A stretch of DNA of 64,000 bases from an uncultured Candidatus Saccharibacteria bacterium (GCA_964401285.1 CAYNXY010000001.1:3342-67341), one strand, 5' to 3'. Counted from the first letter of the stretch, positions 1 through 64,000 are shown. The notes: a model not told the origin generated them from the sequence alone. Numbers and translations: made by a program.

Positions 1-3000
1 CTCCAGTGGACTACTGCCTCTTCTGCGGAAAAGTTAAACGAGAACTCGTTCTCCACACTCTTTTGGTTTATGAAATCGGGAATCATTTTAGGAATAATTT
101 GTTCGGTGGCAGCACTAAGCAGGAGGAGAGGGATGGTTCCTGTTGTTTTTTCCTCGATGTGGATTTTTTCCCCTGTTTTTGCCTGGTGGGCAAGCAGACC
201 TCGGCAAGAAAAAACTAAACTTAGACGAAAAGATAAAATTAAACTTCGCCGTTTGGCGCGGAAGAATTGGAGATTTTTTGATGATCTCGTTGGAGCGGAA
301 ACCAACTTTTTACCTCTCGACACTTTCCAAAATACTCCGCAAAAGAAAATAGCGTGGAAAACATCTCCTACAAATATCGGACTCTATCTTCTTTCCGCTA
401 TTTCCGCCCATAATCTCGGATACATTTCCACTCTTAAATTCTTAAATCTTTTGGAAAAAACACTTTTTGCCCTGGAAAAGCTTCAAAAATACAAAGGGCA
501 CCTTTACAATTGGTACAATATTAAAAACCTCAAAATCCTGGCTCCTCATTATATATCAAGCGTTGATAGCGGGAACCTATGTGCTTCTTTTATTGTCGTT
601 AAAAACATGCTTGAAGAGCTCATGGAGTCCCCTTTCTCGACAAATAAAATACTACCCGGCTTGAAAGATGAGTTTCAACTTCTTAAAGAAAAAATTGAAA
701 AGATTGAAAACCGGAAAAAAACTTACAAAAAACATTTAGAGCGTTTGAGTTCATCAATCAACAAAACATCCGACTCTTCTTGGCAAGAATACTTAAGAAA
801 CGTAAAACAAGAAATTATTTCCTTTCGAAGTTTCTTAACCCGGGAAATGGAAACAGCTGATACAGAAGGGGCAAGGAAAATAAAAGAGATTTATTATTGG
901 CTGGAAAAATTAAGCTCCCATACGGATGATTTCTATTATGAAAGAAATGGTTTCACAAAAGACCCTAAAAAAGCAACAGAAAGCGCTGCAAGAAGATGTG
1001 AAAACCTCTCCCAAAGATTTGACAAACTCACAGAAGAAATGGACTTTAGCTTTTTATACAACCCGGATAAAAAGCTCTTTTCTTTAGGTTTCAGGGTAGA
1101 TAAAAACGAACTGGATAATATTTATTATAATTTTCTTGGCTCAGAATCACGCCTGGCTAGTTTTGTTGCTATAGCTAAAGGCGATCTCCCTGCCAAACAT
1201 TGGTTTGGGATGGAAAGAACCTTAACCAAACTGAAAAACAAAAAAGCAGTAATTTCCTGGGGAGGATCTCTTTACGAATACCTCCTCCCCAACCTATTTT
1301 TAAAAAATTATCCCGAAACTTTACTTCATGAAACAATCGAGGTAGCTGTTAAAAAACAAATCCAATACGGAGAAAGAAAAGGAATCCCCTGGGGGCTTTC
1401 CGAAAGCGCCTATAATGCCCAAAACAAGGAGGGTTTTTATCATTACAAGGCGTTCGGGGTGCCGGACTTGGGAGTTAAATTTTCTCTGGGCAAGGAACCA
1501 GTAGTAAGCCCTTATTCCACCATGCTTGCTCTCCCCCGCTTTCCTAAAAAAGCAATTAAAAATTTAAAAACACTTAAAAAGGAAGGGCTTGAAGGCGAGT
1601 ATGGTTTTTACGACGCAATAGATTACACTCCTCAAAGAATGCCTGCCGGGAAACGAGGGGTGGTTATCCCCACTTATTATGCCCACCATAAAGGTGCAAG
1701 CTTAATGGCGCTTACCGCTTCTCTTAATGACAATCCTTTTTCCAAGTATCTTTTCCGCGATTCACGTATAAAATCCGTAGAACATTTCTTGGAAGAAAAA
1801 ACTCCAAGGGAAACACCAACCCTTGAACTTCATAAGTTCAAAAAATCAAGAAAACCAAGAATAACGGAGGAAAGATTTGGGTTTTCCACCACCTATATCA
1901 CCGAACCATGTCAAGAAAACCCGAGTTCTTATTTTCTTTCCAACGGCAAATATCAAGTAATGATAGATGAGTCAGGAAGCGGATTTTCTAAATTCCAAGA
2001 TTTTTTCGTAACAAGATTCAGAAAAGACCCCACAAGAAGAGAATCAGGAACATTCTTTTATATTAAAGATCTGGACACGAAAGATATTTGGTCTTCTACT
2101 TTTCAGCCCACCAAAAAGCCACCTAAGAATTATAAAATACTTCAGCACGAAAACAAGGTGGAATTTACAAGAAAAGATGGAGGGATAGAAACCAGAACAG
2201 AAATAGTTGTAGCCCCCCGTGAAAATGCTGAAATAAGGAGGGTGACCCTAACAAACCAAAGCTCAAAAGAAAAAGAGTTAGAGATTACAAGTTACGGCAA
2301 GATAGTTATAAATGGAATGGGGCAGGACCTCACACACCCCGTATTTTCCGATATGCTTGTTTCTTCCGAGTTTCTCTCTGAAAAGAACGCTTTGCTTTTC
2401 TGCCGGCCGGAGGCTGACCAGGACACCCCTCTTTGGGCGACCCACATTATAACTGAACAAGAAGAACCGATTGAATTTTCTGCTGACCGAAAAAGTTTCA
2501 TTGGAAGGGGCAGAACACTTGAAAACCCAAAGGCCTTAGAGCAAAAACTCTCTGGTTCTTCTGGTTACACTCTTGACCCTATAATGAGTTTGAGGACTAC
2601 TGTTAAGCTTGCACCCGGGGAAAAGAAATCATTGGGGTTTACCACTGCTCTCTCTTTTCGTAAGGAAGAGGTTCTTTCTTTAGCAGATAAATATTCAAAA
2701 CTAAGCACTGTTGAGAGAACTATGCGGCTGGGAGAAAACTACGGGCAACTGGAGATGAGACAGCTTACCTTTTCTCCCGAGGAAAGCTTAATCTTCCAAA
2801 AACTTGCTTCTAAACTACTGTGGCCCGGGGAAAAATTAAGAAACACGGAAAAAATTAGAAAAAATAAAAAGAAAAAGGAAGACCTTTGGGGGTATTCCAT
2901 TTCCGGAGACCACCCCATTCTTCTCATCACAACTTCGAGCTTAAACGATTTGGATTACCTTCCTTTAATCCGCCAAACCATAAGAGCTCAGAAGTTCCTG

Positions 3001-5736
3001 CAAAGAAAAGGTTTTATATTTGACCTTGTTGTCTTAAATAAAGAAAGTGGGGGGTATAAAAAAGAACTGGAAGAAAGAATAGGGGCTTTAGGCGGAGACA
3101 AAATGTCAGGCGTATGGGGAGAAGAGCGAGGCGGTATTTTTATCCTAGGATCCGATTTTATACCGGAGGAAAACCAAAACCTTCTTGAAGCAATGGCCTC
3201 CGTCGTACTTGAGGGGAACAAGGGGTCCCTAAAAGAACAACTGGAACAAAAAGAAGAAGAGAGCAAAATTCCGCTTTTTTCTCCACATCAAAAGCAAATT
3301 GAGGCAAAAGTAGAATTAAAAGAACTAGTAAATACCGACGAACTAGCTTTTTACAACAACTTCGGCGGGTTCGACGAAGAAAAAGAAGAATACGTCATAA
3401 CACTGCGTCCAGACCAAAAAACTCCTGTTCCCTGGACAAACGTAATATCTAACCCCAATTTCGGCTTTGTTGTTTCCGAGTCGGGTTCTCAATTCACCTT
3501 TTGTGAAAACAGCAGGGATAACCGGCTCACACCCTGGTTTGGAGACCCCGTTCTGGATAATGCTGGCGAAGCGCTATTCGTGAAAGATGAAGAAACAGGA
3601 AAGAGCTGGTCCCCCCTAGCCTGGCCTAAAAGAGATAAAAACCCTTATCTTATTCGACACGGTAAAGGGTATGTGAAATTCAAACACAAATGTGAAGAAA
3701 TAAGTTCAGACCTTACGCTATTTGTCCCCCGCAGAGACCCGGTAAAAATTGTACGCTTTAAAGTTAAAAATACTTCTTCAAAAGAAAGAAAAGTTTCCAT
3801 CTATTATTTCTTGGAATGGGTGTTGGGAGAACTAAGAAGTAAAACTTGGCCCCACATCGTTACAGAAATTGACGAAAAAAGTAAAGCAATAATTGCCCTC
3901 AACCCGTTAAGTGAAAGTTTTTCGGAAAGAAAAGCTTTTCTTTGGGGAGAAAACCCGACAAGCTTAACGGGAGACAGAAAAGAAATTCTCGGCCCGGGAA
4001 GAGGTTGGAGCACCCCGGCAGGCCTGGACAAAGAAACTCTCTCAGGAAAAGTCGGGGCAGGGTTTGACCCAGGAGCGGGGGTTCAAAGACGCCTCAATCT
4101 AAAACCCGATGAGGAAAAAGAAATAGTGTTTCTTTTGGGAGAAGTAAAAAGCAAAAAAGAAATCCAAGCACTGATTGAGAAATACAAAAATCACGACAAT
4201 ATAGAAAACTCGCTGAAAGAAGTGAAGAGCTATTGGGAAAAAACTACCTCAACCCTAGAGGTTGAAACCCCGGATAAGGCATTGAACGTGTTGTCAAGCT
4301 GGCTTCCTTACCAAATATTAAGCTGCAGAGTGTGGGCTAGATCATCTTTTTACCAACCCGGAGGTGCTTACGGTTTCCGCGACCAGCTGCAAGACGCGAT
4401 GGGGCTTGGGATAAACCACCCTGAAATCCTTAAAAAACACATAATCAGAGCGGCAAAAAGACAATACAGAGACGGCGGGGTTCAACATTGGTGGAAACCA
4501 GTGAGCAATTTAGGCCTGAGAAGTTCTTACACTGACGATCCGCTTTGGCTGGTCTACATTGTCTCCTACTATGTTCAGCTCACAGGAGATTACGAGTTTC
4601 TAGATAGAAGTCTCCCATTTTTGGAAAGCACCAAAGAGGGCTACCCCGAAAGCGAAACAATGGAAACTGCCACGCTATCTTCCGATAAAGCAAGCTTATT
4701 TGAACATTGCATGAGAGCAATAGAAAAAACCTTTGACCTTGGAGCACACGGTCTGCCAAAAATGAAAGGGGGTGACTGGAATGACGGAATGAATAAAGTA
4801 GGAGTAGAAGGACAGGGAGAAAGTATTTGGCTGGCTTGGTTTGAAATAAAAGTGTTGGAAGAGTTCTCCGAGGCAGCAAAGAAAAAAGGAGAAAAAGAAG
4901 CTTGGAGAGAACTAAACTCCAAAATAAAGAAACTCAAAAAAGAAGTGGAAAGAACCGGTTGGGACGGAGAATGGTACAGACGAGCTTATTTTGACGATGG
5001 CACACCTTTGGGCTCAAAAGAAAACAGAGAATGTAAGATCACTCTTACCCCTCAGGCCTGGGCGTTTATCTCCGGCGGTAAAGATAAAAAGCGACTCGAA
5101 GCAGCTCAAGTTTCTTGCGAAAAGTACCTGGTAGATGAAAATGAAAAATTAATTAACCTGCTCTGGCCTCCTTTTAAAAACCCCGAGCGCGACCCCGGCT
5201 ACATTAAAAACTATCCACCAGGCGTTAGAGAAAATGGAGCTTGCTACCTGCACGCAGCAATGTTTTATATTTTAGGCCTCATCAATCAAAAGAAAAAAGA
5301 CAGAGCTTGGGAGCTTTTCAGCTGGTTCAACCCAATAAAAAGAAGTTCTACCTCGAAACAAGTTGAAAAATACAAAGTTGAACCCTACATCTTGCCCAGC
5401 GACATTTATGCTTCTCTATCTCCCGGAGCAGGAGGATGGAGTTGGTATACAGGCACCGCTGCTTGGGTCTGGAGAATAACAGCTGAGTTCATATTAGGTT
5501 TAAAGATACGAGGAGAATACTTTATGGTTGAACCCTGCCTACCTTCTTCTTGGCCGGGATACAAAATGACCCTCAGGCATGGTTCTGATACTTACGAGAT
5601 TACAGTTCAAAATTCGAAAGAAGAGGGCAAAGGAAAAAGAATAAAACTGGACAATAAAAAAATAGAAGGCGAAAGAATCGCCTTCCAAAACGACGGCAAA
5701 CGGCATAAAGTAGAAGTTTTCTTAAAAAAAGAGTAA
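1..5736 (+). CDS. Cyclic beta-1,2-glucan synthase (NdvB/ChvB/Cgs)-like giant protein with tandem GH94 glycoside-phosphorylase modules; 5'-partial. The ORF track starts at 70, but the frame is open to nt 1.
   Basis: The same frame as the 70..5736 ORF has no stop from nt 1, so the gene continues upstream of the window. Motifs match the NdvB post-glycosyltransferase region: WRFFDDLV...NFLPLDTFQ...TSPTNIGLYLLS and SESRLASFVAIAKGDLP. There are two GH94 N-terminal beta-sandwich signatures (GKYQVMIDESGSGFS; PWTNVISNPNFGFVVSESGSQFTFCENSRDNRLTPW). The GH94 catalytic (alpha/alpha)6 motif FYQPGGAYGFRDQLQDAMG is present. A TM helix lies at the start of the visible part. Confidence 0.7.
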   Translation, partial: LQWTTASSAEKLNENSFSTLFWFMKSGIILGIICSVAALSRRRGMVPVVFSSMWIFSPVFAWWASRPRQEKTKLRRKDKIKLRRLARKNWRFFDDLVGAETNFLPLDTFQNTPQKKIAWKTSPTNIGLYLLSAISAHNLGYISTLKFLNLLEKTLFALEKLQKYKGHLYNWYNIKNLKILAPHYISSVDSGNLCASFIVVKNMLEELMESPFSTNKILPGLKDEFQLLKEKIEKIENRKKTYKKHLERLSSSINKTSDSSWQEYLRNVKQEIISFRSFLTREMETADTEGARKIKEIYYWLEKLSSHTDDFYYERNGFTKDPKKATESAARRCENLSQRFDKLTEEMDFSFLYNPDKKLFSLGFRVDKNELDNIYYNFLGSESRLASFVAIAKGDLPAKHWFGMERTLTKLKNKKAVISWGGSLYEYLLPNLFLKNYPETLLHETIEVAVKKQIQYGERKGIPWGLSESAYNAQNKEGFYHYKAFGVPDLGVKFSLGKEPVVSPYSTMLALPRFPKKAIKNLKTLKKEGLEGEYGFYDAIDYTPQRMPAGKRGVVIPTYYAHHKGASLMALTASLNDNPFSKYLFRDSRIKSVEHFLEEKTPRETPTLELHKFKKSRKPRITEERFGFSTTYITEPCQENPSSYFLSNGKYQVMIDESGSGFSKFQDFFVTRFRKDPTRRESGTFFYIKDLDTKDIWSSTFQPTKKPPKNYKILQHENKVEFTRKDGGIETRTEIVVAPRENAEIRRVTLTNQSSKEKELEITSYGKIVINGMGQDLTHPVFSDMLVSSEFLSEKNALLFCRPEADQDTPLWATHIITEQEEPIEFSADRKSFIGRGRTLENPKALEQKLSGSSGYTLDPIMSLRTTVKLAPGEKKSLGFTTALSFRKEEVLSLADKYSKLSTVERTMRLGENYGQLEMRQLTFSPEESLIFQKLASKLLWPGEKLRNTEKIRKNKKKKEDLWGYSISGDHPILLITTSSLNDLDYLPLIRQTIRAQKFLQRKGFIFDLVVLNKESGGYKKELEERIGALGGDKMSGVWGEERGGIFILGSDFIPEENQNLLEAMASVVLEGNKGSLKEQLEQKEEESKIPLFSPHQKQIEAKVELKELVNTDELAFYNNFGGFDEEKEEYVITLRPDQKTPVPWTNVISNPNFGFVVSESGSQFTFCENSRDNRLTPWFGDPVLDNAGEALFVKDEETGKSWSPLAWPKRDKNPYLIRHGKGYVKFKHKCEEISSDLTLFVPRRDPVKIVRFKVKNTSSKERKVSIYYFLEWVLGELRSKTWPHIVTEIDEKSKAIIALNPLSESFSERKAFLWGENPTSLTGDRKEILGPGRGWSTPAGLDKETLSGKVGAGFDPGAGVQRRLNLKPDEEKEIVFLLGEVKSKKEIQALIEKYKNHDNIENSLKEVKSYWEKTTSTLEVETPDKALNVLSSWLPYQILSCRVWARSSFYQPGGAYGFRDQLQDAMGLGINHPEILKKHIIRAAKRQYRDGGVQHWWKPVSNLGLRSSYTDDPLWLVYIVSYYVQLTGDYEFLDRSLPFLESTKEGYPESETMETATLSSDKASLFEHCMRAIEKTFDLGAHGLPKMKGGDWNDGMNKVGVEGQGESIWLAWFEIKVLEEFSEAAKKKGEKEAWRELNSKIKKLKKEVERTGWDGEWYRRAYFDDGTPLGSKENRECKITLTPQAWAFISGGKDKKRLEAAQVSCEKYLVDENEKLINLLWPPFKNPERDPGYIKNYPPGVRENGACYLHAAMFYILGLINQKKKDRAWELFSWFNPIKRSSTSKQVEKYKVEPYILPSDIYASLSPGAGGWSWYTGTAAWVWRITAEFILGLKIRGEYFMVEPCLPSSWPGYKMTLRHGSDTYEITVQNSKEEGKGKRIKLDNKKIEGERIAFQNDGKRHKVEVFLKKE

Positions 5737-5737
5737 C

Positions 5738-7045
5738 TTAAAACTCCTTGAGCTTATCTGCCTCCTCATGCTCGCGCAGTTTTTTCAGGGCGCGAGCTGC
5801 AATCTGACGTATTCTTTCTCTTGTCACCCCGAATTCCTGGCCCACCTCCTCCAAGGTGTGCTTCACCCCGTCTTCCAGGCCAAAACGCATCTCAAGAATC
5901 TTTTGCTCGCGCGGGGTTAGATCTTTCATAAGGTCTGAGAGCCGCTCTTTTAAAAGAGCACGAGTTGCTTCCTGGAGAGGGGTTGTGCTTTCCGTATCCT
6001 CGATGAACTCTTGCAAAAGGGTGTCCTGGTCTTCTCCAACCGGTGTTTCAAGCGAGATAGTACCCTTTATTATCTTTCTTATTTTTCTTACCTTAGATAA
6101 GCTTAAGCCCATCTCGGCAGCCATCTCTTCGGGTAGAGGCTCTCTCCCTAACTGTTTTCTCAACCTTCTTTGTTCTTTTGTATATTTGGAAAGTGTTTCC
6201 ACCATATGAACAGGAATTCTTATGGTCCTCGAATAGTCAGCCAAGGCTCTGGTAATCGCCTGTCTTATCCACCAGGTAGCATAAGTTGAAAATTTGTAAC
6301 CCTTTTTCCAGTCAAACTTTTCAACTGCACGAAACAGGCCCCTGTTCCCTTCTTGAATAAGGTCTAAAAAGCTAAGATAGGGAGAACGACCAATATATCT
6401 TTTAGCAATGGAAACAACCAGCCTCAAGTTCGCTTGAATCATTTTCTTTCTGGCCGCTTCTTTTTCCGCCCTATCGCCATTATTTATTTTTTTTGCAAGT
6501 TCTACCTCTTCCTTGCGAGAAAGAAGCGGGGTGCGCCCGATTTCCTTAAGATACATCTGAACCGGGTCCACCTTTCTCCTCTTCTCAATCGGACCCTCTT
6601 CTTCTTCCATTTCTAAAAATCCTCTTTTTTCTTTTATTTCCACTCCTTCTTCAGCCAACCGGCTGTAAAGCTTCTCCAGGCCTTCAATGTCTTTTTCCAA
6701 ATAAGAAAAGGTATTCAAAATCTCCGCCTCGGTTACAAACCCCCTGGCCCTTCCTCTTTCCACGAAATCTTCCACTTTTTCTTTTCTAAAAACTTTAGAT
6801 TTGGGCATCGAACTACCCGGCAAAGTTAAATCCAGCTCTCCCAGCGCTTCTTTTATCTCCTGCACCGATTTTTCACCAATCCCTTCTTTCTCAAGAAGGG
6901 TTTCTTCTTTTCTTCTTAAAAGTCCGGCCACTGTTTTAATATTGTTGCCCCGCAAAGCATTTTCCGTCCGAGTGGAGAGGCCGAGCTCCGTTACTGTGAT
7001 TGACTTTTTTTCTTCCAAATTCTTTTTATTCATTGATATTTTCAA
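5738..7045 (-). CDS. rpoD: RNA polymerase sigma-70 factor RpoD with an extra N-terminal alpha-CTD-like helix-hairpin-helix domain
   Basis: Region 1.2/2 ([23 protein letters not shown]), region 2.4 ([12 protein letters not shown]) and region 4 ([15 protein letters not shown]...[19 protein letters not shown]) are present. It lies immediately downstream of dnaG, the classical dnaG-rpoD arrangement. Confidence 0.9.
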
Positions 7046-8789
7046 TTTGTTTTGAAAGTTTATTAAAGTTTTCTGTTAACAATTTAACTTTTGACTCATC
7101 CCCCATCCTTTCCGCTTCTTTCAATCTTTTCGAAAGTGCCTTGAGTTCTTCTTTTCTCCTGATGTTTTTAATAACAGCAATACATTTTTTAACTTCATCT
7201 TTAACATTTTCCACCTCACCCATAACCTCTTTTCTTAAAAGAGCCATTTGCACTTTTTGGAACAGAGCTTGAGAAAGTTCTTCTTCAAGCTTCTTCGGAT
7301 CAAGAGCCTCCTTTCTAAAAACGGTGAAAAGCTCAACTGCTTCCGGAGAAAAAAACTCCATATCTTCTTTTTTGATATACTCTGCTGCTTCCGGGTCTTG
7401 AATCAAAAAGTAAAGCAACTCATCCTCCATCATCTCTTCTTTACTTTTTTGTCTTTCTTGCCTGTCTTCGTCTCCCGATTCTACTTCTTGTTTAAAAGTG
7501 GGGGTCTCCTCTTTTATTTTTACTTTTTTAAGCTCCCTTTCTATACTTTCCTCGCTCACCTTAAGCCCTTCCGCTATCTTTTGAATCCAGTGGAACCGCA
7601 CTATCTCGTTGGGAACTCTTTTTATAACCGGAAGTAATGTTTTTGCTATCTTTTTCTTCTCTTGTGCTTTGTCCGGGTCAAACTTCTCAAAAGCGGTTTG
7701 AAAATAATACTCTAAAACACCCTTAGCTTCTTCCACTAACTCTTTCCATTTCCCCGGTTTTTCTTTAATCACGTCAGCCGGGTCATGATTCCCCGACATA
7801 AGAATCACCTCCGTTTCAAAACCTTTCTTTTGAGCAAGTGCAATACCTCTTCTCGTAGCCGCACTACCCGCGCTGTCTGCATCAAAAGAAAATTGAAGAC
7901 GATCTGTATATCTTTTAAGGATACGAAGTTGATAAGATGTCAGCGCCGTACCCGAAGAAGCAACAATGTTTTCAATCCCGACTTGGGAAGAAAGGATAAC
8001 ATCCGTATACCCTTCGGTTACAATACAAGCATCTTTTTCTCTCACCGCAACTTTGGCTTTATTAAGCCCATAAAGCACTTTGCTTTTATTGTAAAGAGGT
8101 GTGTTTGAAGTATTAACATACTTAGCCGTGCTCTCCCCCATTCTCTTAAAAACCCTACCGCCAAACCCGATTACTCGTCCGTGCAGGTCAAAAACAGGAA
8201 ACATAATCCTGCCCCTAAAACGATCGTAATAATTACCTTTTTTATTTAAAACGGAAAGCCCTGTTTTTCTTATCTCTTCCTTTGTAAAACCGCGGGAAGT
8301 TAAAAAACGAGACAAAGAACGCCATTTATCGGGAGAATAACCCAGCCGCCACTTGCGAATTGAATCCTTATTTATCCCTCTTTCTTCAATCAAATACTTG
8401 TTTGCAAGCTGACCAGCTTTACTTTTTTGGAGCTGCTTTTCAAAAAAACGGCTTGCTAAATCACAAATTTCATAAAGCCGTTTCTTCTTACTTCTTGCCT
8501 TGTGGCTAACTTTCTTTAACTCAACCCCGGCCTTCCGGGCCAAGATTTCAAGTGCTTCTCTAAATTCCACCCCTTCAATTTCTTTCACAAATCCGTACAC
8601 ATCCCCTCCTTTGTCACACCCGAAGCATTTCCAAATCTGCTTACTGGGAGAAACAAAAAGAGAAGGTTTTTTATCGGAATGAAAAGGACAACGAGCTCTA
8701 TAATTGGCTCCTGCTTTTTCCAGCTTGATATAATCCTTAATGACATCTACTATGTCCAATCTGTTTTTAATTTCCTCAACCTGGTCCAT
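7026..8789 (-). CDS. dnaG: DNA primase DnaG
   Basis: Zinc-ribbon [25 protein letters not shown] and [16 protein letters not shown]. It overlaps the rpoD start by 20 nt. Confidence 0.9.
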
Positions 8790-8901
8790 TCTTTGTTTTT
8801 AGTTTAACATCAACCCCCGATTTGTCAAAAAAGAAAAGATTTCAATAAATAAACTTGCCTCCAAAACGTGAGGCAGCTTAAAAATAATTTGTACTGACAG
8901 C

Positions 8902-9447
8902 TTACTCGGGGATTCTCGTAATGATATCTATCTTGTGATGAGGAATAAAATAGGTCTTTCCTTCACCGTTTTTTAAGATAGTTCTTCTGAGATTAATATC
9001 TGTCACAGTCCCTTCTTCCCCACCAACAGAAACCTTGTCTCCTACCTTGTACTGGCCGGAAAAAAGTATAAAAATTCCTGAAACATAATCTTCTATCGCC
9101 TTTTTTGAAGCTCTGCCAATCGCAAACGCCACCAGCGCACCACCGGCAAGAAGCGCCTGGATATTAATTCCAAATTCAGGGAGAATAGTCAAAAAAGCAA
9201 ACCCCCACACCAAAGTAGTAAAAATACTGGAAAGAACCCCGTAAAGGGTTTCTTTTCGTTTTTCGTTCGTCTTTGCCACCCTATTTCTTAATTCGAATGT
9301 CTTCTCCAGCAAACGCCTTAATAACCTCTCCCCCAGTTTTTGCGCAATTAAAGAAGCAATAAGAATGCTTACTACTTTTACTCCTGAAGTAAGAATCCAG
9401 CTCGTTAATACCTCGCAATATTTTTTACTCAATAAAATATCAAACAT
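8902..9447 (-). CDS. Small mechanosensitive-channel (MscS)-like membrane protein
   Basis: Two TM helices followed by an MscS beta-domain-like motif GQYKVGDKVSVGGEEGTVTDINLRRTILKNGEGKTYFIPHHKI. Confidence 0.5.
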   Translation of the reverse strand: MFDILLSKKYCEVLTSWILTSGVKVVSILIASLIAQKLGERLLRRLLEKTFELRNRVAKTNEKRKETLYGVLSSIFTTLVWGFAFLTILPEFGINIQALLAGGALVAFAIGRASKKAIEDYVSGIFILFSGQYKVGDKVSVGGEEGTVTDINLRRTILKNGEGKTYFIPHHKIDIITRIPE

Positions 9448-9534
9448 ATTTTTTAACTATTTTACTCTATCTAATTCTAGCATTTTTCCCCGAATTTTCA
9501 AAACAAACGGACCCGCTAAGAATTACACTTACAA

Positions 9535-10230
9535 CTAAAATATTAAAAAACTCCACCAGGGGCTTCCAACCGAAACCACCTTCCCGTTTTGAGCGTTAAT
9601 TTTTACTTTCATCTTCATCTCCATCGGAAAAATAAAAAAGAGCTTAGCTCTTCTACTCCCCTCAACAATGTATAACATCTCTTCTTCCAAGCTGCTCGCA
9701 CCTACAAGCTCAATCTTTTTTATTTCCCCCACACCTGCTCTTCTGGCCCTCCCTGCAACAACCTCCTCTGAAACTTTTTCTTTTTTGCAATCCTTGGGAC
9801 AATTACACTTGTTCTCCCAGGACTCGCAATCACCATTACCACAGTCAGAGCAAATTGAAGGCCGGCCAACCACTTTAACTTCACAATCTTTATCATAAAC
9901 CGAAGCAGGCAGCAACTCAGTAAGGCCGGGGCAGCACTTTGAAACCTGCACCTCCTCCCCCGCTTTTTTACAGGGGAGTTCTTTTCGATATTCTTTCCCG
10001 CACCCTCCTCTATAAAAAGCCCAAGCTTCACAACTCGCCCCGTCCGGAAAAACACATACCCCCTGCTCTCCTCCCTCCGGCCCTTCTTTTATCTTGTGCT
10101 CATACCCCATTTCCTCGCAATAAGTTGCCGCCGGGTTAGCAAGAGCGGCCACTTCCAAAGGGAAAAACCCAAGAAAAATCCCACAAGTCAAAAGAAAGAT
10201 TAATAAGTTTAAAAATATTTTATTTTCCAT
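9535..10230 (-). CDS. Secreted cysteine-rich protein with an N-terminal DUF333 (putative hemolysin-like) domain
   Basis: Signal peptide, then ANPAATYCEEMGYEH...GGEQGVCVFPDGASCEAWAFYRGGCG (DUF333-like pattern). A second Cys-rich block follows (CCPGL...CSDCGNGDCESWENKCNCPKDC). Confidence 0.4.
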   Translation of the reverse strand: MENKIFLNLLIFLLTCGIFLGFFPLEVAALANPAATYCEEMGYEHKIKEGPEGGEQGVCVFPDGASCEAWAFYRGGCGKEYRKELPCKKAGEEVQVSKCCPGLTELLPASVYDKDCEVKVVGRPSICSDCGNGDCESWENKCNCPKDCKKEKVSEEVVAGRARRAGVGEIKKIELVGASSLEEEMLYIVEGSRRAKLFFIFPMEMKMKVKINAQNGKVVSVGSPWWSFLIF

Positions 10231-10415
10231 AATGAATTTCCATCAAATTTTCCTTATTCTTAATTGAAGACCTTTATCTGCTATATACATTATATATTAT
10301 TAAGATTATTCTTAAACCAACTTGCCCACAGATCAAATACTTGACTTAAACACTAATTTGTGCTACTTTATCTTTAAGTTCATTGTATCTTTTACGCTTT
10401 TAAGGAGGAGGAACC

Positions 10416-10961
10416 ATGGATGCAGGAATGGAATATAAAAAAAGCCCCGCCCAAATAGCAGGATGGGGATTTGTTGTCCTGGGGACAATATTAATTTTAT
10501 TTGATCTTTGGGCTGACGCCAGAGGGGTAATAGGAGGGTTAGGAGTCCGAGACATGGACCCATATTACCGATTGGTTGTTAAACTACCTTTTTTCTGCGT
10601 AGCTGCAAGTTTCCCAATAGTTCAACTTGCCTTTTGGGTTAAAATGGAATTTGGTTTCCCATTGGACACCTCGGCAGACAAAATTCCGTGGTTTCTAATA
10701 TATTTCGGGATATCTAATCTCCTCGATATAACCTTCTCCCTTTTAACTTTTTTCCAAGGTAAGATAAAACCTCCATGGCCAGGAGAAAACGCTTTATTCT
10801 GGCTAATGGCACTTATTATATCTTTCCTTGCAGAAAAGTTTCTCGTTTGGGGAGCCGAGCTATTAAATCGGACTGGTAGAGAAGAGAGCTATAGCGGCGG
10901 TGGTGAAGAAGGAGAGTGGGCTAGAACTCGTGGAGGAGGTGAAGGTTTTGGTATGGGATAG
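10416..10961 (+). CDS. Hypothetical multi-pass membrane protein with a Gly/Glu-rich C-terminus
   Basis: About 5 hydrophobic helices and a C-terminal SGGGEEGEWARTRGGGEGFG. It is followed by an intrinsic terminator. Confidence 0.4.
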   Translation: MDAGMEYKKSPAQIAGWGFVVLGTILILFDLWADARGVIGGLGVRDMDPYYRLVVKLPFFCVAASFPIVQLAFWVKMEFGFPLDTSADKIPWFLIYFGISNLLDITFSLLTFFQGKIKPPWPGENALFWLMALIISFLAEKFLVWGAELLNRTGREESYSGGGEEGEWARTRGGGEGFGMG

Positions 10962-10973
10962 CAATTTATTTAG

Positions 10974-11001
10974 AAGCCACTCGCAGCGCGAGTGGCTTTT
11001 T
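10974..11001 (+). terminator. Rho-independent terminator (11-bp stem AAGCCACTCGC/GCGAGTGGCTT plus T-tract)
   Basis: Perfect hairpin followed by TTTTT, 13 nt after the stop of the 10416..10961 CDS. It lies between convergent genes. Confidence 0.7.
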
Positions 11002-11114
11002 CTTTAATTTCTATTAAAATATTATATCGAAACTTCCCCTAAAGAGGCATCGACCCCGAACTCCATCGTGAACGTGCCGTTTATAATTTTATTCAAAAAA
11101 GATAAAAGATTAAC

Positions 11115-11663
11115 TCAAAAAAGTAAGGCGGAACCGAAATAAGCCAGCAAGACATAGCGGCTTATTCTCCCAACCAGGCAGGCGGTTAAAAATTTAATGA
11201 ATGAATAATTGGTTAACCCGGCGACAATGCCCGCCAGGTCAAAAACAGGGTTGGGTAAAAAGGAAAAGAAAACAAAAAACAAAAACCCGTTATTTTTTAT
11301 CATCTGCCTTATTTTAACTAACTTGTTGCTTTCAGAAGAAAGCAGTTGGCCACCGTAACCACTCAAATAACCGGTAACCTCACCCAAAGCTGAACCAAGG
11401 CCGGCCAAAAGTCCAGTTGGAAGCGGCTGCAACACCGCAGCAACTGCCACAACAGAAAGTATCCCGGGGACAGGGAAAATAATCGTAGCACTACTTAAAA
11501 AATTTAATAAAAATATTCCTAGATAACTCCAACCGGCAAAGCCAACCAGGGTTTTGCGATAATACAAAATCAAACCAGTAACAAAAACGGAAAAGAAAAG
11601 GGCAAGAAAACGCCTTATTTTTTTATAATCCCCTTTGGGGCTTATTTTTTTAGCAGCTCTCAT
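11115..11663 (-). CDS. DedA/SNARE-associated (TVP38/TMEM64) family membrane protein
   Basis: Multi-TM protein with a DedA-like C-terminal segment (GLTNYSFIKFLTACLVGRISRYVLLAYFGSAL). Confidence 0.45.
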   Translation of the reverse strand: MRAAKKISPKGDYKKIRRFLALFFSVFVTGLILYYRKTLVGFAGWSYLGIFLLNFLSSATIIFPVPGILSVVAVAAVLQPLPTGLLAGLGSALGEVTGYLSGYGGQLLSSESNKLVKIRQMIKNNGFLFFVFFSFLPNPVFDLAGIVAGLTNYSFIKFLTACLVGRISRYVLLAYFGSALLF

Positions 11664-11669
11664 GTTTTT

Positions 11670-12233
11670 TTAATCTTTACCTTGCCACGGCAGTAAAGCC
11701 GGCCCGATAAAAAGAAGAGCTTTCCGGATAAATATAAGTTCTCTGACGTGGATGTGATATTCCTGAATTAGTTTTAAACCGGCGGCAATAATCAAGGCAT
11801 AAATCACAGTAGGTAATTTTAATAACTCAGGGTTGGTTTTTAAAGCTAAAAGATAAAACCAAAAAAACGCCTCAAAAACATTCGGGCAGTAAAAAAAGAA
11901 CCGTCTGTTGCGAGTAAGAAAAAAAAGGGTGTGCCCGACTAATCGCAAAACGTAAAGTAAGGAAAAAATTACTAGCAAAAGCTTGTTGGGGTAAGAATAA
12001 AAAACATATATCAAAACAAAAGAGTACCAGAATAAGTCAGCCCATTTATCCCAGTATTGATATTTCTTGATATTAAAACCGGCGGTGGCAAATATTAAAC
12101 CGTCAATTATGTCTAGAAGAACAGAAGCAATTACCATTAAAACGGGAGCACGGATTACAAATGGTGCCTGAATAAAACGAAGAATTATAATGCCATAAGC
12201 CGGCAGCTGCTTCTTGCCACCATTTTTAAACAT
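11670..12233 (-). CDS. Integral membrane protein, possibly a divergent CDP-alcohol phosphatidyltransferase-like protein
   Basis: Multiple TM helices. It has a partial D-x2-D-G...D-x3-D pattern (DIIDGLIFATAG...DKWAD) but lacks the canonical AR. Confidence 0.25.
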   Translation of the reverse strand: MFKNGGKKQLPAYGIIILRFIQAPFVIRAPVLMVIASVLLDIIDGLIFATAGFNIKKYQYWDKWADLFWYSFVLIYVFYSYPNKLLLVIFSLLYVLRLVGHTLFFLTRNRRFFFYCPNVFEAFFWFYLLALKTNPELLKLPTVIYALIIAAGLKLIQEYHIHVRELIFIRKALLFIGPALLPWQGKD

Positions 12234-12299
12234 GGTTTCTCCCCTGACCCGCTAAACTAATAAAAAGCATATATACAAGCTTAAAAAAATTAAGAATAA

Positions 12300-13148
12300 T
12301 TAGCTAAAATTTTTAATCAAGTCGCTTACAAACTTGAAATCTCCGTCTCCTTCCAGCACAATGTCAAATCTTTCTTGGTACCTTTTCCTCAACTCATCCT
12401 CGTCAAAGTTTAAAAATCCAATCGTCAATAGATGTTTATGGGGGAAGCCCTCAGCCATTGCCAGATCATCCAAAGCGTCCCCTAAAAGAATAACGTTTTT
12501 TCTTTTTTTTATTGCCCGACGGGCCTCAGGGTTTTTCTTAAGAGAAGTTTCATCTTTATTAAGAGAATGGATAACAGAGCCGCGGATAGAAACCGCCTTC
12601 CCCTCTTCGTCCCAATTGAACCTATTTATCAAATAATAAATATTTGGATAATCTCTCCCCTCTTTTTTAAAGAAAAGCGGGATCGCTTCTCCGCATCCAC
12701 TTGCAGAAAGTATCACTAACGGAATATTTTTTTCATTAAGAAAATCCAAAAATTTGAGAACTCCCTTCCTGAACTCAACATTTCCGTTTTCCACAATGTC
12801 TTTTATGTCCTTCTTAGACAACCCTGATTTAATCAAAAGCTCGTTATGAGATTCCCACCAATTCTGCATTTCTTTTTTCTTTTTCGGGAGAGGGATCTTC
12901 GGATCTATCTCAATGGGGTGGAATTTATCAAATAAAGCATGAGCTTTTTCTGCATAGCCGTCAGTTAAATATTCTCCGTTTCTTAATATAGAAATAAGAG
13001 AAGGGGTTTTAACCCCGTCTCTTACCCCATAAGTAAGAGTTCTGTCAAAATCGGAGAGGATATAAAGATTTTTGTAAGTAGCACTTGCAATTTCAGATTT
13101 TAAATACTCTACTTTTTCAGGGTTAGAAATCAAAATCTTCATTTTCAA
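12300..13148 (-). CDS. HAD-superfamily pyrimidine 5'-nucleotidase of the eukaryote-type cN-III/UMPH-1 family
   Basis: HAD motif I DFDRTLT. It is strongly collinear with cytosolic 5'-nucleotidase III (IEIDP; WWESHNELLIKSGLSKKDIKDIV; PLVILSASGCGEAI; NVILLGDALDDLAMAEG). Confidence 0.7.
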   Translation of the reverse strand: MKMKILISNPEKVEYLKSEIASATYKNLYILSDFDRTLTYGVRDGVKTPSLISILRNGEYLTDGYAEKAHALFDKFHPIEIDPKIPLPKKKKEMQNWWESHNELLIKSGLSKKDIKDIVENGNVEFRKGVLKFLDFLNEKNIPLVILSASGCGEAIPLFFKKEGRDYPNIYYLINRFNWDEEGKAVSIRGSVIHSLNKDETSLKKNPEARRAIKKRKNVILLGDALDDLAMAEGFPHKHLLTIGFLNFDEDELRKRYQERFDIVLEGDGDFKFVSDLIKNFS

Positions 13149-13181
13149 GTAAGTTTTTTGTTATTAACACAAAACTATTTT

Positions 13182-13268
13182 TGGCGGAGGGGGTGGGATT
13201 CGAACCCACGAGACGCAAAGCGTCACGGCACTCCAAGCCGTCCCAATCGGCCACTCTGGCACCCCTCC
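13182..13268 (-). tRNA. tRNA-Ser (anticodon GGA), 87 nt, long variable arm, CCA encoded
   Basis: Reverse complement is GGAGGGG...; anticodon stem ACGGC/GCCGT with loop UUGGAGU; variable-arm hairpin GACGC-UUU-GCGUC; T-arm GUGGG-UUCGAAU-CCCAC; 3' end CCCCUCC-G-CCA. Confidence 0.85.
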
Positions 13269-13304
13269 CCTCTTTTTTAATCTTACCAAAACCCTTTCTA
13301 AAAC

Positions 13305-13328
13305 AAAAGCCCCGAAGCCGGGGCTTTT
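13305..13328 (-). terminator. Rho-independent terminator of groESL (GCCCCGGCTTCGGGGC plus U-tract), potentially bidirectional
   Basis: AAAAGCCCCG-AAGC-CGGGGCTTTTGTT, 23 nt downstream of the groEL stop and flanked by A-run and T-run. Confidence 0.75.
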
Positions 13329-13350
13329 GTTCGTTTAAAGAGGAGGATTT

Positions 13351-15311
<1,961 letters not shown>

Positions 15312-15351
15312 ATAAATTTTTAGAATTAATTTAAATTAATTATTTTGTTAA

Positions 15352-15378
15352 TTAGCACTCGGACCTTTTAATTGCTAA
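15352..15378 (-). promoter_or_regulatory. CIRCE-like inverted repeat (putative HrcA operator) in the groES leader
   Basis: TTAGCACTC-N9-AATTGCTAA against the consensus TTAGCACTC-N9-GAGTGCTAA (perfect left arm, 7/9 right arm). It sits 41-67 bp upstream of the groES start. Confidence 0.45.
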
Positions 15379-15616
15379 TTCTATTGTAAGGACAGGAGCA
15401 CTCCTTGTCAACCCCATTTTTTAGAATTTTCTGGACTAAAAAAGCCACCTAAATTTAGACGGCCCTTGAGTTTGATAAGCATCAGTTACTCCTGCCGGTT
15501 CTTTTCAAAAAATCTTTAAGGCCGGCTTCTTTTTTGGGGAAAAATTCTACTATTCTGGCTGCAGGAAGAATAAACAAGATGTATTCCTCTTAAAACCCAG
15601 CTGCACTCTCAAAAGA

Positions 15617-15645
15617 TTGACGAAAAGCGCTCTTTCTGATATGTT
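15617..15645 (+). promoter_or_regulatory. Candidate sigma-70-type promoter (TTGACG-N17-TATGTT) for the holin-like/secG/SBP operon
   Basis: A -35-like TTGACG and a -10-like TATGTT with 17-nt spacing, about 30 nt upstream of the 15673 start in a 360-bp non-coding region. Confidence 0.3.
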
Positions 15646-15672
15646 ATGTGAAAGGAAGCAACATATGCAATT

Positions 15673-16017
15673 ATGATTATTCATCTTTTTTTTTGCACTT
15701 TAGCTGGGACTTTAGTCCTTTACTTGAGCGACAAATTCATCAAAGGGGTAAGCTTCAACGGGCCTTTTAAAATACTTGTTCTGGCAGGTTTCGTGCTGGG
15801 AGTACTTAACACGCTGCTTAAGCCAATTTTGAAAAAGATAACCTGGCCGTTAAGGATCCTTACTTTGGGGCTTTTCAACTTTGTAATAAATATGATTATT
15901 CTAGAGTTTGTAGATATTATATTCCCGGAGCTTGTTATAAGCGGGTTAGTTCCGCTTTTTATAACTGGTTTAATACTTGCTCTTTCTACATTTCTCTTTC
16001 ATAAAAACTTTTCCTAA
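15673..16017 (+). CDS. Phage-holin-4_2/DUF360 (YvlD-like) small membrane protein
   Basis: 114 aa with 4 TM helices and a pattern typical of DUF360 (GPFKILVLAGFVLGVLNTLLKPIL). Confidence 0.45.
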   Translation: MIIHLFFCTLAGTLVLYLSDKFIKGVSFNGPFKILVLAGFVLGVLNTLLKPILKKITWPLRILTLGLFNFVINMIILEFVDIIFPELVISGLVPLFITGLILALSTFLFHKNFS

Positions 16018-16024
16018 TAAATTT

Positions 16025-16243
16025 ATGGAGACACAACAATTACTTTCCATCGCACAACTTGTCGTTTCGCCCTTTCTTATCGGATTGATTCTTCTTCAGA
16101 AAGGAAAAGGAAGCGGACAACTCATAGGAGAAACCGGTCGTTTTTACAGAAGTTTGCGGGGAGCAGAAAAAAAGGTCTTTTGGGCCACTGCTTTTCTTGG
16201 TTTTTTGTTTATCGGGCTGGGGGTCTTAAACCTCGTTCTTTAA
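16025..16243 (+). CDS. secG: Preprotein translocase subunit SecG (start moved to the internal METQQ)
   Basis: LIGLILLQKGKGSGQ...RG.E motif with two TM helices. The ORF-track start at 15977 would overlap the upstream gene, and the internal ATG at 16025 gives a typical 72-aa SecG. Confidence 0.7.
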   Translation: METQQLLSIAQLVVSPFLIGLILLQKGKGSGQLIGETGRFYRSLRGAEKKVFWATAFLGFLFIGLGVLNLVL

Positions 16244-16259
16244 CCCCGCTTTCTAAAAA

Positions 16260-18263
16260 GTGAGTAAAAATCTAAAAAAAATGCTTAACGGTACGAGAGG
16301 GGCTAAAAGTTGGTTCCAAAAACTACCAACTTTTAATCAGTGGCTGCGGTTGCCTCGAGTACTCTCAAGAGGAGAAAAAATAATATTCTTTATTCTTTTT
16401 TTAGTTTTTCTTTCCTCTGCCTCTTTTCTCCTCCGCTCTTTTTATCTTGCAAGAACAACCATCGGCCCGGCCAAAGGCGGGACACTTGAAGAGGGAATAG
16501 TCGGCCATCCCCGTTTTATAAATCCAATACTTGCCTCAAGCGACCCCGACCGTGACCTGGTGCAGCTCACCTTTTCCGGTCTGATGAAATACAATGAGAA
16601 GGGAGAAATCGTAGAAGATCTAATAGAAGAATATTATCCCCAAGAAGAGAAAGGGATATACGACGTTACACTTCGAAAAGATATTTTCTGGAGTGACGGG
16701 CAGCCAATAACCGCTCACGACGTGGTTTTCACCGTTGAAACCATTAAAAACTCATCTTATAAAAGCCCGGAAAGAACAAACTGGATTGGCGTAAACGTAA
16801 AAGCGCTTTCTGATAAAAGAATAAGGTTTGAACTTCAAAAACCCTATTTCCCCTTTAAAGAACGGCTAACGCTAAAAATAATACCTAAGCACATTTTTGA
16901 AAACGTAACAGCAAAAGAGTTTGCTCTTTCCCCTTACAATTTACAGCAGGTGATTTGCTCCGGCCCCTTTGTTATCAGCCATATTGAACAAGATGAAAAA
17001 GGGAAGATAACCGAATTGGTGCTTGTTAAAAACAAAAAGTTTTATGGGAAGGACCCCTATCTAGACAAGATTCATCTTTCCTTTTTTGATGAAGAAAAAG
17101 AGGCCTGGGATGCTCTTAACAAAGGGGTAATAGAAAGTTTTCTTATCACCGACCCCAGTAAAAATAAAGAAATAACTAAAAAAGGATTGACTATCCATAC
17201 GGCTCGTTCTCCTCGTTACTTCGGAATATTCTTTAATTTGGAAAACAATGAGCTTCTTAAAAAAGAGGGAGTAAGAAAAGCGCTCTTCTCCGTTCTTGAC
17301 AAAAAAGCAGTAAAAGAACAAGCAATCGATGGTTGGGGGGAAACAGTGCTTTCCCCAATCCTCCCTACTCTTTACGAATTTGACCTGCCGGCGCAAGAGG
17401 AGGCAGAAGATGCAATAGCTCTACTGGAAGAAGCAGGGCTTACTAAAGAAGAAGAAAAATGGGTCGTAAAACCCGAACCTGAATTTATTTTTGAAAACCG
17501 TTTAGAAAAGGGAGATGAAGGAGAGGAAGTAGAGTCCTTACAAAAATGTCTCGGTAAATGGGAAGATGTCTACCCCGACAAAGAAGTCACCGGTTACTTT
17601 GGCAGCAAAACGGAAGAGGCGGTGATTAAATTCCAGGAAAAATATAAGGAAGACATTCTAGCTCCCTGGGATTTTACGGAAGGAACAGGAATTGTTTCGG
17701 AGACGACCCGCGAAAAACTCAACGAGCTCTGCAACGAGGAAAAAGGTACTCCTGTTAAATTCACCATCAAGACCCTAAACCAGGATTTCTTGGTAAAAAC
17801 AGCTGAGGCCATAAAAAGCCAATGGGAAGAGTTTGGGGTTGAAGTAGAAGTTGAAAAGTATAAGTTCAGCCAGCTAACACTGGAGGTGATAAACGAAAGA
17901 GATTATGAAATTCTTCTTTTTGGAGAAATGCTCGGCATGATCCCGGACCCCTTCTCCTTTTGGCACTCTTCAAACATTTCTAATTCGGGGCTTAACCTTT
18001 CACTTTATAAAAACGAAGAAACAGACAAATTTTTAGAGGAAGCACGAGCAGCTGATAACTATGAGAAATTCAGAGAACAACTATTTAAATTCCAAGAACA
18101 GTTCACAAAAGACAGACCGGCCATCCTGCTTTTCAGCCCTGAACTTTCCTATGCAGTCGACAACCGAATAAAAGGAGTGGACCTCAACATCGTTGCAGGA
18201 CCTACCCAACGATTCCACAATATTGAAGAGTGGTACATTAACACAAAAAGAAGTTTCAAATAA
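16260..18263 (+). CDS. Solute-binding protein family 5 (OppA/DppA-like) with an inserted peptidoglycan-binding (PG_binding_1-like) domain; GTG start
   Basis: N-terminal signal-anchor helix and an SBP_bac_5 core (GGTLEEGIVGHPRFINPILASSDPDRDLVQLTFSGLMKY...). The inserted segment (GDEGEEVESLQKCLGKWEDVYPDKEVTGYFGSKTEEAVIKFQEKYK) matches the PGBD pattern G-x-V-x-LQ-x-L-x(n)-DG-x-FG-x-T-x-AV-x-FQ. No ABC permease or ATPase is adjacent. Confidence 0.65.
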   Translation: MSKNLKKMLNGTRGAKSWFQKLPTFNQWLRLPRVLSRGEKIIFFILFLVFLSSASFLLRSFYLARTTIGPAKGGTLEEGIVGHPRFINPILASSDPDRDLVQLTFSGLMKYNEKGEIVEDLIEEYYPQEEKGIYDVTLRKDIFWSDGQPITAHDVVFTVETIKNSSYKSPERTNWIGVNVKALSDKRIRFELQKPYFPFKERLTLKIIPKHIFENVTAKEFALSPYNLQQVICSGPFVISHIEQDEKGKITELVLVKNKKFYGKDPYLDKIHLSFFDEEKEAWDALNKGVIESFLITDPSKNKEITKKGLTIHTARSPRYFGIFFNLENNELLKKEGVRKALFSVLDKKAVKEQAIDGWGETVLSPILPTLYEFDLPAQEEAEDAIALLEEAGLTKEEEKWVVKPEPEFIFENRLEKGDEGEEVESLQKCLGKWEDVYPDKEVTGYFGSKTEEAVIKFQEKYKEDILAPWDFTEGTGIVSETTREKLNELCNEEKGTPVKFTIKTLNQDFLVKTAEAIKSQWEEFGVEVEVEKYKFSQLTLEVINERDYEILLFGEMLGMIPDPFSFWHSSNISNSGLNLSLYKNEETDKFLEEARAADNYEKFREQLFKFQEQFTKDRPAILLFSPELSYAVDNRIKGVDLNIVAGPTQRFHNIEEWYINTKRSFK

Positions 18264-18264
18264 T

Positions 18265-18858
18265 ATGAAGCAAAAAACAAAAAAACCAAGTGTGAGGTTG
18301 CTAAAAGAGATGAAAAAAGTTGTTTACGATAAAAGTTTTGCGGGCAAGAATAAAAATCTTAAGCTTTATGAAGTTTATCGAAACTTGAAAAAAGACGGCA
18401 ACTTGCGCTACGATATAACGATCGTGAAACCCCAAATGCTCGGAGAAGAATTCGTAAGAACCAAAGGAAACTGCAACACCGAAGGATTCCAAGAATTATA
18501 CACCGTGCTTGAAGGAGAAGCGATATTTTTCTTGCAAAAATTCAAAAATAAAAAAGTAGAAGACGCCCTGGCTGTCAAAGTAAAGGAAGGACAATGGGTT
18601 ATTATCCCTCCCTATTATTGGGTAGTTCTCATCAACCCTTCTCGAGAAAAAACTTTGGAAACAGGGAACTGGGTTTCCAATAAAACAGAAAATAAATACA
18701 AGGAATTGGAAAAAATGGGTGGACAATGTTATTTCTACACAAAAGACGGTTGGGTAAAAAACAAAAATTATGAAAAAATTCCGGAACTAAGAACCGAGGG
18801 AGCGCTGGATAATAGACCGGAATCACTCGATTTCTTAAGAGGAGGTATTGGAAAATAA
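18265..18858 (+). CDS. Cupin-type glucose-6-phosphate isomerase (archaeal cPGI) homolog with substituted metal ligands (start moved to the internal ATG at 18265)
   Basis: Collinear with Pyrococcus cPGI. TKGNCNTEGFQELYTVLEG matches TKGHFH...AEVYVAL, and IIPPYYWVVLINPS matches YVPPYWAHRTVNIGD. The His ligands are replaced by N, N and V. The ATG at 18265 follows the upstream stop directly. Confidence 0.5.
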   Translation: MKQKTKKPSVRLLKEMKKVVYDKSFAGKNKNLKLYEVYRNLKKDGNLRYDITIVKPQMLGEEFVRTKGNCNTEGFQELYTVLEGEAIFFLQKFKNKKVEDALAVKVKEGQWVIIPPYYWVVLINPSREKTLETGNWVSNKTENKYKELEKMGGQCYFYTKDGWVKNKNYEKIPELRTEGALDNRPESLDFLRGGIGK

Positions 18859-18864
18859 ATTTAG

Positions 18865-18948
18865 GCCGCGGTGGTGGAACCGGCAGACACGTAGCGTTCA
18901 GAGCGCTATGAGCTTTGGCTCATGAGGGTTCAAATCCCTCCCGCGGCA
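18865..18948 (+). tRNA. tRNA-Leu (anticodon CAG), 84 nt, long variable arm, CCA not encoded
   Basis: Acceptor GCCGCGG/CCGCGGC plus discriminator A; anticodon stem UAGCG/CGCUA with loop UUCAGAG; T-arm GAGGG-UUCAAAU-CCCUC. Confidence 0.8.
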
Positions 18949-18973
18949 CATTAATTAACAAATAATATTAAAT

Positions 18974-20647
18974 ATGAGTAACAAAGAAAAGTTGAAAATC
19001 ATTCCTCTCGGAGGATTGGAAGAAGTAGGAATTAATATGACCCTGTTTGAATACAAGGGGCAGATTTTAATTGTGGACATGGGGCTTATGTTCCCGGAAG
19101 AGACAACCCCGGGTATTGATTTTATCATCCCCAATGTCTCCTACCTTGAAGGCAAGGAAAAAAATATATCAGGAGCGGTGATAACACACGGCCATTATGA
19201 CCATATCGGTGCTATCCCCTATCTTACAAGCAAGCTGGGTTATTCTTTCCCTTTTTACACGGGAGAGCTAGCTAAAGAAATCATTATCAACCGTCAAAAA
19301 GAGTTCCCTCAAAAAGAAAAACTGGACATCAAAACAGTGGTAGACGGCCAAAAAGAAAAAATAGGACCTTTCGAGCTAGAATTTGTAAGGGTCAACCACA
19401 ACATTCCGGATAGTTTCGGGGTAAAGATTAAAACCCCGATAGGGAACATCTTTCACACCGGAGACTTTAAAATTGACCCCACTCCCGTTTTTGACGAACC
19501 AATCGATCTTGACCACATTAAAAAAATCGGAGAAGAGGGAGTTCTTCTTCTTATGTCCGACTCCACACGAGCTGAGGAAAGCGGTCATTCCCTTTCCGAA
19601 AAGGAAATTATGGAAAACCTGGATAAGGTTTTCCAGAGCGCAAAAGGCAGAATCATTGCTTCCACTTTCGCCTCGCTCTTAAACCGTGTACAGCAGCTTA
19701 TCGTACTTTCCGAAAAACACGGACGAAAAGTTGCTATTAACGGTCGTTCAATGGAAACAAATGTTGAGATTGCTCAAAAACTGGGCTACTTAAAGATTAA
19801 AAAAGGAACCCGGATAAAAACTAAACATATCCACAGATACTCCGACGATAAAGTAACAGTAATCTGCACCGGAGCCCAGGGCGAAGAAAAAGCCGCTCTC
19901 TCCCGTGTGGCAAGCAACGAACATAGACATCTGCATCTTAAGCCCAACGACACCGTTATTTTTTCTTCTTCCATCGTACCGGGAAACGAACGAAGCGTGC
20001 AGCAACTCAAAGACGCCATTCTTAAGAAAACAAAAAATATTTACCACTATGAAATGATGGATATCCATGCCGGCGGGCATGCCAAACCGGAAGAGTTGAG
20101 GCAGATGATAAACCTTATAAAACCTCGCTTCTTCCTGCCTATTGAAGGTGAGTACTCAATGAGAGTAGCTCACAGTAAAATTGCTCAGGAAGAAGGCATT
20201 CCCGAAGAAAACATCATTCTCGGAGAAGACGGGGATATTATAAACTTATCCGAAAATAGTTTTTCCCTTAAAAAGGATGGTGCTAAAACCGGCTATGTAT
20301 TGGTAGACGGATTAGGAGTGGGAGATGTGGGGAAAATTGTCCTAAGAGACCGGGAAAGATTAGCGGAAGATGGAATTTTTGTTGTAATTGCCGTGATTGA
20401 CAAAAAAACAGGTAAAATTCAAAACTCACCGGACATCATATCCAGGGGGTTTGTTTATCTGCGTGAATCAAAAAACCTATTAGCGGAAACAAGGAAAAAA
20501 GTAAAAAACATAGTAAGAGGATCTTCCAAGGGGCGAGTAATTGACGAAGATGCCTTGAAAAAAGAGATGAGAGAAAAAATCGCAAGCTACCTTTACTCTA
20601 AAACAAAAAGAAGGCCAATGGTTTTACCTGTTATAATAACAGTGTAA
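18974..20647 (+). CDS. rnj: Ribonuclease J (metallo-beta-lactamase/beta-CASP family)
   Basis: HGHYDHIGAIPYL motif, beta-CASP region and C-terminal domain; 557 aa. Confidence 0.9.
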   Translation: MSNKEKLKIIPLGGLEEVGINMTLFEYKGQILIVDMGLMFPEETTPGIDFIIPNVSYLEGKEKNISGAVITHGHYDHIGAIPYLTSKLGYSFPFYTGELAKEIIINRQKEFPQKEKLDIKTVVDGQKEKIGPFELEFVRVNHNIPDSFGVKIKTPIGNIFHTGDFKIDPTPVFDEPIDLDHIKKIGEEGVLLLMSDSTRAEESGHSLSEKEIMENLDKVFQSAKGRIIASTFASLLNRVQQLIVLSEKHGRKVAINGRSMETNVEIAQKLGYLKIKKGTRIKTKHIHRYSDDKVTVICTGAQGEEKAALSRVASNEHRHLHLKPNDTVIFSSSIVPGNERSVQQLKDAILKKTKNIYHYEMMDIHAGGHAKPEELRQMINLIKPRFFLPIEGEYSMRVAHSKIAQEEGIPEENIILGEDGDIINLSENSFSLKKDGAKTGYVLVDGLGVGDVGKIVLRDRERLAEDGIFVVIAVIDKKTGKIQNSPDIISRGFVYLRESKNLLAETRKKVKNIVRGSSKGRVIDEDALKKEMREKIASYLYSKTKRRPMVLPVIITV

Positions 20648-20678
20648 ATATCCATTATTACACTTAACTTCTTTAAGT

Positions 20679-21656
20679 ATGAAAGTTTTCAGCGGAGTCC
20701 GGCCCACAGGTAATATACACATCGGAAATTACCTTGGGGCCATAAAAAACTGGGTTGAGCTTCAAAAAAAACACGACTGTGTATTTTGCATTGTTGATTG
20801 GCATGCTCTTACGACCCCCTACGACCCGGAAAAACTGGACGATTATATCGAAGAGACAGCCCTGGCTTATCTGGGAGCCGGGATCAACCCTGAAAAAAGC
20901 ATCTTTTTCCTTCAATCCCAAGTTAAAGAACATTTAGAGCTCACTTGGCTTTTAGGCACGATCACTCCTGTTGGGGAACTTACAAGAATGACTCAGTACA
21001 AAGAGAAATCAGAAGAACTTGAAAGCCCGAAAGCAGGGCTTCTGAATTACCCCGTTCTCATGGCGGCTGACATTCTTCTCTACGACGCGGAAGGAGTACC
21101 TGTTGGAGAAGACCAGGTTCAACACGTAGAACTGACTAGAACTCTGGCCCGCAAGTTCAACAGTAGGTTCGGGAAAACACTTAGAGTCCCCAAGGCGCTC
21201 ACTCCCGAAATAGGAGCAAGGATTATGTCTCTTTCGAACCCTGAAAAAAAGATGTCCAAAAGCGGTGACCCTAAGGGCTGCATCGGTCTTTTTGAAAAAC
21301 CCGACTCCATCAAAGAAAAAGTTATGAGTGCAGTAACAGACCCCGGGCGGGAAATAAAATACAACCCAGAGAAAAAACCGGGCATCTCCAACCTAATTAC
21401 AATCTATGCCCTATTCAATAATGAAAAAATTGAAGGGGTGGAGAAAAAATTCCAAAAAGCAAACTACTCTGAATTCAAAGAAAGCTTAAACACTCTTCTT
21501 GTTGATTCTCTTGCCAAATTCAGAAAAATAAAAGAAGAAACAACAACGGAAGAAATAAAAAACACCCTCAGAAAGGGTGGCAAAAAAGCTCGCACTCTAG
21601 CCCAAAATAAAATGAGGGAAGTAAAGGGTAAAATGGGGCTTACTTGGCCTTCTTAA
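20679..21656 (+). CDS. trpS: Tryptophan--tRNA ligase
   Basis: Class I HIGH-like (TGNIHIGNYLG) and KMSKS (KMSKSGDPKG); 325 aa. Confidence 0.9.
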   Translation: MKVFSGVRPTGNIHIGNYLGAIKNWVELQKKHDCVFCIVDWHALTTPYDPEKLDDYIEETALAYLGAGINPEKSIFFLQSQVKEHLELTWLLGTITPVGELTRMTQYKEKSEELESPKAGLLNYPVLMAADILLYDAEGVPVGEDQVQHVELTRTLARKFNSRFGKTLRVPKALTPEIGARIMSLSNPEKKMSKSGDPKGCIGLFEKPDSIKEKVMSAVTDPGREIKYNPEKKPGISNLITIYALFNNEKIEGVEKKFQKANYSEFKESLNTLLVDSLAKFRKIKEETTTEEIKNTLRKGGKKARTLAQNKMREVKGKMGLTWPS

Positions 21657-23001
21657 TAAGAGTACTTACTTCTTCTTTTTTCTCTTCTAGTAATTCTTGA
21701 GATTTGGCTTCCATATTCAGACGAAGCAACGGCTCAGATTGGGAGGGACGAAGATTAAAGTGCCACTTCGGGAAGGAGACGCTTAACCCGTCTATTTTTT
21801 CTATTTTGCAGTCCTTATTTTTATAAAAATCTTCCACCGCCCCTAGAATAACTTTAGCTTCTTTTTTCCCATCAATCTCGAAGTTAGTTTCAGGAAGAAT
21901 ACAATATTCTTTTCTCAACCTGTCTAAATATTCTTCCAGCGGCTCCTCCATCTCTTCTATCGCTTCTAAAAAGTAAAGAGAAGCCAAGAGGCCGTCGTCA
22001 AGATAATAAAAGTCCCTGAACACGTAGTGGCCGGAGGTTTCACTTCCAAATACAGCATCCACCTCTTTCATCTTCTTTTTGATCTCGGGGTGCCATGTTT
22101 TCGACTTCACTACCTCTCCTCCCGCTTTTTTAATCTCGTCATCAACAACCCCCGATGTTCTTATATCTACCACAATCCTTTTCTCTTTCTTCTTTTTTAA
22201 AAGATGCTTCCCAATGATAAGAGAAATAAAACTGGGGTCGATCACCTCACCTTTGCTGTCCAGGGCATAAAACCGGTCTCCATCACCATCCCATAAAAAC
22301 CCAAGGTCTGCCTTTTCCTCTTTAACACTGGCTACAGCAAACCTTCTATTTTCTTTAATCTTCGGGTTTGCTTCGTGGTTCGGGAAAGAGCAATCCGTTT
22401 CCCAAAAAAGAGGTATTTTTTTAATTTCACTATCCTTAAAAATTTCTTCAAGATAAAGCCCCGTCATACCATTACCTGCGTCCATCACCACCTTCACGTC
22501 GGGCAATACGTTTACTTTACCTTTAAGCTCTTTGATGTAAGGAGCACGGACTTCTTTCTCGACTACCTCCCCTTCCTCTTTGCGGAAATCAACCTTTCCG
22601 TTTTCGATCATTTCTTTAATCTTATCGAGTACCTCTTTTCTGCCAAGAGGAACTGCCTTCTCGCCTACAATCTTTAATCCGTTATACTCTTCAGAAAGAT
22701 GAGAAGCAGTAACAAAAATTCCACCGTCACATTTAAAATGAACAACAGAAAAATAAAAAGCGGGGGTTGAAGCAAGGTCAATATCAATAACCTTCTTTCC
22801 GGTTTCCTTAAGCCCCCGCACCAGGGACTCTTTAAGGCCAGAGGAAGAAGATCGGGCATCCCTTCCTACAACTATCTTTTTCTTATCTTTGTAAAACAAA
22901 CCGAAAGCACGGGCCACAAGATAAACCGTTCTTTCATTTATGTCTTGAGGAAAATGCCCTCTTACATCGTATTTTTTAAATATATCCGGATTTATTCTCA
23001 T
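21640..23001 (-). CDS. Phosphomannomutase/phosphoglucomutase (alpha-D-phosphohexomutase family). The start is trimmed to the internal Met, since the ORF-track start at 23076 would overlap ychF divergently by 34 nt.
   Basis: Active-site loop TASHLSEEYNGLK (a variant of TASHNP.EYNG), metal-binding DGDGDR and sugar-binding GSETSGHYVF. The MRINPDIFKKYDVRG start matches the family N-terminus. Confidence 0.8.
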   Translation of the reverse strand: MRINPDIFKKYDVRGHFPQDINERTVYLVARAFGLFYKDKKKIVVGRDARSSSSGLKESLVRGLKETGKKVIDIDLASTPAFYFSVVHFKCDGGIFVTASHLSEEYNGLKIVGEKAVPLGRKEVLDKIKEMIENGKVDFRKEEGEVVEKEVRAPYIKELKGKVNVLPDVKVVMDAGNGMTGLYLEEIFKDSEIKKIPLFWETDCSFPNHEANPKIKENRRFAVASVKEEKADLGFLWDGDGDRFYALDSKGEVIDPSFISLIIGKHLLKKKKEKRIVVDIRTSGVVDDEIKKAGGEVVKSKTWHPEIKKKMKEVDAVFGSETSGHYVFRDFYYLDDGLLASLYFLEAIEEMEEPLEEYLDRLRKEYCILPETNFEIDGKKEAKVILGAVEDFYKNKDCKIEKIDGLSVSFPKWHFNLRPSQSEPLLRLNMEAKSQELLEEKKEEVSTLIKKAK

Positions 23002-23042
23002 TTCTACTTGAATTAGTAACAAGTTTATTATAGCATAATTTA

Positions 23043-24071
23043 ATGGCTTTTTCAGTTGGTTTAATTGGCTTTCCAAATGCTGGAAAGTCCACTTTATTTA
23101 AAGCGCTCACCAAAAGAGAGGTCCGCATTGAACCTCGGCCTTTTAGTACAGTGGAGCCAAACGTCGGGGTTGTCCCCGTACCGGACGAGCGTTTTGAAAG
23201 AATTACAAAAATCGTAAACCCGGGGAAGAAAACCCCGGCCACAATAGAATTTTGGGATATTGCCGGCTTGGTAAAAGAAGCGCACAAAGGCGAAGGGTTG
23301 GGAAACCAGTTCCTTGCTCAAATAAGAAACTGTTCCGCTTTGGTAGAAGTTATAAGATGTTTTGAAAGCAAAAACGTAGCCCACGTTGAAACAAGCGTTG
23401 ACCCCGAAAGAGACCTGGAAATCATAAAAACTGAACTTGTCATGAAGGACTTACAAACCGTAAACAACGCTTTATCCAAAATAGAGAACGAAAAAAGCAA
23501 TAAAAAAAATCCAGAAAGAAAAGCCATTCTTAAAAAAATCCAAAACACCTTAGAGAGAGGAAAAAGTATTTCCGAGATAAAGATTGAAAACAAAGAGCTT
23601 ATAAAAGAATATCAATTCCTTACTCAAAAACCGATTGTCTATCTTTTAAACACTGACGATGAAAACGCGGTTTTTAGAAAAAAGGTATCTCCAGTTCTTC
23701 GAGCCAATTTGCAGATTGAAGCAGAAATGACAGAGCTTTCTCCAAAAGAAAAGGAAGAACTGGGGCTTAAAAGTATTTTGCCCAAACTCATTACCTCTTG
23801 CCACAAAGTATTAGATTTGATAACATTTTACACGATAAAAGGAGGGGAAGAAGCACGAGCTTGGCCTCTAAAAAAGGGACAAACAGTAATTGAGGCCGCG
23901 GATAAGGTTCATTCTGACTTTAAAGAAAACTTCATACGGGCCGAGGTTATAAGTGGAGAAAAGTTAATAGCGCTCGGCGGGTGGACAGAAGCAAAAAATG
24001 AAGGTCAGATTAAAACTGCCGGTCGGGATTATATTGTAAAAGACGGAGACATAATAGAATTTAAAATATGA
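23043..24071 (+). CDS. ychF: Ribosome-binding ATPase YchF (Obg family GTPase with TGS domain)
   Basis: G1 GLIGFPNAGKSTLF, G3 DIAGLV and a C-terminal TGS (FYTIKGGEEARAWPLKKGQTVIEAADKVHSDFKENFIRAEVI). Confidence 0.9.
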   Translation: MAFSVGLIGFPNAGKSTLFKALTKREVRIEPRPFSTVEPNVGVVPVPDERFERITKIVNPGKKTPATIEFWDIAGLVKEAHKGEGLGNQFLAQIRNCSALVEVIRCFESKNVAHVETSVDPERDLEIIKTELVMKDLQTVNNALSKIENEKSNKKNPERKAILKKIQNTLERGKSISEIKIENKELIKEYQFLTQKPIVYLLNTDDENAVFRKKVSPVLRANLQIEAEMTELSPKEKEELGLKSILPKLITSCHKVLDLITFYTIKGGEEARAWPLKKGQTVIEAADKVHSDFKENFIRAEVISGEKLIALGGWTEAKNEGQIKTAGRDYIVKDGDIIEFKI

Positions 24072-24484
24072 AACTATACAAACTAAACTATCTAGCGCCA
24101 TCCAGTTTAAAAACCAAAAAGGTACAACAGTTATCCTTAGAAATTGAGTCACTCATCCAGGAGCAGGGCGGGATTCTTACCCAGGAAAGGAAAAAAGAAA
24201 AAATAAATTTAGGACAACCGATTGAAGAAAAGAAGGATGCTCTTCTTTTTACCCTTAAATTCCAAATAGACCCGAAGGCTGTAAATTCTATCCGTGAAAA
24301 AGTAGAAGAAATGCCTGATGTTTTAAGAGTAATGCTAGAAAAAGCAAAAACAAGAAAAACCAGGAAAAAAAGAAAATCTTTCAAGAAAAAGACTACTCCA
24401 ACTAAAAAAGAAGAAAGTAAAGCAAAGGTCGAGTTGAAAAAAATAGAAGAAAAACTAGACCAAATACTCGACGAAGAAGATTAA
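24068..24484 (+). CDS. rpsF: 30S ribosomal protein S6 with a Lys-rich C-terminal extension
   Basis: It occupies the first position of the conserved rpsF-ssb-rpsR cluster. The S6-like core (MKLYKLNYL...VLRVMLEK) is followed by a KKRK-rich tail. Confidence 0.65.
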   Translation: MKLYKLNYLAPSSLKTKKVQQLSLEIESLIQEQGGILTQERKKEKINLGQPIEEKKDALLFTLKFQIDPKAVNSIREKVEEMPDVLRVMLEKAKTRKTRKKRKSFKKKTTPTKKEESKAKVELKKIEEKLDQILDEED

Positions 24485-24485
24485 T

Positions 24486-24956
24486 ATGAATTTCAATAAG
24501 GTCATCATTTTAGGGCGTCTTACTCAAGAGCCGGAACTGCGGAATACTTCTTCCGGTACTCCTGTCTGCTCTTTCGGAGTAGCCACCAACAGGGTCTGGA
24601 AAGACAGAGAAAGCGGTGAACAAGAAAGAAGCACCGAGTTTCACAATGTAGTCGCCTGGCGTAACTTAGCAGAAATAGTTTCTCGTTACCTTAAAAAAGG
24701 TTCCTTGATATTGGTAGAAGGCCGGCTGCAAACAAGAAGTTGGGAGGACTCTTCAGGCAACCAAAGAAAAACAACTGAAATCGTAGCAGAAAACATACAG
24801 CTTCCGCCTAAAAACATGAATCAGGGTAAAGCCCGGCCAACCCGGAAACCACAACGGCAAAAAAGCACGCGGGAACAAGACATCCCGGTTATCGAAGAAG
24901 AAGAAATTGAAGAAGGAGATGAAGAGGAAATAAAAGTGGAAGATATACCTTTCTAG
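24486..24956 (+). CDS. ssb: Single-stranded DNA-binding protein
   Basis: OB-fold (KVIILGRLTQEPELRNTSSGTPVCSFGVATNRVWKDRESGE...FHNVVAWRNLAEIV), an acidic C-terminal tail and a final DIPF. Confidence 0.9.
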   Translation: MNFNKVIILGRLTQEPELRNTSSGTPVCSFGVATNRVWKDRESGEQERSTEFHNVVAWRNLAEIVSRYLKKGSLILVEGRLQTRSWEDSSGNQRKTTEIVAENIQLPPKNMNQGKARPTRKPQRQKSTREQDIPVIEEEEIEEGDEEEIKVEDIPF

Positions 24957-25082
24957 CTAACGCTTGGAAGTATTTAATTAAAATAAACTACCCTCTTTCG
25001 CTAAAACTACGGAGGAGATTCTTTTTTATGCTCAATTATTTTCAAGGCATCATCCGTAGTTCTTAAGCGAAGTGGAAAAAGA

Positions 25083-25292
25083 ATGGATTGTTATTTTTGC
25101 AAAAGAAACATAAATGAAGTCGACTGGGAAAATGTAGACCTGTTACGCAGGTTTATTACCAGCTTGGGTAAAATCAGAAAAAGGGAAAAAACAGGGCTTT
25201 GCGCCAAACATCAACGCCGAGCAAGCAAAGCTATAAAGAGAGCCCGGCACATGGGGCTCCTCTCCCCTACTTCAAAGTACCCGGAAGAATAA
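25083..25292 (+). CDS. rpsR: 30S ribosomal protein S18
   Basis: CYFCK...VDWENVDLLRRFITSLGKIRKREKTGLCAKHQRRASKAIKRARHMGLL. Confidence 0.9.
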   Translation: MDCYFCKRNINEVDWENVDLLRRFITSLGKIRKREKTGLCAKHQRRASKAIKRARHMGLLSPTSKYPEE

Positions 25293-25302
25293 AGAATTAA
25301 AA

Positions 25303-25330
25303 AATCCGCCGTCCGGCGGTTTTTTTATTT
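25303..25330 (+). terminator. Rho-independent terminator after rpsR (CCGCCGTCCGGCGG plus T-tract)
   Basis: AAAAAATCCGCCG-TC-CGGCGGTTTTTTTATTTTT. It is flanked by A-run and T-run, so it may act bidirectionally. Confidence 0.8.
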
Positions 25331-25365
25331 TTATTTAATAGCGTATTGCTCTCGCTTTTATCTTT

Positions 25366-25390
25366 AAAAACCCGTCCTAAACGGGTTTTC
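25366..25390 (-). terminator. Rho-independent terminator of recA
   Basis: Minus-strand reading AACCCGT-TTAGG-ACGGGTT plus TTTTTAAAG, 14 nt downstream of the recA stop. Confidence 0.65.
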
Positions 25391-25403
25391 CAAATAAAAA
25401 GGT

Positions 25404-26444
25404 TTAATCTTCTTCGTCTTCTTCGTCTTCTTCGTCTTCTCTTTTTTCTTTTTCTTTTACTTCCTCCATTATCTTCTTTCTTATGGTCTTTCGCATCTTT
25501 TCATTCTTTCTTAATTTATTTTTTGCTTTTTCCATGCCTTGACCCAGTTTTTCTTCACCGAAGTAATACCAAGCACCTTTTCTCTCCACTACCCCCTGGT
25601 CCGCCCCCGCTCTTATAAGGTCCGCTTCTTCAGAAATACCTTCATTGTAATAAATATCAAACTCAGCTGTTTTAAAAGGGGCAGCAACCTTGTTTTTAAC
25701 AACTTTGGCTTTTACTCTATTGCCGATAATTCTATCTTTCGACTTGATCTTGGCTCTCCTGCCTAATCTGATTCTTACCGAAGAATAAAATTTAAGAGCA
25801 ACTCCACCTGAAGTTGTTTCTGGGTTACCATAAGAGGAAACTTTCATCCGGGTTTGGTTAAGAAAAATAACAGAGGTGTTTTGCTTAGAAACAATACTGG
25901 CTAGTTTACGCAGCGCCTGGCTCATCATTCTTGCTTGAAGACCAATTTGGAAATTACCTATTTCCCCTTCTATCTCCCCCTTGGGGGTTAGAGCCGCCAC
26001 CGAGTCAATTGCTATAACATCCACCCCGCCCGATTTGGTCAAGGTTTCTACAATCTGGAGCGCTTCGTCTCCTGAGCTCGGTTGGGAAATAAAAAGATCA
26101 TCTACATTAACCCCTATCTTTTTAGCATAAGCAGGGTCTAAGGCGTGTTCTGCGTCCACAAAAGCGGCTGTACCGCCTTCTTTTTGTGCCTCTGCCACAA
26201 TATGAAGTGCCAATGTAGTTTTTCCCGTTGCTTCCGGGCCATAAATTTCTATCACTCTCCCGCGAGGCACCCCTCCAACTCCTAAAGCAAGGTCCAGCGA
26301 GATAGAACCGGTAGAAATTGCATCAACATCAGAAGCTCTGGCTTCCTTAAGTTTCATTATAGCTCCCTCTCCGAACCTTTCCTTTATCTGGTCAATTGTT
26401 TCCTTGAGTTTTTCGTCTTTTTCCGTCTTCTTTTTCTTAGCCAT
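25404..26444 (-). CDS. recA: Recombinase RecA
   Basis: Walker [14 protein letters not shown]1/L2 loops and an acidic C-terminus [11 protein letters not shown]. Confidence 0.95.
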
Positions 26445-26550
26445 GTTATTTCATTTTAACACAATCTCTTCTTTATATCTATACTCCTTTTTCTCCCAAG
26501 TATTTTTCCACAGGTTTTCCACAACCCCAATAAATTTTTGAACCTAAACG

Positions 26551-26579
26551 AGATGTGCAATACCAGGTGTTGCACATCT
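26551..26579. repeat. Dispersed palindromic element, copy 1 (AGATGTGCAATACCAGGTGTTGCACATCT)
   Basis: 10-bp perfect inverted arms AGATGTGCAA/TTGCACATCT around TACCAGGTG. It lies between ftsK (stop 26590) and recA (start 26444). Closely related copies are at 39441-39465 and 61434-61458. Confidence 0.8.
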
Positions 26580-26589
26580 TTGCATATTT

Positions 26590-28764
26590 TTATTCGTTGT
26601 TGTCAGGAGGATCGTAAGTGCGAGGGTCATCAATATCACTCAAGTCATCGAGCTCTTCTTCATCCGCTAACACCCTGCGCGCCTTTGAATCACGAGAAGG
26701 CCCTACAATACCCTCAGCTTCTAACATATCAAGGATACGGGCTGCTCTAACATACCCAATCCTCAAGCGACGCTGGAGAAGAGAAGCAGAGCCCTTTTGA
26801 TTGCGAAGCACTATCTTTCTTGCTTTTTCGTAAAGGGGGTCTTTTTTCATCCCGTCTATTGTTTCCACTCCGCTTTCCGTATCTTCCAAAAATTCTTTAA
26901 GTCGCAGTGAAATATCATCTCCGCTGGGAATCGATTCTGCCATTTCCTTTTCTATCCATCCGGCTACTCCTTCCACTTCCCCTTCAGATACAAAAGCACC
27001 CTGGATTCTTCTGGGTTTAACTCTTCTTGGAGAGATAAAAAGCATATCCCCCGCCCCCAAGAGTTTTTCCGCACCGGACATGTCTAAAACTGTTCTTGAG
27101 TCCGTCTGAGTAGGAAGCTGAAAACTAATCCTGGTGGTAATGTTGGCTTTGATAAGCCCCGTAATAACCTCCACCGAAGGCCTTTGAGTCGCTACTACCA
27201 GATGGATGCCCACTGCTCTGGCCATCTGAGCGATACGCACAATTTTATTTTCCAATTCTTTTCCTCGAGCAACCATAAGGTCAGCCAACTCGTCGATAAC
27301 AAGAACAATATAAGGGATCGGTTTTTCTTCTTCGGAGCCCCTCACTTTCTCATTATAAGAATATATATTACGTGAGCCATTGGTAGAAAGAATCTTAAAC
27401 CGTCGTTCCATCTCCTCCACCAGCCAAGTCAAAGTGCCGACCGTCTCCTCCGCATCGGATATAACCGGACACAAAAGATGAGGCAGCCCCTTAAAAACCG
27501 AAAACTCTACTCTCTTGGGGTCTACCAGAATAAAACGAAGTTTATCAGGGCCGCTTTGGTACAAAAGCGATACAATAAAAGAATTGAGAAAAACTGTTTT
27601 CCCTGTTCCGGTTGCTCCGGCCACCAAAAGATGAGGAAGTCGTGCCAAATCATTAAAAACCGGCCGGCCGGCCACGTCTTCTCCCAGAGGAAACCCCAAA
27701 TTATAACCTCCCTCTTTAAATTCTTTCTCCGCTAAAAGTCCTCTAAGCCGCACCAATCCCCTCTTTTTATTGGGTACCTCCACACCAACAAGAGAACGAC
27801 CCGGAATGGGAGCTTCAATACGAACGGGGTGGGCAGCTAAAGCCAAAGCTAGATTATTGGAAAGACCCGTAATTTTTGAAAGGCGCACTCCTTTTGGAGG
27901 CTTGAGGGTATACTGAGTAACCGTCGGCCCTATATTAACCCCCACCATTTTAACGTCGATTTCAAAGTTGTCAAACGTTTTCTTAATTGTTTTCCGCCCC
28001 TTTTCAATATCCCCTGAATCAGGCTCTTGTTTTCTTTCATCCAATAAATCCAAAGGTGGGAGTGAAGGTTGTAAGCTTCCGGTAGAAACCTTAACTTCTT
28101 CTTCCTCCTTTTTCCTTTTTTTCTCTTTTCTTTCTTTTTTTCTTTCAGCTTTATGCTTTTTAGGTTCTACCTCAAGCACTTTGAATTTAGAAGGAGAGAA
28201 AACCCCCTTGAATCTTTCCCTGAAACCTTTTACCTCTTCTTCCTCAAAAAGTGAAATTTCAAAAACATACCAAAGAACAGCCACACATAAGAAAAGTCCA
28301 ATAAGAAAAGAAAGAAAGGCAACAAGCTCTCCAAAAAAGACAACTACCGGTTCCGATATCATCTCACCAAACTCTCCTCCAGTAATGCCCGGAGCTCTCA
28401 TAATAGTTATAATCGCGGAAATACTGCTGATAAAAACAAACCCGAAAAGAACAGCAAGCCATAAAAACCGTTTGGGAGACCAAAGAAAAAACAACCCCCA
28501 CACAGCAAGAAGAAGGGGCAAAAGATATGAGCCGTAACCGAATTGTCGGAATAAAAAAGTATTTAATCTTTCCCCTCCTTTCCCCGCTAGATTAAAAAAC
28601 CCTAAAAACACAATAAGAGCCAAAAGGAATAAAAAGGAACTTATAATGTTCCTTTTAATACGCCCGGGAATATTTAAAAGAGCTTGAAAAAAATTGGAGA
28701 TCAAAACCTTCGCTCCTTTAAAAGCTACAGAGAGAATACTATTTTTCTTTTTTTTGCGTCCCAT
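26590..28764 (-). CDS. ftsK: DNA translocase FtsK/SpoIIIE
   Basis: N-terminal TM helices, Walker A GATGTGKTVFLNS and a winged-helix gamma domain (LYEKARKIVLRNQKGSASLLQRRLRIGYVRAARILDMLE). Confidence 0.9.
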   Translation of the reverse strand: MGRKKKKNSILSVAFKGAKVLISNFFQALLNIPGRIKRNIISSFLFLLALIVFLGFFNLAGKGGERLNTFLFRQFGYGSYLLPLLLAVWGLFFLWSPKRFLWLAVLFGFVFISSISAIITIMRAPGITGGEFGEMISEPVVVFFGELVAFLSFLIGLFLCVAVLWYVFEISLFEEEEVKGFRERFKGVFSPSKFKVLEVEPKKHKAERKKERKEKKRKKEEEEVKVSTGSLQPSLPPLDLLDERKQEPDSGDIEKGRKTIKKTFDNFEIDVKMVGVNIGPTVTQYTLKPPKGVRLSKITGLSNNLALALAAHPVRIEAPIPGRSLVGVEVPNKKRGLVRLRGLLAEKEFKEGGYNLGFPLGEDVAGRPVFNDLARLPHLLVAGATGTGKTVFLNSFIVSLLYQSGPDKLRFILVDPKRVEFSVFKGLPHLLCPVISDAEETVGTLTWLVEEMERRFKILSTNGSRNIYSYNEKVRGSEEEKPIPYIVLVIDELADLMVARGKELENKIVRIAQMARAVGIHLVVATQRPSVEVITGLIKANITTRISFQLPTQTDSRTVLDMSGAEKLLGAGDMLFISPRRVKPRRIQGAFVSEGEVEGVAGWIEKEMAESIPSGDDISLRLKEFLEDTESGVETIDGMKKDPLYEKARKIVLRNQKGSASLLQRRLRIGYVRAARILDMLEAEGIVGPSRDSKARRVLADEEELDDLSDIDDPRTYDPPDNNE

Positions 28765-28770
28765 ATTTTT

Positions 28771-31700
28771 TTACCCCTCATTTTTTTGGAACCCTGTACC
28801 TGCCGGGACTAACTTTCCTACAATTACGTTTTCTTTCAGGCCGCGTAAAGGATCTTTCTGGTTCCGGAGGGCCGCTTCAATGAGCACCTTGGAGGTTCGC
28901 TGGAAAGATGCAGCAGAAAGAAAACTGTCCGCACTGAGAGAAACTTTGGAAATACCAAGCAGTAGCCGTTCAGCCTCCGCCTCTTTCCCTCCAGAATCCT
29001 TAACTTTTCTGTTTTCTTCTAAAAACCTATCCCGAGTAACAGTCTCGCCGGGAAGAAAAGGAGTATCCCCCGGAGTAGTCACCTTCACCCGGGAAAACAT
29101 TCTATTGATAATAACCTCGAAGTTCTTATCATGGATTTTAACTCCTTGAGAAACATATATTCTTTGCAGTTCGGAAAGGAAATAGCGCTGAGTATACTTT
29201 TTACCGCGCAGTCGAAAAAGCTCATTCAAATCAATGCTTCCTTCACAAAGACGCTGTCCTTTTTCTACTTCATCGCCTTTTTTAACCAATATTGGCTGGC
29301 TTTGTTTAATCTTATACTCTTTAATATCGGGTTTGGTTGCCTTTTTCTTGGAAGTGGGCTTTGGTCTTATCTTCACAACATCGTTTTTAACAGCAACCAC
29401 TTTCCCGAATACTTTGGAAACAACTGCTTTTCCTTTCGGTTTTCTTATTTCAAAAAGCTCTTCAGCGCGCGGCAGACCACGGGTGATGTCCGCCTCGCCT
29501 GCAACCCCGCCTGTGTGGAATGTCCTCATCGTAAGCTGAGTCCCCGGCTCTCCAATACTTTGAGCAGCCATTATACCAACCGCCTGACCCACATCAACCA
29601 ATTTGTTATAACCCAAATCCCAACCATAACACTTCCGGCAAACCCCCCATAAACTCTTACACGTAAGAGGTGAGCGGATTTTAACTTTCTCTATCCCTGC
29701 CTCCTCCATTTTATTTGCTTTTTTCCAACCTATCATTTCACCCTTTTTAACAATTACCTTGCCGTTCTCTCCTTTAACCTCTTCTAAAGAAATACGACCG
29801 GCAACCTTCTGACCCCAATCCTGGCCTAAATCCTCAGCGTCTTTGAAGTAAACATCCACCCCCTCCTCATCACCGCAATCTTCCTCCACTACCATTACGT
29901 CATGAGCTGCGTCCGCTAAACGCCGGGTAAGATATCCTGCCTCAGCAGTACCTAATGCCTTGTCCGAAATACCTTTCCGAGAGCCGTGCGTGGAGATGAA
30001 GTACTCAAGCACACTAAGCCCTTCTTTGAAACTACTTTTGACCGGCAACTCTACAACACGTCCGGAGGGGTCAACCATAAGCCCCCTCATTCCTCCAATC
30101 TGAATCGGCTGACTCCAAGAACCTCTACAACCGGAGTCGGCCATAATGAAAACAGGGTCATGCTGGGAAAGCTTTTGCGGAACAATCTCCTCCACTTTGT
30201 TTTTCGCTTCAGTCCAGGCCTTGATGGTTCTTTCGCTTTTTTCCTCTTCTGAAAGTAAACCCTTTTCATAAAGCCCTCTTACTTCATCCGTCTCTTTTTC
30301 TGCTTCTTCTAAAATCTCCTGCTTTTCTTCAAGAATAATAAAATCATCCACACCGAGAGAGATACCGCTTTTGGTGGCCCATAAAAACCCAATATCTTTG
30401 ATGCGGCTCACATATTCTGCCGCTTTTCGAGAACCATACTCTTCTATAATTCTCCAGGTTATATCTTCCAACCGACCGGAATCAAGCCGTTCATTATAAT
30501 AAGGAAAACGGTCCGGTAAAATATCATTAAACATAATCCTTCCTACTGAAGTTTCAGTAAGCTTATCCTTCTTTGACTCCTTCACTCCTCTCACTTTTAT
30601 TTTCGCCTGGACATGAACCAATCCCCTCTCAAAAGCAGCCAGGGCTTCACGCGGGCTGGAAAAGGTTTTCCCTTCACCGGAAACTCCTTCTCTCAGAGTG
30701 GTAAGCCAATAGGAACCCATAATCATATCCTGAGAAGGGTTGATAATTGGTTTCCCGTGAGCCGGCTTGAGTAGATTCAAACTAGAAAGCATTATCTCTT
30801 TTGCTTCTTTTTGTGCTTCCTCGGAAAGCGGGAGGTGCATCGCCATCTGGTCACCATCAAAGTCAGCATTGTAAGCAGGGCAGACAAGAGGCGGTATCTG
30901 AATTGCCTTTCCTTCTATAAGGGTTGGTTCAAAGGCCTGGATAGAAAGCCGGTGCAGAGTGGGAGCTCTGTTCAAAAGAACATATTGTCCCTCCACTACA
31001 TCTTCCAAGGCAGCCCAAACCTCATCCGTTTTTTGGTCAATCATCTCTTTTGCGCTGCGTACATTGTAGGCCTCTTCTTTTTCTAAAAGCTCTTTGATTA
31101 CAAACGGTTTAAAAACTTCAAGGGCCATCTCCTTAGGAATCCCCGCCTTATGAAGGGGCAGATCTGGGCCGACAACAATTACCGCCCGGCCTGAATAATC
31201 AACTCTTTTTCCTAAAAGATTCCTTCTGAATCGACCCTTTTTACCCTTAAGCATATCGGCTAAACTTTTAAGCGGTCTTCTCCCGCCGGCAGCTGGGCGA
31301 GTAACTGTGCTGGAGCGCATACCATTGTCCACCAAAGCATCAACCGCTTCCTGAAGCATTCGTTTTTCATTCCGGACAATAACTTCCGGAGCTGAAATCT
31401 CAAGAAGGTATTTAAGCCGGTTGTTGCGGTTTATCACCCGCCGGTAAAGATCATTAAGATCAGAAGAAGCGTATCTCCCTCCATCCAACTGGACCATCGG
31501 TCTGAGCCCGGGAGGGAGAACAGGTAAAACCTTAAAAAACATCCATTCCGGACGCACGTCAGCTCTTTCCAGCCCTTCAAAAAACTTTAAACGGCGCAGA
31601 ACTTTTTTTCTCCTCGAGGAAGGTGCCTCTTCGTATTCATGACGGAGTTTCTCAATCTCTTCTTCAACATCAATGCTTTCAAATATTTCATAGAGAGCCT

Positions 31701-32361
31701 CCGCTCCTGTTTTTGCTTCAAAAACTTCTCCGTATTTCAAACTAAGACGCCTGTATTCAATCTCAGAGATAACATTGTGTCTTTTTATCATTGAAAGCTG
31801 ATCAACCGCCTTACTCCGGGCAAGACGTAGTTCCCGCAAAGCATTTTTAAGCTTTTCCTCGTCCTCTATTTCACTTTTCTTTTGCTTCACTTCGTTTTTG
31901 TACTCCTCATCTATTTCCTCCAACACCCTTTCCTTCCCTTCGTCCGATACGGAGGTGATTATATAAGAAACAAAATAAACAACGTTAGAAAGGTCACGCC
32001 GGGAAACACCAAGCACCATTCCCATTCTTGACGGGATGCCGCGTAAAAACCAAATATGAGCTACCGGCGCTGCCAAATCAATATGGCCCATCCTCTCCCT
32101 TCTTACTTTACTGCTTGTCACCTCCACCCCGCACCTGTCACATACGATTCCTTTGTACTGACGGCCTCTGTATTTTCCGCAATAGCATTGGTAATCCTTA
32201 GTCGGACCAAATATTTTTTCGCAGAACAAACCGTCTTTTTCCGGCTTGAGAGTGCGGTAGTTTATAGTTTCCGGCTCCAACACCTCCCCGTGAGACCAGG
32301 AAAAGATTTCCTCAGGAGAGGCAAGCTTGATACGAATACTTTCAAAGTCTTTTATTTCCAT
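28771..32361 (-). CDS. rpoC: DNA-directed RNA polymerase subunit beta'
   Basis: Zn-finger CDRCGVEV, the [14 protein letters not shown] catalytic motif and 1196 aa. Confidence 0.95.
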
Positions 32362-32375
32362 AAAAATATAAGAAT

Positions 32376-35300
32376 TTAATCTTCCTCGATTATTATGTTG
32401 AGTCCCAATGACTTCATTTCGTTTACTAAAAGTGTGAAAGAAGCAGGTATGGTCGGTGTCTTGATCTTTTTCCCCTGAAGAATGGATTTATAGGCCTGAG
32501 CACGACCCACAACATCGTCTGATTTAATGGTTAACATCTCCTGCAAGCTATAAGCAGCGCCATACCCTTCCAAAGACCAAACCTCCATCTCACCAAATCG
32601 CTGTCCTCCAAATTGAGCTTTCCCACCCAAGGGCTGCTGGGTGATAAGAGAATAAGGCCCAATTGACCTCATGTGCAGCTTGTCTTCAGCCATGTGGTCG
32701 AGTTTTAACATATACATATATCCCACCGCCACCTTGTCGTAAAACGGTTCTCCTGTCCGACCGTCATAGAGTTTCATTTTCCCATCTTCCGGGAGATCAG
32801 CCTTTTTAAGTTCTTCCTTAATCTCAGTCGTTGTCGCCCCGGAAAACGAAGGGCTCAAAGCCCGATATCCGAGTTTAGAGGCGGCGAAACCCAAATGCGC
32901 CTCCAAAACCTGACCGATGTTCATTCTCTTAATAATCCCTGTAGGGTTGAGAATAACATCAATCGGGGTCCCGTCCTCCAAAAAAGGCATATCCTCTTCG
33001 GGTAAAATTTTAGTAATAACACCCTTGTTCCCGTGTCTGTTAGCAAGTTTATCACCTACTGTTAATTTCCTGATTTGGGCCACCTCGACGTCAATCTGCT
33101 TAATAACACCAGCATCAAGACGGTGCCCCTTTTCCCGGGAAAATGTCTTAATATCCATCACCGTCCCCCTCTCTCCGTGTTTAAGAGTAAGCGAGGTATT
33201 CTTCACCTGTTTTGCTTTTTCACCAAAAATGGCCTTCAAAAGACGTTCTTCGGCTGTGAGAGTTTCTTTCTCCCGCGGGGAAACCTTGCCCACCAAAATA
33301 TCATTGGAGTCCACCCTGGAACCAATTCTTATTACCCCCTCTTCATCAAGATTGGAAAGTTTCTCCTTGCTCACATTGGGGATATCGTATGTAGTTTGCT
33401 CCGGCCCCACTTTAGTGTCTCTCACCTGACAAGAAAAACTTCTAACCCTTATTGAACTGAGATCGTCGTCTTTTAAAAGGCGTTCGGAAACAAGAATGGC
33501 ATCCTCGTAATTAGCTCCACCCCAGGACATGATGGCAACCAGCATATTCTTTCCTATTGAGACCTTGCCGTCTTTTATGGCTCCTCCCTCAGCCAAAACT
33601 TCTCCTTTTTCGACCTCCTGTCCTTTTTCCACAACTGGCTTTTGATGAAAACAAGAGTTTTTATTGGTCTGAGCAAAAGTTCTTAACGGATAATTCTTTT
33701 CTACTTTTTTGCCCTTAGCACCTTCAACTTCCAGCTTGACATGTTCTCCGTCAACCTCTATTACTTTACCTTTCTTTCCAGCTCTGATTTGAAGCCCGGA
33801 ATCGCGGGCCACTCTTTCTTCCAACCCACTCAAAACAAGAGGAACATCGGGCTGGATCAAAGGAAGCGACTGTCTCTGCATGTTGGAGCCCATAAGAGCC
33901 CTGTTGGCGTCATTATTTTGCTGGAAAGGAACTGATGCGGGAGCAACAGATAATATCTGCTCCGGGGAAACATCTACGAAGTCAAGCTCCTCTCTATCTG
34001 CAATACCCGGCTCTCCATTGATCCGTGCCTCTACTTCTTTTTCTAAAATTTTTCCTTTTTTATTGGTTTCTATGAGCCCGGAGCCGATAATCTTTTCTTC
34101 TTCTTCAAAAGCATTAAGATAAACAATTTCGTCGGTAACACGCCCGTTTTCAACACGAAAGTAAGGGGTTTCTATAAAACCAAGCTCATTTACACGGGCA
34201 TAAAGAGAAAGATGCACAATAAGACCGACATTTTGTCCTTCGGGTGTTTGGATAGGACAAACCCGGCCGTAATGAGACGGTTGCACGTCTCTTACCTCAA
34301 AACCAGCTCTTTCACTGGTCAATCCCTGCGGCCCCTTGGCTGTCAATTCTCTTTTGTGTTCAATCTCAGCCACCGGATTCTCGTTGTCCATAAACTGGCT
34401 CATTTGGCCGGTAGCAAAAAAGGATTGCACGCGGGCTTCATAAACTCGCGGGTTTATGATGTCAGAAGCTCTAATGTCAGTAATATCACGGGAAGCCATT
34501 CTATCCTTGGCAACTCTTTCCAATCTTCTCATCCCCACTCGCAGCGAGTTAAGAAGAAGTTCCGTGAAAACACGCACTCTTCTGTTCCCCAAGTGGTCAA
34601 TCTTGTCCGGTTTAGCCCCCGGGGTGTTGTTGAGACGAATAATTTCCTCCGTAACAGCAAAAACATCCTCGGGCTTTAAAGCCCTGTCTTCTCTTTCTAT
34701 TTTTTCAATTAAGTTGTCTCCTTTGGGAGCTGTTTTAGGAAGACGCTGCCATATTTTCCAACGGCCCACATCACCAAAGTCATAACGTTTGGGATTAAAA
34801 AACATGTCTTCCACAAACTCTTGAGCCACCTCTACCGTTCCTCTTTCTCCGGGCCTTAAGCGGCTGTAGATTTCAAGAAAGGCCTCTTTTTTGTTCCCTG
34901 TAGGGTCTTTCTTCAATGTTTTTTCAATATAATCCTCCTCTCCCTGGCTTATAACTTCCTTGTAGTATTCCTTAATCTCTTCCTCCTTCCCCATACCCAA
35001 AGCCCGCAGCAAGGTAGTAACCGGGACATTGCGCCTTCTATTTATTTTCACCGCAAGAGAACCACTCCAGTGAGTCAAGAACCGAAGCCAGGCGCCTCGA
35101 TCCGGGATTATTTTGGCTCCAAAAACCTGCTTACCCCTCACTTTCCTTGCTGTAAAAAATACGCCCGGAGAGCGTATCAATTGAGAAATAGCAACCCTTT
35201 CCACGCCTTCAATAATAAAAGTTCCCCTCTCTGTAAGAAGGGGGAAGTTAGCCAAACGAACATCCTGTTTCCTTTCCTTTCCTGTTTTAAGGTTGACTAG

Positions 35301-35564
35301 TTTGGTTTTTATCTTAAGAGGAGCTTCGTAGGAAGCGTTATTCTGCCGCGCCTCTTCCCTGCTCTTGTATTTGGGTTCATCCAAATAATAATCAAGGATG
35401 TGAAGCTCCAGCTTTTTGCCGGTGTAGTCCTTTATTGGTGAAAACTCTTGGAAAAGAGCACCCATGTCCTGCTCCCAAAACTTTTCCCAACTCCTTTTTT
35501 GTAGAGTCAAAAGGTTCCCTACTGGCAAATTATATTTGCTTTTAGAAAAATCTTTAATTCTCAT
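32376..35564 (-). CDS. rpoB: DNA-directed RNA polymerase subunit beta
   Basis: Rif region, [15 protein letters not shown], 1062 aa. It lies directly upstream of rpoC with a 14-nt gap. Confidence 0.95.
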
Positions 35565-35716
35565 GCCGAGATGCCAAAATAAGTTTTAGAGATTTATAAA
35601 AAAAAGATACCCTAAATAAAACCCGCCCTCTCCATGCGGTCAGGGTGTAAGGTCCTCTTCAATTGAAATTCTTAATCTGAATACGCTTACTATTGTAATC
35701 CACTTCCATTTTTTTG

Positions 35717-38098
35717 TCAACCCTCTTCTTGCTCCTCAGATAACGCCACGATGGTTTTCATCACTACGTCAGGATTAAGAGAAATAGAATCAATCCCCTC
35801 TTTCACTAGAAACCGGGCGAATTCGGGGAAATCACTCGGCGCCTGCCCGCAGATGCCCGAATATTTTCCTCTTTTTTTACATTCCTGCACCGCCCTTGCC
35901 ACCATTTTTTTTACTGCCTCGTTTCTCTCGTCCGCTTTCTCGGCCAGTTTGGTATTATCCCTGTCTATCCCCAGCGTCAACTGCGTCAAATCATTGGACC
36001 CGATGGAATAACCGTCAAATGTCTCTAAAAAACGAGCTGCCGACTCCACATTGGAAGGGATTTCACACATCAAATAAACATTCAACTCATTTTCACCCCG
36101 TTTCAAACCAAAACCTGCCATAAGTTCCAAAACCTCTCTCCCCTCTTCCACCGTACGACAAAAAGGAATCATTACCGATATATTCTTTAACCCGAAAACA
36201 TCACGAGCCCTTTTAATCGCCTCACATTCCATTTCAAAAGCGGGTTGAAAACTTTCATCAAGATAGCGTGCAGCACCCCTAAACCCCAACATGGGGTTGG
36301 ATTCCTGGTCTTCAAAAAGCTCTCCACCTATCAAGTTTTCATACTCATTAGTTTTGAAATCGGAAAAACGAACAATCACCTCGCGCGGGTAAAAGGCGGC
36401 TCCAATCTGAGCCATTCCTTCAGCCAGTTCTTTAACAAAATATTCTTTCTTGTCCTTATGCTCTACGGTTAGCTCTTTTATTTTTTCTTTTACTTCCTGG
36501 TCCTCAAGTTCTTCGTAATGGTAAAGCGCCAAGGGGTGAACCCTTATCTTTTCTGCGATTATAAACTCCTCGCGGGCCAACCCTACCCCGCTTACAGGCA
36601 GAAAAGAGGTGTGGAAAGCAACCTCGGGGGCCCCGATATTAACCATAATTTTTGTCTCAAGCTCTGGAATTTTTTCCAAATTATACTCTTCCACTTCGTA
36701 AGAAACCTCTCCTTTAAAAATCCGACCGGAAAGCCCCTGAGTGCAATCCACCGTTACTTCGTCCCCCGTTTTAAGCATCTCTGTCCCTTTTCTCGTCCCC
36801 ACAATGCAGGGAACACCCAGTTCTCTTGAAACAATTGCCGCATGGCATGTTTTGCTGCCTTCATTCGTAATGATAGCCGAAGCCATTCTCATCACCGGTA
36901 CCCAGTCGGGGTCCGTCATCTCCGTTACCAAAACCTCCCCTTTCTTAAACTGAGAAATCTTGGAAACGTCAGAAATAACATGCACCTTACCCTGTCCAAT
37001 TTTGTTGCCGATGGCAATTCCTTCTAAAATCGGGTCTTCGCTGGTTTGAAGGTGGTATTCCTTGTAGGACCTTCCCTTTTTGGGGGCGTGAACGGTTTCC
37101 GGTCTTGACTGAACGATGAAAAGCTTCCCTGTTTCTCCATCCTTCGCCCATTCCACGTCCTGCGGACGGCCGTAACGCTCTTCAATAGCCATCCCCCAGC
37201 GCGCTAAGGTTAAGGCCTCTTCGTCGGTTAATGAAAACTCTCTTTCTTTCTCCCCCGACACCCCCACTTCTTTCAATCCGCCTTTTTTAGCATAAACAAG
37301 CTTTTTGTCTTTGCGACCCAAATCTTTACGAATAATACTTTTATACCCTTCTTCCAATGTGGGTTTAAAAACATAAAACTCGTCCGCCGTTATCTTCCCC
37401 TTGACAATCATTTCTCCAACCCCCCAGATGGAATTAATAAGAACCACATTGCTAAACCCCGTTTCCGTATCTATCGTGAACATCACCCCGGAAGAAGCAA
37501 GATCCGAACGAACCATTTTTTGCACACCGATAGAAAGGGCAAACTCCAAGTGGTCAATGCCTTTTTCTTCTCTGTAAGCTATTACCCTGTCTCCAAAAGA
37601 AGAAGCAAGACATTCTTTAAGAGCTTTCAAAAGCTCTTTTTTGCCCGAAACATTTAAAAACGTCTCAAACTGGCCGGCAAAAGAATCCTCGGGAGCATCC
37701 TCAGCCACCCCGGAGGAGCGAACAGCAACACTGACTTCTTTTTTCCCGTATCTTTCACTCAGCTCTTCATAATATTCTCCCACCTGCTCTTTTAATTCTT
37801 CCGGAAACTTTGCTTTACTTATAAGACGGCGGGCTTTCTTGCCGACGATCTGCAAACTTTTTATGCTGTCCGGGTTAAAATCTTTAAAAACTTTTTCCAA
37901 CTTCGGAGCAAGCTCGTTTTCTTTTATAAAAAACCAGTATGCTTTGGTGGTTAAGGCAAATCCTCCCGGAACGGAGACCCCCTTACTGGAAAGAGCGGCA
38001 ATCATTTCCCCTAAAGAAGCGTTCTTACCCCCCACAAGAGGAATGTCTTTTTTATCAACCTCGCCAAATTTTAAAACGTATTTATCTTTCTTACTCAT
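35717..38098 (-). CDS. ppsA: Phosphoenolpyruvate synthase (pyruvate, water dikinase)
   Basis: 793 aa with an N-terminal PPDK_N nucleotide-binding domain, a phospho-His domain (GSKTCHAAIVSRELGVPCIVG) and a C-terminal PEP-utilising TIM barrel. Confidence 0.85.
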   Translation of the reverse strand: MSKKDKYVLKFGEVDKKDIPLVGGKNASLGEMIAALSSKGVSVPGGFALTTKAYWFFIKENELAPKLEKVFKDFNPDSIKSLQIVGKKARRLISKAKFPEELKEQVGEYYEELSERYGKKEVSVAVRSSGVAEDAPEDSFAGQFETFLNVSGKKELLKALKECLASSFGDRVIAYREEKGIDHLEFALSIGVQKMVRSDLASSGVMFTIDTETGFSNVVLINSIWGVGEMIVKGKITADEFYVFKPTLEEGYKSIIRKDLGRKDKKLVYAKKGGLKEVGVSGEKEREFSLTDEEALTLARWGMAIEERYGRPQDVEWAKDGETGKLFIVQSRPETVHAPKKGRSYKEYHLQTSEDPILEGIAIGNKIGQGKVHVISDVSKISQFKKGEVLVTEMTDPDWVPVMRMASAIITNEGSKTCHAAIVSRELGVPCIVGTRKGTEMLKTGDEVTVDCTQGLSGRIFKGEVSYEVEEYNLEKIPELETKIMVNIGAPEVAFHTSFLPVSGVGLAREEFIIAEKIRVHPLALYHYEELEDQEVKEKIKELTVEHKDKKEYFVKELAEGMAQIGAAFYPREVIVRFSDFKTNEYENLIGGELFEDQESNPMLGFRGAARYLDESFQPAFEMECEAIKRARDVFGLKNISVMIPFCRTVEEGREVLELMAGFGLKRGENELNVYLMCEIPSNVESAARFLETFDGYSIGSNDLTQLTLGIDRDNTKLAEKADERNEAVKKMVARAVQECKKRGKYSGICGQAPSDFPEFARFLVKEGIDSISLNPDVVMKTIVALSEEQEEG

Positions 38099-39434
38099 TT
38101 TTTTGTAAGGCCTTTAAAGCCAACGCTGCTTCGCGCGGCTCGCTGTAATTAGGTATATTATTTTCTTCTAAAATTTTTACGGATTCTTGAGTCAGCTTCC
38201 CGCCCATAAAGCAACCGATAACGGGTTTATCCGGGTGTCTTTCCCCCGCCTTTGCTACCACCTTAGCATTTTGAGCTGCTTTTGTCATTATTTGAAGGGT
38301 TTGGATCACAATAAGGGCCCCCACGTTTTCGTCATTTAAAAGTGTGTTTAAGGCCTCCTCGTAAGTTTGAGGAGAGGCATCGCCTACCACATCAAGAGGA
38401 TTAGCAAAAGAAGAAGCGGGATGAAGCGCGGGAGAATCTTTTAACTTTTCAATAGTGTCTTTTTTAAGGGAAGCCATTTCTAAACCCAACTCACTGCAGT
38501 AGTCAACCGTGAGAGCCCCCGGACCGCCGGCATTGGTAACAATCCCCACTTTTCCCTTAAAACGCGGGCACCAAGCTAAAGCTTTACTTACATTCAAGAG
38601 TTCTGTTATGGTTTCTACTTCAAAAACACCCGTCTCTTTAAAAACTGCCGAGTATATTTCTCTTTGCCCGGCCAAAGAGCCGGTGTGAGAAGAAACAGCT
38701 TTTGTCCCCGCCTCAGTTTTCCCAGCTTTAAGAGCAACCACCGGCTTTGAAAGGCTCTTCAAGGTTTTTAAAAGGAGCCGGCCGTCATTTACTCCTTCAA
38801 GGTAAATAGCTGCATTTTTTGTTTCCCCGTCCCCGTCAAGCCATTTTAAAAAATCGGAAAGGCCGAGTCCTGCCGAGTTTCCCAAAGAAATAATACTTGA
38901 GAATCCGTAATTTTCCGTAAGAGATGCATCGATGATAGAATCGATAAGGGCGCCTGATTGAGAAATCAAGGCAATATTCCCCGGCTGAGGCGAAGCCGGC
39001 GCGAAAGAAGCATTCAGTTTTTTTGCAGGACGCAAAACTCCCAGACAATTCGGCCCCAAAAAAGGAATACCCGCTTTTTCCAAAACATCTTTCACCTTTC
39101 TCTCCCGCATCGCCCCTTCTTTTCCCGTTTCAGAAAAACCAGCAGAGATAATAATTACCCCTCCCACCTTTTTCTCTGCCGTCTCTTTTGCCACCTGAGG
39201 CACAATCTCTGCCGGGACAGCAATTATTGCTAAATCAACTTCCCCCTTAATATCAGTAATCTTATCGTAAGCTTTATTCTCCAAAATCTCTTTTTTATTG
39301 GGGTTTACAAAATAAATCTTTCTCTGTTTTTCTCCTTCCAAAAGATTTTTGCAAAGCCCCAAACCAACCGATCCCGGCCGGTCCGTTGCTCCAATAACAG
39401 CTACAGATTTTGGATCAAATATCTTCTCCATAAT
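38091..39434 (-). CDS. ADP-forming acetyl-CoA synthetase (NDP-forming acyl-CoA synthetase) alpha subunit (start moved to MEKIFD)
   Basis: Collinear with archaeal ACD alpha (KSVAVIGATDRPGSVG...VDLAIIAVPAEIVPQV...GFSETGKEG...GPNCLG). The ORF-track start at 39473 would translate through the palindromic repeat. The internal ATG has a GAGGGGG Shine-Dalgarno sequence. Confidence 0.8.
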   Translation of the reverse strand: MMEKIFDPKSVAVIGATDRPGSVGLGLCKNLLEGEKQRKIYFVNPNKKEILENKAYDKITDIKGEVDLAIIAVPAEIVPQVAKETAEKKVGGVIIISAGFSETGKEGAMRERKVKDVLEKAGIPFLGPNCLGVLRPAKKLNASFAPASPQPGNIALISQSGALIDSIIDASLTENYGFSSIISLGNSAGLGLSDFLKWLDGDGETKNAAIYLEGVNDGRLLLKTLKSLSKPVVALKAGKTEAGTKAVSSHTGSLAGQREIYSAVFKETGVFEVETITELLNVSKALAWCPRFKGKVGIVTNAGGPGALTVDYCSELGLEMASLKKDTIEKLKDSPALHPASSFANPLDVVGDASPQTYEEALNTLLNDENVGALIVIQTLQIMTKAAQNAKVVAKAGERHPDKPVIGCFMGGKLTQESVKILEENNIPNYSEPREAALALKALQKNE

Positions 39435-39440
39435 CCCCCT

Positions 39441-39465
39441 CTGTGCAATACCTGGTATTGCACAG
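39441..39465. repeat. Dispersed palindromic element, copy 2 (CTGTGCAATACCTGGTATTGCACAG), followed by a tandem GCACAGTTA duplication
   Basis: 12-bp perfect arms around a single central T. It lies 7 nt upstream of the ACD-alpha start and 30 nt downstream of ACD-beta. Confidence 0.8.
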
Positions 39466-39494
39466 TTATGCACAGTTACACGCAGGTTAAAAAG

Positions 39495-40115
39495 TTATTT
39501 CGTTAATATTTTAGCATCTACTACAAGTGCCTTTTTCGAATTCGCAATGACAGGGTTGAAATCAATCTCCTCAACCTCTTCTTGTTCGAGAGAAAACCTT
39601 GAAAGATTCACCAGGATATCCACTAACTCTTCTATTTTTACCTCTTCTTTTTCTCTAAAACCTTGAAGCACCTTAAAACTCTTAATCTCCCTCATCATTC
39701 TTCCTGCTTCCTTTCTGTTGATCGGAGCCACCCGGAAAGAAACATCTTTAAGAACCTCTGTAAATATACCGCCCAGTCCGAACATGATCACGGGCCCGAA
39801 CTGCTCGTCCCGTTTCATCCCCATTATAATTTCAGTCCCTTCAATATGCTTTTGAACAATAACTTTCCCGCCGAGAGCTGAAACACTTTTCCATCCTTTT
39901 TCAAAGTCCTGTCTGTTACGAATGTCAACCACCACCCCGCCTTTTTCAGTGCGGTGAAGCACTTCGGGCGAAGCAGTTTTTAAAACGATAGGCCAACCGA
40001 GATTTTCCGCTTTGTTAAGACCCTCTTTTTTAGAGTCAACTAAAAAGTTCTTTACATAAGGAATGCCGTACTTTTTTAAAAGCTTTTTTGTTTTTTCAAA
40101 GCTTAATCTTTCCAT
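39495..40115 (-). CDS. ADP-forming acetyl-CoA synthetase beta subunit (ATP-grasp domain)
   Basis: ATP-grasp_5-like (GWPIVLKTASPEVLHRTEKGGVVVDIRN...GTEIIMGMKRDEQFGPVIMFGLGGIFTEVLKD); 206 aa. It lies upstream of the alpha subunit. Confidence 0.75.
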   Translation of the reverse strand: MERLSFEKTKKLLKKYGIPYVKNFLVDSKKEGLNKAENLGWPIVLKTASPEVLHRTEKGGVVVDIRNRQDFEKGWKSVSALGGKVIVQKHIEGTEIIMGMKRDEQFGPVIMFGLGGIFTEVLKDVSFRVAPINRKEAGRMMREIKSFKVLQGFREKEEVKIEELVDILVNLSRFSLEQEEVEEIDFNPVIANSKKALVVDAKILTK

Positions 40116-40204
40116 TTAGATATTATACCTTATGAGAACCTAAAACAAAAACTGAAATTAGTGAAAAATAACTCTCCTTTAAATAAAGGGCTGACTCCTA
40201 AGAA

Positions 40205-40990
40205 TCAGCCCTTCTCCCCGAGATATCTCCTCAGCCACTCTAATATAAAAAGGGTTAGAGCAATCCGAGCCCCCCTACTTTCAAGAGAATGATAAGCATT
40301 TTCAATTATTCTCATCTCCTTATCCGGACTCCCAAGCAATTGGAATACTTCCCGGGCAAACCTCTCAGGTATCTCTTCGTCCTTTTCTCCGTGGATTACC
40401 AAAGTTGGCACTTCGATACGAGATACTACTTCTAACCAATTTCTACTTTCGGCCTCAATCAAATAACGAAGGCCGACTCTTCCTTTCGGGGTATCAAGAT
40501 ACCCCTCTTTCTTCCACAGGCGAAGCTCTTTTGTTCCAAACCATTGTCTGATTAATCGTCTTTGGGCCAAGGCCGGAGAAGCTAAAGCCAAAGCCTTCGC
40601 TTTCTTTAATCTTGCCTGGAATAAAACTCCAATAAGAGCCCCCAGGCTGTGACCTAGAATTGCCACTCTCGTTTCATCGATTCCTCTCTCCTTTACCAAG
40701 AAATTATAGGCGACCTCCAGGTCTGCCACCTCTCTTTCGATACTCATCTCTTGCAATCTACCTTCCGATTCGCCACACCCCGAAAAGTCGAAACGAAAGG
40801 TTGCAAATCCCGCTCTAGCCAAAAATCTGGCCATCTCCACGAACTTTCTTCGAGATTTGCTCTCGCTAAACCCATGGCAGACCAGCAGAACAGGACTCTT
40901 TGTATCTCCCTCTGGTAAACTCAGTACTCCCCACAATTTCTTTCCGTCAAAATTGGGAAAAACAACATGCTCCTCTATTACCCCCTTCAC
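40205..40990 (-). CDS. Alpha/beta-hydrolase fold protein (esterase/lipase-like)
   Basis: Nucleophile elbow GHSLGA, Asp and His later (IHGEKDEEIP...YHSLE); 261 aa. Confidence 0.6.
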   Translation of the reverse strand: MKGVIEEHVVFPNFDGKKLWGVLSLPEGDTKSPVLLVCHGFSESKSRRKFVEMARFLARAGFATFRFDFSGCGESEGRLQEMSIEREVADLEVAYNFLVKERGIDETRVAILGHSLGALIGVLFQARLKKAKALALASPALAQRRLIRQWFGTKELRLWKKEGYLDTPKGRVGLRYLIEAESRNWLEVVSRIEVPTLVIHGEKDEEIPERFAREVFQLLGSPDKEMRIIENAYHSLESRGARIALTLFILEWLRRYLGEKG

Positions 40991-41115
40991 ACCATCCCCC
41001 TTTCAAATATTGAGTATTCTTAAGATCTATATAAAGCCTAACAGAAAAGAATTTAAATTTGAAGTCAATTCCCAAACTTAAAATAGTTTGGAGAACAGAA
41101 CAAGCTACGGTAACC

Positions 41116-42447
41116 TCAATCGACTTCTGGTCTTTTTACCCACAAAAAACTGGTATAATTTTCCTTCAGGTCCTGAAGAGACCGGTCAATAATCTCAAGG
41201 TTGAATTTATCCGCACAAACCTCCGCCGCCAAGACAGCGTAGTTTTTCGGAAGCTCCCCCCTACTCAATGCCCGGGCGCAGTTGGCTTGGTCAATTAAGT
41301 CACCTTCCCCGGAAATTTTTTCAACCCCCGGGTATTTTTGCTCAAGAGTTTTTCGGCACTGAGCCAATGCTTGAGGATGAGAAATAATCGCATTAATATC
41401 CTTTTTCTCGACTTCAGGGTGGACCATAAGACAGTGGTCAATAATTATCTTAAACTGGTCAACAATCCGGCACCGATAACCGCTCAGGGCCTCAATTGTT
41501 TCCTGAACTACCCCGCCGGCAGCGTTTTCCACGGCAAACTGTCCCCTATCAATCTCTCCCTTGTAAAGTTCATCAAGAACTCTTTTGGAAGTAAAAAGGT
41601 ATTTTGTTTTTACGTTTTTAATTTTTTCTCCTTCGCAGTATTCTCTTAAGGCCTGTTCATTAAAACTTCCTTCCCCGCCTTGGATTCCTACCGTAAGATA
41701 ACCAGGGTCCACTCTTTCGGGTAGAAGCTTATTAAAAATCCTGTTTTGCGCTTTACCTACCTCGACCCGCATTTTTTTCGTAAAAGGATTAAAGGTCTGA
41801 AGGTCCCGGAACAACTCCCACGTGTCATTACAAGTTTGTTCCACGATTTCAAGCAACTTCTCATATCCTAAAGTCCCGATAGGGGTGGATTTTAAATCCA
41901 GCTCACCTAAAACTCGCCCGACGTAGTGAGTAATGCCCTGGGAAAATGCAGCTTCCCGGTCGTGCTCTTCCGGGCTCATCTCCACTACCTCAAGCCCCAA
42001 ATCAGAAAAATACTTTTTCCAAAAATTATACTTCTCAGAAGAAACTCTTGTTTTATGCATTACTATCGGTAATCCCTCGAGCCCGCCTTTGGCGCTGTCC
42101 GGGCCGAACATGGGATGGGTATTCATAATTTCCACGTCTTCGGGTAAATTTTTAACCATCTCTCCCGCGGGAAACTTTTTAACAGAAGCAACATCCACTA
42201 CTAAGGTCCCCCCTTTAAGACGTGCAGCAATATTTTTAGTTACCTCCGGGAAAGAAGAAATGGGAACGCACAAAAACAAAGTATCAGCATCAAATAACTT
42301 TTCAAAGTCAACCCAGCTTGCCCCCAAATCCTCTGCCTTCTCTTCTAAATCTTTCTTATCGTAAACTTTAACTTCAAAATCCCGGGCTAAAATCCTAGCC
42401 CACAGGCCGCCAAACCGCCCTAATCCTAAAATAGATACCTTTTTCAT
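41116..42447 (-). CDS. Fusion of prephenate/arogenate dehydrogenase (TyrA) and prephenate dehydratase (PDT) catalytic domains with no ACT or chorismate-mutase domain
   Basis: N-terminal Rossmann GLGRFGGLWARIL plus HPMFGP and SPEEHDREAAFSQGITH (TyrA). The C-terminal half has the PDT pattern GIQGGEGSFNEQALREY...ENYTSFLWV (cf. LGPEGTFS...NxTRFLVL). The protein ends about 10 aa after it. Confidence 0.6.
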   Translation of the reverse strand: MKKVSILGLGRFGGLWARILARDFEVKVYDKKDLEEKAEDLGASWVDFEKLFDADTLFLCVPISSFPEVTKNIAARLKGGTLVVDVASVKKFPAGEMVKNLPEDVEIMNTHPMFGPDSAKGGLEGLPIVMHKTRVSSEKYNFWKKYFSDLGLEVVEMSPEEHDREAAFSQGITHYVGRVLGELDLKSTPIGTLGYEKLLEIVEQTCNDTWELFRDLQTFNPFTKKMRVEVGKAQNRIFNKLLPERVDPGYLTVGIQGGEGSFNEQALREYCEGEKIKNVKTKYLFTSKRVLDELYKGEIDRGQFAVENAAGGVVQETIEALSGYRCRIVDQFKIIIDHCLMVHPEVEKKDINAIISHPQALAQCRKTLEQKYPGVEKISGEGDLIDQANCARALSRGELPKNYAVLAAEVCADKFNLEIIDRSLQDLKENYTSFLWVKRPEVD

Positions 42448-42551
42448 CTTAATTGTTATGCCTCTTGCCTGGAAAGATAATCTTTAAAATAAAAGCAGCC
42501 CGAACGGACCGCTTCATAAAATATTACTTAAGCTAGCATTGATATCTTTTC

Positions 42552-43577
42552 TTATAACCTCCCGCCAATGTATTCAGCAAACCGAGCCAACCTGTAACCG
42601 TAAGCGTATTCATTATCATACCAGGCAATCACCTTAACCAGGTTTTCGTCCTTAACCTCAGGCAGGTCTATCGCTTCGGTGGAGGGAAGATCAACTATCG
42701 CCCCCTCCGTAGTACCAATAATATCGCTTGATACCAAAGGTTCCTCTGTTGCCTTGAGAGTTCCTTTCAGGGTGCCCCTTGAGGCGCTGCGGAAAACGTC
42801 ATTCACCTCCCGGGCTGGAACCTCTTTTTCCAAGCTTGCCACCACCTCAAGAATAGAGCCACAAATTACAGGAACTCGTACTGCAGAAGCAGAAATCCGA
42901 CCTCGAAGTCCGGATAAAATTCTTACCACGGCTTTATCAGACCCGGTGGTAGTAGGAAGAGAATTGACAAGTGCTGAACGAGCACGCCTTAAATCCTTGT
43001 GTGCCCCATCCACTAGATTCTGGCTGGCCGTTACAGCATGCACAGTAAGCATATGGGCCTTAAGCAGACCAAAGGCCTCATCTAAAACACTAACAACCGG
43101 AACAGCACAATTCGTAGTGCAAGAACACATAGCGCTCACCTTGTCTTTTTCCGGGTCAAAATCTTTTTCGTTGACACCCAGCACAAAATGAGGGATGGTT
43201 TCTTCCTTCCCGTTGGCTGAGATAACAGCAAGTTTTGCGCCGGCCTCGATATGTTTTTCTGCATCTTTTTTATGCCTAAAAACTCCAGTGCATTCCAATG
43301 TAACATCAACCCCCATCTTCTCCCAAGGCAGTTCTTCCGGATTTTTTTCTGATAAAAGTTTTATCTCATCCCCCTCGATTAAAAAAGAACCATCTTTTAA
43401 TTCAACCTTCCTTCCAAACGGTCCAAAAGCAGAATCATACCTTAAAAGGTGAGCCAATACCCCGGGGTCGGCCAAGTCATTAATCGCCACAACTTGAACC
43501 CCTAAATCATGCTCATAAATTGCTCTCAAGGTGGCGCGGCCTATCCGCCCAAACCCGTTAATAGCTACTTTCACCAT
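42552..43577 (-). CDS. gap: Glyceraldehyde-3-phosphate dehydrogenase
   Basis: INGFGRIGR, catalytic SCTTNC; 341 aa. Confidence 0.9.
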   Translation of the reverse strand: MVKVAINGFGRIGRATLRAIYEHDLGVQVVAINDLADPGVLAHLLRYDSAFGPFGRKVELKDGSFLIEGDEIKLLSEKNPEELPWEKMGVDVTLECTGVFRHKKDAEKHIEAGAKLAVISANGKEETIPHFVLGVNEKDFDPEKDKVSAMCSCTTNCAVPVVSVLDEAFGLLKAHMLTVHAVTASQNLVDGAHKDLRRARSALVNSLPTTTGSDKAVVRILSGLRGRISASAVRVPVICGSILEVVASLEKEVPAREVNDVFRSASRGTLKGTLKATEEPLVSSDIIGTTEGAIVDLPSTEAIDLPEVKDENLVKVIAWYDNEYAYGYRLARFAEYIGGRL

Positions 43578-43580
43578 GTT

Positions 43581-43823
43581 TTATTCGTTTAAGTTAAGAA
43601 GCTTTTTAATCTTTTTCCGGTCAAAACCGATTACAATTTCACCATCAATATCCACCACCGGAACTCCGCTCTGACCTGATTTTTCTATCATATCCCGTGC
43701 CGCTTCTTTATCACGACCCACATCAACCTCCTCAAATTCTATCCCCTCTTCTTTTAAAAAATTCTTAAGGGTTACACAATAGGGGCAAAATTCAGTAGAA
43801 TAAACAATTATCCTTTTAGCCAT
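43581..43823 (-). CDS. Glutaredoxin (CPYC active site)
   Basis: VYSTEFCPYCVTLKNFL...GVPVVDIDGEIVIGFDRKKIKKLL; 80 aa. Confidence 0.8.
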   Translation of the reverse strand: MAKRIIVYSTEFCPYCVTLKNFLKEEGIEFEEVDVGRDKEAARDMIEKSGQSGVPVVDIDGEIVIGFDRKKIKKLLNLNE

Positions 43824-43847
43824 TGTTTTGTTTTGTAAATACTTAAC

Positions 43848-44936
43848 TTATCCTTCACAACCTCCCCCGCTCGAAGATCCTGAAGCATTCTCCCCGCCAA
43901 AAGAGGGCGCCGGTGCCTCATCAGAAAGTTCTTCCTCGCATTCATCGGGTGCTTCTTCAAAAGCGGAACACAGTACATTCTTAATTGATTCAGGAGTTCT
44001 ATTAAACTCCGGGTTGACGAAACAACTAGCTTCATCTGGACACTGTCCCTTGCTGGAAACGACCCTTACTCCGTTGACCACCAGGGTCGGTGAGCCACTT
44101 ATGTCAAATTGCTCATTAAGTTCGGAGTGGACCTGAAAACGAGGATATCTGTCGTTCAGCCATTTTTCTTTGTTTTCGTAATTCTCTGTCACTTGAAACT
44201 CCTGGTCAGCGCTTTCCGTGCAAGAATCCAATTGACCCGTATCAACTTCAGCCAAAGCTAAACAAGGGCCACTTTCACCGGCTTGCACAAAACAACCAAG
44301 GTAAGAAGCTATTTTATCAGATTGTTCTTTTTGGATACAATATTGCCTCAAGTTTTCATCGATTTCTTTTTTCTCGTGCATCGCATAGTCCACAAAATAA
44401 ATTCCCATATCCATTTTATCCCCTAAAAGATCCCAAACAGGCAACATGGCCTTTTCCACCTGTAGTCCATAAGGGCAATAAGACATCGTGAAAAGTTTAA
44501 CATCCGGAGTTTCCGACTGAGGCAGTTCGGACAAAGCTCCATCTTCTTCTCCTTCTTCCTCCCCCTCCGACTCCGCAGTTTGAGTCACAAACTCATTAAG
44601 GTCCACCCCAGAAGGGAAAAGAAATCGGCCGTCCAAGGTGACATAAGAGGTGAATTCTTGCCCTCCCACGTCCAACTCAAGCTCAAATATACTTTGTTTG
44701 TTTAATTTCTTAACACTATTTACAGAAGCAGGAGTTTCAGGCAATGTTTCCTCAATGTATGCTAGAACCCTTTCTTTTATTTTCTCTTTTGAGAGCTCAT
44801 TCGAGGCGGAAAGTTTAGTCCATGCGAACCACCCGCCGGCAACAAGAGAAACAAAAATTAAAATTACAGGCACGATAAACTTCCAATCCCCTCCTCCTAT
44901 CTGTTTTATTTTTTTCATATTTCTTTTCATCCACAT
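43848..44936 (-). CDS. Membrane-anchored DsbA-like thiol:disulfide oxidoreductase (thioredoxin fold, CPYG)
   Basis: N-terminal TM anchor and a C-terminal DSBA-like domain (FTMSYCPYGLQVEK...GSPTLVVNG); Cys- and Gly-rich tail. Confidence 0.55.
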   Translation of the reverse strand: MWMKRNMKKIKQIGGGDWKFIVPVILIFVSLVAGGWFAWTKLSASNELSKEKIKERVLAYIEETLPETPASVNSVKKLNKQSIFELELDVGGQEFTSYVTLDGRFLFPSGVDLNEFVTQTAESEGEEEGEEDGALSELPQSETPDVKLFTMSYCPYGLQVEKAMLPVWDLLGDKMDMGIYFVDYAMHEKKEIDENLRQYCIQKEQSDKIASYLGCFVQAGESGPCLALAEVDTGQLDSCTESADQEFQVTENYENKEKWLNDRYPRFQVHSELNEQFDISGSPTLVVNGVRVVSSKGQCPDEASCFVNPEFNRTPESIKNVLCSAFEEAPDECEEELSDEAPAPSFGGENASGSSSGGGCEG

Positions 44937-44987
44937 CTAATTAATTAACGACAGTTTCCCCTATTATAAGAGGAATTTTTCCTCTAA

Positions 44988-46214
44988 TCAAGCGCGCTTT
45001 AAAATATTTTCCATAAGCTTCATTTGAGGGAACTTTCCCAATCCTCCGCGCAGGCATGCTTTTTCGGAAAAAACAGAAACCTCATCCTTTCGCCCGCCCC
45101 AAAAAAGAACCGGGCAAGGCTGAGCACAATGCCTTTTCTTAATCGAGCAGGTCGAATGATCACAGGTAATAACAATAAAAATGTCTTGAGGGTTGTTGAA
45201 CTTTTTAATCTCCCAATCAATTTTTTCAATAAAATCTCTTTTCCTTTCATAATCACCGTCTTCGGCTAAACTATCCGTAGCTTTAATGTGAAGAAAAACA
45301 AAATCTTTTCCCCGCAAGGCCTTTTGAGCCTTTTCCACCTTCCCCGCTAAATTCGTATCAATATGTCCGTTTGCCCCCGTCACTTCCAAGACTTCCATCT
45401 TCAAACTATTAGCAACCTCTTTGTAAAGGGTTTTCCCCGCCACACAGGAAGCATCAAGCCCCCATTTTTCTTTAAAAGAAGTTATTTCCCTGCACGAAGA
45501 AGCCCCTCGCAATAAAATACAATTGGCAGGAGGGAGCCCTTCCTTTTTTCTTTTCTCGTTGAGCGAATGGTCTTCTAATAAACTACCCGTTTTTTGCAAA
45601 AATTCATTTAGAACACGGGCGGTCTTTTCCGCTTCAGAAGAGTTTTCAAGCGGTTCAATCTTTTCAAATTTTTGGGAAAGTTTGGAATAAAAAGGGTCGC
45701 CGTCTGAAACCTGCGGGCTCAGCCCCTCTCCTCGTACCACAATCCCCAACCTGTGATCGGAAGCACTTTCAATCAAAAACTCAGCTCCTTCCACTTCAAC
45801 TTTTCTTAGATCATCAATAAACTTTTTAGCATCTTTTGTTTTTATCCTCCCGGCCCTTCTATCCACCACCTCCCCCTTCTCGTTAAGCGTTCCAAAATTA
45901 CCCCGTAATGCCACATCATCTCTTTTTGTTTCAATCCCCGCCCCGCGAGCAGTAAAAAACCCTCTGCGCACACCTAGTTTTTGGGCGTCATACCCAAAAA
46001 GACCAAGATGCCCCTCTTCAGAGGTTGGCAAAGCACCACTAAAAGAAACATCCAAAAGCCCGCACTCGCCCTCCTCTGCCAAATCGTTCATAAATGGGGT
46101 GTGTGCTTCCTCAAGTGGAGTATTCCCTTGAAAATCCGGAATAGGTTCGTCACCCAACCCATCCAAAACAATAAAAAGTATCTTTTTCATTTTTTTATGT
46201 GCAATATCTACCAA
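44988..46214 (-). CDS. apgM: 2,3-bisphosphoglycerate-independent phosphoglycerate mutase, archaeal type (ApgM). The true start is probably the ATG at 46190, as the ORF track begins at a TTG.
   Basis: MKKILFIVLDGLGDEP metalloenzyme N-terminus and the ApgM-type domain order; 400-408 aa. Confidence 0.8.
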   Translation of the reverse strand: MVDIAHKKMKKILFIVLDGLGDEPIPDFQGNTPLEEAHTPFMNDLAEEGECGLLDVSFSGALPTSEEGHLGLFGYDAQKLGVRRGFFTARGAGIETKRDDVALRGNFGTLNEKGEVVDRRAGRIKTKDAKKFIDDLRKVEVEGAEFLIESASDHRLGIVVRGEGLSPQVSDGDPFYSKLSQKFEKIEPLENSSEAEKTARVLNEFLQKTGSLLEDHSLNEKRKKEGLPPANCILLRGASSCREITSFKEKWGLDASCVAGKTLYKEVANSLKMEVLEVTGANGHIDTNLAGKVEKAQKALRGKDFVFLHIKATDSLAEDGDYERKRDFIEKIDWEIKKFNNPQDIFIVITCDHSTCSIKKRHCAQPCPVLFWGGRKDEVSVFSEKACLRGGLGKFPQMKLMENILKRA

Positions 46215-46271
46215 AGCACATTTTATTTAGGTTCAATTTTTAAATCACTTGTGGAAAAGTTGTGGAAAACT

Positions 46272-47435
46272 TTAACTTGGTGCTTCAAAGCTCAAGCTCA
46301 CTGCAAGAAGACGGTTATATTTAGCCACCCTTTCCCCTCTCGCCGGCGCCCCACTCATAATATATTCTGCTCCGACTCCGACCGCTAAATCAGCAATAAA
46401 AGCATCGTTCGTTTCTCCTGACCGGTGCTTGACAAAAACAGTTAAATCATTTTCTTTACCCGCCCGTACTGCCTTTAAAGTTTCCGTTACAGTGCCGATT
46501 TGGTTGGGCTTCGCCACAACTCCCCGAATAAGCTTCCCCCGGGCTGCTTTTCTTATCTTCTCGGGGTTTGTAACAGTCAAGTCATCTCCTATTTTAAAAA
46601 CCCCGGAAGCTTCTTTCCACCCCTCTTCATCTTTTTCCCCAAAAGGGTCTTCCAGAGCCCAAACGGAAAGTTCTTTATAAAAATCAGCCAGCTCCTCTCT
46701 TTTTAGTTTTTGGCCTTCGAAATCGTAAACTCCTTCCCCTTTGTAAAAATGTGAAGCAGCAACATCCAAAATAATTTTATCTTCTTTCCGAGTAAAGGCA
46801 TTAATAACCTCCAACAACTCCTCTGTGCTTCGAGCCGCCGGCGTCATTCCTCCTTCCATCCCCACATTAACCGCACGGGGACCGTATTCTTTTTTTAACC
46901 CGTCGGCCAAATCATTATAAATTTTTATCCCTCTTGCCAACTGCTCCTTAAAATCTTTCCCGGACGGTGCAACCATAAACTCTTGCGTATCCACCTCGCC
47001 ACCACCATGAAGTCCGCCTTCCACAAGTAGTAAAACGGGAGCAGGAAACCTCGGCTCACTTCCACTTATTTTTGCCAAATACTGCCAAAGCTCCATTTTT
47101 TCCTGCTCGGCAAAAGCTCGAGCAAAAGCCATGGAAACAGGTAAAAGAGCATTAGCTCCAAGTCGAGATTTATTTTTTGTCCCGTCCAGCTCTATCAAAA
47201 ATTCATCAACCTCTTCTTGGTCCGATATCTTTTCTTTCTCTAATTTTGAAGCTATTTCTTCATTAACCTTTTCAACTGCATCCTTTCTTTCCACTGCTTC
47301 TTCTTCTCCCCGGGATGTACCCGAAGGACAACTGGCCACAAATTCTCCGCTTTCCGTTAAAAACCGCACTTCAACCGTCCATTCACCCTTGGAGTTTAAA
47401 ATTTTTCTAGCTTTTATCTTTTTAACCTCAATCAT
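46272..47435 (-). CDS. eno: Enolase (phosphopyruvate hydratase), compact 387-aa form
   Basis: SGETNDAFIADLAVGVGAEYI (cf. SGETEDTTIADLAVA). The N-terminal loop diverges (SGTSRGEEEAVE). Confidence 0.8.
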   Translation of the reverse strand: MIEVKKIKARKILNSKGEWTVEVRFLTESGEFVASCPSGTSRGEEEAVERKDAVEKVNEEIASKLEKEKISDQEEVDEFLIELDGTKNKSRLGANALLPVSMAFARAFAEQEKMELWQYLAKISGSEPRFPAPVLLLVEGGLHGGGEVDTQEFMVAPSGKDFKEQLARGIKIYNDLADGLKKEYGPRAVNVGMEGGMTPAARSTEELLEVINAFTRKEDKIILDVAASHFYKGEGVYDFEGQKLKREELADFYKELSVWALEDPFGEKDEEGWKEASGVFKIGDDLTVTNPEKIRKAARGKLIRGVVAKPNQIGTVTETLKAVRAGKENDLTVFVKHRSGETNDAFIADLAVGVGAEYIMSGAPARGERVAKYNRLLAVSLSFEAPS

Positions 47436-47460
47436 TAAAAACTAATGTTACTTTAAAATG

Positions 47461-48375
47461 CTAATCTTCCTCTTTTAAATACTTATAAGCAGCAAGAGCT
47501 GCTTTACTCCCCTCCCCTGCCGCAACAACAATCTGTTTATAAGAAACGTCGGTTACATCTCCCGCAGCAAAAAGCCCTTCTGTTTTTGTCATATTGTTCT
47601 CGGGGTTTATAACAACCTCATCCCAATCATTAAACTCCACTAAATCTTTCAAAAACCCGGTAGCGGGGGTATAACCAATTCCTATAAAAACTCCGGCTAC
47701 TTCAAGCTCCTTCTCTTCCCCCTCCGCCAAATCTTCATAAACTATGGAAGAAACCTTTTCCTCTCCCTTTATCTCTTTTGTTTTGGCTTGCACGAAAAGG
47801 TCAATGTTTTCCCTTTTGCGCACCTTACCTTGAAGAAGTTCGTCCCCCACCGGTTCTTCTCTTATCTCCAGCACATAAACATGTTCGCAATAAGTGCTAA
47901 GCTCCAAAGCGGCTTCCAGCCCGGAATTACCGGCCCCCACCACCGCCACTTTTTTCCCAGAAAAAAGAGGCCCGTCACAAGTAACACAATACCCTACACC
48001 ATGGCCCAAAAGACGTTTTTCACCCGGCACTTCAAGAGGCCTCGGGTCCCGCCCTGTAGCAACAATAACCGCCCCTGCTTTGAACTCATCCCCCTCTTCT
48101 GTTTTCACCCCAAACGTATCTCCTTCTTTTTGAACCCGGCTCACCTTGCGCTCCTCAACCTCTACCTCAAATTCTTGCATGTGTTCCTTGAAGCGGGCGA
48201 TAAGCTCTACTCCCCTTATCTTTTTAAAGCCCGGGTAGTTGCTAACATCAAAGGCCTTCCCAACTTGTCCGACAAAATCTTTGGTAAGAAGCAAAGTTTT
48301 CAATTTTTTGCGAGCCGCATAAATCGCTGCAGTAATACCTGCCGGCCCGCCGCCAATAATAATAAGATCAAACAT
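47461..48375 (-). CDS. trxB: Thioredoxin-disulfide reductase
   Basis: FAD GGGPAGITAAIYAARK, redox CVTCDG and NADPH GAGNSGLEAALEL. Confidence 0.9.
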   Translation of the reverse strand: MFDLIIIGGGPAGITAAIYAARKKLKTLLLTKDFVGQVGKAFDVSNYPGFKKIRGVELIARFKEHMQEFEVEVEERKVSRVQKEGDTFGVKTEEGDEFKAGAVIVATGRDPRPLEVPGEKRLLGHGVGYCVTCDGPLFSGKKVAVVGAGNSGLEAALELSTYCEHVYVLEIREEPVGDELLQGKVRKRENIDLFVQAKTKEIKGEEKVSSIVYEDLAEGEEKELEVAGVFIGIGYTPATGFLKDLVEFNDWDEVVINPENNMTKTEGLFAAGDVTDVSYKQIVVAAGEGSKAALAAYKYLKEED

Positions 48376-49240
48376 GTTCTTTTATCACCTCAGGGATAGT
48401 ACTAATAATATCTGTTGCCGCAAGACCGTCATAAAGCCTTGAAGCAGCACTCCTGCCCGCTTTACCCAAGATGTAAGCCCCCAATTCCCCCGCTTCCAAA
48501 GGCGGAACCCCTCGGCTGATAAGAGCAGCGCAAACCCCCGCCAAACTGTCACCCGTACCGGCAACAGACATATAAGGAGACCCCATTTGAGTCAACACAG
48601 TTTCTTCCCCGTCCGAGATAATGTCGGGTTTCCCTTTAAGTAGAATATTAGCTTTCATCTCTGCCGCTTTCTTTTCCACCAACTCTTGTTTTTCTTCTAA
48701 AGAAAGCCCGTCAACCTTTTCACCAGTTAAAACATAAAACTCGTAAGCATGAGGAGTGATTAAAAAATCTTTCCCGCCAAAAGCATCCTCCCCTCCTTGT
48801 AGTGCATAAATAGCATCCGCATCAATCACTGCACTCACGTCCATCTCAGAAAGATAAGTAAGCAAAGCCTTTTTTGTCTCCTCTGAACGACCAGCTCCTC
48901 CACCGATGACAACACAAATATTCCCTTTTGAAACTTTTTTACCCGCCTCTGTGCGAGCTAAAAGCAAAGGGACATGGTCTTCGGTAAACCAATCTCCCTC
49001 AAGCGGATAAGCTGCTAAATCCGGTGAGAAAGAGGCAATAATATCAGCCGCCCGCTGAGGCGCAAAAACCTGCGCCATATCAGCTCCTGTCCGCAGAGCT
49101 GCCATAGCTGACAGAGCTGGAGACCCAGAATAAAACTGGCCGCCCCCGATAACCATCACCAGTCCGTAATCATATTTAGGGTGGTACTCCCCTTCAACTC
49201 TTTTTTTAAAATATTTTTGAAACAGCTCTTTTTTCTCCAT
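48368..49240 (-). CDS. nnrD: ADP-dependent (S)-NAD(P)H-hydrate dehydratase (YjeF C-terminal / carbohydrate-kinase-like domain)
   Basis: GGGQFYSGSPALSAMAALRTGADMAQV...GTGDSLAGVCAALISRG. Confidence 0.75.
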   Translation of the reverse strand: MEKKELFQKYFKKRVEGEYHPKYDYGLVMVIGGGQFYSGSPALSAMAALRTGADMAQVFAPQRAADIIASFSPDLAAYPLEGDWFTEDHVPLLLARTEAGKKVSKGNICVVIGGGAGRSEETKKALLTYLSEMDVSAVIDADAIYALQGGEDAFGGKDFLITPHAYEFYVLTGEKVDGLSLEEKQELVEKKAAEMKANILLKGKPDIISDGEETVLTQMGSPYMSVAGTGDSLAGVCAALISRGVPPLEAGELGAYILGKAGRSAASRLYDGLAATDIISTIPEVIKEHV

Positions 49241-49293
49241 AATGAGGTTTTTAACTTATTAAATTACACCTCTTCCCTTTTGCAGCTTAAACA

Positions 49294-50190
49294 TTAAATC
49301 TGCTCCCGCAAGAAATCTTTAAGTTCGGGACCGAACCGCGGGTCTTTAAGGGAGAGAAATAAATGAGATTTGAGCCAGTTGAGTTTATTGCCGCAGCGCA
49401 ACCACTCCCCCTTCATTTCATAACCGTAAAACACTTTACCGGCTGTAAGTGCAGCAGCAATCGCCTCGGCAAGAACTATCTCCCCTGTCTCCTCCATCAT
49501 CTTCCCCGCTTTTCTTATCTCGTCCGGATTTTGCAAAAATTCAAATATGGAAGGCAATAAAACATATTTCCCCACCACTGCCAAGTTTGAGGGGGCTTCT
49601 TCCGGCTCCGGTTTCTCCACTATTTTTTTGATTTTATAAAATCGGTTCGCTATGTTTTCTTTTTCCACTACCCCAAAACTTGAAATCTCTTCCCGAGGGA
49701 CAGAATAAAGAGCTACAAGAGAACGTTCGGAACTTTTAAAAAGGTCAATAAGCTGTTTTAACGCAGGTGTTTTAGAGTAGATAAGGTCGTCACCGAAAAG
49801 AAGAGCAAACGGCTCATCTCCTATCTCTTTCTGGGCCTGAAGAAGCGCATGTCCGTCGCCTAACGGCTCTTCTTGAATCACGCGGGTAAAAGAAAATTCT
49901 TTTTTCAACCCCTCTATCTCCTTCACCTCCCCTAAAAGATCTGTCTTCTCCCGTTCTTTCAAAATCTCCTCCAAGGAACCATCTTTCTCAAGATAAGAAA
50001 GCGTTAAGTTTTCCCCGGGAGGGGTTACGAAAATAACCTCCTCGATCCCCGCTCCCTGAAGCTCTTGCAACAAATAGTGGATAACCGGCTTATCCACTAA
50101 AGGCCATAACTCTTTAGGTAAAACTTTTGACAGAGGCAAAAATCTAGTACCTAATCCCCCCAAAAGAACCACCGCTTTTTTAACACTCAT
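49294..50190 (-). CDS. galU: UTP--glucose-1-phosphate uridylyltransferase
   Basis: KAVVLLGGLGTRFLPLSKVLPKELWPLVDKPVIHYLLQE. Confidence 0.8.
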   Translation of the reverse strand: MSVKKAVVLLGGLGTRFLPLSKVLPKELWPLVDKPVIHYLLQELQGAGIEEVIFVTPPGENLTLSYLEKDGSLEEILKEREKTDLLGEVKEIEGLKKEFSFTRVIQEEPLGDGHALLQAQKEIGDEPFALLFGDDLIYSKTPALKQLIDLFKSSERSLVALYSVPREEISSFGVVEKENIANRFYKIKKIVEKPEPEEAPSNLAVVGKYVLLPSIFEFLQNPDEIRKAGKMMEETGEIVLAEAIAAALTAGKVFYGYEMKGEWLRCGNKLNWLKSHLFLSLKDPRFGPELKDFLREQI

Positions 50191-50217
50191 GCTAAATTTA
50201 ACTTACTTTTTAATGTT

Positions 50218-51507
50218 TTACTCTTTTTTCCTTAAAAACGCCGGGCTTTCCCAGCGCTTTTCTCTCTTCAAAAGCTCTTTTTCAATTTCTTTAAGGTCTT
50301 TTTGTACTTCAAGTGCGTTTTTTCTTACTTTTTCCTTATCCTCCTCTTCTTCCTTTTTTTCTTTCTGATTTTTCTTCTGGGCCACGCTTACTTTTTTCTT
50401 CTCCGGCTCTTTCTTCTCCGGCTCTTTCTTCTCCGACATTCTTTTTTTTTCTTCTTCTTTTTGCCCAACACCACCTTTTATCTCACCTTGGCTGGGTTCT
50501 AAAAACAATCCCTCCATCCAACATCCGACTGACAAGAGGGTAACATCAAGCTGGTTTTTACCTCGAACCAGGTCCACTCCAAAGATAACTCGAGAGTCTT
50601 CTTCTTTAGTTTGTTTAGCAATCGTCTCCGAAATCTCTGCTACCTCAGAAAGCGAAAGATTTTCCGGAGCACTGATATTAAAAAGTATTCTGTCCGCGCT
50701 TGAGATATCGTAAGGGTAAAGCGGATTTTCAAGTAAGTTCCTAAGCACAGCTTTCACTCTACCTTTTCCCCCAGCCTGAGCCCTCGTAAGGTAAGAAAGC
50801 GAGCGTTCTCCTCGTAAAATAGTTTCCAAGTCGGCAAAATCAATATTTATAAGGCCGGGGCTGTGAATCATTTCTATCAACCCTTCCAAACTGTTCCCTA
50901 TTGAGTAATTTATGCTTGAAAGAGCTTTCTTGATGGGCACCTTCTCATCCACAACCTGAAACACTCTTTGATTAGGGATAACCGCTAAAGCGTGAAGTAA
51001 AAATTGAAGTTTGCTCAAAGACATCTTAGCGGTTTTTAACTTTTTCTCTCTCTCAAACTCAAAGGGTAAAGTAAAAAATCCATAACTTAGCATTTCTAAA
51101 TCTTGAGCGATCTCAGCAAAAACAGGCATAGCACCAGAACCGGTACCACCACCAAGGCAAGAAACAAAAATACACAAATCAGCCCCTTCCAGGGCTTCTT
51201 TTATTTTCTCACTGTTTTCTTCTGCTGCTTTTCGACCCATCTCCACATCCATCCCCGTTCCCATTCCTTGAGTAGTTTCTTCTCCGAAACGAATGGTCTC
51301 AATTCTTTTTTTACGACTAAACTGAGAAAGAGCCGACTGGTCCGTGTCAGCGATATAAAAATCAGTTCGTTTATACTTAGCTGCAATGTCCCTGATAATG
51401 GAACCTGCACCTCCTCCCACGCCAACAACCTTAACCTTGATTTTATGAATAGGGAAATCCTCCTTCTTCTGTTTTTTTGCTTTTTCTTTCTTTTTATTTT
51501 TAGCCAT
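50218..51507 (-). CDS. ftsZ: Cell division protein FtsZ with a long Lys/Glu-rich C-terminal extension
   Basis: GVGGGAGSIIRDI, tubulin signature SCLGGGTGSGAMPVFAEIA and a C-terminal low-complexity EKKEPEKKEPEKKK. Confidence 0.9.
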   Translation of the reverse strand: MAKNKKKEKAKKQKKEDFPIHKIKVKVVGVGGGAGSIIRDIAAKYKRTDFYIADTDQSALSQFSRKKRIETIRFGEETTQGMGTGMDVEMGRKAAEENSEKIKEALEGADLCIFVSCLGGGTGSGAMPVFAEIAQDLEMLSYGFFTLPFEFEREKKLKTAKMSLSKLQFLLHALAVIPNQRVFQVVDEKVPIKKALSSINYSIGNSLEGLIEMIHSPGLINIDFADLETILRGERSLSYLTRAQAGGKGRVKAVLRNLLENPLYPYDISSADRILFNISAPENLSLSEVAEISETIAKQTKEEDSRVIFGVDLVRGKNQLDVTLLSVGCWMEGLFLEPSQGEIKGGVGQKEEEKKRMSEKKEPEKKEPEKKKVSVAQKKNQKEKKEEEEDKEKVRKNALEVQKDLKEIEKELLKREKRWESPAFLRKKE

Positions 51508-51985
51508 ATTTTTTAATAATAAGGGTTTTTAAAAAAGTTTGCAATAAATATTCTTCTAAAACCAAAGTAACCGGTCCACTATTCACAAGCTCGACTTCCA
51601 TGTAAGCACCGAATTCCCCCGTTTCCACGTTCAGCCCGGTCCTTTCAAGCTCTTCTACAAAGTTCTCGTACACCCTCTGGGCTTTTTCCGGTTGAGCCGC
51701 CTTGTTAAAACTCGGTCTCCGTCCCTTGCTTGTATCAGCGTGAAGAGTAAACTGAGGCACTACTAGAACCTCCCCGTCTGTCTCCAGAAGAGAAAGATTC
51801 ATCTTCCCTTCTCCATCCTCCATAATACGCAACTGGCTGATTTGTTCGGCCATCGATTTTGCCTGAGAACTCCCGTCTTTTTGTCCTATACCTACTAAAA
51901 CTAAAAACCCCTCCTTTATTTTAGCCCGGGGATCTTTTTTAATATAAACGCACGCCCTTTTAACCCTTTGGATAACTGCCTTCAT
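51500..51985 (-). CDS. dtd: D-aminoacyl-tRNA deacylase
   Basis: MKAVIQRV...FLVLVGIGQKDG...SQFTLHADTSKGRRPSF...GEFGAYMEVELVNSGPVT. Confidence 0.85.
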   Translation of the reverse strand: MKAVIQRVKRACVYIKKDPRAKIKEGFLVLVGIGQKDGSSQAKSMAEQISQLRIMEDGEGKMNLSLLETDGEVLVVPQFTLHADTSKGRRPSFNKAAQPEKAQRVYENFVEELERTGLNVETGEFGAYMEVELVNSGPVTLVLEEYLLQTFLKTLIIKKYG

Positions 51986-51987
51986 AA

Positions 51988-52065
51988 TTTGTCCTACCTT
52001 CTAAAATTTTTGTCCTACCCCTGACAATTTTTCCTTAGTTTTGTCAGTAGGCCAGTTAGGACAAA
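51988..52065. promoter_or_regulatory. Repeat cluster upstream of dtd: two direct TTTGCCTACC copies 21 bp apart, an inverted copy, and a nested CTGACAA/TTGTCAG inverted repeat
   Basis: TTTGTCCTACC at 51988-51998 and 52009-52019, and an inverted TTAGGACAAA at 52056-52065. CTGACAA (52021-27) and TTGTCAG (52041-47) lie between them. The cluster sits between the response-regulator stop and the dtd start. Confidence 0.5.
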
Positions 52066-52436
52066 TATTTTTCAACCTCCTCTACTAAAGCGTTGGGTGT
52101 GAAATTAGCTTTCATAAGATAGGCCTCAACACCCAATTCATTGGCCCTCACTTTTTCATCAGCTGCATCGTAATTAGAAAGGATCACCACCGGTATATCT
52201 TTAAGTTTCTCATCCCCTCTCACCTTTTGCAGAAAACTAAGCCCGTTTTCTTCAGGCAAGAGAATATCAAGAAGAATTATATCCGGAACCCTCTCCTGCA
52301 CATTCTCCCAGGCCTCTTCAGCGGTAAGAACGTCTTCCACCTCGAAGCCGGCTCTTTGGAACACACGACGATACATTTCCACCATCCTTTTTTCGTCTTC
52401 AACAAGAAGTATCTTTTTTTCGGAGCCCTCAACCAT
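52056..52436 (-). CDS. Stand-alone response-regulator receiver domain (CheY-like)
   Basis: ILLVEDEKRMVEMY...DIILLDILLPEENGLSFLQKVR...IPVVILSNY...K; 126 aa with no output domain. Confidence 0.85.
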   Translation of the reverse strand: MVEGSEKKILLVEDEKRMVEMYRRVFQRAGFEVEDVLTAEEAWENVQERVPDIILLDILLPEENGLSFLQKVRGDEKLKDIPVVILSNYDAADEKVRANELGVEAYLMKANFTPNALVEEVEKYLS

Positions 52437-52444
52437 ATTAACTA

Positions 52445-54079
52445 TTAATTATTTTTATCTTCTCCTCCGTTTTCCGTCTTTTTTTCTGCTTTTTTAGGGA
52501 TTTCCACATAAAAAGTGCTTCCTTTTCCTTTGCCTTTACTTTTCGCCCATATCTCCCCTCCATGAAGCTCTACGTATTTCTTATTAAGATACAAACCAAG
52601 CCCGGTCCCTTCCACAAAACGGTTCACCCCGGCTTCACCTCTTATAAAACGAGCGAATATTTTCGTAAGCTCTTCCTCGCTCATCCCTTCCCCTGTGTCT
52701 TGTACTTTCAACCTAACCTTGGAATCAACGGATTCTAAGGTTATAGTTATGCTACCCTCATTAGTATATCTTATAGCATTGTCTAGTAAGTTGAATACAA
52801 CTTGCCTCATCTTAACCGGGTCCACCCTTAGTTTATCAAAATCTTTCGGTTTACGCCACTTAATCTTTAAACCCTTCTTCTCTGCTCTACGGGATAACTC
52901 GTTTACAACACTTTCCACCACCTCACCCATATCCGTTTCCTCAAGCTCAAGTTCAAGCCGCCCTAAATCTGCCTTGGAAATATTTAAAAGATCGTTAACC
53001 ACATTCACCAATCTCTCGTTTGATTCAAATATATCTTTAAGCGGAGGGCGAGCGTCCTCGGGGACCTCCCCGTATTCACCTTCAAGTATCATCGAAGAAA
53101 GCCCCTTAACAATGGTAATAGGCGTTCGGAGCTGATGGGAAGCCATAGCCACAAACTCACTTTTTGCTTCATCTATTCTTTTAAGTTCATCATATGCCTC
53201 CCTGAGATTATCCGCCATCTCTTCCATCTCCTCTCGCCGCTTTATCTCCTTTAATACACTCTTAATGAGGGTCCATCCGAGGTAAATGAAGGCAATGAGA
53301 ATCAAACCTTTAAATATAACCTTGCTTGCTCCCTGCGCCAACAATAACTCTATAAAAAGAACTAAACTGACTAATCCAACAAGTAATTCAGTAGCTATAA
53401 CCCTGATATTAAACAAATGGTGCTTGGTAATAGCGTAGGCTATAAAAATAACCATAGCTAAGGTCCACATCGGTCCAATTTGATAATATCTAAAATTTCC
53501 GACCGTTGGCAATAATAGATTAAATACGGTCGCGAAAAAAACAGTAACAAAAAAACCTACTAGTATATACTTAATCTGTCTTTTTAGGTTTCTTTTTGCC
53601 TTTTTATACTTGGCAACTAATAACCAAAATCCTAGAAAAAAATAGAAAGAAATATAAAAGAAATATAACGGATACAAAGAACCAAAAGAAATTATTCGCT
53701 CTTTGTTAAAAACCTTAAACCCAGTAATAATATAGTCTGCATGTATTAAGTAAACAAAAAGAGAAAACGGTATCCAGAGAATAAAACTAATCCACTTTGG
53801 GAAGAAAGGCTTATTTTCAGGAAAATAAAGACAAAAATATAAGAAAAACAAAGCTGAAAGCGCTGCGGCTGAATAAGCCACCTTACTCAATAACAAGGCT
53901 GTTTCTGGAATATTAGTATAATAATAAACAAATAAGGGAGCAGACCACAATATTACACTTCCTAAGAGTAATAGATAAAAGAGGATTGATTTCGTAATCT
54001 TAGTACTAAAATATATAAAAACGACCAAAGCTAAATTCACTAAAATAGTCACTAATAAAATAGCAGAAGTTATAGCCAT
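52445..54079 (-). CDS. Sensor histidine kinase with a large N-terminal multi-pass membrane sensor domain
   Basis: About 8 TM helices, a coiled linker, H-box ASHQLRTPITIVKG and HATPase_c N/G1/G2 boxes (DNAIRYT...QDTGEGM...GTGLGLY). Confidence 0.85.
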   Translation of the reverse strand: MAITSAILLVTILVNLALVVFIYFSTKITKSILFYLLLLGSVILWSAPLFVYYYTNIPETALLLSKVAYSAAALSALFFLYFCLYFPENKPFFPKWISFILWIPFSLFVYLIHADYIITGFKVFNKERIISFGSLYPLYFFYISFYFFLGFWLLVAKYKKAKRNLKRQIKYILVGFFVTVFFATVFNLLLPTVGNFRYYQIGPMWTLAMVIFIAYAITKHHLFNIRVIATELLVGLVSLVLFIELLLAQGASKVIFKGLILIAFIYLGWTLIKSVLKEIKRREEMEEMADNLREAYDELKRIDEAKSEFVAMASHQLRTPITIVKGLSSMILEGEYGEVPEDARPPLKDIFESNERLVNVVNDLLNISKADLGRLELELEETDMGEVVESVVNELSRRAEKKGLKIKWRKPKDFDKLRVDPVKMRQVVFNLLDNAIRYTNEGSITITLESVDSKVRLKVQDTGEGMSEEELTKIFARFIRGEAGVNRFVEGTGLGLYLNKKYVELHGGEIWAKSKGKGKGSTFYVEIPKKAEKKTENGGEDKNN

Positions 54080-54867
54080 AACAATATTTTTGCTTTAATT
54101 GCCTTCAAAGACCTTCTCAAAGAATAAATAAACTTAACAACTATTGCGTTTTTAAATAAAAAAATATTTTCTCCTAATTTTTTGAACAAAAGCTTATTAT
54201 TAAGAATAGAATCGACATAATTCTCCACTTCTTCTCTTAGATAATATATTAAATAAACTGGTCTGTTCGGGTCGTTGAAAAAATTAGAAAGAGGATCGTG
54301 CGATTTTTCTGGATCATAAATTAACTCTTTCTTATTAATAACATGTACAGGAAGACCTAGTTCTAGTATGCTTTTTAGAGCCTTTCCCTTAATCGTACCA
54401 TAACCAGCTTTAATATTGTTTTCTCTAGAAAAATCTAGCATAGAAGAAATCAATCCTAATAAAATCAAATGCCTTGGTAAATACACCTTTTCAGAATATT
54501 TAATAGAAATTAGCCTCCCAATCTCACAGACTTCATCAGAAGACATTTTTTTAATCTCTGAAGGTTCTTTAAACTCATAATACTCTGTTCTTGTGGGCGG
54601 AGGGGAAATTGTTATTATGCGGGCGCTACCAATTATTTTTCCGTCAATCTCAGCAATAAAGTAATGGCACTTATTGATTCTATCGTATTCGTCAATCTCT
54701 CTCTCCTCTAAACTTTCGTCGTCTGGTATATATGCTTCTTTTTTGACATAAACCTTATATCTGAGCTCATACATCTTGTCCAGCTCTTCTTCACTGTTAG
54801 GCATTCCAAATAATATAGTTTTCAATTCCCCACGGAGATTGATTTTAATGCTCTTATACGCCTTCAT
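54070..54867 (-). CDS. GNAT-fold N-acyltransferase of the autoinducer-synthase-like (LuxI / FeeM N-acyl amino acid synthase) type
   Basis: MYELRYKVYVKKEAYIPDDESLEEREIDEYDRINKCHYFIAEIDGKIIGSARI matches the LuxI/FeeM pattern R-x2-VF-x(n)-E-x-D-x-YD-x(n)-G-x3-G-x-RL. The 265-aa length is in range. Confidence 0.45.
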   Translation of the reverse strand: MKAYKSIKINLRGELKTILFGMPNSEEELDKMYELRYKVYVKKEAYIPDDESLEEREIDEYDRINKCHYFIAEIDGKIIGSARIITISPPPTRTEYYEFKEPSEIKKMSSDEVCEIGRLISIKYSEKVYLPRHLILLGLISSMLDFSRENNIKAGYGTIKGKALKSILELGLPVHVINKKELIYDPEKSHDPLSNFFNDPNRPVYLIYYLREEVENYVDSILNNKLLFKKLGENIFLFKNAIVVKFIYSLRRSLKAIKAKILLWL

Positions 54868-54870
54868 GAT

Positions 54871-55569
54871 TCACAATTTTCTCCCTGAATTCAAAATCGA
54901 CTGATCAGCGTAAACTGAAAAGTCGTTAGATACATCAGAAAAGCCTACTTCTTGTAACAAAACTTTTTGTTCTCCTTTTTCAAAAAAATAGTACTCATTT
55001 TCCTGAGTGATAAAGTGGTTGTAGTAAAGAATCTTTATAGCTGGTTTGATAAGAAGAGTTACTTTAACTAAACTTTTTAAAAACCCTTGCTCTTTAAAAT
55101 TAAGCTTTAACCCTTCTAAATATATTTTAAAGGGACTCCAGCCCTTTTTAGGGTTAGCTATCACTACCTTCCCGTTCGGTTTTAACACTCTTATGAATTC
55201 TTTTAAAACTTCTTTGTGTTTTTTTTTCGGAATCGCGTATAAGACATTGTTACAGGTAATTTTATCAAAGTGCTCATTTGGAAAAGGTAACTTTTCTCTT
55301 AGGTCAGAAAGGACTAACTCAAGCACTGGATTTTTACTCCTACAAATATCGAGAGCTGCTTGTGAATTATCGAGCCCCACTACCTCTGCTCCTCTTTCTT
55401 CCAGCTTCAAAGCTAAATTACAAGTACCACAACCAGCTTCTAAAACCTTATCTCCCTCTTTAACGTCCAACTCATCACAAATAGTATTTAAAAGTTTTTG
55501 ATAAGGAATCAAAAGATTTAACACGTCATAAACTTCAAAATATTTTCTCCAGAAATCTGCACTAAGCAT
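54871..55569 (-). CDS. Class I SAM-dependent methyltransferase
   Basis: Motif I VLEAGCGTCNLALKL, motif post-I VVGLDNS and motif II ITCNNVLYAI. Confidence 0.8.
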   Translation of the reverse strand: MLSADFWRKYFEVYDVLNLLIPYQKLLNTICDELDVKEGDKVLEAGCGTCNLALKLEERGAEVVGLDNSQAALDICRSKNPVLELVLSDLREKLPFPNEHFDKITCNNVLYAIPKKKHKEVLKEFIRVLKPNGKVVIANPKKGWSPFKIYLEGLKLNFKEQGFLKSLVKVTLLIKPAIKILYYNHFITQENEYYFFEKGEQKVLLQEVGFSDVSNDFSVYADQSILNSGRKL

Positions 55570-55715
55570 TTTAACAATTTCTTCTATTTTACCTCAATTT
55601 CCTTAAAAATCAAAAAGAGGACGGGAACTCCCACTCCCCTTCAAGGTGTTAAAATTTAATACAACAAAACATTTAATTTTTCCCTTTTTTAGGGCTAAAC
55701 ATTACCTTGCTATCT

Positions 55716-56069
55716 TTAAAAATACGGTAAAAAGATTATGAGACCAATGATTAAGGCGCCTAACGCGGCAACTAAAACCCCCGCGGCCATTGTGTCTTTT
55801 ACAACTCGAACTTGAGGGCGGAACTCCGGCTCAACTATATCAAGCATTTTTTCAGCGGTGGTATTAATAAGCTCGAGAGATAAAACCAAAAAAACCATAA
55901 TTAAAATAATAGTTTTTTCCAGAGCGGTAATACCAAAATAAAACATTAAAAAGGTCACAAATAAAGCTGTTAGCAACTGAATGCGAAAACTCTGCTCCTC
56001 GTAAAAAGCGTATTTTAAACCGCTAAAAGCGTAGCGCAAACTCTGGACAAATTCTTGAAAAGAAAACAT
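55716..56069 (-). CDS. dgkA: Diacylglycerol kinase / undecaprenol kinase (prokaryotic DagK family)
   Basis: 117 aa with 3 TM helices and the conserved ELINTTAEK (cf. ELLNTAIE). Confidence 0.8.
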   Translation of the reverse strand: MFSFQEFVQSLRYAFSGLKYAFYEEQSFRIQLLTALFVTFLMFYFGITALEKTIILIMVFLVLSLELINTTAEKMLDIVEPEFRPQVRVVKDTMAAGVLVAALGALIIGLIIFLPYF

Positions 56070-56225
56070 TTCCCTTGGATTTATTTTGACCTATCACTCT
56101 TATTCTAACTTAACTTTCCCCAGAATCAAAAAAAGAAATTGGCTGAAGGCACTCAATTCGATTTCTTTCTCCCTTCTTTTTATTCTGTTATGCTAGAGAA
56201 GGGACTGAAATAAAAATCATATTCT

Positions 56226-57383
56226 ATGAGGGAAAAACATTTAAAGATTAAAAATTGGAGCAAGGGGTTTGCGGGGTGCCTGCATTTTCCTTTTCCCCAT
56301 TTTCTTACTCGATTTTTGGAAAAAACAAAAATAATTGAAAAATGCTTTGTTTTTTTTGGCCTGCTCAGACCCGTGAAAGATTTCAAGCTTTGCGAGGTTC
56401 CTCCCAGAACGGCTGTTTTAATAAAGGAGGGGAGAAAAAAAGGAATAACTTTTAGGGCCCTTAAAAGCCCTGCGGGGTTTACCAGTTATTTTTTGATGAA
56501 AATCGACGAAAAATCTTTTTTAATCGAAGGGCTGCCAAGAGCGGAATTTTTAAGCGGGCCCGCCTACGAGCTGGTAGACGACAAATACAAGGTTAAAAAA
56601 ACGTTAGAAGAAAAAGGGCTGCCCACGCTAAAAGGAGAGTCATTCTGGTGGTTTCAAAAAAAGAAGGCCCTTAACTTCAGCTCTCGCCTAGGGTTTCCCT
56701 TGGTGGTCAAGCCGAGAACCGGCTCTCTGGGAAAAAAGGTTTTTACCAATTTAAAAAACCAAGAGGAGGTAGACGCGGCCATAGAAGAAGCAAGCAAGTT
56801 TTCCCCTGCTTTTTTAATAGAAAAGTTTTTACCTGACGTTTCAGATTTTAGGGTAACAATAGTGGATTTTGAAAAAGTTTTTTGTTTTAAAAGAATTACC
56901 GCCCAAGTAATTGGAGACGGAACTCATACTATTTCCCAACTTATCCAAAAAGAAAACCAGAACCCAAAACGAGGCAAAACCCGTACCATTAAAACCCCTT
57001 TTTACAAGTTAGTAACAAACAAGGAAACAGAAAAGATATTAAAAGAGCAAGGTTTCTCTTTTTCAGATGTCCCCCAAAAAGAAGAAATCGTAAAGCTACA
57101 AAAAGACCCTTTCCTAAGGTTGGGAGGAACCACCACAAACAAAGTAGAAGTAGCACCTGAAAACATTCAACTTTTTAAAAAAATAGCCAGAACTTTTGAA
57201 GCAAGGGTAGTGGGAATTGATTTTTTAGCCGAAGACATCTCGGTTCCCTGGCAAAAACAAACTTGTGCTGTTTTAGAGCTCAACAGCTTGCCGGGGATCA
57301 TCGGCCACCATTTCCCCTCTTCCGGCTCCCCCCAAAATGTTGCCGGCGCGATAATCGAGATGGTTTTAAAATACTACAAGTAA
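56226..57383 (+). CDS. Stand-alone cyanophycin-synthetase-like ATP-grasp ligase (CphA N-terminal ATP-grasp module without the Mur-ligase domain)
   Basis: Collinear with the CphA ATP-grasp region: VIGDGTHTISQLIQKENQNPKRG; LRLGGTTTNKVEVAPEN...ARVVGIDFLAEDISVPW...AVLELNSLPGI; SGSPQNVAGAIIEMV. The protein ends there. Confidence 0.65.
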   Translation: MREKHLKIKNWSKGFAGCLHFPFPHFLTRFLEKTKIIEKCFVFFGLLRPVKDFKLCEVPPRTAVLIKEGRKKGITFRALKSPAGFTSYFLMKIDEKSFLIEGLPRAEFLSGPAYELVDDKYKVKKTLEEKGLPTLKGESFWWFQKKKALNFSSRLGFPLVVKPRTGSLGKKVFTNLKNQEEVDAAIEEASKFSPAFLIEKFLPDVSDFRVTIVDFEKVFCFKRITAQVIGDGTHTISQLIQKENQNPKRGKTRTIKTPFYKLVTNKETEKILKEQGFSFSDVPQKEEIVKLQKDPFLRLGGTTTNKVEVAPENIQLFKKIARTFEARVVGIDFLAEDISVPWQKQTCAVLELNSLPGIIGHHFPSSGSPQNVAGAIIEMVLKYYK

Positions 57384-57417
57384 AAACTGAATGTCTTTTG
57401 TCGGTTAAAAATTTAAA

Positions 57418-57442
57418 ACAGGCACAAAAGTGCCCGTTTTTT
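57418..57442 (+). terminator. Rho-independent terminator (GGCAC-AAAA-GTGCC plus CGTTTTTT) between convergent genes
   Basis: Hairpin plus T-tract, 35 nt after the ATP-grasp stop. Confidence 0.65.
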
Positions 57443-57460
57443 AGTTAAGCAACAAGATTT

Positions 57461-59185
57461 TTATTCTTTAACAGAACCCGATTCTTTTTCTTTTAAAACG
57501 TAATGCAAGGTTTTACCCAGGTGGGATTTAGGGATTTCGGAGATTTTTTCAATCTTTTTAGGAAGTTTATAGTAAGTAAGGTGTTTTCGACAGAAATCAA
57601 GAAGTTCCTCTTCCTCTACCCCATTTTTGCTCACCACAAAGGCCTTGGGCGCCTCACCTGTTTTTTCATCCTCTACTTTTATGACCGCTGCTTCTTTTAC
57701 TGCAGGGTGCTTGGACAAAACCTCTTCTATTTCCCGAGGCCAAACCTTCTGACCACTTATATTTATCATATCATCCAACCGTCCCTGGATGTAAAAATAG
57801 CCGTCTGCATCCATTAAAGCAATATCCTTGGTATGAAACCAACCGTCTTCATCAAACATTTCTTTTGTCAACCCCGGCTCATTCCAATACCCTCTAAAAA
57901 GTTGAGGGCCTTTAATCATAAGTTCTCCTGAATGTAGAGCCGGCAGTTCTTCTCCGCTTTCGGGATGTACGATTTTAACTTTTGTCCCCGGCAGAGGAAT
58001 ACCGATGCTTCCTACCTTCTGCTTCCCTAAAGGCGGGTTCATGTGAGTAATGGGAGAGCTTTCAGTTAAACCGTAGGCCTCTATTATCGGCTCCCCCGTT
58101 ATTTTTTTTACCTTTCTTAAAACTTCAGCCGGGCAGGAAGCAGCACCGCTTCCACAGAAACGAATGGAAGAAATGTCAAAACATTCCGGGTCCTTTTCAA
58201 TAAGCCCCATAATAGCGGAGAAAATAGCAGGCACCCCTGCCACAATAGTAATCCCATACTCTTCTATTGCTTCACAGGCCGGTTTAGTATGAAATTCGGG
58301 GAAAAGAACCACAGTCCACCCTTCCCGCATAGAATAGTTAAGCACAAAAGTCAGCCCGTAAATATGAAAAAAGGGCAAGGCGCCGAACTGCACTTCCTTG
58401 CCCGGCCACGTTGCCTTACCTATGAGAGCACTAATCTGGTCAAGGTTGGCAGTAACATTAAAATGGGTAAGTGGAACACCCTTGGGATCCCCCGTAGTAC
58501 CACTGGTATACATCAGAAGAGCCAAATCGTTTTTTGCTTCAATAGAAACCTTCTCGGGCTCCGAAGAAGAGTTCTCAATAAGCTCTTCAAAATCCAAGGC
58601 GCCGTTGTTTTTCAGTTTAGCTCTTTTAGTCGCCTGAAATACTCTTTTAGGCAAATTCTTAATGCTATTTAAAACTCCAAGGTGAGAAGGCAGATAAGCA
58701 CCAATATCCGTTAAAATAATATTATCAATTTCCAGTTTGTCTTGAATCTCAGCCACGCGACCCGAAAATATTTTAAGAGCCACAATCGTGCGGGAGCCGG
58801 AATCTTTCATGACTTGTAATAATTCTTTTTTAGTATAAAGGGGGTTAAGAGGTGAAACCACCGCTCCCACTTTTAAAGCCCCGTAAAAAGCAATAACGAA
58901 AGACGGGCAGTTGGGAAGAAAAAGAGTTACTATATCTCCTTTTTTAACACCCATCTTTTGCAGAGCAGAAGCAAAACGATCCGACTTTCCTTCAAGCTCC
59001 TTAAAAGAATGAGTTTGTCCGTAAAATACGAGGGCTTCTTTATCCGGATAATCCTTAGCCGAGGCGGACAAAACCTCCTGGAGTGGATAAGATTCAGGTT
59101 CCAATTCTCTCCCTGCCCCTTCAGGGTAGTTTTCCAACCACACCCCATCCATATCCTTTGCCTTTTTGTTTAAAAAATCATTCAT
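57461..59185 (-). CDS. Acyl-CoA ligase (AMP-binding / long-chain fatty-acid--CoA ligase family). The real start is possibly the internal Met at about 59152.
   Basis: AMP-binding motif LMYTSGTTGDPKGV, hinge/A8 GYGLTE and a C-terminal lid; 563-574 aa. Confidence 0.85.
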   Translation of the reverse strand: MNDFLNKKAKDMDGVWLENYPEGAGRELEPESYPLQEVLSASAKDYPDKEALVFYGQTHSFKELEGKSDRFASALQKMGVKKGDIVTLFLPNCPSFVIAFYGALKVGAVVSPLNPLYTKKELLQVMKDSGSRTIVALKIFSGRVAEIQDKLEIDNIILTDIGAYLPSHLGVLNSIKNLPKRVFQATKRAKLKNNGALDFEELIENSSSEPEKVSIEAKNDLALLMYTSGTTGDPKGVPLTHFNVTANLDQISALIGKATWPGKEVQFGALPFFHIYGLTFVLNYSMREGWTVVLFPEFHTKPACEAIEEYGITIVAGVPAIFSAIMGLIEKDPECFDISSIRFCGSGAASCPAEVLRKVKKITGEPIIEAYGLTESSPITHMNPPLGKQKVGSIGIPLPGTKVKIVHPESGEELPALHSGELMIKGPQLFRGYWNEPGLTKEMFDEDGWFHTKDIALMDADGYFYIQGRLDDMINISGQKVWPREIEEVLSKHPAVKEAAVIKVEDEKTGEAPKAFVVSKNGVEEEELLDFCRKHLTYYKLPKKIEKISEIPKSHLGKTLHYVLKEKESGSVKE

Positions 59186-59195
59186 ATTTTAGAAT

Positions 59196-59224
59196 AAAAA
59201 AACCAACATCTCTGTTGGTTTTAA
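59196..59224 (-). terminator. Hairpin (AACCAACA-GAGA-TGTTGGTT plus U-tract) between the C45 gene and the acyl-CoA ligase
   Basis: Perfect 8-bp stem with T-tract and A-tract on either side. It lies 160 nt downstream of the C45 gene and 11 nt upstream of the ORF-track ligase start. Confidence 0.5.
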
Positions 59225-59383
59225 AAGCAATAAATAATAATGCTAGGTGAAACAAAATAGCTTAACTTCCTCCTTTCACAAAATGTAGTTTTGAAGGTAG
59301 GTAAAAGTGTCATCCCCTCTTGTTAACAATTTTTAAATTTTAAACGATATCTTTTCTCATTATCCTACAAGAAAATAATAATG

Positions 59384-60529
59384 TCAAGAAGTGCTAAAAA
59401 TCTCATCCAGGAAGAATTCCTGCCATTCCCCATTAAAAGTAACAGGAACCTTGTTGCCTGCGGGAAAAAGGATTTTTCTCTCTTGAGGAATATAAATAAA
59501 CCCCTGCACGGTGCCATTATTGGAAACAGAACCGCGGCGCGGACTGAACGTTTTCTCATGGATTTTCATTATTTTTATCGCCTCCTCAGTCGAACTCACT
59601 CCGTCTTTTATTTCTTTTTTAATGTTTTCCCCCCTTTTAAGAGTAGCATTATATTCTTTATGATTTTCATAGTTTTTCACGTACCATTTGTTCTTCATCT
59701 CCTCAGAAACAAAGTGGTTGGTGTTAACCAAAACCCCGTTCATTCTTTCCACAAAATAGTCACCCTGACACATCTCCACAAGAAAAGTATTTTGCCTCTC
59801 GCCGTCTGAGACGAGACAGGCAAAGGGACGGATGGAACTTACTTTTTTCAATGCTTTAAGCCAAATGCGGGAGTTTGAAGCAAGCTTAGTGAGCCCCCAA
59901 GCAATAGAAACAATGGGTGTGTTGTCAAAATCAAACCCCTTGTGGGCCCCGCCTCCGTCATTAACCGCAAAAAGAGTTCCTTTTTTTGTGATAACGGAAT
60001 CTGTTATGAGAAGACCCGGCAAAGAAGGAGCAATAAATTTATTTTGCAACTCATTATTATCATAAACAGCAATAAATCTTCTTTTACTTATAAACTCAGT
60101 TACTTTTTTTTCAAAATAAAGGTCAGTTGTTTTTCCGATTAAAACATTTTCCGTTTTTTTAAACGGTGCAGCAAAAAAGGAACACCCTACAAAAGTGTTC
60201 CTGAAGGCAATGGCTATCTCGTAAATTGAATTAAAAAGCAATACCCATTCCAAAGCTACCCCGCTCCCCTCAGAAATCCCTTTCATTTCTTCTATCTCGT
60301 CAGTAGTGTACTCTTTTTTAAGATTATTCGTCTTTCTAAACACTATCTTCATAAAAAACTTGGCAGAAGCCCACCCCAGTTTGTTCTGAACATAGTGAGT
60401 GATAAAATCCGTTTCGTCCTCTATCTCCTCTCTTAAAAAAGACCCATGAGCAAAACCCCGCTTATACGGATCTTTTTCTCTTAAAAACAAAAAATTTACG
60501 CCTCTTATTTTTTTAAAATCTGATTCCAT
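59384..60529 (-). CDS. Ntn-hydrolase of the peptidase C45 / acyl-CoA:6-aminopenicillanic-acid acyltransferase-like family
   Basis: 381 aa with a candidate autoproteolytic nucleophile in VGCSFFAAP (Gly-Cys-Ser) followed by LIGKTTD. The length and pattern fit the C45/AAT family but are not diagnostic. Confidence 0.35.
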   Translation of the reverse strand: MESDFKKIRGVNFLFLREKDPYKRGFAHGSFLREEIEDETDFITHYVQNKLGWASAKFFMKIVFRKTNNLKKEYTTDEIEEMKGISEGSGVALEWVLLFNSIYEIAIAFRNTFVGCSFFAAPFKKTENVLIGKTTDLYFEKKVTEFISKRRFIAVYDNNELQNKFIAPSLPGLLITDSVITKKGTLFAVNDGGGAHKGFDFDNTPIVSIAWGLTKLASNSRIWLKALKKVSSIRPFACLVSDGERQNTFLVEMCQGDYFVERMNGVLVNTNHFVSEEMKNKWYVKNYENHKEYNATLKRGENIKKEIKDGVSSTEEAIKIMKIHEKTFSPRRGSVSNNGTVQGFIYIPQERKILFPAGNKVPVTFNGEWQEFFLDEIFSTS

Positions 60530-60583
60530 AAACTGGAAAACAATAAAAACATCCTCTTTCTTGCTTTTACCCTAGCACAAAAA

Positions 60584-61366
60584 CTACTTCTTTGTCCTAA
60601 ATTCTTTGATTAATAAGCAGGAAGCAAAAAATAAACCGGCAAAAACAATCATCAAGGGCCCTGCCGGAGCACCGGTAAATTCATAGCTCACTACCCCGCC
60701 CATGCAGGAAAGAGAACCGAAAAGAACACTAAAAAGAATATAAGGGCGAAAGGAGTTGGTAATGTTTCTTGAAGAGGCAGCGGGGATGACAAAAAGCGCA
60801 GCAGTTAAAAGAATACCTAAAAGTTTTACTTCTAAAGAAACCGTTAAAGCAATAAGTAAAAGGTAGAAAAAAGAGATTTTTCTCTCTTTAATACCTTTAC
60901 CTAAGGCAAGCTCTCTTGACAAAGAAAGAAGCACGAGAGGCGCTGATATTTTTCGAAGAGCGGTAAACACCAAAACGGTAAGCCCTGCACTCAAAAGAAG
61001 GTCAACAACCCCCACCCGAGTTATATTCCCCACCACCGCCTCCTCCGCTTGCTCCAAAGGAAGCAAAAGAAACCCCAGCGCGACCCCAACGGCAAAAACC
61101 AATCCAGTTACAGTTTCAATAGGAAGGTCTGTTCTCTGTTCTATCATCCAGATAAGAAGCATTCCGCAAAGAATGGTTAAAAGGGCGCCGATAAAAATAT
61201 TAAAACTAAAACTCAAAGCTAAAGCTACTCCAGGAAGAGCAAGATGACCAAGAGGCCCGCCAATAAGAGACATTCTCTTAGAAACCATAAGGGCGCCCAG
61301 CCCGCCGGCTGTTGCACCTATAAGCCCCGCCGTTATTAAACTAATTACAAATTCCATATATGCCAA
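60584..61366 (-). CDS. Metal (Zn/Mn) ABC transporter permease, ABC-3 family (ZnuB/MntB-like)
   Basis: 8 TM helices and the ABC-3 signature SKRMSLIGGPLGHLALPGVALA. Confidence 0.8.
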   Translation of the reverse strand: MAYMEFVISLITAGLIGATAGGLGALMVSKRMSLIGGPLGHLALPGVALALSFSFNIFIGALLTILCGMLLIWMIEQRTDLPIETVTGLVFAVGVALGFLLLPLEQAEEAVVGNITRVGVVDLLLSAGLTVLVFTALRKISAPLVLLSLSRELALGKGIKERKISFFYLLLIALTVSLEVKLLGILLTAALFVIPAASSRNITNSFRPYILFSVLFGSLSCMGGVVSYEFTGAPAGPLMIVFAGLFFASCLLIKEFRTKK

Positions 61367-61433
61367 CCTGTGGATAAATGTTTAACACCAGGGATTGAAC
61401 ATCCGCTTTAGGTTCATAGAGAGTTGTGTGCAA

Positions 61434-61458
61434 CTGTGCAATACCAGGTGTTGCACAG
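61434..61458. repeat. Dispersed palindromic element, copy 3 (CTGTGCAATACCAGGTGTTGCACAG), preceded by a partial TTGTGTGCAA
   Basis: The 25-bp core is identical to copy 1. It lies between the ABC ATPase stop (61460) and the permease start (61366). Confidence 0.8.
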
Positions 61459-61459
61459 T

Positions 61460-62140
61460 TTAATGTTGGTAGAATTTTAATTTGTGACCGTATATCTCTC
61501 TTAAGTTTTCGGGGGTAAGCATTTCTTTTGGTTTCCCATAACATAATTTTTCTCGAGAGAGGCAGAGCACGTTAGTAGAATAAGCGAAAACAACGTTTAT
61601 CTCGTGGGTTACAAGGATAATTGTTAACTCTCTCTCCTGCCAAAACTTGTAAAGGAGAGAATAAATGGTTTCCCGGCCCCCAACATCAATCCCGCCCATT
61701 GGCTCATCAAAAATAAGTACATCCGGTTCCGGAGCCAGCGCCCACCCGACAAGCATTCTCCTGAATTCTCCGGAAGAAAGACAAGCGGGGTTTCTTTTTA
61801 AAAACTCCGGGGAAAGCCCCACGGAGGTAAGTATCTTTTCCGCCTTTTTAGGGGGGATATCGCCTAAATTAAAAAAATCTTTTACCGTAAGAGGGAAAAG
61901 GGAAAAATTCTCTCTTTTAAGCTGTTCCGGAAGATAACTCAACTCGAGGCCTTCCTCCCAAAAAATTTTACCCTCATAATCCAAAATATTAAGCAGGGCC
62001 TGGAGAAGAGTGCTTTTCCCCGCCCCGTTAGGACCAAGGATAGTTAAAAACTCTCCCTTGTCCACACTAAAAGACAAATCGGTTACCACCTCCTCTCCTC
62101 TTCTTTTAACATTTAAGTTTTTAACTTTTAGGGCCTTCAT
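61460..62140 (-). CDS. Metal ABC transporter ATP-binding protein (ZnuC-like). The start is trimmed to MKALKV, sharing ATGA with the upstream gene.
   Basis: Walker A GPNGAGKST, signature LSSGEFRRM and Walker B LIFDEP. Confidence 0.8.
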   Translation of the reverse strand: MKALKVKNLNVKRRGEEVVTDLSFSVDKGEFLTILGPNGAGKSTLLQALLNILDYEGKIFWEEGLELSYLPEQLKRENFSLFPLTVKDFFNLGDIPPKKAEKILTSVGLSPEFLKRNPACLSSGEFRRMLVGWALAPEPDVLIFDEPMGGIDVGGRETIYSLLYKFWQERELTIILVTHEINVVFAYSTNVLCLSREKLCYGKPKEMLTPENLREIYGHKLKFYQH

Positions 62141-63279
62141 TAAAGACCAATAAGATAAAAGGCGCTTAGACCAAAAAGAATAATGGACTGCACAAGGGTC
62201 ACCCATGTGGTAAACTTCGGAGAACTCATCCAAATATCCATTTTCCACACAGCTACTCCGAATACTATAAGTTCATCAAGCATATAAAACAAAACAAAGA
62301 AAGCGATGTAAAGAATAAAAGCTAGAGAAGGTAAATCCGCCTCCGCTAAAACCCCGGCATAAACCACTGGCACCGCGGCAGAACAGGGAAACTCCACAAC
62401 GGTAAGAACACCGGCAAAAAGCAAAATACTAAAGGCAAGAGCTAAAGGATTAACATTTTCATCAGAAATTGAGTCCTTAACATTCTCCAAAAGGCCCTTA
62501 CCGATCTGGGCACCATTGCTTTCACAAGCCGGTCCGTATTTTCTAAATTTCATAAATTCTTTTAAAAAATAAATGCCGCCGAAGAAAGCAAGAGCTCCTA
62601 TCAAGACCTCCATCGCTCTAAGATAATTGGACAGCAAGGAGAATAAGCGATACCAAAGAACAATCAAAATGCCGTAGATAACAGCTGTTATCAAAACAAA
62701 AAGTCCGCCGTAAATCAAAATCTTACCCCTTGATTTAAGGTTAAGAACCAACCCCAGAATAAGAACGAGCGCCCCCAAAGAACAAACATTAAAGCCATCC
62801 AGAACCCCCATAAGAACAGTAAGGGCCGGCAAAGAATACTTACCAACATCTATCTCACCCACAAAAGGCAGATTAACAGATTCGCGTAAAGAATCAGCAC
62901 ACTCTTCATCGTTTTCCAGCTCACCGTGGGCCGCTTTTCTTATAAGCTCTCCCGTTCCTCCTTCTCCACTGAACCCAATAAAATAATGCTCACCCACAAA
63001 AGTAGCAGGAACTAGCCCCCTTTCCTGCTTTTCAACCCCATGCTCCTCGTAAAAACTAGTTATGAGTTCCTGGCTCTCAGGGTCACTTATAAGATGCCTT
63101 TCAATCTGCAAATAAGCGCATTCTTCTTTAAGTCCGTCCAAGAAACTGGCTTCAGCCGCACAATGAGGACAAGTTTTAGAATAGAAAAAATGGATTACCG
63201 GTTCATTCTGAGCTGACACCGGAAGCGCGATCCCTAAAAAAGTAAGAAATACAAGAAAGAATAGTAATTTATTATCCAT
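62140..63279 (-). CDS. Extracytoplasmic thioredoxin-like domain (CPHC) fused to a CcdA/DsbD-family transmembrane electron-conduit domain
   Basis: Signal peptide and Trx-fold FFYSKTCPHCAAEASFL. The DsbD_2-like TM domain has conserved Cys in FNVCSLGALVL and EFPCSAAVPVVY. Confidence 0.65.
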   Translation of the reverse strand: MDNKLLFFLVFLTFLGIALPVSAQNEPVIHFFYSKTCPHCAAEASFLDGLKEECAYLQIERHLISDPESQELITSFYEEHGVEKQERGLVPATFVGEHYFIGFSGEGGTGELIRKAAHGELENDEECADSLRESVNLPFVGEIDVGKYSLPALTVLMGVLDGFNVCSLGALVLILGLVLNLKSRGKILIYGGLFVLITAVIYGILIVLWYRLFSLLSNYLRAMEVLIGALAFFGGIYFLKEFMKFRKYGPACESNGAQIGKGLLENVKDSISDENVNPLALAFSILLFAGVLTVVEFPCSAAVPVVYAGVLAEADLPSLAFILYIAFFVLFYMLDELIVFGVAVWKMDIWMSSPKFTTWVTLVQSIILFGLSAFYLIGL

Positions 63280-63362
63280 CTAACCTGCAATAATTAAATT
63301 TATAAGATAAAACCAACTGAGGTTTCAACCAATTATAAACGTTTTTCATCAAACTTAAAAAT

Positions 63363-63674
63363 CTAGGATTTAAGAATCTTAATCGCTTTGCCCTCTACTA
63401 AAGCCCTGCTCACCTTCTCGTAGGCAGAAGCAAGAATCCTTTGAAAAGTGCTTTGAGAAGTATCCATCTTCTTTGCCGCCTCAATTTGAGTCAACCCCTC
63501 AATGTTTTTGAGGCGCAACGTTTCCACCTCTTCCTTCGTAAGTTCAACAGCTTCAAGCGACCGAAGAGGTAACCCCCTCGGTTTAAAATAAGTGACTTCC
63601 GGGTCAAATCTAACTCTTCTTTTTTTATTGGGTCTTACCATTTGAAAGTAAAAAATGTCCGTGTTATTATTCAA
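63363..63674 (-). CDS. DUF134 (UPF0251) family predicted DNA-binding protein (sigma-70 region-4-like HTH)
   Basis: RVRFDPEVTYFKPRGLPLRSLEAVELTKEEVETLRLKNIEGLTQIEAAKKMDTSQSTFQRILASAYEKVSRALVEGKAI matches the DUF134 consensus. Confidence 0.7.
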   Translation of the reverse strand: MNNNTDIFYFQMVRPNKKRRVRFDPEVTYFKPRGLPLRSLEAVELTKEEVETLRLKNIEGLTQIEAAKKMDTSQSTFQRILASAYEKVSRALVEGKAIKILKS

Positions 63675-63725
63675 AAAAGGCCTCTCCGGCCCCTCTCTTG
63701 TTGGGGCCGGACCACGGGCCTTTTT

Positions 63726-63959
63726 TTATTCTCCAAGCTCCTTTAGGCGATTTTGCACTGTTTCAAGTTCTTCTTCCAGATATTCTTTTTCTTGAGTTAA
63801 GGCCTCCTTTTCATTCTGGGGAGCACTTCTGAACCCGAAAAACCTTGCAAAACCTCTTCCTCTCCCCCATCTGCGCGATAGACCTCTTCCACAAGGTCCC
63901 ATACCGCGCCCGGTAAGAGATCCTTGACCTAAAGGGCCGGTCCCATCAAATCTAGGCAT
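63726..63959 (-). CDS. DUF5320-like small Gly/Arg-rich protein with a C-terminal coiled coil (usual partner of DUF134)
   Basis: MPRFDGTGPLGQGSLTGRGMGPCGRG...RGRGF, then a KE-rich helix. It lies immediately upstream of, and co-directional with, the DUF134 gene. Confidence 0.55.
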   Translation of the reverse strand: MPRFDGTGPLGQGSLTGRGMGPCGRGLSRRWGRGRGFARFFGFRSAPQNEKEALTQEKEYLEEELETVQNRLKELGE

Positions 63960-64000
63960 GGTAGTAAATCTTAGGTTAAATAACTAATCTCTCGGCCTTT

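What the first reader, a model, noticed from the sequence alone, without database searches (positions are those of the whole stretch)
56226..57383. Cyanophycin-synthetase ATP-grasp module as a free-standing protein
The protein aligns block-for-block with the ATP-grasp domain of CphA (VIGDG-HTI-L---NQ-P-RG; GGT...GIDF; PRNVA-IIDM) but stops where the Mur-ligase-like arginine-adding domain would start. A lone backbone-elongating module could make poly-Asp/Glu-like peptides or add an acidic amino acid to an acyl or amine acceptor. It sits in the putative acyl-metabolite locus next to an acyl-CoA ligase.
Basis: partly seen in the sequence, partly recalled or inferred. Interest (0 to 1): 0.55.

Follow-up and report, generated by a model that had tools for sequence, protein, structure and literature searches.

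The report
Orphan cyanophycin-synthetase-like ATP-grasp ligase
The gene is a real, free-standing relative of the ATP-grasp domain of cyanophycin synthetase, but it belongs to a large uncharacterised family of ultra-small (Patescibacteria) bacteria that does not look built to add aspartate, and this copy is an atypical member that has lost the family's usual methyltransferase partner and several conserved pocket residues.

Summary
ORF 56226-57383 (+, 385 aa) aligns with the ATP-grasp G domain of cyanophycin synthetase (PDB 7lg5, E 3e-41; Foldseek 7wae, E 6.5e-29, TMq 0.72). It ends where the MurE-like domain would begin, and RimK is far more distant.

- The gene is not a truncated CphA. It belongs to a family of >300 stand-alone proteins, apparently Patescibacteria-specific, that forms its own clade beside CphA1/CphA2.
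- ATP, Mg and acyl-phosphate residues are invariant, but CphA's aspartate-binding residues are replaced (Arg458 to Glu/Asp, Asn394 to Phe, His267 to Val/Leu). Poly-Asp synthesis is therefore unlikely.
- No neighbour from the "acyl locus" recurs in 81 other loci. A terminator-like hairpin separates the gene from the convergent acyl-CoA ligase.
- The family's real partner is a membrane-anchored, aKMT-like N-methyltransferase directly downstream in 44 of 76 loci.

The window copy lacks that partner, the N-terminal CxxC..H motif, and the residues D302, E305, T307, H310, C357 and E359.

Best reading: a single-step carboxylate-amine ligase with altered or weakened specificity. Its substrate is unknown.

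The parts
56226..57383 (+). Complete ORF, 385 aa: stand-alone CphA-G/GshF-type ATP-grasp ligase homologue
   Evidence: ORF list; PDB and NCBIfam matches; AF2 model pLDDT 89.7; Foldseek 7wae E 6.5e-29
56226..56390 (+). Residues 1-55: family-specific N-terminal helical extension with no counterpart in CphA. Here it is shortened and lacks the CxxC..H motif that 76 of 82 family members carry; only W11 is kept.
   Evidence: Alignment A1; motif census; low pLDDT of 50-78 over residues 1-40; Foldseek aligns only about 334 columns
56391..56564 (+). Residues 56-113: N-terminal part of the G-core (pre-ATP-grasp subdomain), equivalent to TeCphA1 residues 161-213
   Evidence: 7wac alignment; strands and helix predicted with pLDDT >87
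56565..57380 (+). Residues 114-385: ATP-grasp core. Retained: ATP-binding K120 and K162, hinge E199, acyl-phosphate R209, Mg ligands D332/E351/N353, and the clade motif HHFPSSGSPQNVA. Atypical: K171, T302, N305, V307, A310, G357, I359.
   Evidence: Residue mapping to the functionally tested TeCphA1 residues; clade-wide comparison
57415..57440 (.). Bidirectional terminator-like hairpin (11-bp stem, T-runs on both strands) between the convergent ATP-grasp and acyl-CoA-ligase genes
   Evidence: Consensus scan. This is a pattern match only.
56070..56225 (.). 156-bp A/T-rich intergenic region shared with the divergent DAGK gene; presumed promoter region of the monocistronic ATP-grasp gene
   Evidence: Sequence. 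No convincing + strand sigma-70 match lies between 56070 and 56225. A Shine-Dalgarno motif is absent, but that is true of 32 of 38 genes in the window.

Best explanation
The gene encodes a soluble, stand-alone ATP-grasp carboxylate-amine ligase of the CphA-G/GshF/Ngg clade. By analogy with those enzymes, ATP held by K120 and K162 with two Mg2+ ions (D332, E351, N353) phosphorylates a substrate carboxylate positioned by R209. An amine then attacks the acyl-phosphate to form one amide bond. This is a single addition, not polymerisation, because the primer-anchoring N domain and the Arg-adding M domain of CphA are absent. The protein belongs to an uncharacterised, apparently Patescibacteria-specific family and is not a truncated cyanophycin synthetase. 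In typical members the pocket that holds the incoming aspartate in CphA is re-lined with acidic and hydrophobic residues (E/D359, D302, F296). In addition, the gene is translationally coupled to a membrane-anchored aKMT-like N-methyltransferase. Together these suggest ligation of a cationic amine whose free amino group is then N-methylated at the membrane. The window copy is an orphan. It has lost the methyltransferase partner, the N-terminal CxxC..H motif and the acidic pocket (T302, N305, I359), and it has also lost clade-wide T307 and H310. It therefore probably uses a different, neutral nucleophile or is catalytically weakened. It is not functionally tied to the neighbouring acyl-CoA ligase. 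Shown here: homology, fold, residue states, family distribution and gene neighbourhoods. Inferred: the chemistry, the charge of the nucleophile, and the consequence of the substitutions.
For: Homology and fold: (ranking CphA1 > CphA2 > GshAB >> Ddl/RimK). Family: >300 stand-alone hits covering 90-100% of the query; 353 representatives at E<1e-30; 80 loci from species-representative genomes, nearly all titled as Patescibacteria lineages; a separate clade in the NJ tree. Catalytic residues are invariant while the Asp-binding residues are replaced. Partner: a ~188-aa protein at +1 on the same strand in 44 of 76 loci with enough downstream sequence, 33 of them with a 4-nt overlap; an N-terminal TM helix in 43 of 44; profile match to aKMT 5fa8 at E 5e-19; aKMT/FAM173 are lysine N-methyltransferases, the latter membrane-anchored. 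Presence of the partner co-varies with the pocket signature Q223/C357/E359. The window copy has no partner in 64 kb, is the only one of 82 with none of the three acidic residues, lacks CxxC..H, and has lost clade-conserved positions 305, 307 and 310. No frameshift artefact is present. Its nearest relatives L005, L008 and L088 keep the partner.
Against: No substrate is identified. The 'cationic nucleophile' inference rests on alignment to CphA contact residues, not on a structure with ligand. The window protein's excess of substitutions at conserved sites is only a moderate outlier once overall divergence is allowed for (rank 5 of 152, z 1.8). The NJ tree has no support values and lacks GshF and Ngg sequences. 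The partner could lie elsewhere in the genome, since only 64 kb was examined. Forty-three per cent of family loci also lack the partner, so its absence alone is not unusual.
Confidence: 0.6

Rival explanations
1. One reading: a lone backbone-elongating CphA module that makes poly-Asp/Glu-like peptides, or adds an acidic amino acid to an acyl or amine acceptor, as part of an acyl-metabolite locus with the adjacent acyl-CoA ligase.
For: CphA G domain is the closest characterised homologue. R223, equivalent to CphA Arg323 (which binds the beta-carboxyl of Asp), is retained, as is G357, equivalent to oxyanion Gly456. Lipid- and acyl-type genes surround the gene: FeeM-like GNAT, methyltransferase, DAGK, FadD, C45.
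Against: Asn394->Phe, Arg458->Ile and His267->Leu, and each of these CphA residues is required for TeCphA1 activity. No N domain is present to hold a polymer. None of these neighbours recurs in 81 other loci. The gene is on the opposite strand, with a terminator-like hairpin before the FadD gene.
Confidence: 0.08
2. Lineage-specific recruitment: after losing its methyltransferase partner, the window copy was re-tooled (neutral or hydrophobic pocket: I359, T302, N305, V307, A310) to extend an N-acyl amino acid made by the nearby FeeM-like synthase. This would be a split, long-chain analogue of Ngg (GNAT + ATP-grasp) producing an N-acyl dipeptide lipid.
For: Ngg, a fused GNAT plus CphA-type ATP-grasp, is a significant homologue over residues 59-380 (104 bits). 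A FeeM-like/OlsB-like GNAT, a FadD-type ligase, a DAGK and a methyltransferase lie within 3 kb. The substitutions remove charge from the predicted nucleophile pocket. GshF, which ligates glycine, also has a hydrophobic residue at the Arg458 position.
Against: There is no conservation support, because the arrangement is unique to this window. The transcription units are separate and on opposite strands. The loss of clade-wide residues 305, 307 and 310 fits decay as well as re-tooling.
Confidence: 0.1
3. Decaying or inactive copy: a pseudo-enzyme drifting after loss of its partner.
For: It is the only one of 82 members lacking all three acidic pocket residues. It has lost D/E305, T/S307 and H310, which are conserved across CphA1, CphA2-like, tandem-array and family proteins. 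It deviates at 10 of 65 columns that are >=90% conserved, against a median of 2. It has no partner and no CxxC..H motif.
Against: The ORF is intact and full length, with no frameshift. All ATP, Mg and acyl-phosphate residues and the HHFPSSG-PQNVA motif are retained. Its branch length in the tree is unremarkable. It is only a moderate outlier after correction for divergence. The model is confident.
Confidence: 0.2
4. Family-level alternative: a ligase that modifies the peptidoglycan stem peptide, for example by adding a residue or amine to a UDP-MurNAc-peptide or lipid II carboxylate or amine.
For: Mur ligase or Ddl genes lie within +-5 genes in 10 of 82 loci, with different genes in different loci: MurC/Mpl, MurD, MurL-MurD, MurE, MurF and Ddl. 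In L071 the MurC/Mpl gene follows the ATP-grasp gene after a 3-nt gap. A VanW/PG_binding_4 gene overlaps the start in L006. The partner is membrane-anchored.
Against: Enrichment is uncertain (p 0.0002 to 0.12 depending on the assumed background). Single housekeeping genes (HSP20, PrsW, gyrA) recur at similar frequency through plain synteny. The window has no mur gene nearby. No N-methylation of peptidoglycan is known (my own knowledge).
Confidence: 0.15
5. Split cyanophycin synthetase: the G module works with a separately encoded MurE-like M subunit.
For: CphA is the closest homologue. The Mur-family genes near some relatives could be read this way.
Against: No M or N domain is found in the window. 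The nearby Mur genes in relatives score as ordinary MurC/D/E/F. The Asp-binding residues are not conserved.
Confidence: 0.02

Closest known systems
Cyanophycin synthetase 1, G domain (TeCphA1 7wac/7wae; SuCphA1 7lg5)
   Same: Best sequence and fold match: 28-31% identity over about 330 residues, E 3e-41 (sequence) and 6.5e-29 (fold). The same G-core/G-lid/G-omega layout. The same ATP, Mg and acyl-phosphate residues (K220, K261, R309, D431, E450, N452 correspond to K120, K162, R209, D332, E351, N353). The shared motif H-x-x-P-S-x-G-x-x-x-N-V-A.
   Different: No N domain and no MurE-like M domain. His267->Leu, Asn394->Phe, Arg458->Ile (Glu/Asp in the family). An extra 55-aa N-terminal extension. 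Forms a separate clade. Scores 215 bits against the 850-bit cutoff of TIGR02068.
GshF/GshAB C-terminal ATP-grasp module (3ln6, 3ln7)
   Same: Equally good structural superposition (TMq 0.74). Performs a single amino-acid addition to a peptide C-terminal carboxylate. Has a hydrophobic residue at the P-loop position and at the Arg458 position, as in the window protein.
   Different: In GshF the module is fused to a gamma-glutamate-cysteine ligase domain. Sequence similarity is lower (141 bits against a 425-bit cutoff). No glutathione context is evident here.
Ngg, N-acetylglutaminylglutamine synthetase (TIGR03103)
   Same: A CphA-type ATP-grasp that extends an N-acylated amino acid by one residue; aligned over residues 59-380.
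   Different: Ngg carries a fused N-terminal GNAT. The score is 104 bits against a 569-bit cutoff. No asnO-type partner is present.
aKMT / FAM173B (ATPSc-KMT) lysine N-methyltransferases, as the closest known relatives of the family's partner and not of the window gene
   Same: The partner family matches aKMT 5fa8 over the whole catalytic domain (E 5e-19). Like FAM173B, it has an N-terminal TM segment before the MTase domain.
   Different: The partner is bacterial (Patescibacteria), operonic with an ATP-grasp ligase, of unknown substrate, and absent from this window.
RimK / LysX / Ddl ATP-grasp ligases
   Same: The same superfamily fold and acyl-phosphate chemistry.
   Different: Only distant: RimK family 50 bits against a 143-bit cutoff; Foldseek E about 1e-10 and TMq <= 0.46.

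Membership tests
Cyanophycin synthetase (CphA1) | Whole-protein score above the curated cutoff of TIGR02068 (850 bits) | tested here: not met
   215 bits, covering only model positions 206-472
Cyanophycin synthetase (CphA1) | N-terminal primer-anchoring domain and C-terminal MurE-like M domain | tested here: not met
   The protein ends at the G/M boundary. tblastn of CphA N and M domains against the window gives a best E of 0.065.
Cyanophycin synthetase (CphA1) | Aspartate-recognising residues Arg323, Asn394 and Arg458, plus P-loop His267 | tested here: not met
   R223 is kept. F296, I359 and L168 replace the other three. The family consensus is Q/R, F, E/D and V/L.
Cyanophycin synthetase (CphA1) | Makes cyanophycin or extends (beta-Asp-Arg)n primers | not testable with these tools
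   Requires an enzyme assay
ATP-grasp superfamily (carboxylate-amine ligases) | ATP-grasp fold | tested here: met
   AF2 model pLDDT 89.7; 553 PDB matches at E<=0.001, all of the listed ones ATP-grasp enzymes
ATP-grasp superfamily (carboxylate-amine ligases) | Two ATP-binding lysines, three Mg ligands (D/E/N), and the acyl-phosphate arginine | tested here: met
   K120, K162, D332, E351, N353 and R209 are present and invariant in the family
ATP-grasp superfamily (carboxylate-amine ligases) | ATP-dependent ligase activity | not testable with these tools
   Requires an enzyme assay. The loss of clade-conserved residues 305, 307 and 310 leaves activity uncertain.
RimK family | Score above the TIGR00768 cutoff (143.4 bits), or RimK as the closest relative | tested here: not met
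   50 bits. RimK 5zct ranks 30th in Foldseek at E 9e-10. It is absent from the profile-PDB hits at 1e-5.
GshF / GshAB bifunctional glutathione synthetase | Fused gamma-Glu-Cys ligase domain and a score above the NF002688 cutoff (425 bits) | tested here: not met
   141 bits on the C-terminal module only; no GshA-like region in the 385-aa protein
Ngg (N-acetylglutaminylglutamine synthetase) | Fused GNAT domain and a score above the TIGR03103 cutoff (569 bits) | tested here: not met
   104 bits, ATP-grasp part only
Patescibacterial stand-alone CphA-G-like family (defined here) | Full-length similarity (about 385-450 aa) including the N-terminal extension and the C-terminal HHFPSSGxPQNVA..KYY tail | tested here: met
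   42-54% identity over 90-100% of the query to >100 members
Patescibacterial stand-alone CphA-G-like family (defined here) | N-terminal CxxC..H..W motif | tested here: not met
   Present in 76 of 82 members. The window has only W11. A stop codon 5 codons upstream excludes a longer N-terminus.
Patescibacterial stand-alone CphA-G-like family (defined here) | Acidic pocket residues D302, E/D305 and E/D359, and H310 | tested here: not met
   The window has T, N, I and A. It is the only one of 82 with none of the three acidic residues.
Patescibacterial stand-alone CphA-G-like family (defined here) | Directly downstream TM-anchored aKMT-like methyltransferase (partnered subtype) | tested here: not met
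   44 of 76 loci have it. No homologue is found in the 64-kb window (best E 0.012). The rest of the genome was not available.

The most novel reading that the evidence does not exclude
The family and its translationally coupled, membrane-anchored aKMT-like methyltransferase form a previously undescribed Patescibacteria-specific two-enzyme system. It would install an amide-linked, N-methylated cationic group on an envelope component, possibly a peptidoglycan precursor or lipid. The window copy, having lost the methyltransferase and the acidic pocket, would have been re-tooled to extend N-acyl amino acids made by the adjacent FeeM-like synthase and FadD-type ligase, a split long-chain analogue of Ngg that yields an N-acyl dipeptide lipid.
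Probability: 0.1. Interest if true: 0.65.

Novelty: new variant of a known kind. Interest (0 to 1): 0.36.

Why it matters
Patescibacteria (CPR) have tiny genomes in which most conserved families of unknown function are unexplored. A CphA-type ligase family found apparently only in this phylum, with a re-lined substrate pocket and an operonic membrane-anchored lysine-methyltransferase-like partner, is a concrete and testable lead to a lineage-specific metabolite or envelope modification. The result also cautions against annotating these proteins as "cyanophycin synthetase", as some JGI records do. Metabolic reconstructions that infer cyanophycin storage in Patescibacteria from such hits could be wrong. 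For the specific window gene the significance is modest: it is a divergent orphan member whose activity is uncertain.

Tried and rejected
1. Split CphA. tblastn of CphA1 M and N domains against the window and about 86 loci found nothing in the window and only housekeeping-type Mur genes in two loci. Rejected.

2. A SAM methyltransferase near the window gene as the conserved partner. Early loci all had a nearby MTase, but all-vs-all BLAST showed several unrelated MTase types. The window MTase (54871-55569) joined the partner cluster only through single linkage and is not an orthologue.

3. Rosetta-stone fusion. The ~555-aa family members P0163 and P0189 carry an unrelated C-terminal extension, not the methyltransferase.

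4. Local frameshift as the cause of the aberrant stretches 295-315 and 350-368. The other frames contain stops or unrelated sequence.

5. Shine-Dalgarno or promoter evidence for expression. Uninformative: only 6 of 38 genes in the window have an SD-like motif, and no clear + strand promoter match was found.

6. Looking up the window protein's own contig record. Not on record.

7. AFDB fold search. The library was unavailable.

8. Literature. No paper in the held library describes a stand-alone CphA-G-like family or its methyltransferase partner. The Iyer et al. 2009 ATP-grasp survey is not held.

9. Peptidoglycan linkage. Explored and kept only as a weak rival, because the enrichment depends on the assumed background.

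Full report
**Observation**

The window holds an intact ORF at 56226-57383 (+), 385 aa, with an in-frame stop five codons upstream of the ATG.
- NCBIfam ranks cyanophycin synthetase first (TIGR02068, 215 bits, residues 112-382 on model positions 206-472 of 862). GshAB follows at 141 bits, Ngg at 104 bits, and RimK at only 50 bits.
- Against solved structures the best sequence hits are CphA1 7lg5 (E 3.3e-41, residues 114-380 on 214-479) and TeCphA1 7wac (E 6e-38, residues 56-381 on 161-480).
- An AlphaFold2 model built on a 42-sequence alignment is confident (pLDDT 89.7, pTM 0.88).
- Foldseek places that model on the CphA1 G domain (7wae, E 6.5e-29, TMq 0.72) and on GshF (3ln6, TMq 0.74). ArgX, LysX, Ddl and RimK lie about 17 or more orders of magnitude behind.
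- The protein ends at the CphA G/M boundary. Neither the CphA M domain nor its N domain has a homologue anywhere in the window.

**It is a family, not a liberated module**

- A word-indexed search of 5.8 billion proteins returned 317 hits. The best 120 are all 339-449 aa long and 42-54% identical, and most cover 90-100% of the query, including the first 55 residues that have no CphA counterpart.
- An exhaustive HMMER scan of 1.84 billion cluster representatives found 353 proteins at E<1e-30. Almost all of the top 40 are 360-410 aa.
- Eighty loci from species-representative genomes are nearly all titled as Patescibacteria/CPR lineages: Paceibacteria, Uhr-, Wolfe-, Jorgensen-, Doudna-, Magasanik-, Falkow- and Nealsonbacteria and others. 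Eight carry an automatic "Gammaproteobacteria" label from one binning project, which I did not verify.
- In a neighbour-joining tree of the ATP-grasp module, the family is a single clade beside the CphA1/CphA2 clade rather than nested within it. The tree has no support values and includes no GshF or Ngg sequences.
- Public records call these proteins "hypothetical protein", "D-alanine-D-alanine ligase-like ATP-grasp enzyme" or "cyanophycin synthetase".
- I found no paper describing them in the held library.

**Active site**

Miyakawa et al. (PMC9427784) identified the TeCphA1 residues by structure and mutagenesis. I mapped them through the alignment.

| TeCphA1 residue and role | Window protein | Family |
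|---|---|---|
| Lys220, Lys261 (ATP) | K120, K162 | invariant |
| Arg309 (primer carboxylate / acyl-phosphate) | R209 | invariant |
| Asp431, Glu450, Asn452 (Mg) | D332, E351, N353 | invariant or nearly so (E351: 41 of 42) |
| Arg458 (alpha-carboxyl of incoming Asp) | Ile | Glu/Asp in 41 of 42 |
| Asn394 (beta-carboxyl of incoming Asp) | Phe | Phe in 39 of 42 |
| Arg323 (beta-carboxyl of incoming Asp) | Arg | Gln in 32 of 42, Arg in 10 |
| His267 (critical P-loop residue) | Leu | Val/Leu |

The acyl-phosphate machinery is conserved, but the aspartate pocket is not. A charge reversal at the Arg458 position, together with D302, suggests a cationic nucleophile for typical members; this is an inference. 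With no N domain to hold a polymer, a single ligation as in GshF or Ngg is more plausible than polymerisation.

**Gene neighbourhood**

I called ORFs around the homologue in 82 loci and clustered the neighbours.
- Only one family recurs strongly. It is a ~188-aa protein found directly downstream on the same strand in 44 of the 76 loci that have enough downstream sequence. In 33 of those 44 the stop and start overlap by 4 nt.
- This protein has an N-terminal TM helix in 43 of 44 cases.
- Its profile matches the crenarchaeal broad-specificity protein-lysine N-methyltransferase aKMT (5fa8) at E 5e-19 over the whole catalytic domain. The weaker hits include several other N-methyltransferases (BamL, pavine, coclaurine and tetrahydroprotoberberine N-methyltransferases).
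- aKMT's eukaryotic relatives FAM173B/ATPSc-KMT and ANT-KMT have the same TM-plus-MTase layout (PMC9006661).
- Presence of the partner co-varies with the pocket signature. Partnered proteins are Q223/C357/E359. Partner-less ones are mostly R223, Y/F/S at 357, and D359.
- The window's neighbours FadD-type ligase, C45 acyltransferase/hydrolase, FeeM-like GNAT and DAGK are singletons in this census.
- The ATP-grasp gene is the only + strand gene in the region. It converges on the FadD gene across a bidirectional terminator-like hairpin at 57415-57440.

The "acyl-metabolite locus" link therefore has no comparative support.

**The window copy is atypical**

- It has no partner homologue in 64 kb (best E 0.012). 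Its nearest relatives L005, L008 and L088 keep the partner, while L090 does not.
- It lacks the N-terminal CxxC..H motif present in 76 of 82 members.
- It is the only one of 82 with none of the three acidic residues D302, E/D305 and E/D359; it has T, N and I instead.
- Positions 305 (D/E), 307 (T/S) and 310 (mostly H) are conserved across CphA1, CphA2-like proteins, the tandem arrays and this family. The window has N, V and A there.
- It deviates at 10 of 65 columns that are >=90% conserved, against a median of 2. After regression on overall divergence this is only a moderate outlier (rank 5 of 152, z 1.8).
- The aberrant stretches are not frameshift artefacts.

The pattern fits either a shift to a neutral nucleophile or partial loss of function. 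In favour of a shift, GshF, which ligates glycine, has Met or Tyr at the Arg458 position. I cannot separate the two readings with these tools.

**Weaker leads**

- Mur ligase or Ddl genes lie within five genes in 10 of 82 loci. They are different genes in different loci: MurC/Mpl, MurD, a MurL-MurD fusion, MurE, MurF and Ddl. In L071 the MurC/Mpl gene follows the ATP-grasp gene after a 3-nt gap.
- Depending on the assumed background, this gives p between 0.0002 and 0.12. Single housekeeping genes recur at similar rates through plain synteny. I keep a peptidoglycan role only as a rival explanation.
- A Rosetta-stone fusion with the methyltransferase was sought and not found.

**Verdict**

The gene is a stand-alone CphA-G/GshF-type ATP-grasp ligase from an uncharacterised, apparently Patescibacteria-specific family. 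That family's conserved companion is a membrane-anchored aKMT-like N-methyltransferase. This copy is a divergent orphan that is unlikely to make poly-Asp and is not demonstrably tied to the adjacent acyl-CoA ligase. I rate it as a new variant of a known kind, of moderate-to-low interest for the window gene itself. The family and its partner are the more interesting lead.

Noticed in passing
window 54070-60529: A run of lipid- and acyl-type genes in what looks like a CPR genome: a FeeM/OlsB-like N-acyl amino acid synthase GNAT (54070-54867), a class-I SAM methyltransferase (54871-55569), a prokaryotic diacylglycerol kinase (55716-56069), a FadD-like long-chain acyl-CoA ligase (57461-59185) and a C45-family acyltransferase/hydrolase (59384-60529). 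This could be a lipo-amino-acid locus in its own right, independent of the ATP-grasp gene.
   Followed up: partly
proteins P0140, P0160, P0168, P0171, P0184, P0155: Proteins that score higher against the query than true CphA are tandem arrays of 2-3 CphA-G-like ATP-grasp modules ending in an acylphosphatase domain. P0140 adds an LPG_synthase_C-like domain, and P0155 is fused to MmgE/PrpD. As far as I know this architecture is uncharacterised.
   Followed up: no
L045 3273-5720: An 815-aa fusion of a MurL-like UDP-MurNAc-L-Ala-L-Glu epimerase with MurD in a Uhrbacteria MAG, two genes downstream of the ATP-grasp/methyltransferase pair.
   Followed up: no
proteins P0163 (561 aa) and P0189 (553 aa): Family members with an extra conserved ~165-aa C-terminal extension. 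It has no Pfam match and is unrelated to the methyltransferase partner.
   Followed up: partly
L001 2241-6152: The gyrA gene upstream of the homologue carries an intein with a LAGLIDADG endonuclease (1303-aa product). A free-standing LAGLIDADG gene sits in L002 at 5645-6073.
   Followed up: no
window, all genes >=200 aa: Only 6 of 38 long ORFs have a GGAG/GAGG/AGGA motif within 20 nt upstream of the start, and upstream regions are A/T-rich. This organism appears to rely little on Shine-Dalgarno pairing.
   Followed up: partly
window 50218-51507: An FtsZ-like gene with a long, highly charged Lys/Glu-rich C-terminal tail that includes KKEPEKKEPEKKK repeats.
   Followed up: no
window 52445-54079 and L005 3840-5387 / 6680-8044: HisKA_7TM-type sensor kinases with an adjacent response regulator lie near the ATP-grasp gene both in the window and in its relative L005. 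They fall in the same neighbour clusters (cluster 14 with 4 members; cluster 25 with 2 members). This may be local synteny.
   Followed up: partly
family loci, e.g. L001 6803-7699, L004 12346-13893, L006 8075-10387, L090 1137-1583: Small T4SS_pilin-like (PF18895) membrane proteins, often in tandem, occur within five genes in 14 of 82 loci. I did not test whether this exceeds their general abundance in CPR genomes.
   Followed up: no
window 70-5736: A very long ORF (1888 aa) at the start of the window. It was not examined.
   Followed up: no
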